DNA of 64,000 bases from Amphiscolops sp. MND2022 (Eukaryota), in contig OZ076409.1 in the NCBI GenBank assembly GCA_964187785.1, positions 54,996,001 through 55,060,000 on the forward strand, read 5' to 3'. Below the pieces are notes generated by a model, which was not told the DNA's origin, searched no databases, and saw only the letters and a program-made list of their open reading frames with translations. Numbering within the stretch: position 1 is the stretch's first letter; the number at the start of each line of letters is the position of its first letter. The position numbers and the translations under genes were made by a program. Shown here piece by piece: positions 1 through 64,000 of this stretch.

Positions 1-360
1 GTGAGTATCTTCCTCAGACATTTGTGACGAAGTGCGGACGTCGTGGACGTTTTCAACTGGGTTTCTTTGGGTCTGAGCAGCGGGTTCTTTGGTGGTGATG
101 GTTGGTTGAGAGAGTGGTTTTTTGTGATGTCGGCAATCGTTTCTATAATCCTGATCTTTTGGAGGTGTTGCTTTTTGATCCTCTTGTGGCGGGTGTCGTT
201 TCATAGAGGCGATTGCTTGTTGTCTCAGCCAGGCTTCTGATGGAGTGCCGGAGCACTCTACTGTCGTGTCGTTGGTAAACGTTGTTGGGGGTTCTTAAGG
301 AGAATATGCCTTCGCGTCTACTGTTTCCCCAAAGCGCAGGCGCGGCGTAATTAGTTTTTT
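1..360 (-). pseudogene. pol: Start of pol (-1 frame) of element A, contains a stop
   Basis: After the slippery site it reads LITPRLRFGETVDAKAYS, matching LITPRLRFGEKVDARAYS in B. Confidence 0.75.
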
Positions 361-1793
361 GATTCATCGTCGGGTTGGTTTGTTGATTGTGTGATGGAGG
401 TGTCCCTTTTACTTTCTTGTGTGTTGTGACGCTTAGGTCGTGGATCGTTGGCAGCGTTGGCTCCGTTCCAACAATCCTCCGTTTTGTGGGGCTTGCCGCA
501 GGTTTCGCATTTGGGTGGTTTGCCTGCACTGTGGTTGGTTGGTCCGTTGTTTCTTCGGGTTTGCATCCATTTGTCTCTCTTCATTTTACGACATTCAGCT
601 TTATGGTGTCCAAATTTATTGCAATAGAAGCAGTACCCTTTTTTAGTGGTTTGAGCGGTAGTTTCCGCTGGTTTATGTTCAGTTTTTGTTTGGGCAGGTT
701 CGATTTTGTTTAAGGGCACTAACGTTACCTCGTCTGGCGCTCCTAGTCCATTGAGACGCATTTCCCTCTCCAGGTGAAGTACTATATCGTTATAGGGTTT
801 GTCTTCGAGGTATGCGCGGTTTAGTATTTTCTTGACGTGATCTGGCATTTTGGCGTATATAGCTTTGTCTATGAACTGCTGTGCCTCTGTTCCGAAAGCT
901 TCTTTTGCCGTTTTCTGTAGTACATCCAGGAATTCGTGGAGTTTTTGTGTCGAGGGGTCAAATTTTAGCGCGTCCCATTCGCATCTGGCCTTTGCCATCG
1001 ACAGGTAGTCCCCAAATCGTCGTTTGAATATCGTTATAAACTCGTCTAGTGAGTCTTTCTTCGAGTCTTCAATGTTGCAAAAAGCTTGTAAGGCGTCTCC
1101 CCGGAGCAGGGAGTGGAAGTAGTTTATCTTTTGTATTTCTGTAAGGTGCGGATACATTTTGATATTGTTCCTAAAGAGATCTTCAAAGAGCTCGAATTTT
1201 TCGGATTTCCCGTCAAAAGTTGGGAGTGACGCCGTTAGAGCTTTTGGCATGGGTCGCATCGTGGTGTTACTTTGGTCTGGGGCGAACAAAATTCGCGTTA
1301 CTGCTGGGCGTTCTTTTGACTGGGGTTGGCTTTGAGATCGAATCTTCGTTCTCTTGGGTTGATTGGTGGAGTCGTTTAAAACTCCTTTCACCATGTTACG
1401 AATTATGCTATGGTCTTCGTTTTGGGTAGAATTAATTCGCACTGTTTTCGTCGGAGTATAGAAGCTTCTTGTTTCATTCTCTAGTTCTTCTGATACATGA
1501 TCTCTTATGTTTTCTCTCGTTTCAGGTCTCAAGAGTTTCAACATTTCCTTTTGAGACTCGAGCAAAAGAGTCTTAATCTCGGACGTTATTTCTTCCTTCA
1601 GAGAGGACCTTATGCTTTCCAAGACACTATTTTCTACTCTGGGGGACTTGGGTCTCGAAGGACCTGCTAATTCTACGTTTTGATCTAAGGGATGAGAACT
1701 TTCCGCATTTATTGGTGAAACAAAGCCTTCACTTACATTATCATCAGCTTCTCGCTGGGCATTCTTTCTCTTTTGGCTTCTTGTTGTAGACAT
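351..1793 (-). CDS. gag: Gag of element A with two zinc knuckles
   Basis: ATG at 1793 (MSTTRSQKRK) matches the start in B. Capsid-like PTFDGKSEKFELFEDLF; CFYCNKFGHHKAEC and CETCGKPHKTEDC knuckles; frame open. Confidence 0.9.
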   Translation of the reverse strand: MSTTRSQKRKNAQREADDNVSEGFVSPINAESSHPLDQNVELAGPSRPKSPRVENSVLESIRSSLKEEITSEIKTLLLESQKEMLKLLRPETRENIRDHVSEELENETRSFYTPTKTVRINSTQNEDHSIIRNMVKGVLNDSTNQPKRTKIRSQSQPQSKERPAVTRILFAPDQSNTTMRPMPKALTASLPTFDGKSEKFELFEDLFRNNIKMYPHLTEIQKINYFHSLLRGDALQAFCNIEDSKKDSLDEFITIFKRRFGDYLSMAKARCEWDALKFDPSTQKLHEFLDVLQKTAKEAFGTEAQQFIDKAIYAKMPDHVKKILNRAYLEDKPYNDIVLHLEREMRLNGLGAPDEVTLVPLNKIEPAQTKTEHKPAETTAQTTKKGYCFYCNKFGHHKAECRKMKRDKWMQTRRNNGPTNHSAGKPPKCETCGKPHKTEDCWNGANAANDPRPKRHNTQESKRDTSITQSTNQPDDESKN

Positions 1794-3514
1794 GTTGTTG
1801 AAGAAAGATTTGTTCTTGAAGAATTCAATTGTTACTTTCTGATTTTCAACAGGGTTAGTGGAATAAGAATAGTTTGAGAACAGCAAGTTTGAAACAACTA
1901 AGTTGTAGCACTGGCAAAAGACTGAGTCCCTTAGGAAAATTTGCACTTCCTATATATACCCTCCTAGCATCATTTGATCACGTACATATTTCCCAAATTC
2001 TTTAAAATGATTAGTCATTTCCTGTTTTTTCGGTGAAAAAATCTTTAAAATCCCAAAAGTGAGTCGACAATTCGACAAAATTTGAGACACGATGTACTAC
2101 ATTTAGTATTAGTCATCACACAATCATTTCATTCCGGCGTCCTTTTGCTTCCTCCCGAGCAGGAAGTAGATATTACTTCAGTCTATCAAACCGGAAAAAA
2201 TTCCCTGTTTTGCTGCTTCGGTTCGCGGGAAATTGACGCTGAGATGACGCTGACGTGAACAACTAATACCTGATTTTGAATTTCAACTTGATGAAAATGC
2301 AATGACTAATTCCAGACTAGGATTATTTAATCGATGCTAAGAGAATATTTCGGAAGATTAATACAAGTATAGGAATAAAATTAGCATTCATGAATTTCCA
2401 ACAAAATAAGGAATAAAACAGATACAAAACTTGGTTTGTCGCACCAATTGCGTCACATTTTACAGAACCAATAGTATAACAACAATTAGCATTTCCACAG
2501 CTATGATTTCGTCATCAGCACAACAGCTTCCAAACCCATTAGGGGAACTTGTATAAGAAAACAATTGCATCAACAATTATCATGTAAATATTTACCAAAT
2601 TGAAGATAAAGGTACAAACTTATGAAAATACATTTCTGGGTACAAAATATATTTTACCCGCACTGAACATGAGTATAAACTGTGACCTTTACCTAACTTG
2701 AAAAATCCCATTGGTGAAAATCCCATTTAAAGATATCCGGGTAGGTCTTCTTCTATCGTCAAAAATGCTTGACGACTAGCTAACGCACTAACTGGATTTT
2801 ACACTACACTTATAACAGATTTGTTTTAAGTGTGGAATTTCAGATAGCTTAACACTGACGAAACGTTTGCAATGCGGATTAAGAAAGGCCATTATCATTT
2901 TCCTTATGAAGCCGCGAATTAAACATGAGGATAAAACCTGTTATTTTGACAGATTTACCTATTTCCAACTAATTTCATAAACTTGTCGTCGTCACTGTGA
3001 CGCATTTTCTTGGCAATACTAAACTCTGCCAAGTTTGCCGCATCGTTGACGCATATCTCGAGACAAGTTAACAGCTAGTTACTAGTATTGTGACGTCACG
3101 CAGGCGGTATATCGGAATGATTTTCTAGCATAGTGGTTGGTATAGGCGGATAATTGGAATGAATTTTGGTTTGCATAGACGAGGCAGTGACGTCACTTAG
3201 TATACGTTCAAAACTTGTCTGCGTCCTATAGACGACAAATATACATGTAGCCAAGTTCTCACTGCCGTATTGTTTGCTTTGCGCAATTCGTGCGTCCTAA
3301 ACCACTTTAATTGCTGTTCAAACGCAATTAAATAGCCTTATTTTGACAAGGCGTAATCTCTCTACATATATTTCACAGTGTTTTTCCTTTTTAGATCTAG
3401 CTAATGTACTCTGTTTGAAGATAATTTGTGCCTGTATTCTTGTTTAGCTTAGTCTATGATCTTTTCCTAAGACATCTTTTAATTTAATTTTCAGGTGGAA
3501 AATGTTTAATTCAG
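1394..3514 (-). repeat. 5' LTR of element A, downstream part
   Basis: Ends ...CGTAACA directly before the PBS; TATA-like sequence near 1951-1958; homologous to the LTR of B. Confidence 0.85.
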
Positions 3515-5972
3515 TGTTACGACATATATTCGGGTCGTTTTGTGTAGAATTTATTCTGACTGATTTTGTCGGAGTGTAAAAGTTCCTAGTTTCGTTTTCC
3601 GTTTCCTCATCAAGGTTATCTCTAACATTTTCCCTCGTTTTAGGTTTGAGGAGTTCCAACATCTCCTTTTGAGTCTCGTCGAGGAGACTCTTAATCTCAG
3701 ATGTTATTTCTTCCTTCAAAGTAGCCCTTAAACTCTCCAAGAGGCTATCTTCAATTCGGGGCGATTTTGGTCTAGATGGGCACGCTACTACTACGTCCTG
3801 ATCCGAGGAACAGGGAACTTCCATTAGTATCGGCGAAACAAAACCTTCACTTACGTCTCTATCACCTTCTTGCTGAACATTCCTTCTTTTCTGGCTTCTT
3901 GTTGTTGACATTTTGCTGTAGAAAAGTTTTATCTTGAAGAATTGAATTTCTTTCAGAGAATATTTTCAAGCAGAGTTAGAGAATTAGAGTTTGACGAAAT
4001 TGAGAATTCAACTGAATCACACAATTACAAAAGACTGAGTCCCTCAGTCAAATAAAATCATCCTATATATACCCTCCTAGCATCATTTGATCACGAGCTG
4101 AAATCCTAATTTCCTTCGAACAATTAGTCATTTCCTGTATTTTCGGTGAAAAAATCATTTGTTTCCAATTTTACGTCGACATTTCGTCAATTTTTGAGAC
4201 ACGATGATCTACATCTTGTATTAGTCATCAAGCATAATCATATCATTTCATTCCGGCGTCCTTTTTATTTCCTCCCAAGCAGGAAGTAGATATTACTTCA
4301 GTCTGTCAAACCGGAAATGATTCCCCGTTTTACTGCTTTGGTTCGTTAGGAATTGACGCTGAGGTGACGCTGACGTGAACAACTAATGCTTGATTTTGAA
4401 TTTTAACTTGAGGAAAATGCTATGACTAATGTTTTCAGCCTTAGAATTGCTAATGATGCTAGGAAAAGTGGAAACGAAAATTATAGGACTAGCAACAATT
4501 TCTAAATTGGGCTCAATTTAGATGGTTATCAACTAATTAGAACAAGTCAACGAAGCATTAACGTTTACATTAGAGTACTAAATTAATTTAACTGCAACAC
4601 TTGGCTATTACAAAATTGTCTAAAAGGTTATGGAAATATGACGTGAGAATCATGAATTTCAGAGCGTGCAAATCCTCACAATTAAACCTTCATAAAATCA
4701 CGAGATTATGGGTTAGCGTCCTGACGTCGCCAATTTAGATCAACGGAGTAACACATCTAGTCACAATAATAGTTACAAATGCTAAGGAGTTCAAACATGG
4801 TTATCGCATACAACTGAGGCAACAATGAACACAGATATATTGAGAAGATACAAATGTAGACAAAACATTAGGAAAAATATGATTAAGTTATCAAAATATA
4901 GCTCTCTCTCCTGTTCATATTTCACTGTTGCACAGACACGGCCGACTGACGTCAAGTTGTTCAAATAGCATCCAAGGACTGTAATAGTTAATACAAAATG
5001 TACAGTGACAGCCTCCTCTCCTAGAATAAACTGTGACATCATATATTAAGAGTAGGAAAAACTCTAATTAGGTTGTTCTGCAACGTGATTTTAATAAGCC
5101 CGTAGACAAGCCGACGATGCCTGGACGCGAATTTTCAGGAATTGTTCTTATCTTTGTTGAACTAGTTAGAGTCCTTAAACGTTTCCTTTCCGTCAAATCT
5201 GTAATACCGATATTCATTTCACTATCTTGGATGGACTAAAACAGCTACTTTGATGGATTTTGGACGTAACGCGGACGTAAGCATTAGCATTGGCCTTAAT
5301 CTGCTGGTATTGGACGTAGCTTTGACGTAATTTTGGAGTGAAATCCAACTAGCTGTTATGGTTGTGACGTCACGCCGACGTCTGATTTAGAATACTTTCT
5401 GCCTCGTTAACTAGTTAGCGGCGGAGTGCTGACGTCACTATTATAGTAATATTTGCATGTACCTTTTAATATTTGTTTGCTTAGCGACGCGATACCGTCC
5501 TATTCTGCATTAATTGCTGTTCAAAGCGAAATTAAGTTGCCTTTCTTAGAAAAGGCTTAAATGTTTCGGTGTGTCATCTCATTGTATTTTCTATTTTAGA
5601 TCTGTTTGTTGTACGTTCCCGATTTGCAATTTTGAATGTGTTTTTGTTTAGATCAGTCTATGGTCTTTATTCTAGGACGTATTCCTAATTAAGTTTTCAG
5701 GTTGCGAATGTTTCTACTTTGACGTGATAAAAGCGTCCTGCCGGAAATGTATGAAATCATTTTGATTCATTTTAGTTTCTGTTTTCATTTTTGTTTAAAC
5801 TTTTCGTAAGTTGGGCGTTCGTTTCCGTATTTTTAGTCACAGTTTATTTCAAAGATAAGGTTTTAGAGTTACCAGTTAAAATAAGATTTGGGGAATCTCA
5901 AATTGCCTCCATGTCCTCTTCCGATCTTCAGTCATCGGCAACCACAAGCCAGACCGGGAGCGGGCTGTGACA
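3515..5972 (-). repeat. 3' LTR of B (2458 bp)
   Basis: Direct repeat of 17404-19859; includes a copy of the Gag N-terminus (ORF 3444-3911). Confidence 0.95.
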
Positions 5973-6576
5973 GGGCCGCTCTAGTAGGAAGATTGACGCT
6001 GCCCGGGGCTCTGAGTTGTGAGGTAATTGTCGGAGTAGTGGTGACTGGCTGTACTCTCCTCTCCAAATCGTTCAAAGGGCTTGCCTGCAAGAAATTTATC
6101 TTCCTTGGCGTTCCTGGCGTCGTGTTGAAGTAAGAAGAGGCGTCTTCTTGGTTCACCTTTTCAAGATATTCTGCCACTTTACTGCTGGTTATCGACTCTT
6201 TATCGTTTGCCGAGGTTTCGACAACAAATATGACAGATGACAATCTTTCATCTGGGCTCTCTGGAGAGTCGGCCATTACTACTTCTTCGGGACTTTCCGA
6301 TTGCGGGTACTGACCCGATTCCACAGTTTCGAAGCTCGTGTAGTGTTCGCTGAGTTTCATTCTTTTGCATTCAGCTTCCAGGGAGTCTAGAGAAAGTTCG
6401 AGAAATTCTTCCTCATCTGCAGTAGCTTCCGCCGACGAGTTCAGTATTTCGACAATTATTCTGGGGTATTCTTTGTTGGCCCTAGGTAACGGGGTAGAAG
6501 CCCTTGTGATCTCACCTTCCTCTTCGCTTGACGATGAGATGTCGATCAATTCGTATATATCTAGTAGATTATTCAT
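5932..6576 (-). CDS. Accessory sense ORF3 of B: acidic, Ser-rich, SIM-like motif, ends inside the 3' LTR
   Basis: 214-aa ORF containing ELIDISSSSEEE; same position and motif as ORF3 in C and D. Confidence 0.7.
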   Translation of the reverse strand: MNNLLDIYELIDISSSSEEEGEITRASTPLPRANKEYPRIIVEILNSSAEATADEEEFLELSLDSLEAECKRMKLSEHYTSFETVESGQYPQSESPEEVVMADSPESPDERLSSVIFVVETSANDKESITSSKVAEYLEKVNQEDASSYFNTTPGTPRKINFLQASPLNDLERRVQPVTTTPTITSQLRAPGSVNLPTRAALSQPAPGLACGCR

Positions 6577-6792
6577 CTTCTTTGTGAGGTTTCTTCCTTT
6601 TTGCAGCTGTCGTTCGTATTTAGTTGTTCCACAATGAATTTGGGATTAATTAGGATTAAGGAGAATATTGGGATAAATCCCTCCATTCTGATTGGTTAAA
6701 CAATCGTTTCAATCCTTTTTAATCTTCAGGTGTTGACGCTGTGCCAACGTCGTTTTTTATTGGCTGCAAATTGAATTAATTCGTTTAGCCAA

Positions 6793-6990
6793 GTTTGTCA
6801 ACGTTATGCTGACGTCATTTTCGCTAGCCTTAGCTAACTTTTGTTTTTGTCACCGTTATGATGACGTCATAATAGGTTATGGAATCGATTTCTGAACCCT
6901 GATATCCTTTTTTGCCGACGTTATGCCGACGTCAATTTCGCTGGTTCTCAACCAACTTTAGTTTTTGTCACCGTTATGATGACGTCATTT
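6793..6990. repeat. Four degenerate copies of TTGTCACCGTTATGATGACGTCA between the divergent accessory genes
   Basis: Copies near 6795, 6846, 6911 and 6963; CCAAT-like sequences near 6690 and 6759. Confidence 0.7.
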
Positions 6991-7006
6991 TTGAGTTTGT
7001 TTTCAG

Positions 7007-10000
7007 ATTCCCAGCTGTTTCTCGATAGACTCCCGTCCAATTGTTTCTGTTGTTGATCCTGGGGCCCAGAGTGGTCATGAGACTCAGTACGTGTTCACGG
7101 AGGGAGAAATGCGCCATAGTGACCCGGACAACTTCCGTTTGCGGGCAGTTGGTAAGTACTTTTTATTCCCTGACCCATTAAGCTTTTGTAAATGATACTA
7201 CTTTCAGATAGGCCTTTTCTGTTTCATATCTTCACAGCTTAGTTTTTCTTGACGCGTCGATGTTGGGATTGTACTTTTCTGTCAGAGCCCAAGGTGGTAC
7301 CTCCTCCTCCTCCTACACCTCCTGACGTAGGTTTGGATGACACTCCTGTGGTCAACACTAGTGTGGCCCCTTCTGTGGGTCCAGCTTGTACCCCCTGTGT
7401 TTCTTCTGTTCCTGTCTCTGGTGATGCTGAGACTCCTGATGTGTCAGGTTCAAAATCTGGCGTTACTCTTCCAGAGCCACCTGTTGGTTCTTCTTGCGGA
7501 GGCGAGATGACAACCCCCCCCCCCCGCAGGCAATGATGACGTTTTCGTGGCGACAACTCCGAGAACTGGGATCCTTAGTCAGACCTCCAGATCTCCTCGG
7601 TTGTCATCTTTCTTGCCGGGTTTTGGTAAAACTTTTGCTGCCCTGGCGCAATCAGAATCTCGGAAAAGAGGTAAGTTTGAAGTGTTATCTTGGTTTCTAT
7701 ATTGTGTGGTAGCTTTGTTGTTTCATTTTCCTCTTCTCTTTCCTCTCTTCTTGTAACGGTTGTAGTTTCGTTTGCATGATGTGTTGATGTTATAGTCGCG
7801 TCTACTGCTGCTGAAAAAACTGGGACAGGGTCTTCTGGCAAGAGAAAACGACAAGTGCACGTCCAGACGGCCAACTTGCAACTTGCTCATCTGACTGTGA
7901 GCGGTAATAGAATTTCTCTTTCTTGTAACCATAACTTAGAGAGTGGTGATGGCAGTTTGAGTATGGATCTATTTTGTTTGTAGATTCTGGTGATTGTACT
8001 GCTCAAGAAATCTCTGAAGTTAGCGATATTCCGGAGGCCGAACGTGCTGCAGTTGGACCTGTTCTGGCGAGTGAGTATTTGTATTATGATCGTGTCCATT
8101 GTTTCCTCTTTTTCCTTTCTTTTCTCATTGGTACGTTTCGTAATCGTCATTTGAGCGTTTTCTGTTGTTGCGCAGTTGTTATAGTCATGTTTTAGGTGGT
8201 GTTAATTCGTAGTTGTGTCGTTACATAGGGATTCAAGATCTCATGTCCCGAATGGAGAGTAGCCTGGAGGCTGTCGCCCTGCGTGAGAGTCCTGTCAGGA
8301 AGTATAGTAGTCGTCATCACTTGCGGAAAGACATGGTGGGCAATCATCCAGTCTTCAGCTTGTTCGTCAGTGGGGCCAGCAACGGGTCTGCATCGCGCTT
8401 CCACTGCATGATCTGTAAGCGCGATGTTTCGATGCAGTCTCGAGGTGCACGAGAGTTCGTTCGCCATTTCTCCGGAGATCACCATTGGACACGAGATGTG
8501 GCATACCGAGTGCAGCATGGTATGCCAGTCTTTGATCAATTGATGAAACCTCTCGAGTTAACGTCTGAACAGCGGGCTGAGTATCTTAGTCAGGACGCGG
8601 TTGAAAAAGACGAGGGTTTCAGTTTCACCGAAGATTTGTTGCCTGCATGCCCTCGGGTCGATTCGACGATTCCTCTCCTCACTATGGTGAATTGTGTCGC
8701 TGAATTGTGTAGGTGGGGTGGCAGCTACGTCTTGCTTCGTAAACTGTGGGGCAACTTCCGTGCCACTCTGGGGCCTGACAATCCCTTATACAGTCTCCAT
8801 TGGAACCGCCCTGAGACACTGGTCAGTAGGTTTTATAGTATTGTTCTTCAATGTACATAACGTAGTCGTCATATTTTGGTAGCTGGTTGGTAGTGTGGAT
8901 TGAGGGATTTGTGTTTCAGTCGTTGATTTGTCGTGCCTTGTTCCCTCGGGTGCTGCGTTTCATCACCTACCGTGTGACAGCTTTCAACTGCTACAGTGTG
9001 CGGTTTGAAGAGCGTTCTGATGGCCAGTATTGCTTCGTGCAAACTTGGGATGAAGAGACCTTTCTGGACATCTGCATCAACGTGGAGCCTCTGGGTCAGC
9101 GAGTGCCTCAGTCGGAGTTGTCGTCATTGTCGCGTATCATCACAAGTCTGCCTTCATCTCCCTTCCCCATCAGTATTCGTGGTACTGGCCCTTCAGTTCT
9201 GCGGGTGCTTAGCGACGAGCGTAGCGATGGTCATCGTTTTGTGTATGCCCGAGAGTTCTCCCCTGAGGTGTTCCTCCATTGCTATCGTTTGGCCCATCAA
9301 GAGATTTTTGGACTTTTGGAAGTCACCACTATGGTTGATTTCCTGATGCTGCGTCTGCGCGGGGCATTGCAGGAGCCCTGGATGGAAGACTTGCCTGAAC
9401 TTCGTCGCTGTGTGGTTGCCGGGAAAGTGACCTTCGATGAGCTTCGTGGGGTCGTGGCAGAGTTGATGTCAATCTGGGAGACTGTCAGGGAATACGTCCG
9501 GTACATGGGTCCCCGACACATCAAGAGTGAGTCCGACAAGGTGGGCATATTTTTGTTTCACGGGGGTATTAGTAGTCTTGTGGTAGGGTATCATCACTGT
9601 GACGGTTGGGCTAGATATTCATTCAGCTGTTGTTGTTTAGATGCGCGGCACTGACACTCTTGTCTATTCCGAGACAAGGAACAAATTGCGACTGGAGATG
9701 TTGCTTCATGTACTTGATCTGTGTAAGTTGTGTTTAGTTTTCCTTTTCATCGTTGGTATAGTCGGTCTTTTGATAGCTTGTGTAATAACGTGATCACTTT
9801 TGTCGTGTTTTTTGTCTAGGTGGCGTAGTCTTCGATAATTTGTTCTTATTTCCTTCTTGTGTTTAGATCATTGCACTTTCAAGAAACAGAGGTCTGGACG
9901 TGTTGATTACGCGTTCCATGCGTATAATGAAGTATGCCAGTTTGTGTACTGTTTGCTGACCCGTAGCCGCAAGTTGTCTAGTCTGCCACCTCTCAACGAT

Positions 10001-11181
10001 TGGGAATCGTACATGGATTCTTCGAAATTGGAGTCGTTCGAGAAGATTAGCAGTGACGACTTCTTGACCAATCATGAGTTCGGAGCTGAGTTACATTGTC
10101 AAGTACCAGCGAGGTATGCGAATTTCGTAATCGTTGTCGGGAATTCGTCGATCGTCTGGTTGACGTGATCTTGAGTCAGCAGGTCGTGTCCTCCGATTTC
10201 CTTCAGGGGCTGTATTGCTTCTGTCCTGAGTTGCTGCTAGAGGGGGACGATCGCCATATCTTCCAGCTGTTCTCTCGACTGGTTCGTGTGCTTGAGCGTT
10301 GTGGTTGTCTTTCTAGTAGTGATGCCCTGACTGGTCGTGAGGAGTTTGCCACATTTGTCGTCGATGCTAGGACGCGACATCGTGACTCGGAGAAAAGCGC
10401 GGAACAGATTAGAGATGTTACTACTTATATGCTTTCTGATTACAGTTTTATGTCGCGAAGGAGTCTGGTGCGAGTCTTGAAAGTATGTTGTTTGGTGGTG
10501 GATCGTCCTCGGAGGAAAATGCCCGAAATTGAGATTGACTTGAAAGATTGTGCTGTTCCTGCTGCCGTAGTGATGTCGTGTTTGAGGGGCGTTCAAAGTC
10601 ATGTGTCTTCTCCTGATTACAGACAGGGTGCTTTCTTCACTCAAGGCACAATGGAGAGTGTTCGTGATGCGATCGCTAATAGTCGCAATTTCATGTCGTG
10701 TGCTGGTTTTGATCCTTGGGAGGGCGTGTCGATTGGCGAACGTTCATCTTTCGTCCAGAAGTATTCGTCAGCTTTTGATGCCTACTTGAGCCGCAAGAAG
10801 AGCGAGGCTGCTAAACAACTACATAGTGCGAATCGACAGCCACGTCACGTTCAGTTCTCTGATTCAGGTGGTTCGGGCACGTCAAGTACCTGTAATTCTC
10901 CTCGTGCTGTGTTGCCGAGTTCTTCGTTTGCTGTTGCTTCTTCGGGGTCAGGTTCTGAAGTTGGGTCGTCAAAGCAGCGCTCATATACTGCCGAGTCTGC
11001 GTTAGCTGCTATTTTGGGACAGAAGAAAGAGGCGAAACCCACTGGTAAAGAGTCGGCTGTTCAGAAAGAGGCCTCCCCTAAACATGTCGTCAAGGATGCG
11101 GTGAAGGATCAGAAGAAAGATGCCACGAAGAGTCCAAAGCCGTCTAAAAAACGGTCGGGTTCCAAAACAGAGCGCGATTGA
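7007..11181 (+). CDS. Antisense spliced accessory gene of B: zinc finger plus hAT-transposase-like protein (frameshifted in this copy; 5' exons uncertain)
   Basis: FHCMICKRDVSMQSRGAREFVRHFSGDHH finger. GT-AG introns at 8822-8919, 9541-9640 and 9723-9866 join the ORFs in frame; further donors at 7152, 7671 and 8071. Homologous to the genes in C and D. Confidence 0.85.
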
Positions 11182-11473
11182 AGCTGATAACTGAGACTTT
11201 GGTATTGCTGCTATTTTGAAAACTCTAGTGATAGTCTTTGTAGTTGTATAGCTCATCCTGATATATCGGGTTGTGTTTGCTGTTTATTTGATGATTTTAT
11301 TTTGCTGATGTTAGAATTAGTTGATGATGGATGGCTCTTCAGTAAAATAGTATAGAAGTATTTGGAGTCAATAGAAAAAAAATCCAGAAAACTGAAGAAA
11401 AAGGCCGTAGTATGCCAATAATTAAAGTTGTCAGGTCGGTTCGATCTGGACACTTAGTGATACTGTTTTCTTT

Positions 11474-14400
11474 TTAGTGAGTCGTAGTGATAGCGTCAAG
11501 TCGTCTGAAGTCAGGATTAGCGTTAGGTTTAGGATTAGGTCGCAGATTGTATTTCGCTATTTTCCTTGGGTTGTATCCGACAGCTGTAGGCGGTGATCTT
11601 GGGGGAATAGGTGGAATTTCAATGGGTGGGGGGCGTCGTATGTATGGGTTATCCCCCGCGTCTGTTGTGAGATTTGAGAAGTCCGGCGACGGCGGCACTA
11701 CATCGTTTGTATCTTCGATATAATTTTTTGACGTTTGCGGCGTTGTGTCTTCGTCATTATTATTTGGCACTTCTTGTATCTCTACGTGGTAGTTGTTGCT
11801 TGTGCTTTTTGATGTTTTGTGTTCATCAATCTGCTTGCCAAAATCCAATTCCCATGATACCGCATACCTTTCGTTGTGTGAGACTTTAACGTCTGGATCG
11901 GGAAGGTAGTCGTTGGCTCGTACCGTGACGTCAGGCAAGCGTTGTTCAGGTAAGTAAGGTCGTATTCGGACTCTATGTAGCGTTTGCGTGTATCTCGTGC
12001 CAAGTTTTCGTATTGTGTAGTTGTTGTTTGATAATGCCTTTATCACAATATACGGTCCTGTCCAGATGCAGTCTTGGAACGCGAACTTAGTCGACTGATT
12101 GTCGGCTTTCGGGTTCAAGATGTAGCAGTAGCCATTTACTTTAAGCGGGGCTGCTGACGCTTTGTGGTCGTAATATTGTTTGTATTTGAGGTAAGACAGC
12201 ATGATGTTGTCCTTCGCTGTCGCTCGCACTTCGTTGATTTGTTTTTGTAGTTGTTCTGCTATGTCCGAGTTAGGGGTGGTTTTCCTTTTTGGCTTGATGC
12301 CCAGTTTTAAATCAAGAACGTTGTAGGGTATACGTCCGTGGAATACTGTGGATGGTTCGCAGCCCAGTGTTTCATGATATGTTGTATTGTAATTCATGAC
12401 TGCAATTTGAACGTATTTGTGCCACATTGAACGTCTTTCGCCCGTCGATATTTTGAGAGCCGTTTTGATTGAAGCATGAGTTCTCTCCAAAATTCCGATT
12501 GTTTGTGCATGTTTCGTAGACGCATGGCTGATCTGGATTTCGAGTATCTGAATTATTTCGGCAACGACTTCTGATCGGAATTGAGATCCTTTGTCTGATA
12601 GTATCAGTGTTGGCAAATATGCGTGTCTTGTCATGACGTCGACAATGCATCGTCCGATTGTTTTCGCTGTGACGTTCTGTGTTGGGTATGCGAATAGGTA
12701 GCGTGAAAATACATCAATCATCGTAACAATGTTTTGATATCCTGCAGAATTGGGTAGGTTCGGCAATATATCGATTTCAAGAATGTCCTCCGGGCCTAGG
12801 ACGTGTTCTGTATTGTTGATCATCTTCGGTCTGATTTGACAGTTGTTGATTCGTTTGTATTTGATGCAGTCTTCGCATCTCATCACCCACTGTCCACTGT
12901 CTGATCCGTTTTGCTAGTCCGGGGTAATAGTATTTTGATCTGCATTCGTGGATCATTTTTGTTATCCCTGGGTGTTTTCCCATTTGTCCGTGAAGTGCTT
13001 CCAAGAGTTCAGTAATCAAATGCTCAGGGACCAGTATTTGGTGGTGTGTAACCTGACCGCACTCTCCGTAGTATTTGCGCATGAGTATTCCATCTTTGAC
13101 TATGAGTCTGTTTTCATGGACCAGGAGACGTTTTGCTGTCGGGTCAGTTTGTAAGAGATGTTTGTCAAATTCTTCGCATATTAGCTTCTTTTTAATTGCT
13201 TTGAAAACTAGGTTTGAGTCTTGTTCTACTCTGATGCGTGCGTCCTCTTTTATTGCCCCAAAGGTGTAAGAGGCTTTATTTATCGGGATTGGTGTCGTTT
13301 CTTTTATGGCTAGTTTTATTTTTGTCGTCTCTTCATCGCGCGCATTTTGTCTTGCTTGTTCTTTTTGTAGGAGGATTTCTTCTTCGGTTTCAATCGTCTC
13401 ATCTGGAAGGAAGAAAAGTTGTTCCTCATCTGCGACGTCGGTAGATTGTAGGTTGACTTGTATTGGTCGGATTGTGATGTCCTCTCTTATTTTCAATTCG
13501 ACTCTTTCTTTGGGAAAGAGTTCAATGCGTGATAGAAAGTCGGCTGCAGTGTTTTGCGTACCAGCGACGTGCATTATGTGGAAATTGAATTGTAGCACAT
13601 AGTCACACGCGTTCCACAGCGTAGGTGGTATGGCTTTCGTTTGAAAGAAACGCGTGACTGACCTATTGTCGGTCATTACAAGTGTCGGTAGCGTTGTTTC
13701 CCACAGTATGTGGCTGTATTCTAGAAATGCGTGGTAAATTGCCAAGAATTCTTTGCAATAGATAGACATTTTTAGTTGAGCTGGGGAAAATACTTTCGAT
13801 CCGAATGCGACTGGGGCGAACGTTTTCCTTTTGAAATTGATTTTTCTGTCATTGTCCTCCTCGATCATTAATGCATAGCCAGAGGCTCGGAAGCTGGCAT
13901 CCGTCATTAGGACGTATTGCCGTCCTGTGATTGGTTGTTTGAGAGCCAATCCGCAGGCTTGCGACAGCGCTGCGTTGATCGCCTTGTAATGGTCGAGTAG
14001 TTCTTCAGTGATTTTGATTTGTTTGTCTGCTTTCAGCAGCTCATAGAATCCGAGTAATTTTTCAGATAAGCGCGGGATGTAGTTGCGATAATAATTGACA
14101 AAACCGATATATCTTTGTACTTGTTTTTTTTTATTTCGGAAATCGTACATTTGCTAAGAATTTTTGTATTTTATGGTCTTGAGGGGCAATTCCTTGCGGG
14201 GTGATTGTTCTTCCAAGGAATTCAACTTCAGTCACTCCAAAATGGCATTTGTCGATAGATAGTTTAAGTCCTGCTTGTCTGATGCATTCGAAAACAGATC
14301 GTATGTTACGTATCAGTTGCGTCACTGAATTTGCCGCAATTCCGATGTCATCCACATATTGTGCGCACTGGTCTGCTTTGATCACTTTATCTAAGTATTC

Positions 14401-16370
14401 TCTCATGAAACTTGAGAATGCTGATAAGGCTCTGCTCAGTCCCTGTGCTAGGCGTTTGTAGGCGAACGTCCTGCTTGCGAAATTGAATGCCAGCATTTCA
14501 ATGGACCTTTGATCTGCCATTTGTAGGCAGTGGTATGCTTGTGAGCAGTCTAATTTGCAAAACAACTTTTTACCAGCTAGGTGTTGAGCTGCGTCTGACA
14601 AGGTACTAACTGGGTGGTTGTTGTTGATGTAGTCATCTGAGATCAATGCGTTTATCTTTCGCAGGTCGACAAGTAGACGCAATTTGCCATTTGGTTTGCG
14701 TTGTGCAAAAATTGGGCTTGCATATTTTGAAAACGGCAGGGTCGTTATGATGCCGTATCTGTGCATTAGTGCCATATCAACTGTTAGGTCTTTTTTCAAA
14801 TTTATTGGTACTGGCAAGCTTTGCGTGTAGATTGGGCGTTCATCCTTCGGGGTTAGCTTAACCTTGAAGTTGTTGTTGATGCCAATGTCAAGGCGATGAC
14901 GCGCGAAGATGTCGTTGTATTCGATTATTGTTTGTTCAAGTTGTTTCCTGTCATTACCTTCGATTTGGGAGCCTTCCCATTGGAACATGTCAAGGAATTT
15001 CTTTCTTGATTCTTGGTCTTTTGTTGGGTCTAGTTCTTCTTTCTTGATGAGTTCACGGATTTCTTTCAGTATTCGCCGCTGGATTGGCGTGTGCTCTTCT
15101 TCATTTCCTGGGTTCTCAGGTGTGGGAAACCAGATATTTTCGTCACTTTGTTCAGTTTCGTTGGATTTCATGAGTTCATTTACATACAAGTGGGTGTCAT
15201 CTGGATCTTCTAGCAGTTTGAGTGCAGCGGCGTCTACTGGACGTATTTGTTTCGTGTCCTCGGGTTTGAGGATTTGTAGTTCCGCTAATTTTGTGTGATT
15301 CTTTATTGTGTGAGGGAAATCCGTTAAGTTGGCGATCCGGATGTTGAGTCTTTTGTTGTGGGCTGTCGCTAGTGCTGGTGCGACGATGATTGTTGCTGTT
15401 TCATCAAATTGTGGCAGTGGTTGTACCGCACCAGTGACGTCGTTCATGTTTGTGGTTATTACTATCGCGTTCACTGTTGTTGTTTGTTGGGGCGGAAGTG
15501 TTTGATTGCCTTCTGCCATTATTTGGAGTGGTTTCGGATTGCATTTTTTCAATTCGTCTGTCATGGCTAGCGTCATTTCGACGTGCGGGAAATTGATGGT
15601 TCCGTTGGCGGTGTCAATTACTGCTTGGTGGTTTCTCATGAAGTTCAGTCCTATGATAGGAAATGACGTTTTCGATATTATGACGAAGGTATCTGTGAAG
15701 GTGTATGTTCCAATGTTGAATTGGATGTCCGCTGTGGCTATTGGTTGCTCTAGTTGTGCGTTCGCGCATTCAATTTTGAAGGGTGGTTGTGGGTATTCTT
15801 TTATGACACAACTGTCACTATTCATTTTGATCGCATTGTAGTCTGACCAGGACATGGCAATGATGAACGCGCCTGAATCGACCAGTCCATCCATTGTTAT
15901 TTCGCCGAATTCGAGTGGCAAGTACAGCATTCTTCGTCTGCATTTGAGGACTATGGTGGAGTGGAGAGGTATGTATGTTTCCCCATCCTTTTCAGCTACG
16001 TACTCCTTGATTGAGTTGAGTGCTGTGGGAAAATTGTCTAGGAACATAAATGTTTTGGTGGGATCATGATTATGTTCTTTGTTCGGTTGTGACGATGAGC
16101 AGTCGTCGTGGGCGTTTTCTTTTGTTCCGACTGGTTTGCAACGGGGAGTTCTCTGTAATCTTTATCGTGGGTGTAGGTGTCTTCTTGTTCAGTTTGCGAG
16201 TATGGCCTTTTTATAGAAGCGAGTGCTTGTCGTCTTAGCCAGTCCTCTGTTGGTGTACCGTTGCATTCAATCGTTGTGTTGTTAACGTATGTGGTAGGGG
16301 GATCCTCGGTTGAATACGCCCTCGCGTCTACTTTTTCCCCAAAACGCAGGCGCGGCGTAATTAGTTTTTT
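11474..16370 (-). pseudogene. pol: pol of B (PR-RT-RNase H-integrase), frameshifted near 16050, 14140 and 12890
   Basis: LVDSGA (protease); YVDD (RT); TDASFRASG and TDNRS (RH); HPG...CEDC, IDVFSRY, SDKGSQF, LERTH and GPY (IN). Confidence 0.95.
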
Positions 16371-17800
16371 GGTTCGGTGGTAAAGTCGGTTGTTGTCATT
16401 TGGGCCGGCGTGTCCCTTTTTTGTTCTTGTGTAGTGTGACGTTTTGGACGCGGGTCGTTGGCAGCGTTGGCTCCATTCCAATAATTTTCCGTCTTGTGGG
16501 GCTTGCCGCACGTGTCGCATTTAAGTGATTTGCCTGAGTTGTTGTTGGTTTGGCCATTGTTTCTTTTGGTTTGCATCCATTTATCTCTTTTTATTTTCCT
16601 ACATTCCGCTTTGTAGTGTCCAAATTTGTTGCAGTAGAAGCAATACCCTTTCTTGGCGTTTTGCGTCGTATTGTCGGCTTGTTTGGACTCAGTGTTTGGT
16701 GGGGCTGGTTCTACTTTGTTTAGTGGTACTAGGGTCACCTCGTCCGGCGCACCGAGGCCGTTAAGTCTCATTTCCCTTTCTAGGTGGAGTACGATGTCGT
16801 TGTAGGGTTTGTCTTCAAGATACGCCCTGTTTAGTATTTTTTTTACGTGGTCTGGCATTTTTGCAGAGATCGCCTTATCAATAAATTGTTGGGCTTTGGA
16901 GCCGAAGGCTTCTTTGGCGGTTTTTTGAAGTCCATCCAGAAATTCGTGGAGTTTTTGGTTGGAGGGATCGAATTTGAGCGCATCCCATTCGCATCTTGCT
17001 TTGGCCATAGACAGATAGTCTCCGAAACGTCGTTTGAAGATCGTCATGATTTCATCAAGGGAATCCTTTTTCGTATCTTCGATATTGCGGAACGCCTCTA
17101 AGGCATCTCCTCTGGGTAAGGAGTGGAAATAGTTTATTTTTTGGATTTCCGTAAGATGCGGGTACATTTTGAAATTATTGCGAAAAAAGTCTTCGAAAAC
17201 CTCGAATTTTTCCGACTTCCCGTCGAAGGTCGGGAGTGACGCCGTTAGTGCTTTTGGCATGGGCAGTGTAGTGCCATCATTTTTATCCGTTGCAAATAAA
17301 GTCCTTGCCACTACTGGACGTTCTTTTGATGTCGGTTGACTTTGGGACCGGGCTTTTGTTCTTTTTGGCTGGTTTGTGGAGTCAGTTAGGACTCCTGTCA
17401 CCATGTTACGACATATATTCGGGTCGTTTTGTGTAGAATTTATTCTGACTGATTTTGTCGGAGTGTAAAAGTTCCTAGTTTCGTTTTCCGTTTCCTCATC
17501 AAGGTTATCTCTAACATTTTCCCTCGTTTTAGGTTTGAGGAGTTCCAACATCTCCTTTTGAGACTCGACGAGGAGACTCTTAATCTCAGATGTTATTTCT
17601 TCCTTCAAAGTAGCCCTTAAACTCTCCAAGAGGCTATCTTCAATTCGGGGCGATTTTGGTCTAGATGGGCCCGCTACTACTACGTCCTGATCCGAGGAAC
17701 AGGGAACTTCCATTAGTATCGGCGAAACAAAACCTTCACTTACGTCTCTATCACCTTCTTGCTGAACATTCCTTCTTTTCTGGCTTCTTGTTGTTGACAT
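16361..17800 (-). CDS. gag: Gag of B, 479 aa, starting inside the 5' LTR
   Basis: Open ORF with CFYCNKFGHYKAEC knuckle; highly similar to Gag of A. Confidence 0.92.
   Translation of the reverse strand: MSTTRSQKRRNVQQEGDRDVSEGFVSPILMEVPCSSDQDVVVAGPSRPKSPRIEDSLLESLRATLKEEITSEIKSLLVESQKEMLELLKPKTRENVRDNLDEETENETRNFYTPTKSVRINSTQNDPNICRNMVTGVLTDSTNQPKRTKARSQSQPTSKERPVVARTLFATDKNDGTTLPMPKALTASLPTFDGKSEKFEVFEDFFRNNFKMYPHLTEIQKINYFHSLPRGDALEAFRNIEDTKKDSLDEIMTIFKRRFGDYLSMAKARCEWDALKFDPSNQKLHEFLDGLQKTAKEAFGSKAQQFIDKAISAKMPDHVKKILNRAYLEDKPYNDIVLHLEREMRLNGLGAPDEVTLVPLNKVEPAPPNTESKQADNTTQNAKKGYCFYCNKFGHYKAECRKIKRDKWMQTKRNNGQTNNNSGKSLKCDTCGKPHKTENYWNGANAANDPRPKRHTTQEQKRDTPAQMTTTDFTTEPKN
17391..17403 (-). 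promoter_or_regulatory. Primer-binding site TGGTGACAGGAGT (tRNA-Leu-like, tentative)
   Basis: Abuts the LTR CA end; same or near-identical motif in A, C and D; resembles the complement of tRNA-Leu 3' ends. Confidence 0.8.
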
Positions 17801-19859
17801 TTTGCTGTAGAAAAGTTTTATCTTGAAGAATTGAATTTCTTTCAGAGAATATTTTCAAGCAGAGTTAGAGAATTAGAGTTTGACGAAATTGAGAATTCAA
17901 CTGAATCACACAATTACAAAAGACTGAGTCCCTCAGTCAATTAAAATCATCCTATATACCCTCCTAGCATCATTTGATCACGAGCTGAAATCCTAATTTC
18001 CTTCGAACAATTAGTCATTTCCTGTATTTTCGGTGAAAAAATCTTTTGTTTCCAATTTTACGTCGACATTTCGTCAATTTTTGAGACACGATGATCTACA
18101 TCTTGTATTAGTCATCAAGCATAATCATATCATTTCATCCCGGCGTCCTTTTTATTTCCTCCCAAGCAGGAAGTAGATATTACTTCAGTCTGTCAAACCG
18201 GAAATGATTCCCCGTTTTACTGCTTTGGTTCGTTAGAAATTGACGCTGAGGTGACGCTGACGTGAACAACTAATGCTTGATTTTGAATTTTAACTTGAGG
18301 AAAATGCTATGACTAATGTTTTCAGCCTTAGAATTTCTAATGATGCTAGCAAAAGTGGAAACGAAAATTATAGGACTAGCAACAATTTCTAAATTGGGCT
18401 CAATTTAGATTGTTATCAACTATCTAGAACAAGTCAACGAATCATTAACGTTTACATTAGAGTACTAAATTATTTTAACTGCAACACTTGGCTATTACAA
18501 AATTGTCTAAAAGGTTATGGAAATATGACGTGATAATCATGAAATTCCGAGCGTGCAAATCCTCACAATTAAACCTTCATAAAATCACGAGATTATGGGT
18601 TAGCGTCCTGACGTCGCCAATTTAGATCAACGGAGTAACACATATAGTCACAATAATAGTTACAAATGCTAAGGAGTTCAAACATGGTTATCGCATACAA
18701 CTGAGGCAACAATGAACACAGATATATTGAGAAGATACAAATGTAGACAAAACATTAGGAAAAATATGATTAAGTTATCAAAATATAGCTCTCTCGCCAG
18801 TTCATATTTCACTGTTGCACAGACACGTCCGACTGACGTCAAGTTGTTCAAATAGCATCCAAGGACTGTAATAGTTAATACAAAATGTACAGTGACAGCC
18901 TCCTCTCCTAGAATAAACTGTGACATCATATATTAAGAGTAGGAAAAACTCTAATAAGGTTGTTCTGTAACGTGATTTTAATAAGCCCGTAGACAAGCCG
19001 ACGATGCCTGGACGCGAATTTTCAGGAAATGTTCTTATCTTTGTTGAACTAGTTAGAGTCCTGAAACGTTTCCTTTCCGTCACATCTGTAATACCGATAT
19101 TCATTTCACTATCTTGGATGGACTAAAACAGCTACTTTGATGGATTTTGGACGTAACGCGGACGTACGTATTAGCATTGGCCTTAATCTGCTGGTATTGG
19201 ACGTAGCTTTGACGTAATTTTGGAGTGAAATCTAACTAGCTGTTATGGCTGTGACGTCACGCCGACGTCTGATTTGGAATACTTTCTGCCTCGTTAACTA
19301 GTTAGCGGCAGAGTGCTGACGTCACTATTATAGTAATATTTGCATATACCTTTTAATATTTGTTTGCTTAGCGACGCGATACCGTCCTATTCTGCATTAA
19401 TTGCTGTTCAAAGCGCAATTAAGTTGCCTTTCTTAGAAAAGACTTAAATGTTTCGGCGTGTCATCTCAATGTATTTTCTATTTTAGATCTGTTTGTTGTA
19501 CGTTCCCGATTAGCAATTTTGAATGTGTTTTTGTTTAGATCAGTCTATTGTCTTTTTTCTAAGACGTATTCCTAATTAGGTTTTCAGGTTGCGAATGTTT
19601 CTACTTTGACGTGATAAAAGCGTCCTCCTGGAAACGTATGAAATCATTTTGATTCATTTTAGTTTCTGTTTTCATTTTCGTTTAAACTTTTCGTAAGTTG
19701 GGCGTTCGTTTCCGTATTTTTAGTCACAGTTTATTTCAAAGATAAGGTTTTAGAGTTACCAGTTAAAATAAGATTTGGGGAATCTCAAATTGCCTCCATG
19801 TCCTCTTCCGATCTTCAGTCGTCGGCAACCACAAGCCAGACCGGGAGCGGGCTGTGACA
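17404..19859 (-). repeat. 5' LTR of B (2456 bp)
   Basis: Direct repeat of 3515-5972; followed by the PBS. Confidence 0.95.
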
Positions 19860-19864
19860 TTCAG

Positions 19865-20111
19865 TGTTATGGAAACGTCCTGCCGGAAATGTATGAAATC
19901 ATTTTGGCTAAGTGTTTCTCTTTCCATTTTCATTTTTAGATTTGCGCACACTAGACGTATTTCCATTTTCAGTCACAGTTTATCTTAATCATTAATTACA
20001 GTTTGAGTCAGTATCTGAAATACCTGTTTGCCAATTTTGCTGTACAGCCGTGCCCACGTCCGTATCCTACTCGTCTACAGCCGCAATCCAGTCCGGGAGC
20101 GGACTGTGACA
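19865..20111 (-). repeat. First 247 bp of the 5' LTR of A
   Basis: Continues 3514 across the TSD; similar to the start of the B LTR; ends TGTGACA on the plus strand. Confidence 0.85.
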
Positions 20112-20203
20112 CACGGTAAGATCATAGAAAACAATTTGTTTTGATTTAAATAGTTCCTCATGTTAACAGAATACGATCAGTCTGGCTGGGGAACCCTACC
20201 AGG

Positions 20204-20645
20204 CACGGGTGCTCAATATTTTATTGGAATATTATTTTTGCCTAAAAATAAAGTATTTTATTTTCAAGATGGAAAAAATAAATAATTTCATTTCTTTGGT
20301 AAAATAATTATTTTTATTCTCAGCGAAAAACAGATATCAACAAAAACTTAGCTTATGCTCTCAACATCACGAACAGACCAATATTTTTGTTAGCCATCAA
20401 AAACATTTGCGACTCAAAGTTCACTGGGCTGAGTTTTTGGAGGTGATCTCCAAGAAACGTTTTGCTTAGCTAAAAAGTTCCGCATGTGTTGAAATAAACG
20501 CTCCTAGTTTTAGTTTTCTCAAGAATAATTTTTATTTTGACAGGTCCAAAAATAATTATTTTTATTCATTGGAGTGTAAAAATTATTTTTTAAATTTTAT
20601 TTATTGTAATTATTCTTACCCATAATTATTCATTGAACACTCCTG
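20204..20645. mobile_element. Degenerate hAT-type MITE
   Basis: Imperfect TIRs CACGGGTGCTCAA / TTGAACACTCCTG; 8-bp flanks CTACCAGG and CGGCCAGG; AT-rich interior with AAAATAATTATTTT repeats. Confidence 0.55.
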
Positions 20646-22049
20646 CGGCCAGGGTATTAGCTGCCAAAAGAGCTTCGGCTGAGTCGACACGCAGCTCCAT
20701 CCATCCTACTGTTCGAAAACTGTCTGAGTATTAGTAAAGTTCAGCTGTTCATATCAACAGACCTCCAAGAAAGTTGAAATTGAAAAACTTCCACGATTGT
20801 TCTGATAATTTTTTTGTGATCCAACGGTGAATGCTCAAAAAGCAATAAATCAATTTTAAAAATTCGATGTTTCTCGCTAGCTAACCTTGGACTGTCTATG
20901 TCAGAGTCTTTGCCCAGTAAACCCAAGGAAGTGGCTTCGTGTAGAAGTTCTTTTTCTGTCAAGGGAGGCCGTTTGAAGCTCGAGGGCCCACAAGACAGTT
21001 CACTTGACATATTGCTGTAAAAGGAATATGTACTGTAATTGCAAATTATATCTTGTTGTACAAGTTTTTGAAGAAATAAGGAAATTAGGGAACCCGATCA
21101 GTTCAATTATATGTTATCTGCATCACAGTAGTTTCCTTCAAGTGTATAATATCTGGAAGATCTTGAAAAATTATGCCAGATGAGAACCAATATCGGGCTA
21201 AGATACTGAAGAAGCATAGGTTACAATATCGTGAGTTGCAACCCTGATCATGCAATATTGTTTTACATGCATATGAATTCATATAATAATTTCATGCCAT
21301 TTCCACGAATGGAATCGCGTGGATTGATATGGTTCGATTAAATCCAAAAGTGGTAGTTTTGACCCTGATTGACATCGGCAGCTTTCGCGGTGGCAACCCG
21401 TGGGCCACCGATAGATATGATGCAATTTTGGAATAATGCGAAGACCGAGATGCAAAAATATTAATCTGTTTTCCGACAACCTTGGCGTGAACATTTCGTT
21501 TTTTTATGACTAGGTGTGTTATGACTCGGTAGACAAATGATGGACTATAAGCTTTGTTTCTTGATTGTAAAAACTTGAAACAATAATCGTATGTTTCGCA
21601 TTCGGAATTGAATGGAGGCGAAGTTCTCGGCGAACGATTACATAACATTATTTCGCTTCATCTTAACGAAAGGGCTACCTTGATGCTACAAAGGTTCAGA
21701 ATTGTAGTGGCAATGAAATGAAACAATGGAAAACTGAAAAACTAGTTCTTACAGTTTCTATAACAAAGCTTACGCAGAAATATTAACAAGACGAAAACAT
21801 CTCAAGTCGGTGCCACGATGAAGGTTCTAAAATTGATACGTTTATCAAATATGCTACCATGATGATTTGTTGAATTTTCTAAAACAAATTACCTCCCCAA
21901 AAACACACTTCACGCTTAAAAAGTTTTCTTATAACTGAAATGAACAAAAAATAAAAAGAACACCCTCAGAATAAATTCAAAATTCAAAAACGTCAGACGG
22001 AATCAATATTATCTTTCAGCGAGGCCCCCCTTCCCGAGTTTTGCTAAGA

Positions 22050-23040
22050 TAATAGGTAATTTTCAAATCGCTTCATGCGGTGTGCTGTATTGAAATATCG
22101 GAATGTGATTGCCGGTCGAACCACAGTATCAGACTTGTGCTACATTGTTTTTGCACATATATCTTTTTGTTTTACAATTCTAAGCTTGACGATCCCAATA
22201 TAAGTAAATTTTCTTTCCCATAAAAGTAAAGTTTTTGTAATCATCACACTACTTCCAGAAGTTCCAATTCACCAATGGTTTGATTTAGTCTCGTTTAGAT
22301 ATCAACTTCACTATGCAATCGGTTCGATATTTCTGTCGCCCTGCTTCTATCAACGTGTAATACTGAGTCCGGTTGTGCAGGCATCCGATATTAAACTGTT
22401 ATCTTTGTCTTTCGCATAGTGTGCTAACCATTGTCTTTCGGTTAACATTTTTTTCAACATTTCGAAATCTTTTTTATCTTTGCCCAGTTCCAGGGTTCGC
22501 CTTTCTTCTATCGCCTTCTTAGTCGGCCGGTTTCTAAGCCGTTTCTAAGCCAAAAAATTTTTGGTTAGAAATTTGCATTAATGGTATGGCTCCATTGAAC
22601 GGTTTTGTCTCCTTGGTATGTTCCGACGGTTTCGATATCACTATTGCGTTCATTTTTTTCAATTGGTTTGATTAACTTTTCATCCATTTCGAGTCCAAGA
22701 ATTTTGCTCGCTTCATAAAATTCGCAGCTTTTTTCTTTGGCTTGCTCAGTATCCAGCTTTTTCTACGTTGTTCAGGACGTTGAATAGTTTTTTTCTCATG
22801 CACTTCCCCGAGCTACCACTTTCATTTTATCAAGCCAGAAGGGTATACAGAGTTTGTATTCGGTCAGTTTTTTCTTGGAATCTCGTCGGTATATCGGCAC
22901 TGTTCGGTCATGGGTAGTTTCTAACAGTTCCCCCATGTTTGCCATGCGTGGCCTCAAATCTATTGCCCGAATTTTTCCTTCTTGTGTACATCTTCATGTC
23001 AGTTTGTTATGTTTTGTATCGCGTCGAGGTTTATTGTTGT
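22050..23040 (-). pseudogene. pol: Heavily decayed Gypsy RT/RNase H fragment from another family
   Basis: Minus strand reads FEMLKKMLTERQWLAHYAKDKDNSLISDACTTGL...IEPIA...IGELELLEVV with many stops; boundaries approximate. Confidence 0.65.
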
Positions 23041-23140
23041 ATTTCTAGTCCGACAGCATTAGTGTTAATTTTGATCCAATTTCAATGATAAAATCCTTCT
23101 TTTCTTCGTTTGCTTTATCTATCGCGTTGTAGTGCTGGTG

Positions 23141-24100
23141 TTTTTTAGTCGGCGTTTTTCGATTAAGGAAAAGTACTCGACTCTTACAATGACTAGTTTG
23201 CTTGTCAGCCTCACTCTGAATGGTCCATTTTTTGTGCACGGTGGACTTTCAACAATTACTTAGTGTTTGATTTTGAACGCATCTGAAGCGTCTAATATGA
23301 GTCACAAAACATTTCCAAAGAAGAAGAGTCGCCCTTTTCGTTGCTATGAGACTTTTTTGGAAACTGTTTTCATTGCGCAAAAAGATATCCCCTTCAGTTC
23401 TTTATACTGTTTCAAGTTTTAATGTGTTTAGTGGGAATACAGTGGTCATAGGTTCGAATCTCTGCTTCAGCGAGGAACCTTTTTGTACATTTGCAAAACT
23501 GGACGAGACTAAATGGTCCCTGTTTCGTTTTTAGTCGGCGCTTCATGAAGTAAAACGCGACTATTTCAGTGGTGACTCTTTTTTACAATCCACACGAACT
23601 GACCAAAATAGTTCTTGAAAGTTCTACGAAACTTTATGGTGTCAAATTGAATCATTTGGCCTAGCGAACTGAGCCAAAAAGGTTTTTCCTTTTTTTCCGC
23701 GTAACATACAATACCGGGAGATACTAAAGTCCCCGTTTCAGTTTTTGTCGGCATTGTGAGACTTTTTTTCGGAAAAAATGTTTCACCAAAGGGTCCCCCT
23801 TCGATTGTTAGATGTTTTGCAACAATGGATGTTGAAAAATGCGAAAGGGTCCCTCCTTTTAACGCGCCGATTCGGTCCAACCTTTTGGGTTTTTCAGGTA
23901 CTGTAAAAGAGAACACTTGACACTTTGAAGTCCGTTTGCTAGTTTTGAGCCTCAGATATGTATGGCGCCGACTTATGCCGTTCCCGGCTTGTTTTGGCTT
24001 TGTGAGACTTTTTCTAAAATTTTTATTGGCTCCAAATGGTCCTCTTTTCAATTTCCTATATATTTTGCAACAAGCTGGATTTTCAAAAAGCCCAAAGGCT
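23141..24100 (+). mobile_element. Helentron-associated (HINE/DINE-like) repeats, with a complete-looking inner copy at 23529-23992
   Basis: 5' end TTTTAGTCGGCG; 3' end GGCGCCGACT (subterminal inverted repeat) followed by a short GC-rich tail and CTTGTT; T-rich flanks; same ends recur at 29684-30045 and inverted near 21785-21830. Confidence 0.55.
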
Positions 24101-24773
24101 CAAAAAATGCTCTCTATCATGTTCGGTAATCGTTTTAATGATGAGAAATTCGGTTCAATTTGTTAAAAATTGACTGACTGTGCTATGTTCTATTCTAGGG
24201 CTACGATTAGGGTAAACACTATTTTCTAAAATAAGTTTCTTCACGGAACAACTGTACTAGTACAAGTTTGTGGCAACAAATAAATTGGCTAGATCTAAGT
24301 TTTTTTTGAGTTTGTTCATCAACAACTCGTTGGTATGCTAGACCGAAATTTCAAAACGTAAAACTATTCACAACAATTGACAATTGAGCTTGGTATTCTT
24401 GAATTTTATTGACCTTAGTGATTTTCTGGGCCTTAAGCGTGGGGCTCCAGACGCAACTACCCAAGATTTGAGCTGATGAAAAGTCTCAAATTGTCAATGC
24501 TCTGAGAATCCATGTTTGATGAATAAAAATCCTTAATTTAATTTTCAAAAATAAATTGTTTTAGGGTGAGTGTCTGAAAAAGAATTTCCGGCAGCATTTT
24601 TGATTTGAGGTATTGTTTCGGTATCCATGTGTGAATTTGTTCCCATCGCAAGAACAGGCCTTGTCCTGCTGAGTCAGATGATTATTCTTTAAAATACAAA
24701 AAAATCAAACGATTCACAACACCCTAAATTTTTGATTGTTACGAACAAAGTAAGCAAAAGGGTGGCCTGCCTG

Positions 24774-26068
24774 CAGGGCTTTTCAATAAATTAATTGTCT
24801 TGCAATATCTTGCAATATTTTTATTGCAATATATTTATTGGGGATAGTAAAAGACAGCAATAATATTGCGATGTATTGCAATATATTGGATTTAAAAACA
24901 AATTTAAAAATCTTTCTTGTGGAGCATTAATTTTTACAAGATTTCGATTCGATATAATTTCAGACTGAAATGAAATCTCCAGGTTGAAAATACAATTCTC
25001 AAAAAAGTTCGCAGTTTTCCCATTCAATTCCTGTTTTGATATTTCTCGCAAATATATAACATCCCCTGTGAGAAGATAGCCAACCACATTATAAGCCTAC
25101 TTAGATTTTTCTCAGAAGCAGTTTTCTACACAGATCACATAAAGCAAGCAGATCACATAAAACAGCACATAAATATTAAAAATGCCTACTAAAATTTGTA
25201 ACAGCGCGATTGTTATGACTTTCTACAATTTTGAAGGCAGGCGGTTTGAAAAAAGTATGCTTAGTGTTTTATAATAACAAATATCGCCTTTTTAAATTTG
25301 ATAACAAATGTTGCTGTTTCAATTTGATTACACGCCTCACGTTCTGTCAATTTCAACCCCCCCCCCCCCCCGCAGTAAGCGCGGAAATTTTAATTCCCCA
25401 CCACTATCAGCGATGAGTTTTAGTTGCAGTTTAGGGTCTTCTTTAATTTTTCATCCAAATGTTTTGAAAATCAGATTTCAAACCGCCTGATCAAAGATTT
25501 GGAAAACCAGTACGAATGCATTTGTGGAAACAAGCGTCAAGGAAATAAAAACTCTGGATGGAGCAATTTACTATCGCATATGTTGATAGACAGACAAAGT
25601 TGATTCACCAATTGAAAATTTAGGTGACACAGTTTCGTCCATAAAGGAAGAATTAGCAAAGAGATGTAAAAAAATCCTTGGAACATAGAAGCAAATACTG
25701 TAATACTGATTTTTTAATTGTAACTTCAAATGTTGCAGAAAGCTTCTTTAGCATTGCAGGTTATTGTTACTAAGATTTACGTCAGAGCTTGTAACCTTCA
25801 AATGCAGTTATTTGTTAATTATAATCAAGATTTTTGGGATATTAGCAGCTTATATACTGCTATTCATACTGACTCAAACTGTTCAAATGCATATTTGAAG
25901 TTTTTTGTTGATATTTAATGAATAAAAAGCTTTTTACTTGTTTTTCTCTCCAGTGTCTTCAAGTTCAGCATATTGTAATTTATTTATTTTTGACAATATT
26001 TATTGCAAATATTTATTGGAAATATTTTGATCCAAAATAATATTGCAATATCACTTTGAAAAGCCCTG
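24774..26068 (+). mobile_element. Internally deleted hAT DNA transposon
   Basis: Perfect 13-bp TIRs CAGGGCTTTTCAA; TATTGCAATA subterminal repeats; BED remnant YECICGNKRQGNKNSGWSNLLSHM (about 25510-25580) and SNVAESFFSIAG (about 25725-25760); TSD matches poorly. Confidence 0.8.
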
Positions 26069-27008
26069 ATGACCTGAGAGCTTTCAAAATCGACTTGGAG
26101 TTTATTTTCTATTATTTTCAATGCCTTTTCAAAATTCAAAATTTCAAAACTAATTTCAAGTCTAAAATTTCATCAAAACTAATTATACGAAGTAAGCCTA
26201 ATCAACTAACTGAATCTAATTTGGGAGATACTCACATCGTAGTGAAGTTTCCAATTTCTTCCTCAGTGGCCAACATCTATCTGTTTGAAGGAAATTTTAT
26301 TGTTGTTTTGTGTAGTTTCGATCACATTTGCGTATTGAATATTGTTATTCAATGTGGTCAATGACGTTGGTGAAAACAAATATTCGATGGAAAATCTCGT
26401 TGAGTAAATCCATTTCACCACTCTGTTTGTCTAGCTCTGTCGCCAGTTGGTTCGTTATGCTAAGAACTTCTAAGCTGGGCTAAAATAAGAATCAGAAGTT
26501 TATTGTGAACTCTGTAGATCTACATTATTTGTACATCATGATCTGTAATATTTTGTGACAGCAAATGTACAGTACTGTGATTCAAAAAAAACATCACCCG
26601 AGCAATTTTATGCTTAATCGCTTCGTAGAATTTCATCCATTTTACTTGTTTTTTAATACTAAGACAAAAATAGTGAAAGTTGAGCAAAGTTGTAACTTTT
26701 CGGTGTTTTCCAAATATTGTCTTTCCTTTATTGGCAAGCTTCATACTCGATTTGCTCCCCCACATCTTTTGGAGCCATGGATATTTCGGAAATGACCGAC
26801 TGCTTTCGTATTATTAGACTCGAAAGAAAAAATTTCCTAACTTTGCATTTATTCAGATAGGAAATTAGGTTTTCGCGTTGAAAATATGCGAATATTGTTT
26901 CACTTCGAAAATGTTCATGGCCGACAAATATACGAGTGGATTCTTGACAGCTTGCAGAATCCAAATAATTTCATTTTTCAGAACCTGCCCAAAACAGTGA
27001 AAAGACCC

Positions 27009-28782
27009 TGTGATGATCGGCATTCTCCTGTCTGTTTTCGTTTATAATGATGGTTTCGTCTAGTGTTTCATTAGCAATTCCGAGTGGAGTGTATGGTTGT
27101 CTTAATTCACTCATTTCAGATGGGCAAAACCGATCATCGTGATTTTTGTCTCTGTCTAATGTTGTTTTTGATGCGTGATTGTTCCTGAGACTTCTATTTT
27201 TCGAGTTAGACGGACCTGGCCTATTGTTCTCGGCATCCTCTGCATCATTTGCCAAATTGCTCTCTCTATTTGTTCTAATTTCTCTAAGTATCTCTTCGAA
27301 TTTACTATTCAGTTGCTGTTCAATTTGTGTCATCTTGTTACTGTTTTGTTCAATTAAACTCTGGGATAATACTTCTATTTCATTGCTGATTTGCGAAGGT
27401 TCTGTCAGCTCACTACTTAAGTTCCTGTCAAAAATGTTATTTACATTTTCAGAAACATCAACTAAAGTCGCATTACCTTGAGTGAAGCTTGTTTCTGAAG
27501 TATTCTCTTCTCTGTCCGATGACTGAGATTCTATCCTTCTTGAGCGTCTATTTCTTATGTTTCCCATGATGAAAACAGTGTTGAGAGTAGAAATCTTTGA
27601 ATTACAAAGAGATTTTGGTGAAATGAAATTGTGGAAGTTATCTATACAAAGAAAGAAAACCGCAAAGTTTGAGAACTGTAGGTATTTTGTGAAATTGAGT
27701 GACTGTGTTCTGCGTGAGATTTTTTCGAATGAATGTGGGGAAAAATGATTTCTTAGGGACTCTCTTCGAATGATTCTATTGGTTGGTATTTTTAGTAGCA
27801 TGACAATCAATTTTATACAAATCATCATACCGTCATGTTTCTAGGGTCAGGGATTAAAAAATAATTCATAACGTCATATCCCCAGAAGGTCTAAATATAG
27901 AACTGCCACATCAGCAAATTACTGTAGAAGCAATATGCGGATTATGACGTCCCGTCAGTATATCCGCATTTATACTGTTTTATGGAAACCGCATAATGCA
28001 GTATAATTTATCGGTGCTGTTCCACTGCAGTTCATTATGTTAATTATCAATTAAACATCATGCTGTTTTGAGATATTTCCGCATAATGCGGTGAGGAGGA
28101 TAAACGTGTATACAGATGTAGTCGTCATGATGTTTATACAATACTTCCGCATAATGCGGTAAGTAGCATAACTATCCGCACGTATGTAGTCATCATACTG
28201 TTTTTTAGCAAAAGCCGCATATGCGGCTTAGTAAGAACTGCACAAAGCAGTATAAACTGTCAATGAAGAGAAGTATGAGCACGGTATGCTGTTTCATGGG
28301 TAATTCATCATGCTGATCATGAAAGCTTCCTACATAGTCTTGCTACAAAAGCTCTTATTTTGAAAGCTATATCAAACTACAGTACACTCTTATGGGGTAA
28401 AATGGGAGTAAAAATAAAGGCTCGGCTTGGGTCAACTAGTAACATTGTCCCTAGAGACTAATTTATTTGGTCAAAGTTTTTTTCTCTTTTTCTTCCGATT
28501 TGCCAACGGTCAAACCGTTGTTATAATAAAATCAGCGGAGGCAACAAGGCGTCCAATTTAACATTAACGAACACTATAACACAAACGAATGCTAAGAAAA
28601 TAGCAAAAAGAACAAACATTCAAAACAATTATCTCAGTTTAGGTAACTTTAAATGTTTTTGAAGTTTGTACCACTGATGATGATTTGATTCGGATCTTCG
28701 GGTCTCAGGAGGTAGAAAGGAGCAAGTTGAACTGATCATCGGTGCTGCACTCCGGACATCTCGCAGGGGAAGCCCGGCGACA
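27009..28782 (-). repeat. 3' LTR of C (1774 bp)
   Basis: Direct repeat of 41906-43531; retains about 150 bp that the 5' copy has lost. Confidence 0.95.
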
Positions 28783-29683
28783 GTCCAGCATTTTTGAAGC
28801 AGATTAACGCAGCTCCAAATCCGTCCACAAAAGCCTTTGATCTGACGTTTCTGTCTTGGATTGTTTCATCAGGATACTCGGACCAAGCAACGTAGTTGGT
28901 CAATGTCTCTACTGCAATTTGGTCATAGGTTTTAGTACAACCTGGGAAATAACCTGCGACCTCGGGCATGACTGGAGGGTTCATTTGCAACAAGGTTCCG
29001 TTATGGGCGGGAACGTTGCTTGATGGTGGTGGTTGCATATTATGACCCAGTGTCCCATATCCCACATTGTTCCACGCATTAGGGTAGAACGGGATGGGCA
29101 TCGGCAAATACTGTGCTTGCTGTGTAGGACGAGGATTCGGGTCAGTTGTTCTCTGCTGCGGTGCTGTATACGCTGTAAAAGCGCTTGTTTGGCTGGGTAT
29201 AGTTGGTAGATTGGCATTAGGAGGCTGTGTCTCTTGTTGCTGTCTGAGCATAGGGCACACTCTCTGAGTAGGGCGACCATACGCGTTCCTTTGTACATTC
29301 GCGAAATTAGCCTCTGGGAAGGGGTTCATTTCTTCGTCGGAGGTTTCGATGAACGTTGTGGGTGAAATATCCGGTATGTCGTTCAGTAGATCCATCAACT
29401 CAGTTTCAATGGACGTTCCTCTTGTGTCTATATATCCTGTTGACCTGGCATCAACTGAATTGGTCACGAATAATGAGGCCTCTGCCGACCCCATGAAAGC
29501 AGTTGGCATGTTCGTGATCGATGATGGTGCAACTCTGAACCTATCTTCTAGTTTGGGCAAGGAGAAACGTTCCACCGTAAATCCTTCCTCAGAGCTACTG
29601 GAGATATTTATTAGGTCCAATGCTGTGTCAATTAAAATTGGGTCCCTCGTGTTATTGTTTCTTCCCACAGGTGTGCTGTCCAT
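28736..29683 (-). CDS. Accessory sense ORF3 of C (315 aa), ends inside the 3' LTR
   Basis: LDLINISSSSEE motif; Pro/Gln-rich middle; C-terminal CTKTYDQIAVE...AFVDG block shared with D. Confidence 0.78.
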   Translation of the reverse strand: MDSTPVGRNNNTRDPILIDTALDLINISSSSEEGFTVERFSLPKLEDRFRVAPSSITNMPTAFMGSAEASLFVTNSVDARSTGYIDTRGTSIETELMDLLNDIPDISPTTFIETSDEEMNPFPEANFANVQRNAYGRPTQRVCPMLRQQQETQPPNANLPTIPSQTSAFTAYTAPQQRTTDPNPRPTQQAQYLPMPIPFYPNAWNNVGYGTLGHNMQPPPSSNVPAHNGTLLQMNPPVMPEVAGYFPGCTKTYDQIAVETLTNYVAWSEYPDETIQDRNVRSKAFVDGFGAALICFKNAGLSPGFPCEMSGVQHR

Positions 29684-30045
29684 TTTTAGTCGGCGCCTTT
29701 TCCCTTAAGGAAAAAAGCCCGACTCTTACAGTGAGTAGTTTTTTTTTTCAGTTGACAATCTCACTCTGAGTGGTCCACTTTTCTTACAATTTTTGTTCAT
29801 CTTTCATATTTGTTCATCTTTCATCTTCGACCCAGCCGGAGAGCGTGGGTTCGAATCCCGCACTAAACCATAATTTTTTTAATGAGTTTTTCGGCATTGT
29901 GCGACCTAAAAAATACTTTTTTTCGAAAAAAAATCAAAATTTTTTTTGAAAAAAAATTTTTTTTTTCCAAATTTTTCCAATACTTGTACCTTGAATATTT
30001 TTGAGCCTAAGATATGGCGCCGACTTGGGACGTTCCCGTCTTGTT
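29684..30045 (+). mobile_element. HINE-like insertion containing a tRNA-like B-box fragment
   Basis: AGTCGGCGCC ... GGCGCCGACT inverted pair; terminal GGGACGTTCCC hairpin; GGTTCGAATCCC near 29848-29859. Confidence 0.6.
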
Positions 30046-31649
30046 ATGTTTTATCAAATCAAATGGAATAAACGGTTCAAATTGTTATACAATTTTGAAT
30101 CAAGAATTGCTACAAGATTAGAAAGTTGTAAGGCGAAGATCAACTGTTTTCAGAAAATTTAAGACCAAAATGGTGAGGTTTTCTAGATTTTTGTAGGTTT
30201 ATGGGTTTTATATAAATTGCTCCAACACATTTTCGCGTTACCCTTTTCCCGGTTTTTGGATAATTATCAAATAATTTATGGAAATCTAGCATCATCGAGT
30301 TTCTTTAATTGATCATCAATAACTGTTGATTTTCAGAGTTTCTTTCATATATTGCCGGTAGCTACCCCATATAGGGTAACTGAATTTTAATTACTCATCA
30401 TCAAAATACATTATGGTTGTAGTCCATTCAGATTCATCATGTGAAGATTTCACACTTTGTTGTATGAATCATCTTTCTCAAAATTGTGGAATTTCATTCT
30501 TTCACTAGTAGATGTGTAATATTCAACTCAGCAGTATTAGTAGTGGTTCACATCATAAACTGCTTACAGAAAACATTATAATGCATCATAATTTCTCATA
30601 TCACCGTTAATACTTCACCATGCTGTCTTTTATATTTTTTCGCATAAACACTTTATGCAGTTTCACTTTTAATTCCGCATAATCCCGTTATGCTGCATTG
30701 TTACATTTCCTTCTCTATACTATAACACATTGTTGTTCGCGATAGCGCAGGACCATTATGTTGTTTCTAATACAAAACAGCATAGTGCACTTTCACTGTA
30801 GCAGTGTGTTGCGTGTTAATACGCAAAGTCCGTCAGTTTCCTTATATGGTATGGATTCCTCCAATTTAGTCATTCTGGCAGAAATGGCCAAACTGAGTAC
30901 TTGCTTTTGACCAATCAGATTTGAGATACACTGAAAACGCCATTATTGACGTCATCCATTTGCTTTATTGCCTTCTCGTTAATTGCCACGCCTTCTGTTT
31001 CCAGTTGCTTTGATAATTTTGATTTCTTGATAATTTCAATCTACACTATTAATTCTCAGTCTTCATAGTTTTTACAATTTTTCAGAGTCTTCAAGTCATT
31101 TGTAGTTCCGTCATCTTTATTTTCTCACATTTCTAGTTCGAATTATCCAATTCCGCTTTCCCAATTTGTTATCCTGGATTAGTTTTGTTTGGTTTTCATT
31201 CTTCCAACACTGCCATTTTCACAGACCTTTTGTTTTGCAATTGACTACAGCGTTTTGCAGTTTGTGTTATGGATCCACTGGGTGAAGCGATGTCTGGCTA
31301 CAAGGAAGGAACCGATTTGCCAACACATGGTTTGTATATTTCCAACCTTTCTTTAATAGATGAAAATATCTCGGTATTTGGTTTCATATTGGACTTTCAC
31401 AAGTGTCGCTTGAAGACTTCCTGTTTCCGTCGCTGAACAAATTTTATTTTCACATCCGCTCTCTACAGGTCCATTTTCAGATTTTCTGTTTCAAGTTGTG
31501 AACAATTTTTTCGAGTTAACTCTGATTTCAAAGTAGGAAGTGATCAGTTTCCCACAATTTAGTCGGATAATATCTGTTTTCAAGTTGATTTTCATCGACC
31601 TTTGTCATCTTTATTTCCGATTCTTTATGTGTTCCAGCTCATACCGATT

Positions 31650-34600
31650 CTCAACACTCTCACCAGAGACAAACATCTTCCAACGAATTGACGGTTTTGA
31701 CGTCTGTTGTTTCCCTCCATCAATCTACTCCTGAACCAGAGCGTTCTTTCTGTGAAACTGTTAATGTTACTCTCGACCAAGACGGGATTAAACACTCGTT
31801 TGACCACAGCATGACAAGTCCCAAAGAACCTGTTAGTTTCCTTGCCACTTCCATTGATTCTAATTTTCAACTCGTTTTTGATGTGACTGGAGAGCAACCC
31901 GATTGCGTCAATCCAATCGCTCCTGCAGGTGAAAGGAGATCTCTACCTGATGAATGTTCTTCACGGGCGACTACTCCTATGTTGGAAGGAGTCCATTCTC
32001 GAACTTCTCCTACCACACGTTACTTGGGTCAACTTGCAGTGACAGCCCCCACCGAGCAAGAAAGCCGAGAACCAGCTACCAATGCTCAATCGCTTCGAGT
32101 AACACAATTTGGCAATTTTGTCACAAGTTCCGACTTAGAAGCACTGGAGCAGAGACTTGAAACTCTAGTCAGTACAATTATCGCACTACCGTACTGATGC
32201 CCACTTGGTTCGAGAGCATCGAATTAGATTAGAAACACCAGGAATTCCACTCTATGATAAAAATGAGCGAGAGATAACTAGAGTTGCTCTAGACGAAGCT
32301 CGGGAAAAAACGGAGCAGACGTTCCCAATCACTCCAACTTTGGGCGAACGTCACCTGCTGCCAGGACAGAGGGAGTTGCCAAAAGACACAGAAATTCTTG
32401 ATCCCTCATCAGTTGCATGCTCCCAGATGAGGCTCCTCCTGCTAGGACTCCAATCAGGCGGAGAGTTGGATCTATTAACTTCACTCTTGTTCAATTTGAA
32501 TGTCGAGACACAGGGGACTTCTAGATTCCCGCAGTACGACTGGAGACAGGAACGTGTGTTATCTGACTGAGTTGGACATCTATTTATTATATATTTAATT
32601 CGTATGTTTCACAGGCAATACTCGTCTACATGTTTCACGAGTTACTACGATATTCTGCCACTTCTATTGGTCAGCGAGGCTTGTGTTCCCTTCAATTCAG
32701 TTCCTCGACTAGATTTGCTCAGGTTAATTTGGCCTTCTGGTCTGGGAATGTGTACAATAGTCTCTGCCTTTCCGAGTTTCCCAACAATCACCAAACAGCG
32801 CCAAAAGTCCTCGATGTCATCTCTTCTTTCCTTGCTGTTACAAGCAATCCACCACTGTGTTTTCTCTGCTCGGGTTTGATGGACGGGTCAGTAAAACATT
32901 GACTACTGAACTGGACAAATCCACAGCCATTTGCATCGTTGCTACTTTCGGCTATGAAGATTTATACAAAATGCTCGCAGGCCCATGTGTCAAAATCCTG
33001 GACCGCTATAACATACACAGTGTTTTACAGTTTCTTTTGATGAAACTCCGGACAGCTTTGGGATCAGCTTGGCTCAACAACTTGCAGGAGCTTCGAGAAA
33101 AAAGCATTTGCATTGTTTAACTATTATTATGTCCTTTCCTAACTGTGATTAACACTCCTAAGACGTCTTCAGAAAACCGCATATTCCCGCATATTTTGTT
33201 GGATCTCGACCATAGTTTCTTCATTTCATTATGCTGCTACTCTGCATAGTCATTGTTTTCTGCAAACTGCATAGCTTTTATCTTCATACTGCTTTTATTC
33301 TGTTTGTAGTGTGGGTATTTTCCTATGCGACTTTTTCCGAAAGCCGCATAATCACATCTTCTATGCCGTTCCAATACGGAAACTGCATGGGTGCTTCTTT
33401 ATGCTGTTTTCTTTCGAAAACCGCATGAGTATTCCTTTTATGCTGTTTTCTTCCAAAAACAGCATGAACTTTTCTTCTATGCTGACTTTTTTACGGAGAC
33501 CGCATGAATGCTTCTTTGTGCTGTTTTCTTCTGAAAATCGTATCAACTTTTCTACTATGCTGTTTCCTTCTGAAAAACGCACGAACTTTTCTTCTATACT
33601 GTTTCTTCCTGGAAACCGCATGAACTTTTCTTCTATGCTGTTTCCTTCCGAAACGACGTGATTATTCCTTTTATGCTGTTATCTTTCAAAAACGACATGA
33701 ACTTTTCTTCTATGCTGTTTTCTTCCAAAACAGCGTGATTTATTCCTTTATACTGTTTTTCTTGAATTATGCTGATTTTACAGTTAATCCGCATAGTCCG
33801 CATATCTTATGCTGTATGCTGTTCAGCATCCTATACTGTATTCGGAAGACATCATAATGCGTCATGTCTTAAGTTCATTTCCAATGCTATTAGTTCTCAC
33901 AGGCAAGAATTTGCTCTTTTAGGCGATCTGTAGCTTCGAATACAGTTATGGCAAGTGCGCTATTCTTCTTGGACAACTGTACCAGAATTGGCATCATGTG
34001 GTTGCTCATCTCCGTCTCACTGACCGGATCAAGGCTTTCAAATACGACATGAAAGAGGTAATATTCGTTTTCGAAATTCCAGATATCGTTGTTCTAACAT
34101 AGTTTTAATGGTCAATCTTTGTTGTTTCAGCCCAAAAGTTTGGATGAGACGATATTTAAAGACAAGACTTATCCCGCCAAGTTGTTTCTAGTACGGAATG
34201 TGCTTCTTCATTGTTAGCCTTTTCTATTCTTTCCATTCTTTTAATGTCTGGTTCCTTTTCTTAATCTGAAAATGCTTCAGACCAATCGGCTTTCAAAGGA
34301 GTCACTGGGATCGCCTCAGACGGCTTCCGACTCTACAGCTCTTACGCCACATTTGTGTATAGTTAGCTCCAGACTATATTGCCAGATTCCTTCTTGGGGG
34401 ACATCTCTGACTGGGACCGATTCTTATCTATCGACTTGTCTTCAGATCTTCCTTTCAAAAGCGTCACTGATTTTCTTCGCAATAAAGACTTTGCCGACTT
34501 AGTCAACAAGAGTGATCTACCGACGCCAACCCATTTCGTCGAACAAGCACTGTGTTTTTATAAAAGTCTATGTACTTTGCTTCTGAAACACAGCATCCGC

Positions 34601-35512
34601 AAGTCGAAGTTTATCCGAGGAATGTCTGTTTTCGACGAAGCTGTGATATTACATGGGCGAGAAGAGGACTACGAAGAAGAATCAGACCAATTGTGCGATT
34701 TCCTCATACAGCGGGACTGGATATCAAGTTCCATCAAGCCACTCATCCTGAGTGAGTATCGGTCTTTTGTTGAGAAGTTCAGGTCTTGCGAAGTACAGCA
34801 CGACACAGACTGGGTTACCTTCATGTCCGGTTATTATGAGCTCCAATGTCGCACCGATTTATTCTCTGTATTCAAATTGTGTTGCCTTGGAATTTCTAGC
34901 TCTATTTGCATTCCACCTGTTTTCACCGTTGCATTACCTGACTTGGCTTCTGACAACTGTAGTTTTACTTCTGCAGTTAGGAGTGTTCAGTCTTCTTTGG
35001 TCGCTATTCCCAACGTTTTAGGGTTATTTTCCAATCCTAGAACTGTTGCCCCTATTTTTTTCTTGCTCGGAAAAGGAAGGAGTTTGTTGGAAAATCCTGA
35101 TTATTCTGTTTGGGACGTCAGTTCCAGTTGTTCATCTCGCCGACGACGACTACAGAATAAGTTTGTGTCCCGTTTCACCTGCACGGTTACTGATGAAGAA
35201 AGTGCATGGACTTCATTGGATGTTGATCCTAAACCTTCTGGTTCAACTTCTTCGCCAACTCATCGGGTCACTTCTTCTACTAGTAAATCGCCCAAAACTC
35301 TTCTACCCAGTTCGAAGTTTGCTGTTCCTGGGCCAATCCCGGTTGGGTCTTCCGGTGGGTCATCAAGAGGTTTCCGTCAGACTCTGCAATTGGCTACTGC
35401 TACTTTGGCTGTTCCGCGCTTCGTCAGCGAGGTTCCGTTTCTACCCCCTGACCAAAATAAATCTGCGAAGAAGCTTTCTATGAAGAAGAGACCATCTCCC
35501 GGTGGTAAATAA
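31650..35512 (+). pseudogene. Antisense spliced accessory gene of C (first half of the zinc finger deleted; stop at 34364; 5' end uncertain)
   Basis: HYRTDAHLVRE near 32185 matches HYKTEGHLRKD in D. Exons 33923-34057, 34131-34212 and 34281-35512 are separated by GT-AG introns. Confidence 0.82.
33345..33770. repeat. Minisatellite, about 39-bp unit, about 11 copies, intronic
   Basis: Unit approximately CGCATGAACTTTTCTTCTATGCTGTTTCCTTCCGAAAAC. Confidence 0.85.
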
Positions 35513-35787
35513 GAAACGTCTAGCCGTTACTGTTTCCATAGATTGGGATGTTGTTTGTATTCCATTTATTTGTTGCTTTGTTCTTTGTATACTTTGTTTG
35601 CTTTGCTTCAGGTTGATTACACCTGATTTGGTTTAGTTAGTATTGTTGATTCCATTAAATCAATTCTCAAAACATTTTTTGAAGTAACTGATTGGGAAAG
35701 AAAAAATGAAGAGAAAAGATGTGAGAGCAAAAGATAAACAGAGACTGTGTTTTGTTAAAGTCTTTGAGTCTCTTGATTTTGTCTTTT

Positions 35788-38700
35788 TTAGTATCTGTAT
35801 GAGTCTGAGTAGTTCGGGTTAGGGTTTGGGCGTAAGTTGTACTTTTCACCTCTCGTGTTAACTGTTTTTTGTGTTTCTTGTGCATCAATGTCTGGGTTAT
35901 TTTCGGGAGTTTTTGGTGAATTTTGGGTTGGGGTTTCTTGGGAAGTTTCTGGATTTCTTGAAATTTCTGGTATGGGCTCTTGATTTTCATTTCTTGTAAT
36001 GGTTTTATCAATTATCTGGGGTTCTTTGTCGGTCACAGCAGGTTGTTCTGCTGGAGTCCCCCCACTGTTTTGAGAATTATCGGGGGAGGGAGGGCGGTTT
36101 ATTCCAGGTTGAGAAGTAGGCTCATATTCTACCATGTCTTCTTGCTGCCAGATCAGTGATCATTAATTTCATGGTCAGTGTCAAATGGGCTCGATCCAAA
36201 ATTTGTGTTCCAAGTGTGGGCATATAGGCCATCCTGAGCGATAAGTGTATCTTCTTTTTGCCAGTCAGACTCTCTGACAAAATTGTCAGCTAGAGGTGCT
36301 TGTGGAATGTATATACGTAGTCGTATACGATGAAGCAATTGGGTTTTGTTTGTGCCCAATCGACGGACAATGTAATTGTTATTCGGTAGGACTTTTTCGA
36401 CTTTATAAGGACCAACCCAGCGGAAATCTCTGAAGGGTACTTTCTCTCTATTATCTCTGAAGTCGCCTGTGTGTCTGCTTTCGGATTCAAGATAAAGCAA
36501 TAGTCCCCCGTTGTAAGGGGTGCTGCTTTTGCTTTCCTGTCGTAGTATGCTTTATATTTAAGGTATGATTGCATAATGTTTTTCTTTGTTTGGTCATGAA
36601 GTAATGCAATCCGTCTTTGTACCTCTTCTGCTACCTCAGTTTGGGGTTGGAACCTAGGGCTTGGGTTATACCCAAGTTTAAAATCTGATATATTATGTGG
36701 AATTCGTCCGTGGAAGACTCTTGTAGGTTCGCAACCGAGTGTCGCGTGATACGTTGTATTATGGTTCACAACTGCCAATGGTAGAAACTTGTGCCAGTTA
36801 TTCCTGAATTCTCCAGTGGCGACCTTAAGGTGTGTTTTGACTGATGCATGAGTGCGTTCTAACAGTCCAATTGTTTGGGCGTGTCTTGTTGTGGCATGTT
36901 TCAGTTCTATATTTAGGACTGCGGCTACTTCTTTTGTAACGTAGGAATTGAATTGTGTTCCCATATAGGTGATGATTGTTGTGGGCAGGTATGTATGTTT
37001 ACACAAAAAGTCCATGATAACCTTTGCTACTGCTGGGGCAGTAATTCTTGTAACTGGATATGCAAACAGATAGCGTGAAAACACGTCTATTGCTGTGATT
37101 ATATTGTCGTAACCTCCACTTGGCGGAAAGTTCGGGAGGATATCCATCTGCAATATATCTTCAGGACCTAGGTCCCATTCAGGACAATTAATTAGTTCGG
37201 TTTTGAGGAGGTCATTATTGATCCGTTTGTTTTGTATTCACATTTGGCATTTCGTGACCCAAGTTCGAATGTATTTGGCAATGCATGGGTAGTAGTATTT
37301 TTGTCGTGCTTCTTAGATCATCTTTGTGATGTCTGGGTGGTTTGCATTATGCCCATGGAGAGCATGTAGGAATTCGTCTAGGAGTTGTTTGGGTAAAAGA
37401 ATTTGGTAATGTGATATCATGCCTGTGTCGTTGTAGTATTTTCTTGTTAGGACATCCTGTCGAAGTTCGATTCTCATTATATTTTGTAGGTAGTGTTTGT
37501 ATCAATAATCTTGGGTGAATTCTGTTTCGCCATATGGTTCGCCTTCAATTTTATATCGAAGGTTTCGTAGTACTTGATCATTGTTTTGTTCTAAGCGGAT
37601 TTTTGCGTTGTCTTTGAAGTGACCTTCTCTATAGTCGATTGTACCGGCTGTGGGTCTATGAAAACCTTGAAGTTCTGTGACCTCATTTTCCGGGTCGTTA
37701 TGGGTTTCTATTTTTGCTACTTTTCGCAATGTTTCCTTTTCTTCCCACAATTGTTGTTCAGTGGGGGATTCTTCAGGCAGAAGGTAGAGGGTTTCCTCCT
37801 CAGCGACTCCTGTGGACTGGATGTTGACTTCTATTGCTTGTGTGGTAACGTCATTTCGGATATTCATTTCAAGTTTTTCAGTTGGGTTCGTTTCTGCTCT
37901 GGAAAGGAAATTAGCAGCAGTATTCATAGCTCCTGCTACATGTGCTATGACGAAATTGTACTGAAGTACATAGTCACATGCGTTCCAGAGGGGTGGAGGT
38001 ATTATTTTAGTTTGGAATAAGCGAGTTACAGAGCGGTTATCTGTAAAAACGATAACAGGAAAGACGCTTCCCCACATGAGGTGTCCAAATTCGGAGAATG
38101 CAAAATAAATTGCTAAGAGTTCTTTTGCATATATTGACATTTTGAGTTGTGTTGGGTTGAATGTTTTTGACCCAAACGCGATAGGGGCATAAGTTTTTCT
38201 TCGGGATTGAAGCTTTTGGTTGGGGTCATCCTCAATCATGATGGCATAACCGGCTGCTGTAAAGCTAGCGTCAGTCATCAGGATGAGTTGTTTGTTTTTG
38301 ATGGGTTGTTTGAGTGCAAGACTGCATGATCTTTCCAATTGTTGGTTTAATTCGTTGAAAGTATCCAATACCGTGTTTGGTATGCAAAACTGCGATGTTT
38401 CTTTGAGTAGTGTGAAGAACGGCGAAAGCTTTTCTGACAAGCAGCGAATGTAGTTTCTGTAGTAGTTAAGAAAACCGATGTACCTTTGGAAGGCTTTTTT
38501 GGATTTCGGAAATTTGAGTTTCTGAAGGAATTGTTTGACTTTTTCTGTTTGTGGAGAAACTCCTTCTGGGGTGATTGTTTGTCCCAAAAAGCCGACTTGT
38601 TTGACCCCAAAACGACATTTAGCCATCGTGAGTTTGAGGCCTGTTTTTCTAATGCATTCGAAAACTGTTTTGATGTTGATGCACAGTAGGGTTGACTCGT

Positions 38701-40806
38701 TTGCTGCTATGCCAATGTCATCAACGTATTGGGCGCATTGGTCGGCTTTGATAGCTTTGTCTAAATATTCTCTCATAAAAGATGAGAAAGCAGACAATGA
38801 ACAGCTAAGACCCTGGGCTAGGCGTCGGTATGCGAACGTTCGGCTTGCAAAACTAAAGGCTAGCATCTGTATTGACTGGTAGTCCGCCATCTGCAAACAA
38901 TGGTATGCTTGTTAGCAGTCGAGTTTGCAAAAGAGTTTTTCCCAGCCATGTGCTGTGCTGCATCTGATAGCGTGCTAACTGGGTGATTGTTGTTTACATA
39001 ATCTTGTGAGATGAGGTTGTTGATTTTGCGCAGATCCACCAAGAGGCGAAGACGTCCGTTTGGTTTTCGCTGTGCAAAAATTGGGCTTGCGTATTTAGAG
39101 AAGGGTAAGGTCGTTATGATGCCATCACGATGAAGTAGAGCCCGTTCAACAGTGATATCATCCTTGAGGTTGATTGGGGTAGCAAGACATTGGCTGTAGG
39201 CTGTTCTGTCATCATTAGGCGTCAATTTAACCTTAAATTCTCTGTTAGTGCCAATGTCAAAACGGTGTCTGGCGAAGATATCGTGATATTGTACTAGAAT
39301 ATCTTCAATGTGCTGTTTTTCGAATGGGCTGAGTGTGGTGTCCGTCCAATCGAAATGATCAAGAAATTGTTTTTGCTTTTGCATTATCATTAGGGTTTAA
39401 TTGTTCAAGTTGTTTGAGTTCCATTAGTTCGTCATAAATTCGCTTTTGTATGGGTGTGTACGTTTCTGGATCCCCCGGTTGTTCGGGTGTCGGGAACCAG
39501 TACGTTTCTTGTTCATCAGATGATTGGTTTGTTTTCAACAGTTGGTTAAGGTATAGGTCAGTGTTCTCTGTATGTTGATGCATCATAAAGGTGAGGGTTG
39601 ATGGATCAGCGGGTTTGATGTGTTAAATTTGTTCTGGGGTGAGTACTCGGAAATCTGCCATGTGTGTGTCCACTGGAAGGGTGTAAGGCATATCCGAGAA
39701 GTTGATCACTTGATAACCCACTGCGTTGTTGTTGACCGTGCTTAATGATGAGGTAATGAAAGTGCTCTCATGTTCCTCCATGTGTGATGACGGAGTAACA
39801 ATTCCTGTTGCATTGTGGTCTATCAAGTGTGGCATTTTGCTGGAGATTGCAAGAGTTTCTCCAGGTTGTAGGGTATAAGTGGTTTCAGTCAGCAAGGGTG
39901 TTGCTGTTCGGGTGTTCGTTGTGTGTTCGGGACGCAGTTGCATTGACAAGTATGGGAATGTAATAATTCCTTGTCGAATATCGAAAAGAGCGTTGTGTCT
40001 TTGTGGGAAGCACAGTCCAATGAGTGGGCTTGGTAGTGTTTTCATTACTATGAAACTTTCTTGAAATTGGAAATCTGCTACCTCGAATTCGAGGAGGACG
40101 GTTCCAATGGGGCGTTCAAGTTGACCGTTTCCCACCATAATTTGGAAGTTAGGTGCTGGGCCTGTGTCTTTGATTGCTTCTTTTGATAGGAGTTTAATTT
40201 TATTAAGGTCAGCTTCTGAAATCGCGCTTGTTAAGGCGCCTGTATCTATGAGTCCATCCAGAGTTAGTTTTTCGAAATCCATTGGGAAATAGTACATATG
40301 ACTTTCTTTTTGAGTGTAAGACTTGTAGAAAGGTTCGAATACATGATGTTATTCCCTTGATCTGTAGTTAGATGATTGAAAACATCGTTGTCAAGGAGGG
40401 GTTGTTTTCCAAGTGATGCATTAAAAAGGGTTTTTGTTAATCCTGACATGAATTTATCATCAGTTTGAGTTGTTGATGTGGATTTTGTGTTTGTGTGTTC
40501 GGTTTGTGTTTGTTGAGGTTGTGAGGTGTTAGGATGTTGATTTTGTGTTTCGGTTTCGGTTGCAGGTTCAAAGATTTGTCGTAGGATGTAGTTATCAGGA
40601 GCATCCTTGAGTAGGTCATATAGATCCTCCGTTTGAGTATCTGGAGTTGTAGTTGATGTGTCTGTAGTGTGAGAGTCGTTTTTGTTGGTTTTATGATCGA
40701 AGACTGTGATTTTTGTTAGTTTGGGGCTCAACTGATGCTGCCAGTCATCAGTAGAGTGTTGTTTTTGTGGTGTTTCTGTTTGGAGGCGTGGCTTTATTAG
40801 TTTAAA
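35788..40806 (-). pseudogene. pol: pol of C, multiple frameshifts and stops
   Basis: LIDTGA, YVDD, TDASFTAAG, IDVFSRY, LERTH, WVGPY; tail KYNLRPNPNPNY. Confidence 0.95.
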
Positions 40807-42317
40807 TCCTTCGATGTTGAAGGTTTCGTGTTTCGTGGGTTGATGGGTTTGTTTGATTTTTTATACTCGTCAATGAGTTCTTGTTGATTTTCTGTCAGTG
40901 TCCTTTTGGGTGGACGATTTTCCATGTTAGCTCCAAAGTAACAATTGGGTTCTTCATGTCCTGTAGTGTTACAATGGGAGCATCGTGGTGCGTCTGGATC
41001 GTTATCAAGTGTTTGCCGTTTTGCAAGTTTTGGGCATTCCTTCGCCATGTGACCTTCTTCTTTGCATTAACGACATTGGTTGTTTTGTAGAGAGTTGTTG
41101 GGAACTCTGTTGGGAGTTTTGGTTTTAGGTTTTGTGTTTTGTGTCGAACTTTTAGTGTTTTGTGTGTTAGTTTGCTGTTTTACAGCTGTCATTTGTGTTT
41201 TGACTAAGGGCTCATCTGCTTCAAGTCCATTGAGTTCCATTTCGCGTTCTAAGTGTCGTACAATTTGGTCGTAGGTACCATTCTCAAGGTACGCTTGGTT
41301 GATTGATTTCTTTAGATGGGGTGGCAATTTTGCGTATATGAGACTTTCGATCATCTGTGGCGCTGCTTCCCCAAATGCTTTTTCAGCACTCTCTTGTAGA
41401 TCTTCGAGAAAGTCGGGCAGCTTCTGGTTTTCGGGTTGGAACATAAGCCTGTTGAATTTATGTTTGGCTGAAGCACTAAATTCAGGCTTGACATACTTTC
41501 TGCGGAAGACTACCAAGATGTCTTCAAGTGTTGTGGTATGTCTGCGTTGTATGTTTTTGAAGATTTTTAACGCCAGTCCTCTGAGATGGGCGTGAAAATG
41601 GTTTATTTTTATCTCTTCAGTGAGATGAGGTTGCATCTTGAGTGTGGTGTGAAAAAGATCTTCAAAGTACTCGAACTTTTCATTTTTCTCTAATTTACCG
41701 TTAAAGGTGAGTGTGTTTTTCGGGTGATAGAGTGAGGGTTCCGGGTTTTTTCGTGCCAGTTTTTCAATTGCTAATGCAGTTTGGCTGACAAGGTCTGATG
41801 TTTCAGGATGTTCAAGAAGAGTTGCTGCGTGTGGTCCAATTGTATTTGTTGTGTTAGAGTTAGTAAAGCTTTGTCTCAGGATGTTCTTGGTAGGTCCTGT
41901 CATCATGTGATGATCGGCTTTCTCCTGTCTGTTTTGTTTATAATGATGGTTTCGTCTAGTGTTTCATTAGCAATTCCGAGTGGAGTGTATGGTTGTCTTA
42001 ATTCACTCATTTCAGATGGACAAATTCGATCATCCTGATTTTTGTCTCTATTTACTATTCAGTTGCTGTTCAATTTGTGTCATCTTGTTACTGTTTTGTT
42101 CAAATAATCTCTGGGATATTACTTCTATTTCAATGCTGATTTGCGAAGGTTCTGTCAGTTCACTACCTAAGTTCCTGTCAAAAATGTTATTAACATTTTC
42201 AGAAACATGAACTAAAGTCGCATTACCTTGAGTGAAGCTTGTTTCTGAAGTATTCTCTTCTCTGTCCGATGACTGAGATTCTATCCTTCTTGAGCGTCTA
42301 TTTCTTTTGTTTCCCAT
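40797..42317 (-). pseudogene. gag: gag of C, starting in the 5' LTR; deletion near 42050 and stop at 41067
   Basis: MGNKRNRRSRR start; TFNGKLEKNEKFEYFEDLF; knuckles CKEEGHMAKEC and CSHCNTTGHEEPNC. Confidence 0.9.
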
Positions 42318-43531
42318 GATGAAAACAGTGTTGAGTGTACAAATCTTTGAATTACAAAGATATTTTGGTGAAATGAAATTGTGGAAGTTATCTTTACAAA
42401 GAAAGAAAACCGCAAAATTTGAGAACTGTAGGTATTTTGTGAAATTGAGTGACTGTTCTGCGTGAGATTTTTTCGAATGAATGTGGGGAAAAATGATTTC
42501 TTAGGGACTCTCTTCGAATGTTTCTATTGGGTGGTATTTTTAGTAGCATGACAATCAATTTTATACAAATCATCATAACGTCATGTTTCTAGGGTCAGGG
42601 ATTAAAAATAATTCATAACGTCATATCCCTAGAAGGTGTAAATATAGAACTGCCACATCAGCAAATTACTGTAGATGCAATATGCGGATTATGACGTCCC
42701 GTCAGTATATCCGCATTTATACTGTTTTATGGAAAACGCAAAATGCAGTATAATTTATCGGTGCTGTTCCACTGCTATTAATTATGTTAATGATGAATTA
42801 AACATCATGCTGTTTTGAGATATTTCCGCATAATACGGTGAGGAGTATAAACGTGTATACAGATGTAGTCGTCATGATGTTTCTACAATACTTCCGCATA
42901 ATGCGGTAAGTAGCATAACTATCCGCACGTATGTAGTCATCATACTGTTTTTTTAGCAAAAGCCGCATATGTGGCTTAGTAAGAACTGCACAAAGCAGTA
43001 TAAGCTGTCAATGGAGAGAAGTATGAGCACGGTATGCTGTTTCATGGGTAATTCATCATTCTGATCATGAAAGCTTCCTACATAGTCTTGCTACAAATGC
43101 TCTATTATTTTGAAAGCTATATCAAACTACAGTACACTCTTATGAGGTAAAGTGGGAGTAAAAATAAAGGCTCGGCTTGGGTCAACTAGTAACATTGTCA
43201 CTAGAGACTAAATTATTTGGTCAAAGTTTTTTCTCTTTTTCTTTCGGTTGGCCAACGGTCAAACCGTTGTTATAATTAAATCTGTGGAAGCAACAAGGCG
43301 TCCAATTTAACATTAACGAACACTATAACACAAACGAATGCTAAGAAAATAGCAACAAGAACAAACATTCAAAACAATTATCTCAGTTTAGGTAACTTTA
43401 AATGTTTTTGAAGTCTGTACCACTGATGATGATTTGATTCGGATCTTCGGGTCTCAGGCGGTAGAAAGGAGCAAGTTGAACTGATCATCGGTGCTGCACT
43501 CCGGACATCTCGCAGGGGAAGCCCGGCGACA
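41906..43531 (-). repeat. 5' LTR of C (1626 bp)
   Basis: Direct repeat of 27009-28782. Confidence 0.95.
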
Positions 43532-43719
43532 GACCCGAACGGTTCTTTATCCCCCTGAAATTTCAAATAACACAACAATCAAAATTGAAAGTGAGAATAA
43601 ATAAGCATTTCAATTGGTTGTTGTCATTCCTAATGATCAATCACACGGCGAACTTCCGCGATTTTAGCACGGATATTGGCCAATTAGAAATCGACATCGC
43701 GTGTGATAAAATCGGATGC

Positions 43720-43825
43720 GGGACAAAACAGCCGATTTTAAAACGAGACAAAACAGCCGATTTTCAAAACGGGGCAAAACAGCCGATTTTCAAAACGCAA
43801 CAAAATAGCCGATTTTCAAAACTGA
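43720..43825. repeat. Short tandem repeat AAAACAGCCGATTTTCAAAACG, about 4 copies
   Basis: Seen directly in the sequence. Confidence 0.75.
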
Positions 43826-44059
43826 ACAAAATGAATGCTGTTACAGCCAATATGCATGGAACTTGATTTATTTAAATAGGTTCATAATTGTTGTATGGCT
43901 CGGTCGGTACTCCTGACTAAGTGTGGTCTCTACAGAATTAATGCAGCCGGGCCTGAAAACTCCTGACTAAGTGTGGTCCCTAGCAAATTTAGAAAAGCCA
44001 ACGTAAAGCAAACATTACATGTAGTTCAAAACAGCGGAATTCAATTTACTAGCTTTTAG

Positions 44060-45660
44060 TGTTGTTATAGCCAATACGTATTGTCGTAAGCTTGGTCTGT
44101 GTGGTCGTCATTGAGACAATTACGGACAGGCTCACTTCTCGAGTCACTTCTGATTTCATCATTGCGGCAATCTTCGGTATTGGTTTCCGGTCTTTCAGCC
44201 GGAACGCTCCATCTCGTTCGAGTTACATGTCCTGATCCGGCCTTTGAGGCGTTTTGGATTTAAGGAAATACCTGATTGCTAATGGCATCATTAATAGCCC
44301 TCTGGATCTGAACACTGACATGTTCATCATATCCATTTCTCTTGAGATCCTCGAATCAAGTTCACTTGATAGTTTATTGAGTTCAGCACTAGAGTTAGTA
44401 CCCTATCCGCGGAATTTTGGCCGAGATCAGCACTGTTGCTCGATCTGTTTTCTCTAGGATTTGAGTACAGTACAAGTTTTCCTCATTATTTTACAAAGCA
44501 TTGCAACCAAAACTTTCTGGAGTCCTAGCGAGGATACTGACCTCATTTTCCTCTCTTTCAAAGTGATTTCCACCTAACATTATATCTAAGTTTTTTATGT
44601 CGGACAACATTTCAAGTCCTTTTCACTTGCTTCATTTCTTTTGCTTTCTAGTGGTAGGTATCAAGAAGTCCGATGTCAATATTTAAATTTAGATCGGAAA
44701 ATTTTTTAACTGATCTGGACTGTAACAAATTCGTAGCAATTGAGTCTCCCTCAGAAGGAACACGTGAATGTATACCTCTAAGAGGATGACATACACATTT
44801 TTCACATATTTTGAGGGTATTGGGCACAATAACAAACTTGAAACATTTGACATTAAAGTTATTTCACCAACACACTACATTCCTTAGAAATCATGTGTCA
44901 ATCATCGCCAAAAGGTATCAAAGTTTATACCGCAACTTCAAACAAACTATGTTCCATAGATAAAAACATTTATTTAAAGAATGTCAACAAATAACTTCAG
45001 TTATTGCAAGAGTGCAGTGTTGGCACGTGCCACCACGCGAACACTGCTGTGTTGAACTAAACATGAAAAGATACGATTACATGTATTGGCCTGCATAGGA
45101 CTACGGCCTTATCTGGATAATTAATCTAACGTCGCAACAATAATGGTAGCCCGGGTTAAATCAATCTAGAGCAGCTAATACAGCACTTTACATAATTGGG
45201 CCTGAATAGGCTAATTGCCTTATAAAAAACAAGCATCAGTAAACTATGGGTAAACGGCCTTAACCGTCAAGTAATGCCAAATCTGGGACACTGGTAGTCA
45301 ATTGTGCGCAGAAGTGGTCTTTTAGCACGCCAAGTACAAACAAATAAATACTGGTTGGTTTTAAGTATAATTAACATCATAACTGCATTTTTACATAAAA
45401 TAGCCAGAGCCGGCCATTTGACTTAAATACTGGGTAAAAGTATTGGCGTTGTGTCAATAGGCCTTATTCGGTCAATAATAAATGAAAGTTTTAATAAAGC
45501 ATCAAATGGTGAATTCTGATTGGATATGCCTGCGTGTTTAAGCGACGTTTCCGGATTAGCACTCTACGTCACTCGAAGACGTTTCCTTTACTGCCGTACA
45601 GTTGTATTCAGCTCTTATTACCTTGATATACACTTACAGCGTCTTTTGACAAAATCAACA
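44060..45660 (-). mobile_element. Old LTR remnant (probable solo LTR) related to family D
   Basis: Minus strand near 44660-44540 reads PTTRKQK...LEMLSDIKNLDIMLGGNHFERE, similar to STRRQK...LDMLSDYGNMDIMLGDGNSNSIERE in D; no internal gag or pol follows; ends not resolved. Confidence 0.6.
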
Positions 45661-46127
45661 GCTCGATTTGGATTTACCAAATCGTACTTTTAACTGACTA
45701 ATACCATAAGCTTTATTAGAAATCGGTACTGTAAAATACACTGAGCGTAAAATATAAAATAAAAGCGAGTTTTGTTTAAGTCTGTCAGTTTTTCATCTAA
45801 AATGTTGGTAGTGTACCTGTCATATTTTCCTGGCCATCTGCAGTTGTTGTCACAGTTGTGCCGCAGCCTTGTCTTCATTGCATCCGAGTTGTTTTTCGTA
45901 TGATTGTATCCATCAGGGACATAATTTTTTGTGGGTTTCTTCAAACCTTCTGACGACATGCCTCCCTAGAAACTTCGAAGTTTGTTAGTTCTAATTCAGG
46001 TTACTCGAAAATTTTAATTCCCATTTCCGGAACAAATTAGTTCTAATTCCTGTTTGAGGAAATACGGAATAAGTTCGATTTCACAAGAACGTTTTAGAAA
46101 TTTTGAGCATGTTAGTCCTAATTCCAC

Positions 46128-47237
46128 TGAGTCATTGGTAAAAATTAATTGCAATTAATTGGAGGCTAATTTTTGGGAACGATAAATTAATTTTATTTGG
46201 TCGTTTTTAGACCATTCAAACTAAAAGGAAATTCGGCAAAGTTTTACTTTTCAAAGGATAGATGTCTCAAAGTATATTTATTCCACAAATGGAAGTTCAC
46301 ATTGAGAAATAATTGAGATTCCAGGTTACTTGGAGTTATTCTTTGGCGCAAATCTGATAAGACAAATCCCGCAATGCTGAAAAAACGTTCGGCTAGGTTC
46401 GATGTAGGCAAAATATTCCGGCAACCAAAAAAATTTCGACTTTTTTAAACAGGCTCCGTCGAAGGCTTTCGTTTCAACAAGTTAGTGGGAAAGTCATCTT
46501 CATTGTCACTAACAACTTGTTCTGTTTGCTAAATAATGGGTGCTGCCTTTTGTCCAACCATACATAACGACAGTGAATTTGCTGGGTAAAATATTCACTA
46601 TGGTAAGTTCAACTTTCCGATATAGAAGATCCATATATTTTTGCAAGGTCTTGGTAGTTATAGGTTTCAAATTTGTATATTTGCGAGTGAGCGGGTCCTC
46701 TACAAAGTTGAAAAGTTTCAACCCCTTGCACGCCCATTCGATCCAAGCGAATAAATTATCTGATGGCGATAAGCTCAATGAGGTAATTTTTGACTGATTT
46801 TCTGGTCTGTCCCATTCTGGATGCCGTGATGTCATGTGGTTGAATAGGTATGTCCAGCCAGAATTCTTTCTTTGAATCAGGACTTTTCCACGCGTACATT
46901 TGTTACCTCCTTCATCTTGAGCAGTGAAATAACGCAGGCATATGGACTTGTTCGGCATTATTATCTGTAATGCGCGCTTAAAGTGTAAATTAATTCGTTT
47001 ATTATAACGAGCGAAAGTTGCACTGTGATCTGTTTTATATTAGTCTTGTTTATCGTGTGTAAATTTATGTCAATCAGGTGCTTCGCAGCTGCTAATCATG
47101 AAGTGATTTGAAAAAGGTTAGTCTATAATTGCAGTTAATTGGATGTTTTGCAATCATTTAATTGGTTTTATCGACTGCTGACAATCAATCAATTGTGAGA
47201 GATAATTGCAATGCAATTAATTTTTTACTAATCCCTG
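46128..47237 (-). mobile_element. Internally deleted hAT DNA transposon
   Basis: End CAGGGATTAGTAAAAAATTAATTGCA with a degenerate partner near 46128-46152; ORF 46509-46958 is a BED/transposase N-terminal fragment; TSNLAERFFSIAG near 46406-46368. Confidence 0.75.
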
Positions 47238-47529
47238 ATTTTGTGCGATCAATTGCAGCTTGTAAAATGCTTTGGAATTCCAATTTCTATCACAAACATT
47301 GAAGCCTTCTGTGAAAGCTCTAAAATTTTTCGAATTCCTGACTGTTTATTTTGGATAAAAGATATTGGACTTCAGCTCATCACTCTCTACGAGTTTGTCA
47401 AAGAAACTCTAGACGTGATTATAGAGACAATGTTCAAGACATTTTCGTCAAGTGAGAAACAAGATTATTCAGTTTGGTCAAGTCGGCGGCAGAAAGGTTT
47501 TTCAAAACGTTCAAAAAAGACTTCGGCGA

Positions 47530-49164
47530 TGTAAGGATTAATGTCCGTATGCTCTCTTAGCTCACAAGCGGACCTTGAATCCTTCTTTGTTAATCTTGTG
47601 TTTGTATTCTTCCATGCATTTCTTATTCCTTCCTCATTTGTGGACGCACACGGCTCAACGTCATGTTGACTCGAAGGCAAGTTTTCTACCATGTTTTGTA
47701 TTTCTGGAATAATCCTCTCGCTTATGGCAGAACTAATCGCCCTGCTAATTTGCGATTGCATAAGGTCCATCATAGCCTCCATTTCACGTGACATTCTAGC
47801 ATTCATTTCCCCTGATAGCATGTTGATTGACTCCATTAGTCTACTTTCCCTAATAGGTTCATTTCTGCTATCAACGTTCCTAATCTCATTTTCTTGAGAT
47901 GAGTTTTCTCTATTTGGAAAGGACTGAGAGTCCTGTTGCCCTTCAGGGGCATTAATGAGGCTGTCTAGTTCCCTTTCTATAGAGTTAGAAATTCCATCAC
48001 CTAGCATTATGTCCATGTTTCCATAGTCGGACAACATATCTAGCTCTCTTGATTTTCTAGCTTTTGCCTTTTGTCTCCTCGTAGAAGCCATTGAAAATGA
48101 TATTCCAGGAGAAAATATTTGAATTGTTCCTGTGGACAAGTGTTTCTATTTTCAGGTTAACCAAAATGAGCGTAATGTATCAGATAACTGCAAAACTATG
48201 ATTAACCTTTGTCAGTCCGACTTGGGTATATATACCCCAGAGGACATGACAGTCAAAATTGTTATGGTCATGATACTAAAAATAGCACGCAGACTAAAAA
48301 TAGTTACATCATTGCTATAAATAGTATCATTACGTCGCCAAGAACCTGAAGGGGCGGCAAGTTCAAAGCACCTAATTAGGTTATGGCGGGACGCGTTGAT
48401 TCAATGACTTGTGTATTTTCACAGATTTCATGTATAAATAACGTTTCATGCGCGCTGAATATATGTAAGACCTACATGGTCAAACGCCATAAGGGCTATT
48501 TCAACTATATCCATCTCGGGTAATGTCATAACACTCTCCCTCCGATTATATCCATGCATCAGAAGGAAACTTTACATGTATTCCATATATTGGCGTACAA
48601 ATGTAGCATCATCTCGTATCATGATCAAAGTTAAGTAGCACCCATCTTGGCAAACAGCCGTACTGGGCCTTGTTTCCATTTATATAAAGGCGTCACTACT
48701 TCATTCGATAGGACTATTTAACTCGTAAGCCGAGTCCGTCCTTACTTAATTTATTCAATCAGCAATATAGTATAGCAACAAGATGATTTGGACCGGCCTT
48801 GTCGAGTGGCCAAACTAGTCCTTTCCGAGTAAATACAAATAACGTACAGCAATTGTGAATGAAATTAGCACGGCTGTGATTGGTCAATATGCCGTGCGCG
48901 GCTATGTTAGCTATACCGAACAGGCAGACATTTGAACTCGTTTCCTTTCTGCCTGTCAGTATAGCTTGTTGTCAAATATTAAGCACACAAAATATCCACT
49001 ACATTTACATGTATTACAAACAATATAAATACCACAACTAAAAGTTCCAAAATTAATACCTTTTAATTGAAAGTTTCATTACAATGGCAATGTGCCAGGT
49101 AGGGCGTTTTGTCTGCTTGCGGTGATTGTATAGAAGTTGCTGTCGCAGGCGGCAGCCTGCGACA
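47530..49164 (-). repeat. 3' LTR of D (1635 bp)
   Basis: Direct repeat of 61746-63372. Confidence 0.95.
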
Positions 49165-49933
49165 CTCCCCCTGAGAGCAAAAGAAAAGTTCCAATTTCCA
49201 TTCCTTCTAAAAAGGCCATTCGTCTTGAGTTGAATTGTTGTGGGGACTCGTTGGGAATTGCTGTTTTATGCCTGTAATCGATAACTGCCTCGTCTTTTAT
49301 CTGCTCGACAGATTTACCACATATCACGCAATCGGAATAGCCAGATAAGGAGTTAGTCCCAGCTAACTCCATTCCTTGGAAATGCTTTGTGATTGAATCC
49401 ATATTTTGTTGTGGCCTTTGGTGTTGATAGCCATGGGCGTCACAGTACATTGTTGTATAAAGTCCTTGTATAGGTCCTCTATCTTGAGGCGGAGGAGACT
49501 AGGGTGTATCTACCAATGGGACCAGATTTCTACAAAGAGTAATAGGGTGTCCATCTCTGAGTCTATCGTCCCTGGAGATAGGCCCGTTTCCTTTTCCTAG
49601 CGAGAAGAAGGATGGACCAAACATTGGTCTTGGCGTAAATGATCCCTGCTGTGCTTCATGTTTAGGAGGCCCAGTGGGGACAACTTCTTTCTCGGTCCTC
49701 ACTACATAAAGCGGCCCAGGAATAGGGATAGGCGCTGACATTTCCATTTCGACGCATCTGGCCATAAAGTTGATTTCTTCGTCCTCCTCCTCGTCTCCCG
49801 ACAATAATTGTATGTCGAAAACTGAAGTTAGACTCAAGTTGTCCATTGGTTCGTCTTCATCGCTAGATATTATGATGACATCGTGATCCAAGGGTGCTGC
49901 GCCTTGAAGGTCCTCCGGGTATAGAGCGGCCAT
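49079..49933 (-). pseudogene. Accessory sense ORF3 of D with one in-frame stop at 49499-49501; ends inside the 3' LTR
   Basis: ORFs 49499-49999 and 49079-49450 share a frame; DVIIISSDEDE and DIQLLSGDEEED; CVICGKSVEQIKDE...AFLEG. Confidence 0.78.
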
Positions 49934-51135
49934 GAACTTTGCCTTTATGATTTTCTTAGCAATTTCGTGAGAAATTGGAATGGGCTTTGAGATCTTCAAG
50001 CTCTATTAGTCAAATGTTTTGAAAGTTTCAGGAGTGAGAATGACAATTTCTTCTCTCTAAGGTCGCTTGAAATTCCTTCACGTCTGGTGATTTTTCCCCG
50101 GGCTTTTGTTTATCCCGGTAACGTTTTCGTCGATAAATTTTCCTAAACATCCTTTGATGATCGCAGTCAGCCGCTCTGTTTACATCATCACTTCAGTGAT
50201 TTGCCCGACGCGGCGAAGAGTCATCAATGACACCGCTGAGTGTTTATCTCCACTTGATATCCACTTGAGAATTTCAAGAGAAGGTGATGAAGTTTTAAGG
50301 CCACGCGCGGCGCATCGCCGCGACAGCCAATAGGGATCGCCCACACAGTCCGCTTTTCAAAATGGCGGAATTAAAAATAATAATCCAAATAAGGAAATAA
50401 TAAAATGACTAAAAATAATGAAAAAACTAAGGTAATAAAATAATGAAAATGCATGTTTCGAAATATAAATAATGTGGATTTCTCTGGCAGATTCCATCCA
50501 CAAAATAATTCTCATAATTGTAAAAATATTTGACATCAAATCCAGTTTGCCACGAACTCCAACTTTGCTACTGCAATCATTTTCGTCTTCTTCTATTGTC
50601 ATTGTTACATTTTCATATTCGTATTTGTTCATCGTTTATTTAGTATAGTAGTCCAAGTCTCAATTTTATACTTCTTTCATTATCTCACAGAACTTCTGTG
50701 ATTCTTCTGTCACTTTTCATCCCTTCATCTTGGATCGTTGTCTAATTGCCGGACTCGTCCACATCTTCCCTGTCACTATCCGGACCCACTCTTCCTTCTT
50801 CACAGCAGTGAGTTTACCTAATTCGGACAGGTGGATCATCAGCCTTTCCTGTTCTGGGTTGCAGTACAGTTTCAATTCAACAAGGACTATCATAACATTC
50901 TCGTTCAGCCTTCAATTATCCAACAACTACAGGTAAGCTATCTGGTCTTTTAATTTTGAGCGGAAATAAGCTTGATCAGGGCTTTTCCTCTCGTTCATGT
51001 ACTTCCTGTCCATTTTCGTCAAGACAGTTCAAACGTCCTGTTCTAATCTTTTCACTTCCGGAAGATTTTACTGCGGTTTTCATGGACTCATATTCAGGAA
51101 GTTGTCCGCAACAATTTATCTCTTTTCCTTAAGGT

Positions 51136-54100
51136 ATGACAACAGAGAAAGATTTGCCAGAATCCACTCCCGCTCCAGTTGCTGGAAACGAAGAAACGGC
51201 GACTTCAGAGGCCGTTGAATTGCCAGACCTTGGAAGGCCTTCACCTCAAGTGTCCGAAGGTAGCGGGTCTACCTCGGAAAGTGTAACTGCTTTCATTGAA
51301 AGAACCGTTGACGAAATGTCTCAACCCAATGCTGAGATCATCCAATTTTTGCCAAGCCAGCAAGGCACCTCTGTCCGAATGGTCACTATTGGCGCCACCT
51401 TTCTAAATGCCTCAGTCTCTGAACCAATTGCTGTGAGGACTGATCCGGCACGAAAGGAAACAATGGCCTGGGACAGTAAGGAGGTCGAGTCTGCGGCGGA
51501 GGCTCAGGGTCTATACGGTGACACTACAGACGTAGAGGAATTAATGGACAGCTCTGGCGTAGCCGTTTTCCCTCCAGTAGCTCCCAACGTCATTTTGGAC
51601 CCCACTTCCTTCCCTGATTTTGAAGGGGAATTCCATGAGGACTCAGGACACAGTGATTCTGAGCAGGAACAGTATCAAATTAACTTGGACGGCGCCGACA
51701 GACAACTTTCAGCTAAAGGCAAGCTGATCATAAAGAAATACTTTCGGGAAACTCGTCCCATTGAGTTACCCAGAGATCATCCCGTTATTGCTCTCACTGC
51801 CGATGAGTTGCATGCCGTCCTGAGGACCGTTTCGGACGAATCTGTGCTCTCATCCTACCACATGATGAAGTCCTTACTGCTTCATGCTACCCGGGGAGTT
51901 CCCCAGGATAAGAAGAGACCCATGCCAAAACGGTGCGCAACGCCTGCTCGACCAGTCACCGATAATTCGGGCGACGAGAGTAACTTCGGAGGGCGCGTGT
52001 CAGATGGGAACACCAGTGGGGCCTTAATTTCAGATGAGGACCCTTATCAGTTGGGGTCCATCTCCGGCACCGACTACCTGAGCGAGACTAACCCATTAGC
52101 ACTCACCCAGGGGCCCGAACAGACAACTTACCTGGCACGTCCCGAGCAGAGACTGCGACTCCAACCTCTGGGAGTGGGTAGAGTAGTACCGATTATCAAC
52201 CTCTTCCCTCGCTTGGCCGTTTACCCGCGCAAGAGGGTGAAGACAGGAGCCCACCTCGGAAAAGGCGCAGATTACTCAGCAAGCCCGGGAAGGTGATGAA
52301 AGACGCCTATTTTAAAGGCATCCAATGGACTCGCACTTTCGTCTCTGGCCCCGTGGATCCCATCCACAATAAGTTCAAATTCTACTGCATGTTATGCAAA
52401 ACAAACGTCTCCATCTTTTCAAAGGGAGCTAGAGCGATCCTTAGACATTACAAGACTGAAGGTCACTTGCGGAAAGACGAGAAATGGAGGTACGCCCACC
52501 TACAAGAGACTGATGAGATCACTGGGGTCATTACACATCAAGTCAGGGGGAAGGACGGTTACCCGCTTACTCCGATTGAGCTGGAACGTGAGAAGCCCTT
52601 TTATATCGATGTCCCCTTGGTGGATACAGGTGATCGTTTCCCTTTTTACGACGATTACATGGCCAGTAATGAGGGAATCCTTAACCCAGATGATCTGCGG
52701 ACCAGCACCCTCATCTCATTGATTGGGACTTTTGTACCGAAGGATGGCAATATTTCTTTATTGCAAAGTTTGTGGACCCGGGTAAGAGTATTCACTAACC
52801 ACCAAGCCTTGTTCTCCTCATTTGATTGGGGATGGATCTGCTACTCTTACAGTAAGTAAAGTTTTCACTTGTACAACCATTAATAAGTCCCAACACGGCT
52901 TCTGGTTGTGGCATCGTTTTCACACATTTGTGTTTCGTTTCAGAACGTCTTCCATCATGTCTTCATGAGAGGCCTTGCCGATATCTCCAGCCACATCATG
53001 GCTACTGAAATGTATTCTATTGAGTTCACAACCGAGGGCGTCTATCGATGCATGTCCGTCCGCTTCTGGAGGGAGGATTCACTCGTCCGGGTTTTACTGC
53101 ATCGACACAACCAATCCGATTCCTACCCAGGCTGTTATTTGACTGCCATCTCGTGTCTGCTGTCATTTGTGTCTTCAAAGCCCAATCTTGTTAGCATCTT
53201 TGGGTGCTCTTCTATGATCTTCAAGGCTCTGGAAAGTGGGCTGTTCAGCCATGGGATTCAATACACATTTCGTTTCGATGACTTCTCCCTTCCTGAGTTG
53301 ATGCACCCTGAGCCGTTGCAGACTGGTTACATCTCCGGCCGAATCGACATTTTCTCTCAGTTGAAGTTCCTAGTTGTCTTTCTCCGCAGCGGACTCAGCC
53401 AATCTTGGGCTCTTCAGAGTCCAGAGCTTTGCAAGGTTGTTTATTTCCTAAAATATGATTCTCTTCACTGCATTTTGCCATGTTGACCTGATGTTGACAA
53501 ACTTTTCTGGTCGTTATTCGTAATGATGAGTAGGGACTCTTCTCATTTAATTGTTTTCCATAGGCTATTGCAGCAAGTGACGTGGAATTGAGGAAGATCC
53601 CTGCCATTTGCACCGAGATCGTTAAAAGTTGGAAAGCCATTAAGGACTATCTCACCAGTATCGCTCCAACCCAGAAGATGCAAGGAGTCAAGAATAAGGT
53701 AATCATTTTCTATTTTCCGCCAATCGATGTCACTTACATTCCCTCATTGTGTTTTCTGGGTATTGTTATTCTTATGAGGTAAGTCTTCTTTTCAGCGTCA
53801 GAGCCTTGAATGGGAGATTATCCTAGATGACTTCTTCACCATCAAACTTGAGTTCCTCTCCTTGCTAGTCCGGGATTGTTAGTCATTTGTTTGTATTTGT
53901 TTTAAGTAACAGAGTAGTTGACCTACTGGCCCGTGTGCCGATCACGTCCTTGATTCTAACTATCTTTGTAACAGCTTAGGGTGTTTGATAGGCTCTGGTA
54001 GTTGTCATTCAAGTCTGGGCATGTTTAGATACCAAGTGTTTTGAGCGTAGTCTCTCTGGACGACGAGATGCAACTCTCTTCATTTACGGCTTGTATTGTA

Positions 54101-55083
54101 GATTCATCCGCCGGTTGTGCCACCGCGCCATTCTACCCAAATGCATCCCAGATGATACTGACTGGACTGGTCTTTTGCAATTATGCCCCGACGATCTGAG
54201 GCAATTGTCAAGTCGCGACTTCTTGAACCGACTCAAGTTAACTTGTGACCTCGATGTGGCTTGTCAGGCAAAATTAAATAGATCCCGGGGAGAAAACCCT
54301 GTGCCCACAAATCAGGACGAGCTAGTCACAAAGGAAAAGGAGACGTTTGGAACTGAAGCCCGGACGTATATAGTCACTCTGCTAGGGTCTTTACTTCGGG
54401 ATATACATTTCACCGCGAACATTGTCCACGGCATGGGCAGCTCCGATCCTCATGTGCTGTTAACATTGCCTCTTGAACAGGTATCTTACTGTTCCAACGC
54501 TCTATATGACAGTGTTCGACTTCGCGGTTGGGTGGATGAGGCTTCCCGTGGTGACTGTCGGTATGAGTATTTCGAGTTCGTGGATTACTTCCGTCAAACT
54601 TATACCTCCATACAATCTTCACCTGGAACTATTGTTGACGTGTTGGAATTCCTCATTCCAATTCCTGCATTCCGGAGCCGCGCCAGGCTGTTCCACTTAT
54701 TTCGCCTGTGCTGCCTTTGCATAACTGAGGGACATCAAGCCCTTCCTGCCCTTAAGTTTCAGGATGTAGATACCTCTAGTCCACGTTGCCGCCTTTCTTC
54801 TGTTATATTGCCTGCTCAGTCTTATTTGACGAATTGTTCTGGATCTGTCTCCGTTTGCACTGCTGAAGCCGCTCTAGCTCACTACAAAGAATTGGAGGGG
54901 CAGTTCAGTTCTGGGCAGCTTGCCGGAGACCCTTGGGCTCATGTTGATGTCTTTGGGCAAGCAAAGTTTCTAAAGACCCTTACTGCTGCCTTCAAGAATT
55001 TAAAGGGGGACCCTGTGGTTGGTGTGAGCACAGTGTCGCGATCGTCCTCTGTCTCGACTTCTGCTGGGCGAAAGATAAATTGA
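51136..55083 (+). CDS. Antisense spliced accessory gene of D: zinc finger plus hAT-transposase-like protein (frameshifted in this copy)
   Basis: FYCMLCKTNVSIFSKGARAILRHYKTEGH; introns at 52852-52943, 53436-53563, 53699-53795 and 53878-54028; probable 5' UTR intron ending at 51133. Confidence 0.85.
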
Positions 55084-55363
55084 GCTGCTGGTCAAGCTCA
55101 GAAATTGGCCTATTTTGGCGACATTCCAGCTAGTGAAATCTCCAAGACCGTCCAAGAGTTGCGAGAAGGGAGTTCTAAAGACTAAATGTACATAATGTAC
55201 ATTTGCCATTCTAGACTTTTGATTTGTAAATTTCAATTCTGTTTTTTTGTTTCAACATTTCTATAGTTAGTTTCTTTTGAGTCAAAGAAGTCAGAGTAGT
55301 CCCAGTAAAAAACATGCCTTCTTAGGCAATAACATAAATAGGGACATAATTTATCATTTCTGA

Positions 55364-58300
55364 CTAGTATCTGTATTCATCAGTATAGTTGGGGTTGGGG
55401 TTGGGGTTAGGTCGAAGGTTGTATTTCCCCCCTCTAGGGCTAGAGTTTTCATCAGTTTTTTCATTTGTTTTTCCATTCGATATTCCGGGCACGGTAATAT
55501 CATCCCCCTCATTAAGAGAGTTTTCCTCTCCTTCTAATTCATTTGTGACGTCATTCGCGTTCTTTTCTGAACTAGGAGGTGTATTGCCACCATTGTGGCT
55601 ATTTCGGCTAGTGGCCGTTCTCAGCCTTTCTGTTTTGCTGCTTTGTTCATCTCGCGCAGCATTCTCGTTAACGTCATGTTCGTCATGCACTATAGGTGCG
55701 TCTCGGCAAGTGGCCGTACTCGGTCCCGCTTCATTTTCATTCATTTTGTTTCGTTCATTCAATTCGGTGACGTCATGTGCGTCTCGTGTGATTGTGCTGT
55801 TTCGGCTGGTGGCCGTCCCCGGCCTTACCGCGTTGTCATCAGCGTTGTCATAAATGACGTAATCATTAGTCGTGACGCCAGTGTCGCTGTCTGGTGTTTG
55901 TAATTCTTCGTCCGTATTATCGTCTCGTCTCGGCCCGAGACATGGTAGTCAAAATCTGCTTCCCATGAGATGGTGTATAAATCATCTTGCGGTATGATTA
56001 TTTCATCATCTGGTTGCAATTTCTCTTTGGCATATTTGTCCTCTAAAGGCGTGTTTGGAACAAATTTTTTCAGGCGGATTCGGTGTAATATCTGCGTTTT
56101 GTTCGTTTTTAATTGGCGGACAAAATAATTGTCGTTAGGTAATACCTTTTCAATTCGATTAGGACCGATCCAGCGGTACTCTCTAAATGGTATTTTTGAT
56201 CCTTGATTATCCGCTTTAGGCTGTAGGATAAAACAAAAATCTTGTTCGCTGAGAGGAGCTGCTTTGGTTTTTCGGTCGTAGTACTCCTTATATTTCAGGT
56301 ATGACTGCATAATGTTATGCTTCGTTTTGTCAATGAGAATTTTCGTTCTCTGTTGTAATTATTCAACAAATTCCGTCGCCGGGAGGAAATCCTTATTAGG
56401 ATTACTTCCAAGTTTATGATCAAGAACATTGTAGGGAATCCTTCCGTGAAAGACCTTGCTCGGTTCACAACCAATGCTGGAATGATAAGTTGTGTTATAA
56501 TTGAGCACTGCTAGTGGCAAATATTTGTGCCATTGACGGCGATATTCCCCTGAGGCCATTTTCAAATTTGTCTTCCATGAGGCGTGAGTTCTCTCGAGTT
56601 TGCCAATTGTTTGTGGATGTTTAGTCGTCGCACATTTTAGGGTTATTCCCAATACTTGCGTTATCTCTGCAATAATTTTTGATGTAAAAGCGGTTCCTTT
56701 GTCGGTGATGATCGTAGTTGGCAAATATGAATGCTTCGTCATGATGTCTATTAGGACCTTTGCCGTGTTAGAGGCTGTTGCCTCAACTAGCGGGTAGGCA
56801 AACAGATATCTTGAAAAGACATCTATTGCTGTCATCACTGTTTAGTAACCTCCGCTTGTTGGCAAGTTTGGGAGTAAATCGATTTGCATTGCGTCCTCTG
56901 GTCCAAGGTCCCATTCTGGCAAGTTAAGCAATTCAGGCGTTATCGTGTTGTTTGGGACCCGTTTATCTTTTGCGCAAGTTACATATCCTTCTACCCATTT
57001 TTAACATGTTTTGCTATACCGGGGTAGTAGTATTTCTGTCGGATTTCTTGTAACATTTTCGATATGCCAGGGTGTTTGTGCGCCGTTCCATGTAAGGCCT
57101 GTAACAATTCTTTCAGGAGGTGTTTTGGTAAGAGAACCTGATGATACTTGACTTGCCCAGTTTCATCATAATATTGTCGTGTGACTATTTCGTCTTTGAG
57201 GACTAGTCGGTCCAAGTTGTTAAGGTAGTGTTTGTATCGGATATCTTGCTGGAGTATTTCTTCAGAATAGTCTTCGTTCTGAATTTTGGCTTTGAGTTGG
57301 CGCAGTATAGGGTTTTTGGATTGTTCAAGTAAGATTTGATTCGTTCTGCGCATTTTTTGGGTAAAGTTTGTGATTTCATCTACTAAATTTTCAGATATTG
57401 CGTCAATTTGAATTACGCCTTCTTGGTCGATTGGGTTAGTTCGGCTTCGTTTTTTACGCTCCCAAATTTGAGCTTCTGTCTCATCATCTTGCTCCGTGAA
57501 GAAAACCTGTTCCTCTTCTGCGACGCCTGCCGATTGGACATTGACCTCGATGGGCTTAGTCTTGATGTCTTCGCGGATTTTGAGGACTAGTTTTTCTCTG
57601 GGGTCCATTTCCATGCGAGATAAGTAGTCAGCTGCAGTGTTGTTTTTCCCTGGTATATGTGCTATGACAAAATTGAATTTTATTACATAGTCACATGCAT
57701 TCCAGAGTGTTGGAGGGATTATCTTCGTCTGGAAGAATCTTGTGACCGATTTGTTGTCCGTTAGGATAGTAATCGGTTTGGGGGCTCCCCAGAACTTATG
57801 TCCAAATTCTTTGAATGCGTAATAAATCGCTAAGAAATCTTGGCGTATATGGACATTTTGAGTTGCGATGGCGTAAAAGTTTTTGAACCATATGCAATTG
57901 GAGCGTATGATTTTTTGACAGATGAATATTTCTGGGTCGTCCTCGGTAAGTATGGCGTAGCCGACCGCTGTGAAACTAGCGTCTGTCATCAGGACCAGTT
58001 CTTTGTTTGGCAAAGGTTGCTTCAGGGCCAATTGGCTACATTTGTCGAGGTCCCGATTGATTTCATTGAACTGTTGTATTAGTTCTGTAGTCACCAGGAC
58101 TTTTTCGTCTTTTTTGAGAAGTTGGAAGAAGGGATCTAATTTTTCAGATAATCTTGGGATATAGTTCCTGTAATGATTGAGGAAACAAAGATATCTTTGC
58201 AGGGCCTTTTTAGATTTGGGGAATTTGGTTTTTTCTAGGAAGTTTGTTATTCGCTCCTTTTGTGGATTGACTCCCTCCGGCGTAATTGTTCTTCCCAAGA

Positions 58301-60613
58301 AATCGATTTCCGTTGCCCCAAAGTGACTTTTGTGCATTGTTAGTTTAATGCCCGCATGTCTAATACACTCAAAGGTTGCTTTCAAATTTTTGATGAGATG
58401 ATCCGCGTCGTTGGCGGCTATGCCAATGTCGTCGACGTATTGGGCACATTGATCAGCCTTGATAACTTTATCGAGGTATTCCCTCATAAAACTTGAAAAG
58501 GCTGATAATGCCCTGCTAAGGCCCTGAGCAAGTCGTCTGTACGAAAAAGGTGCGACTTGCAAAATTGAACGCAAGCATCTCAACGGACCTTTGGTCCGCC
58601 ATTGGTAGGCAGTGGTATGCCTGTGAACAGTCAAGTTTACAGAACAGTTTCTTTCCTGCCATATGTTGTGCAGCGTCCGTTAGGGTGCTAACCGGATAGT
58701 TGTTGTTTATTTAGTCATCCGAGATGAGGTTGTTAATTTTCCTCAGGTCAACTAGTAGTCTTAGCTTCCCATTCGGCTTTTTCTGTGCAAATATAGGACT
58801 GGCGTATTTCGAAAAGGCAGTGTAGTTATTATGCCATGTTTGTGTAAGAGGGCCAGTTCGACGAGTATGTCCTCTTTTAAATTGACTGGAGTTGGAAGAC
58901 TTTGGCTGTAAGCTGGCGAATTGTCCTTAGGGGTCAGTTTGACTGTGAATTCTTCATTCATTCCGATGTCAAATCTGTGTCGTGCGAATATGTCATGGTA
59001 TTCGACTAAAAGCGATTCGATCTTTTTGATTTCATGTTGTTGCAGCATGGAGTCTTTCCAGTCAAAATTGCTAAGGAATTTGCGGCGTGACTCATCATCG
59101 TTCTGAGGGTTCAATTGTTCAGCTTCTTGGAGGTTTCGTAATTCTTGAAGAATTCGTCGTTGGATGGGGGTATGGGAATCTTCGTCCCCTGGGTTTTCTG
59201 GCGTTGGAAACCAATACTGCTCGTATTGGTCATTGTTCCGGTTAGCTTTGATTAGACTACCGACATAGTAGATCGCATCCTCTTCGTTTTCATTGAGGAG
59301 ATGCCATGTGGACACCGGGTCAGTTGGTTTGACGTGTTTCATCTGTTCCGGTGTTAGTACAGAAAAGTTTGCTATGTGTAGTCCCTTTTTAAGCTTGTAC
59401 GGTTGGTCTGTGAAGTTGTTGATATGAACGTTGACGGTTCCACTAGTCAATGTGACTATTGCGGCACAGAATGTGATGTCGCCTTCTTCATGGAGGAGAG
59501 ATCACTGGGTTGCAGCACTCCTGTGACCGTGTTTTCATTGTAGATTTGGGATTTGAGCTCTACCAAGATACGGTTATTGGGTGGTATTGTGATATCGTCT
59601 GGGTTAAGTATTGGTTCCAGTACGTTGGAGTATTTATGGTCAGCCGTTTTGAGTTGCATCGAGAAATATGGGAAATTGAGAATGCCTTGTCGCATGTCCA
59701 GTACTGTATGAATCCTCTGGAGGAACATTAGTCCTTTGACAGGGCCAGTCAGTTTTTCCATTACTATAAATATTTCATGGAATTCGATATCTCCGACTTC
59801 GAACTTGAGTTCAACAGTGCTCTTTGGGGTTTCCAATTGTCCGTTTGCGACCATAATTTGAAACGTCGGGGCAGGTCCCTCTTTGACTATGGATTGGGGC
59901 GCCAATAGGCGTATTTTCCTGAGGTCTGCTTCCGGTATTGCGCTGGAGTGAGCTCCAGTGTCTATGAGGCCGTCTATGGTTAGTTCCCCAAAGTCCATCG
60001 GGAAATATAGCATCCGTTTTTTGTATTTAAGTCCGAGGTTTGTGGATAAGGGTATATACGCTGGTTCTCCCTCTTTAGTTACAAGGACATACATGAAGGC
60101 TGTCTCGTCGAGGAGGCCAGGTGTGGCCTGTATCTCTTCTGCCTGTGGCTGTTCTTTGATTGCATCAAAATTTGGTTGCGACGGATCGATGAGTGCCCGG
60201 GACAGTATGGTGTCCACAATGTCAGGGTCATCCTCATCATCTGTTGGCGGGTAGTCATCATTCCGAAATTGTAAATTGTGCTTATCGTATATATCATCAT
60301 CCCAGTACGGGTCTTTGCCGTACTCGGGGTCGTAGTATTGGGGGTTGTAGTCTTCGACAGTTTGTAAGGGTCGGAATTGGTTTTCTGAGTCTTTATTGAG
60401 GTTATTACGTCGATATAGATATGGGTGGTCACTGTGGATAATGTATTGACTTTGAGTACAGGCTTCCACCATCTGCTGCTGCCAGACAGTCGATGGGATC
60501 CCTGTGATGTCCTTTTGTGATTGCTTGTAGGCGATATTAGCTGGGTCTGATATGACATATTGTCGTATCGACATTTGATCAGAGATTTGGAGTCCAAGCA
60601 AAATTAGTTTTTT
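55364..60613 (-). pseudogene. pol: pol of D, multiple frameshifts and stops
   Basis: LIDTGA, YVDD, TDASFTAVG, HPGISK, IDVFSRY, TDKGTAF, LERTH; tail KYNLRPNPNPNPNY. Confidence 0.95.
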
Positions 60614-62307
60614 GATTCAGGTTTTTTGGAATTCGATTGGCCTGATGAGGATGTTGTGGATTTTTCATTCTTAATGCGAGTGCCTTCGTCTTCAGAGGGC
60701 TCCGTATCTTTGGAGGAGTCTTGTCTATTTCTTTTTGGACGAAGATGGGCACCAGCGCCACGCCAACATTTCTCTGCTGGATGATTGATTTTGCTGCAGG
60801 TGGGGCATTCTGGATAAGTTTGGCGTTGAGGCTTCCTGCCATCTTTGGCCTCGCTTTCCTTCTTCTTTTTGAGTTTTGGACAGTTTTTCCAGAAATGGTC
60901 TTCTGCCTTGCAGTATGAGCATTGATTGTTTTTGTTGGTGTCAATGCCATTAGATAGTAAGTTTCGGGATTTGATGGACGACGAGGCCATTGTAGTAATG
61001 GGTAGGTCGTCAGATTCCTCTAAGGCGTTTAATTCAAGCTCTCTTTCCAAATGTGCCACAATCTCCTTGTAGGTCCCGTTTTCCAATCGGGCCATATTCA
61101 CTGATCTCTTGAGTTTTGGGGGTAATTTGGCGTATAAGAGGCTATCTATCATGCTCTTGGCGTTTTCCCCGAAGGCTTTCTCGGCACCCTGGTTGAGTCC
61201 TTCGAGGAAGTCGGGCAGTTTCTATGTGTTGGGATCGAAAATGAGTCTGTGCCACTTGTGTTTGGCTGTGGCCTGGGACTCAGGTTTGACGTACTTTCTG
61301 CGGAATATGACCAATACGTCCTCTAATGTTTGACGGTTTATGGAGTTTATATTTCAGAAAGTTTGCAGGGCTCCTTTTCGGAGCAATGAATGAAAATGAT
61401 TTATTTTCATTTGTTCCGTCATAGCAGGCTGCATCTTTATCATTGTATGAAATATATCTTCAAACAATTCAAATGTTTCTGTTTTGCCGTCAAATGTCAT
61501 GGGGTTCGTAGTGACTGGTCTGATTGTCATTGTCTGTGGTCTGTTTTGAAGGTTTACCAGGACGTCTGCTGGTCTGTTGATAGGGTCTTGTGGCTGTTCT
61601 GCCGGGACAGGCTCTGCTAGTGGCAGGGTTGTATCCATGGTTGTATCATGAGTGGTTTCTTGTCTTTGGAGGTTGGGCTGAGAGTGAATTCGTCCTGTGA
61701 GGAATTCAGGAATCGGATGTTGGAGTTCGTTAGCTCCTGTCACCATGTAAGGATTAATGTCCGTATGCTCTCTTAGATCACAAGCGGACCTTGAATCCTT
61801 CTTTGTTAATCTTGTGTTTGTATTCTTCCATGCAATTCTGATTCCTTCCTCATTTGTGGACGCACACGGCTCAACGTCATGTTGACTCAAAGGCAAGTTT
61901 TCTACCATGTTTTGTATTTCTGGAATAATCCTCTCGCTTATGGCAGAACTAATCGCTCTGCTAATTTGCGATTGCATAAGGTCCATCATAGCCTCCATTT
62001 CACGTGACATTCTAGCATTCATTTCCCCTGATAGCATGTTGATTGACTCCATTAGTCTACTTTCCCTAATAGGTTCATTTCTGCTATCAATGTTCCTAAT
62101 CTCATTGTCTTGAGATGAGTTTTCTCTATTTGGAAAGGACTGAGAGTCCTGTTGCCCTTCAGGGGCATTAATGAGGCTGTCTAGTTCCCTTTCTATAGAG
62201 TTGGAATTTCCATCACCTAGCATTATGTCCATGTTTCCATAGTCGGACAACATATCTAGCTCTCTCGATTTTCTAGCTTTTGCCTTTTGTCTCCTCGTAG
62301 AAGGCAT
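60604..62307 (-). pseudogene. gag: gag of D, starting in the 5' LTR, with in-frame stops
   Basis: MPSTRRQKAK start; TFDGKTETFELFEDIF; knuckles CSYCKAEDHFWKNC and CPTCSKINHPAEKC. Confidence 0.9.
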
Positions 62308-63372
62308 TGAAAATGATTTTCCAGGAGAAAATACTTGAATTGTTCCTGTGGACAAGTGTTTCTCTTTTCAGGTTAATCAAAATGAGCGTAATGTATCAGA
62401 TAACTGCAAAACTATGATTAACATTTGTCAGGCCGACTTGGGTATAAATACCCCAAAGGACATGACAGACAAAATTGTTATGGTCATGATACTAAAAATA
62501 GCACGCAGACTAAAAATAGTTACATCATTGCTATAAATAGTATCATTACGTCACTAAGCGCCTGAAGGGGCGGCAAGTTCAAAGCACCCAATCAGGTTAT
62601 GGCGGGACGCGTTGATTCAGTGTTTTTTCACAGATTTCATGTATAAATAACATTTCATGCGCGCTGAATATATGTAGGACCTACATGGTCAAACGCCATA
62701 AGGGCTATTTCAACTATATCCATCTCGGGTAATGTCATAACACTCTCCCTCCGATTATATCCATGCATCAGAAGGAAACTTTACATGTATTTCATACATT
62801 GGCGTACAAATGTAGCATCATCTCGTATCATGATCAAAGTTAAGTAGCGCTCATCTTGGCAAACGGCCGTACTGGGCCTTGTTTCCATTTATATAAAGGC
62901 GTCACTACTTCATTCGATAGGACTAATTAACTCGTAAGCCGAGTCCGTCCTTACTTTATTTATTCAATCAGCAATATAGTATAGCAACAAGATGATTTGG
63001 ACCGGCCTTGTCGAGTGGCCAAACTAGTCTTTTCCGAGTAAATACAAATAACGACAGCAATTGTGAATGAAATTAGCACGGCTGTGATTGGTCAATATGC
63101 CGTGCGCGGCTATGTTAGCTATACCGAACAGGCAGACATTTGAACTCGTTTCCTTTCTGCCTGTCAGTATAGCTTGTTGTCAATTATTAAGCACACAAAA
63201 TACCCACTACATTTACATGTATTACAAACATTATAAATACCACAACTAAAAGTTCCAAATTTATTACCTTTTAATTGAAAGTTTCATTACAATGGCAATG
63301 TGCCAGGTAGGGCGTTTTGTCTGCTTGCGTCGATTGTATAGAAGTTGCCGTCGCAGACGGGAGCCTGCGACA
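61746..63372 (-). repeat. 5' LTR of D (1627 bp)
   Basis: Direct repeat of 47530-49164; followed by the PBS. Confidence 0.95.
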
Positions 63373-64000
63373 GGCAAAAACACACCAAGCTATACTTCTA
63401 TGCAAATTCTGAAAGAATTGAGAATGTTTGATCCAAGAAAAGTTTCAGCTTTTCCTGATAGAAGTCACATCAATATTCATGGATTTTCAGTAGTCCCGGT
63501 TGCATTTAGGGAACTGGCCTGAAACACTAACATCGAAAAAAGGGACCCTTCTTTCGAAGAAGCTGCTGATTAGATCGAATAACTTTTGCAATTCCGGAAA
63601 TGCAATCAACAAAAATCGGAATTGTGTTGACAAATGCTTTTCTACCTGTTTCCAAATCATCTGTTGAACGTATACCCCCGCGTCAAAAAAATGTCAAATA
63701 TTTTGAACTGAAATTACTCTGAAACTAATGCATGAAAATTGATTTTTCTTTTTTTACATGCAAGGCAAAACCATGCAAACCTAATCTGGCGGAAACAGCT
63801 CAAATATTTCACGCCGAATTTTACGTTTTACATAGGAGTGTTGGTAACTAGCACTTAAACATGTCAAAGGAAGAGAAAAATAATAGGCTCCTTTTACTGT
63901 ACGACATGGGAGTTAGAGATTTCAACGAACTACAGATAATGACAAGAATACACCCAAAAACATTATATCGGAATTTGACAAAATTACGAGAGGGGCAAAC

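Follow-up and report, generated by a model that had tools for sequence, protein, structure and literature searches.

The window, the whole 64,000-nt stretch analysed here, comes from Amphiscolops sp. MND2022 (GCA_964187785.1, contig OZ076409.1:54,996,001-55,060,000, forward strand). It holds three elements that carry homologous antisense genes, and its features are as follows.

3516..19859, minus strand: element 1, a 16.3-kb Ty3/gypsy LTR retrotransposon
3516..5972, minus strand: 3' LTR of element 1
5932..6645, minus strand: second extra ORF, acidic, sense to gag-pol
7007-7151, 7286-7670, 7796-7903 and 7984-8070, plus strand: tentative 5' exons of the antisense gene, encoding a low-complexity N-terminus
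8229..8821, plus strand: exon A, BED-like zinc finger (8405-8485), then a helical region where the hAT dimerisation domain belongs
8920..9540, plus strand: exon B, predicted RNase H-like core and start of the insertion domain, catalytic aspartates unconserved
9641..9722, plus strand: exon C, short and helical
9867..11181, plus strand: exon D, helical insertion domain, C-terminal region without ERxFS, basic low-complexity tail
11474..16161, minus strand: pol, with protease, RT, RNase H and integrase (Pfam RVT_1, RT_RNaseH, Integrase_H2C2, rve)
16361..17854, minus strand: gag, whose frame opens within the 5' LTR and crosses the primer-binding site
17404..19859, minus strand: 5' LTR of element 1
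27009-43531: element 2, carrying a broken clade 2 homolog of the antisense gene (31589..35512, plus strand)
47530-63372: element 3, carrying a broken clade 3 homolog (51133..55083, plus strand)

Element 1 is assigned to Ty3/gypsy by its LTRs (98.0% identical), its 5-bp target duplication (TTCAG at each flank) and its gag-PR-RT-RH-IN gene order (Pfam). It has inserted into the LTR of an older relative, and its pol is split over several frames in the window copy. Elements 2 and 3 carry weakly similar counterparts of the second extra ORF, which has no family match in Pfam. Between pol and the 3' LTR lies a predicted spliced plus-strand gene (8229-11181), an antisense accessory ORF of the kind described for LTR elements. 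The original prediction had placed an antisense gene at 8380..10740; the gene is there, but it extends beyond both limits, with exon A beginning at 8229 and the last exon ending at 11181. Splice sites are conserved among 20 clade copies: exon A retains its acceptor and its donor in 19 copies each, exon C retains both in all 20 and exon D keeps its acceptor in 19. The phases of exon C are compatible with both neighbouring exons, and its border is crossed in one frame by library proteins P0082, P0084 and P0143. P0082 and a further library protein, P0099, reach a best identity of only ~30% in this genome. The tentative 5' exons retain their splice dinucleotides in 10-19 of the 20 copies, and two of them (7007-7151 and 7286-7670) contain stops in the predicted phase in the window copy, which also has a frameshift near 10,100 and a first in-phase stop at 10166.

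The motifs on which the original prediction was built are present on the plus strand of element 1 in the order claimed: a C-x2-C-x16-H-x5-H finger at 8405, YSVRFEERSD at 8992, FVQTW at 9034, ISIRGTGPSVL at 9169, ELMSIWETVREY at 9460, GLYCFCP at 10207 and LVRVLKVCCL at 10465. Variant motifs stem from the homologs in element 2 (32684-34859) and element 3 (53013-54688), which are 20-26% identical and related beyond chance (tblastn E 9e-11, 1e-10 and 8e-15). The finger recurs at 52386 in element 3 and was not found in element 2, where the corresponding exon is partly missing. Among 60 loci, C-x2-C-x16-H is kept in 52 and H-x5-H in 50, and the recognition helix is conserved. We class this N-terminal finger as BED-type from its sequence pattern; the zf-BED match in Pfam is weak (E 0.028, 1/24 members), and the C-to-H spacing equals that of Hermes (PMC10368747). 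Basic clusters lie upstream of the finger and at the C-terminus.

Similar copies are present on all 13 large contigs, each query returns ~6,000 first-look candidates, and the carrier LTRs are 96-98% identical; the carrier lineage appears to be among the most abundant elements of the 1.07-Gb genome. In one sample 55 of 60 genomic copies stand head-to-head with integrase, and in another 13 of 14 adjoin it. As the examined copies were taken from top-scoring search matches, their open-frame rates are biased. Where measurable, dN/dS is about 0.03-0.06, indicating strong purifying selection. All three pol clades have kept the gene, and its own three clades mirror them (r 0.94), with a protein tree ~9x longer than that of RT+IN. 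Within near-identical LTR/pol backbones, diverged alleles (~60% DNA identity) have been exchanged: in 11 of 210 pairs IN is at least 95% identical and the gene less than 80%. How similar two copies are in the gene shows no correlation with how similar they are in the LTR, which is contrary to strict protein-site co-evolution and leaves allele-specific binding to the cognate LTR unsupported. A pol-less copy, L076, was considered as the mark of a non-autonomous family, but 13 of its 14 relatives carry pol.

What is the origin of this gene? It was proposed to derive from a hAT DNA transposase, and an RNase H-like/hAT fold is recovered in AlphaFold models of exons B and D, which were folded separately. 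For exon B (pLDDT 78.5), Foldseek returns Hermes at ranks 1-7 (E 1.9e-3), and VIA aligns residues 1-198 to Hermes 152-347; residues 1-111 superpose on Hermes 152-266 as an RNase H-like core (rmsd 3.4, 101 aligned, Z 6.1). In the wide VIA search of exon B, Hermes ranks 17 among many RNase H-like folds (rmsd 11.9 over the whole model). For exon D (pLDDT 71.8), Hermes 365-579 ranks first of 48,161 in VIA (rmsd 4.1, 155 aligned), with a Z of 5.3 that is within 1 of the following matches, and the model presents the helical insertion and the C-terminal region in order. Foldseek gives no match for exon D, while in the ESM Atlas all its matches fall in the hAT group, the top ones being Dimer_Tnp_hAT (score 0.89); exon B has no usable match there. 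The scores of these predicted folds are modest. We read the origin as supported because two separately folded exons match Hermes at adjacent ranges in the correct order (152-347, 365-579), and the protein is very probably hAT-derived and catalytically dead.

Sequence-level comparisons speak for convergence, that is, for a gene of other origin whose finger and RNase H-like fold, both common, and whose helical bundles happen to resemble those of a hAT. No significant match to hATs emerges: HMMs of exons A, B and D do not rise above decoys against 120 Tip100-like hATs or against hAT loci in the same genome, where no close donor was found, and neither Pfam nor PDB sequence searches return a hAT. 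With hhalign, in which Tip100-like and Ac-like profiles were compared, exons B and D fall in that order and in the expected register on a Tip100-like profile (P 0.035 and 0.093), the exon D score being no better than that of column shuffles. A genome profile search with PF14291 and PF18658 gave zero matches and weighs neither way, a weak search of 8,000 candidates yielded no relatives that are both longer and spliced, and modelling residues 100-174 of exon A as a homodimer, without an alignment, gave no answer either way (score 0.01). The structural Z scores are mid-range as well. Against convergence, the separate exon models match the same pre-named protein at adjacent ranges and in order, and the language-model search independently gives hAT clusters; we regard it as highly unlikely.

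The catalytic residues are not conserved, as had been predicted. At the three catalytic sites, positioned by hhalign and structural offsets rather than by residue-level superposition, no acidic residue is conserved (at most 38% D and 33% E per column), and the D, D, E triad of an active hAT transposon is absent. ERxFS occurs in 0 of 150 cases versus 110 of 120 hAT controls. No TIRs surround the gene: the longest exact inverted matches are none, 10 and 9 bp, and 200, 179 and 192 of 200 shuffles, respectively, do as well. The CxxH and RW motifs of hATs, at what we take from offsets to be their positions, are likewise not kept. The earlier identification of an RW helix probably does not hold, since by structural-alignment offset the W of ELMSIW would lie one helix beyond the RW motif. 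The broken window copy and the nested insertions frequent here might suggest neutral debris, or a hAT transposon that is still active or became nested recently, but the lack of TIRs and DDE, the position fixed in 55/60 loci, the conserved splice sites and a dN/dS far below 1 largely refute this reading, whose probability is negligible.

The gene has a second kind of carrier. Two of its alleles reside in a 35-kb EnSpm-like DNA transposon, assigned to CMC/EnSpm by its TIRs (~35 bp, beginning CCC), a 2-bp target duplication in 4 of 5 copies and an EnSpm-type transposase (DUF1258 E 3.9e-9; Transposase_21 and DUF4218 below cut-off). It lacks LTRs, gag and pol and contains tandem arrays. Its alleles group inside the LTR-borne copies, and a remnant of the LTR element lies beside them. 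Because the EnSpm copies are young, their open frames prove no selection there. The swapping of alleles among LTR backbones and the presence of two alleles in an EnSpm-like transposon are new here.

What might a disarmed transposase do for such different carriers? The likeliest answer is an anti-silencing or transcription factor that binds DNA; the fuller proposition, that the product is a nuclear, sequence-specific DNA-binding factor keeping its carrier transcribed against host silencing, we hold to be evenly balanced. A hAT element likely inserted once, in antisense, in an ancestor of the lineage. Introns antisense to the genomic RNA stay unspliced and, because they are not removed from it, an intron-bearing gene is copied whole. 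The TIRs and the DDE triad would have been lost, and the finger and predicted fold retained under purifying selection. Short motifs in the non-coding DNA of the element would be the targets of the finger, with the dead transposase body as a scaffold. Clade-specific repeated motifs do occur in the LTR regions of two clades, GACGTC-type in clade 1 and ATGCGG-type in clade 2; in clade 3 no motif is enriched, and it has none in common with clade 1, whose recognition helix is similar to its own. CCGCAT was rejected as a universal motif, being enriched only in clade 2 and the EnSpm-like element. Since its help would be independent of reverse transcription, the gene could be exchanged as a cassette among elements, and an EnSpm-like transposon presumably took it up from them. 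More tentatively, it is possible that the retrotransposon lineage domesticated a disarmed class II transposase as a tradable anti-silencing cassette, whose old, diverged alleles passed between LTR backbones and were acquired on two occasions by a giant EnSpm, which then amplified the 88-bp segment next to them as binding-site arrays.

Other functions would fit parts of these data. The protein might work in the retrotransposition cycle, binding cDNA ends or the pre-integration complex and aiding nuclear import, protection or integration. Its basic clusters, its retention in all three pol clades, its place beside integrase (55/60 and 13/14 copies) and the comparable role suggested for plant antisense ORFs (PMC7264820) agree with this, but two alleles sit in an element without LTRs, gag or pol, and alleles are exchanged irrespective of LTR or IN sequence, so that we judge such a role unlikely. 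To a similar degree we doubt a self-limiting or competitive factor, be it a repressor of copy number, an excluder of relatives or a dominant-negative poison of host-encoded or rival hAT transposases, with alleles as self/non-self types. The many old alleles coexisting in one backbone, the antisense position and the many hAT elements in the genome would suit it; however, the carriers are young elements present in great abundance, and divergence from resident hATs beyond profile detection makes mixed oligomers unlikely. Very improbable is an integration-targeting factor tethering integrase to chosen genomic sites, one of the roles originally proposed: despite the predicted DNA-binding finger and a window copy that sits in a relative's LTR, elements of the clade are matched by just 1 of 14 left flanks, no common flank sequence is seen by eye, copies lie on every large contig, gene and IN are freely swapped and a DNA transposon carries alleles. 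The same flanks led us to reject preferred insertion into related LTRs.

The DNA-binding reading can be set beside known systems. The protein follows the Hermes layout (PDB 4D1Q, 8EDG) of finger, helical region, RNase H-like core, helical insertion and C-terminal region, and shares its C-x2-C-x16-H spacing (C54-H71; PMC10368747). It differs from Hermes in lacking ERxFS, TIRs and a conserved D, D, E, in ~15 extra residues ahead of the last helix and in its location within another element. In plant Ty3/gypsy elements, antisense extra ORFs (Grande gene23, RIRE2, Retand TRP28) likewise lie between pol and the 3' LTR and are conserved in most copies; they are regarded as nuclear regulators (PMC7264820, PMC11963269) and have been reported to be of unknown origin and unlike other TEs (PMC7264820). 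The gene described here has a traceable class II transposase origin and several exons, and the protein has no match to Transposase_28 in Pfam. Host-domesticated hATs (ZBED1-6, FAM200, GTF2IRD2) also reuse a hAT transposase as a DNA-binding regulator (PMC3606216), but they are single host genes, whereas this gene is kept by, and moves with, other mobile elements. The anti-silencing VANC of the Mu-like VANDAL elements is a fast-diverging TE-borne accessory gene with tandem repeats in its carriers' non-coding DNA (PMC10398659), and the clade-specific motifs and EnSpm arrays, known here from motif counts, are comparable to the targets described there. VANC itself reportedly descends from a cellular protein of the MAIN-like type (PMC13547354), and no sequence or fold likeness between VANC and the antisense protein was found. 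Bdelloid ORF3 is another accessory ORF common to unrelated elements; there, esterases and exonucleases are shared among retroelements (PMC5408684), whereas here a transposase derivative spans class I and class II.

What are the implications of such a gene? An antisense extra gene with a traceable DNA transposase origin indicates that transposase domestication is achievable by another transposon. That it passes from element to element, and between class I and class II, suggests a shared pool of TE accessory factors, and the gene is a testable candidate for TE-encoded anti-silencing in a host that is probably an animal, beyond the known plant VANC system.

The antisense gene is real, conserved and unusual. 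The window comes from a 1.07-Gb eukaryotic assembly, whose GT-AG introns and types of transposon point to a likely animal host. Its three Ty3/gypsy elements are all full, with the order gag-PR-RT-RH-IN and 5-bp target duplications that are exact in two elements and carry one mismatch in the third. In each, the plus-strand gene is flanked by the integrase stop on one side and the 3' LTR on the other.

3516-19859, minus strand: Ty3/gypsy element 1, LTR pair 98.0% identical
8229-8821, plus strand: exon A of element 1, conserved
8920-9540, plus strand: exon B of element 1, conserved
9641-9722, plus strand: exon C of element 1, conserved
9867-11181, plus strand: exon D of element 1, conserved
27009-43531, minus strand: Ty3/gypsy element 2, LTR pair 96.2% identical
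47530-63372, minus strand: Ty3/gypsy element 3, LTR pair 96.6% identical

Every motif quoted in the original prediction is present in the window, in the expected place and order. The antisense genes of the three elements are homologous (24-26% identity) and belong to clades 1, 2 and 3. Of 20 clade copies, 19 or 20 preserve each of the seven splice dinucleotides bounding exons A-D; the exon phases are mutually compatible, and at 54 of 57 loci, across all three clades, the donor after exon A falls at one and the same profile position. The C/D border is read in one frame by library proteins P0082, P0084 and P0143, and P0084 also spans the B/C border in frame with matching spacing. A frameshift near 10,100 interrupts the window copy; exons upstream of A are tentative. 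In some clade 2 copies (L087:1322-3454, L091:1183-3213) exons A and B merge into a single ORF, because the first conserved intron keeps the frame and has no stop codon.

All three elements also contain a second extra ORF (5932-6645, 28736-29704 and 49079-50002, minus strand), sense to gag-pol, acidic, reaching or entering the 3' LTR and weakly homologous between elements; none matched Pfam. The gag frame at 16361-17854 (minus strand) overlaps the 5' LTR by ~450 bp at its start and continues across the LTR end and primer-binding site. On inserting, element 1 split the 5' LTR of an older relative (76% identical), to which positions 1-3510 and 19865-20111 belong. An intron of the element 2 antisense gene holds a 39-bp tandem array (33330-33760) rich in CCGCAT/ATGCGG, as are the LTR repeats of this element at 27935-28221.

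Genome searches with exon D, one per element, each gave ~6,000 candidates, a first-look figure of which 150 were scored and not a copy number. Exons A, B and D were present in order in 60/60 fetched 10-kb loci, with an opposite-strand integrase just downstream in 55; an integrase likewise adjoins the gene in 13 of 14 further loci. A quick tree resolves three deep gene clades, which parallel three pol clades (patristic r 0.94, 35 loci), and this match suggests one old acquisition. Synonymous sites were mostly saturated in the 15 pairs compared (dN 0.03-0.35). Summed over pairs with dS under 2 only, dN/dS was 0.027 for exon A (two pairs), 0.056 for B (three) and 0.061 for D (two), compared with 0.036 for IN (12 pairs) and 0.028 for RT (11 pairs). 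Tree length is 13.7 for exon D versus 1.48 for RT+IN. Among 1.84 billion representatives, a profile search returned 1,220 matches; the ten looked up are ENA proteins without names. As P0082 and P0099, the two tested, reach a best identity of only ~30% in this genome, the family is likely present in other species.

Within clade 1 (21 copies, 210 pairs), the gene is exchanged as a cassette. For copies L060 and L069, identity is 96-98% (LTR), 99% (RT) and 92% (IN), with 60% for the gene; L061 and L067 show 95-97%, 92%, 98% and 67%, respectively. Twenty of the 210 pairs combine an inner LTR identity of at least 90% with a gene identity under 80%; correlation coefficients between identity in the gene and identity in LTR segments are -0.06, 0.22 and 0.02. 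Clades 2 and 3 display the same identity step at the gene borders. Old alleles have therefore moved between backbones.

Where does the gene come from? Pfam and PDB sequence searches with the protein gave no hAT match, and HMMs built from the gene did not rise above decoys. Alignment by hhalign to a Tip100-like hAT profile was weak, in the expected, collinear registers (P 0.035 for exon B, 0.093 for exon D), the exon D score falling within the range of column shuffles. The window's own exon B (138-row alignment, pLDDT 78.5) is predicted to fold as helix, three strands, helix, strand, helix, then helices. The expected resemblance to the hAT transposase Hermes was borne out by Foldseek for exon B, with Hermes at ranks 1-7 of 350,542 chains (best E 1.9e-3, probability 0.99); exon D returned nothing. 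By VIA structure comparison, exon B residues 1-198 lie on Hermes 152-347 (Z 5.2-6.5, whole-model rmsd ~12-14), with a core, 1-111 on 152-266, at rmsd 3.4. Other RNase H-like folds score as high as Hermes or higher in a wide VIA search, and match the first 110 residues only. For exon D, modelled from a natural open-frame copy (20 rows, pLDDT 71.8), VIA ranked Hermes first of 48,161 (Z 5.3, rmsd 4.1, 155 aligned, 1-225 on 365-579). ESM Atlas offered, as a lead only, Dimer_Tnp_hAT and FAM200/GTF2IRD2 clusters at 0.87-0.89. Every single score is modest. The predicted structures agree with a hypothesis named in advance, and the argument is that exons B and D both select Hermes, over adjoining ranges, exon C occupying the space between them. 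The finger spacing equals C54-H71 of Hermes, in which the helix before the histidine is described as reading DNA (PMC10368747); here that helix is G-x-x-E-x-x-R/S-H in most loci.

CxxH and RW are hAT motifs; at these positions, mapped by offset, the residues of the antisense protein do not match. ERxFS occurs in 0/150 relatives versus 110/120 hAT controls. The Hermes catalytic residues are given as D180, D248 and E572 (PMC2533014). Columns at the first site contain at most 33% E and 15% D; the best-register column of the second is 94% G, an alternative register placing D two positions on in 31% (clade 2); and no column of exon D region 205-252 exceeds 38% D or 22% E. No clade has the full triad in either register, and no TIRs surround the gene in any of the three window elements, both as originally predicted. 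A hAT origin with lost catalysis is very probable, and we class the protein as hAT-derived, not as a hAT transposon. Ordinary hATs also occur in the genome, as several families whose open frames are long (Ac-like, Tip100-like and others; L125-L129, L133, L150-L151), none detectably close to the antisense gene.

The five fetched loci without integrase comprise one pol-deleted LTR element, three apparently truncated or interrupted LTR elements and one EnSpm-type element. L076, with L201 (G000:C6:58940000-58950500), is a very young single case, with LTRs 99.9% identical, pol lost, part of gag kept and the antisense gene open. The last carrier is a DNA transposon:

G000:C2:29298730-29334035 (L215-L214-L195-L175-L196): EnSpm/CACTA-like transposon, 35.3-kb, TIRs ~35-bp

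It encodes an EnSpm-type transposase, has no gag or pol of its own, and contains an antisense gene allele, two weak SET-like ORFs and dispersed 88-bp tandem arrays. Five copies compared are mostly 94-99.8% identical, four with 2-bp target duplications. The allele has eight full-length matches at 97-100%, five of them checked as EnSpm; among 12 further loci, nine are LTR-type and three are EnSpm copies with a different allele (protein 71-72% identical to the first). Both alleles branch within the LTR-borne copies of clade 3, and behind each lies a remnant of the downstream segment of the LTR element, so that the retrotransposon was likely the donor and the DNA transposon the recipient, either in two separate transfers or in one with exchange afterwards. 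The 88-bp unit forms long dispersed arrays in EnSpm; in the corresponding clade 3 LTR subclade it is present about twice, immediately 3' of the gene. One EnSpm copy (L222-L223, G000:C3:8.31-8.33 Mb) contains a nested 16-kb gypsy element, a route for LTR sequence into the giant transposon.

What could the protein do for its carriers? The analysis demonstrates the gene's position, its splice signals, purifying selection, the missing catalytic motifs, the exchange and the second carrier, whereas the hAT fold is a prediction. We infer a nuclear DNA-binding factor, for which transcriptional activation or anti-silencing of the carrier would be the best fit, at roughly even odds, because it would be useful to an LTR element and a DNA transposon alike, and given fast evolution under constraint and repeated motifs in carriers. 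GACGTC is 3.7-fold enriched in clade 1 carriers and ATGCGG 8.6-fold in clade 2 upstream regions; clade 3 carriers have no enriched repeated motif. A tight lock-and-key binding of gene product to LTR is disfavored, as gene and LTR do not co-vary and clades 1 and 3 have no motif in common, objections softened by the finger helix, which differs little from one swapped allele to another. Participation in the cDNA/integration cycle appears unlikely, a repressor or competition role equally so, and integration targeting is highly improbable. An activator or anti-silencing factor would resemble VANC, which serves VANDAL elements in this way (PMC10398659); VANC reportedly descends from a cellular protein (PMC13547354), whereas the present gene is probably hAT-derived.

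Plant and fungal elements are known to carry antisense ORFs at the same site, where origin and function are reported as unknown (PMC7264820, PMC11963269); host domestication of hATs is known (PMC3606216), and in rotifers accessory ORFs are shared among retroelements (PMC5408684). In literature that mostly lay outside subscription journals and Repbase reports, we found no description of an LTR element carrying a hAT-derived gene. The antisense gene very probably represents a transposase that a different transposon has domesticated, and it has been exchanged between TE classes.
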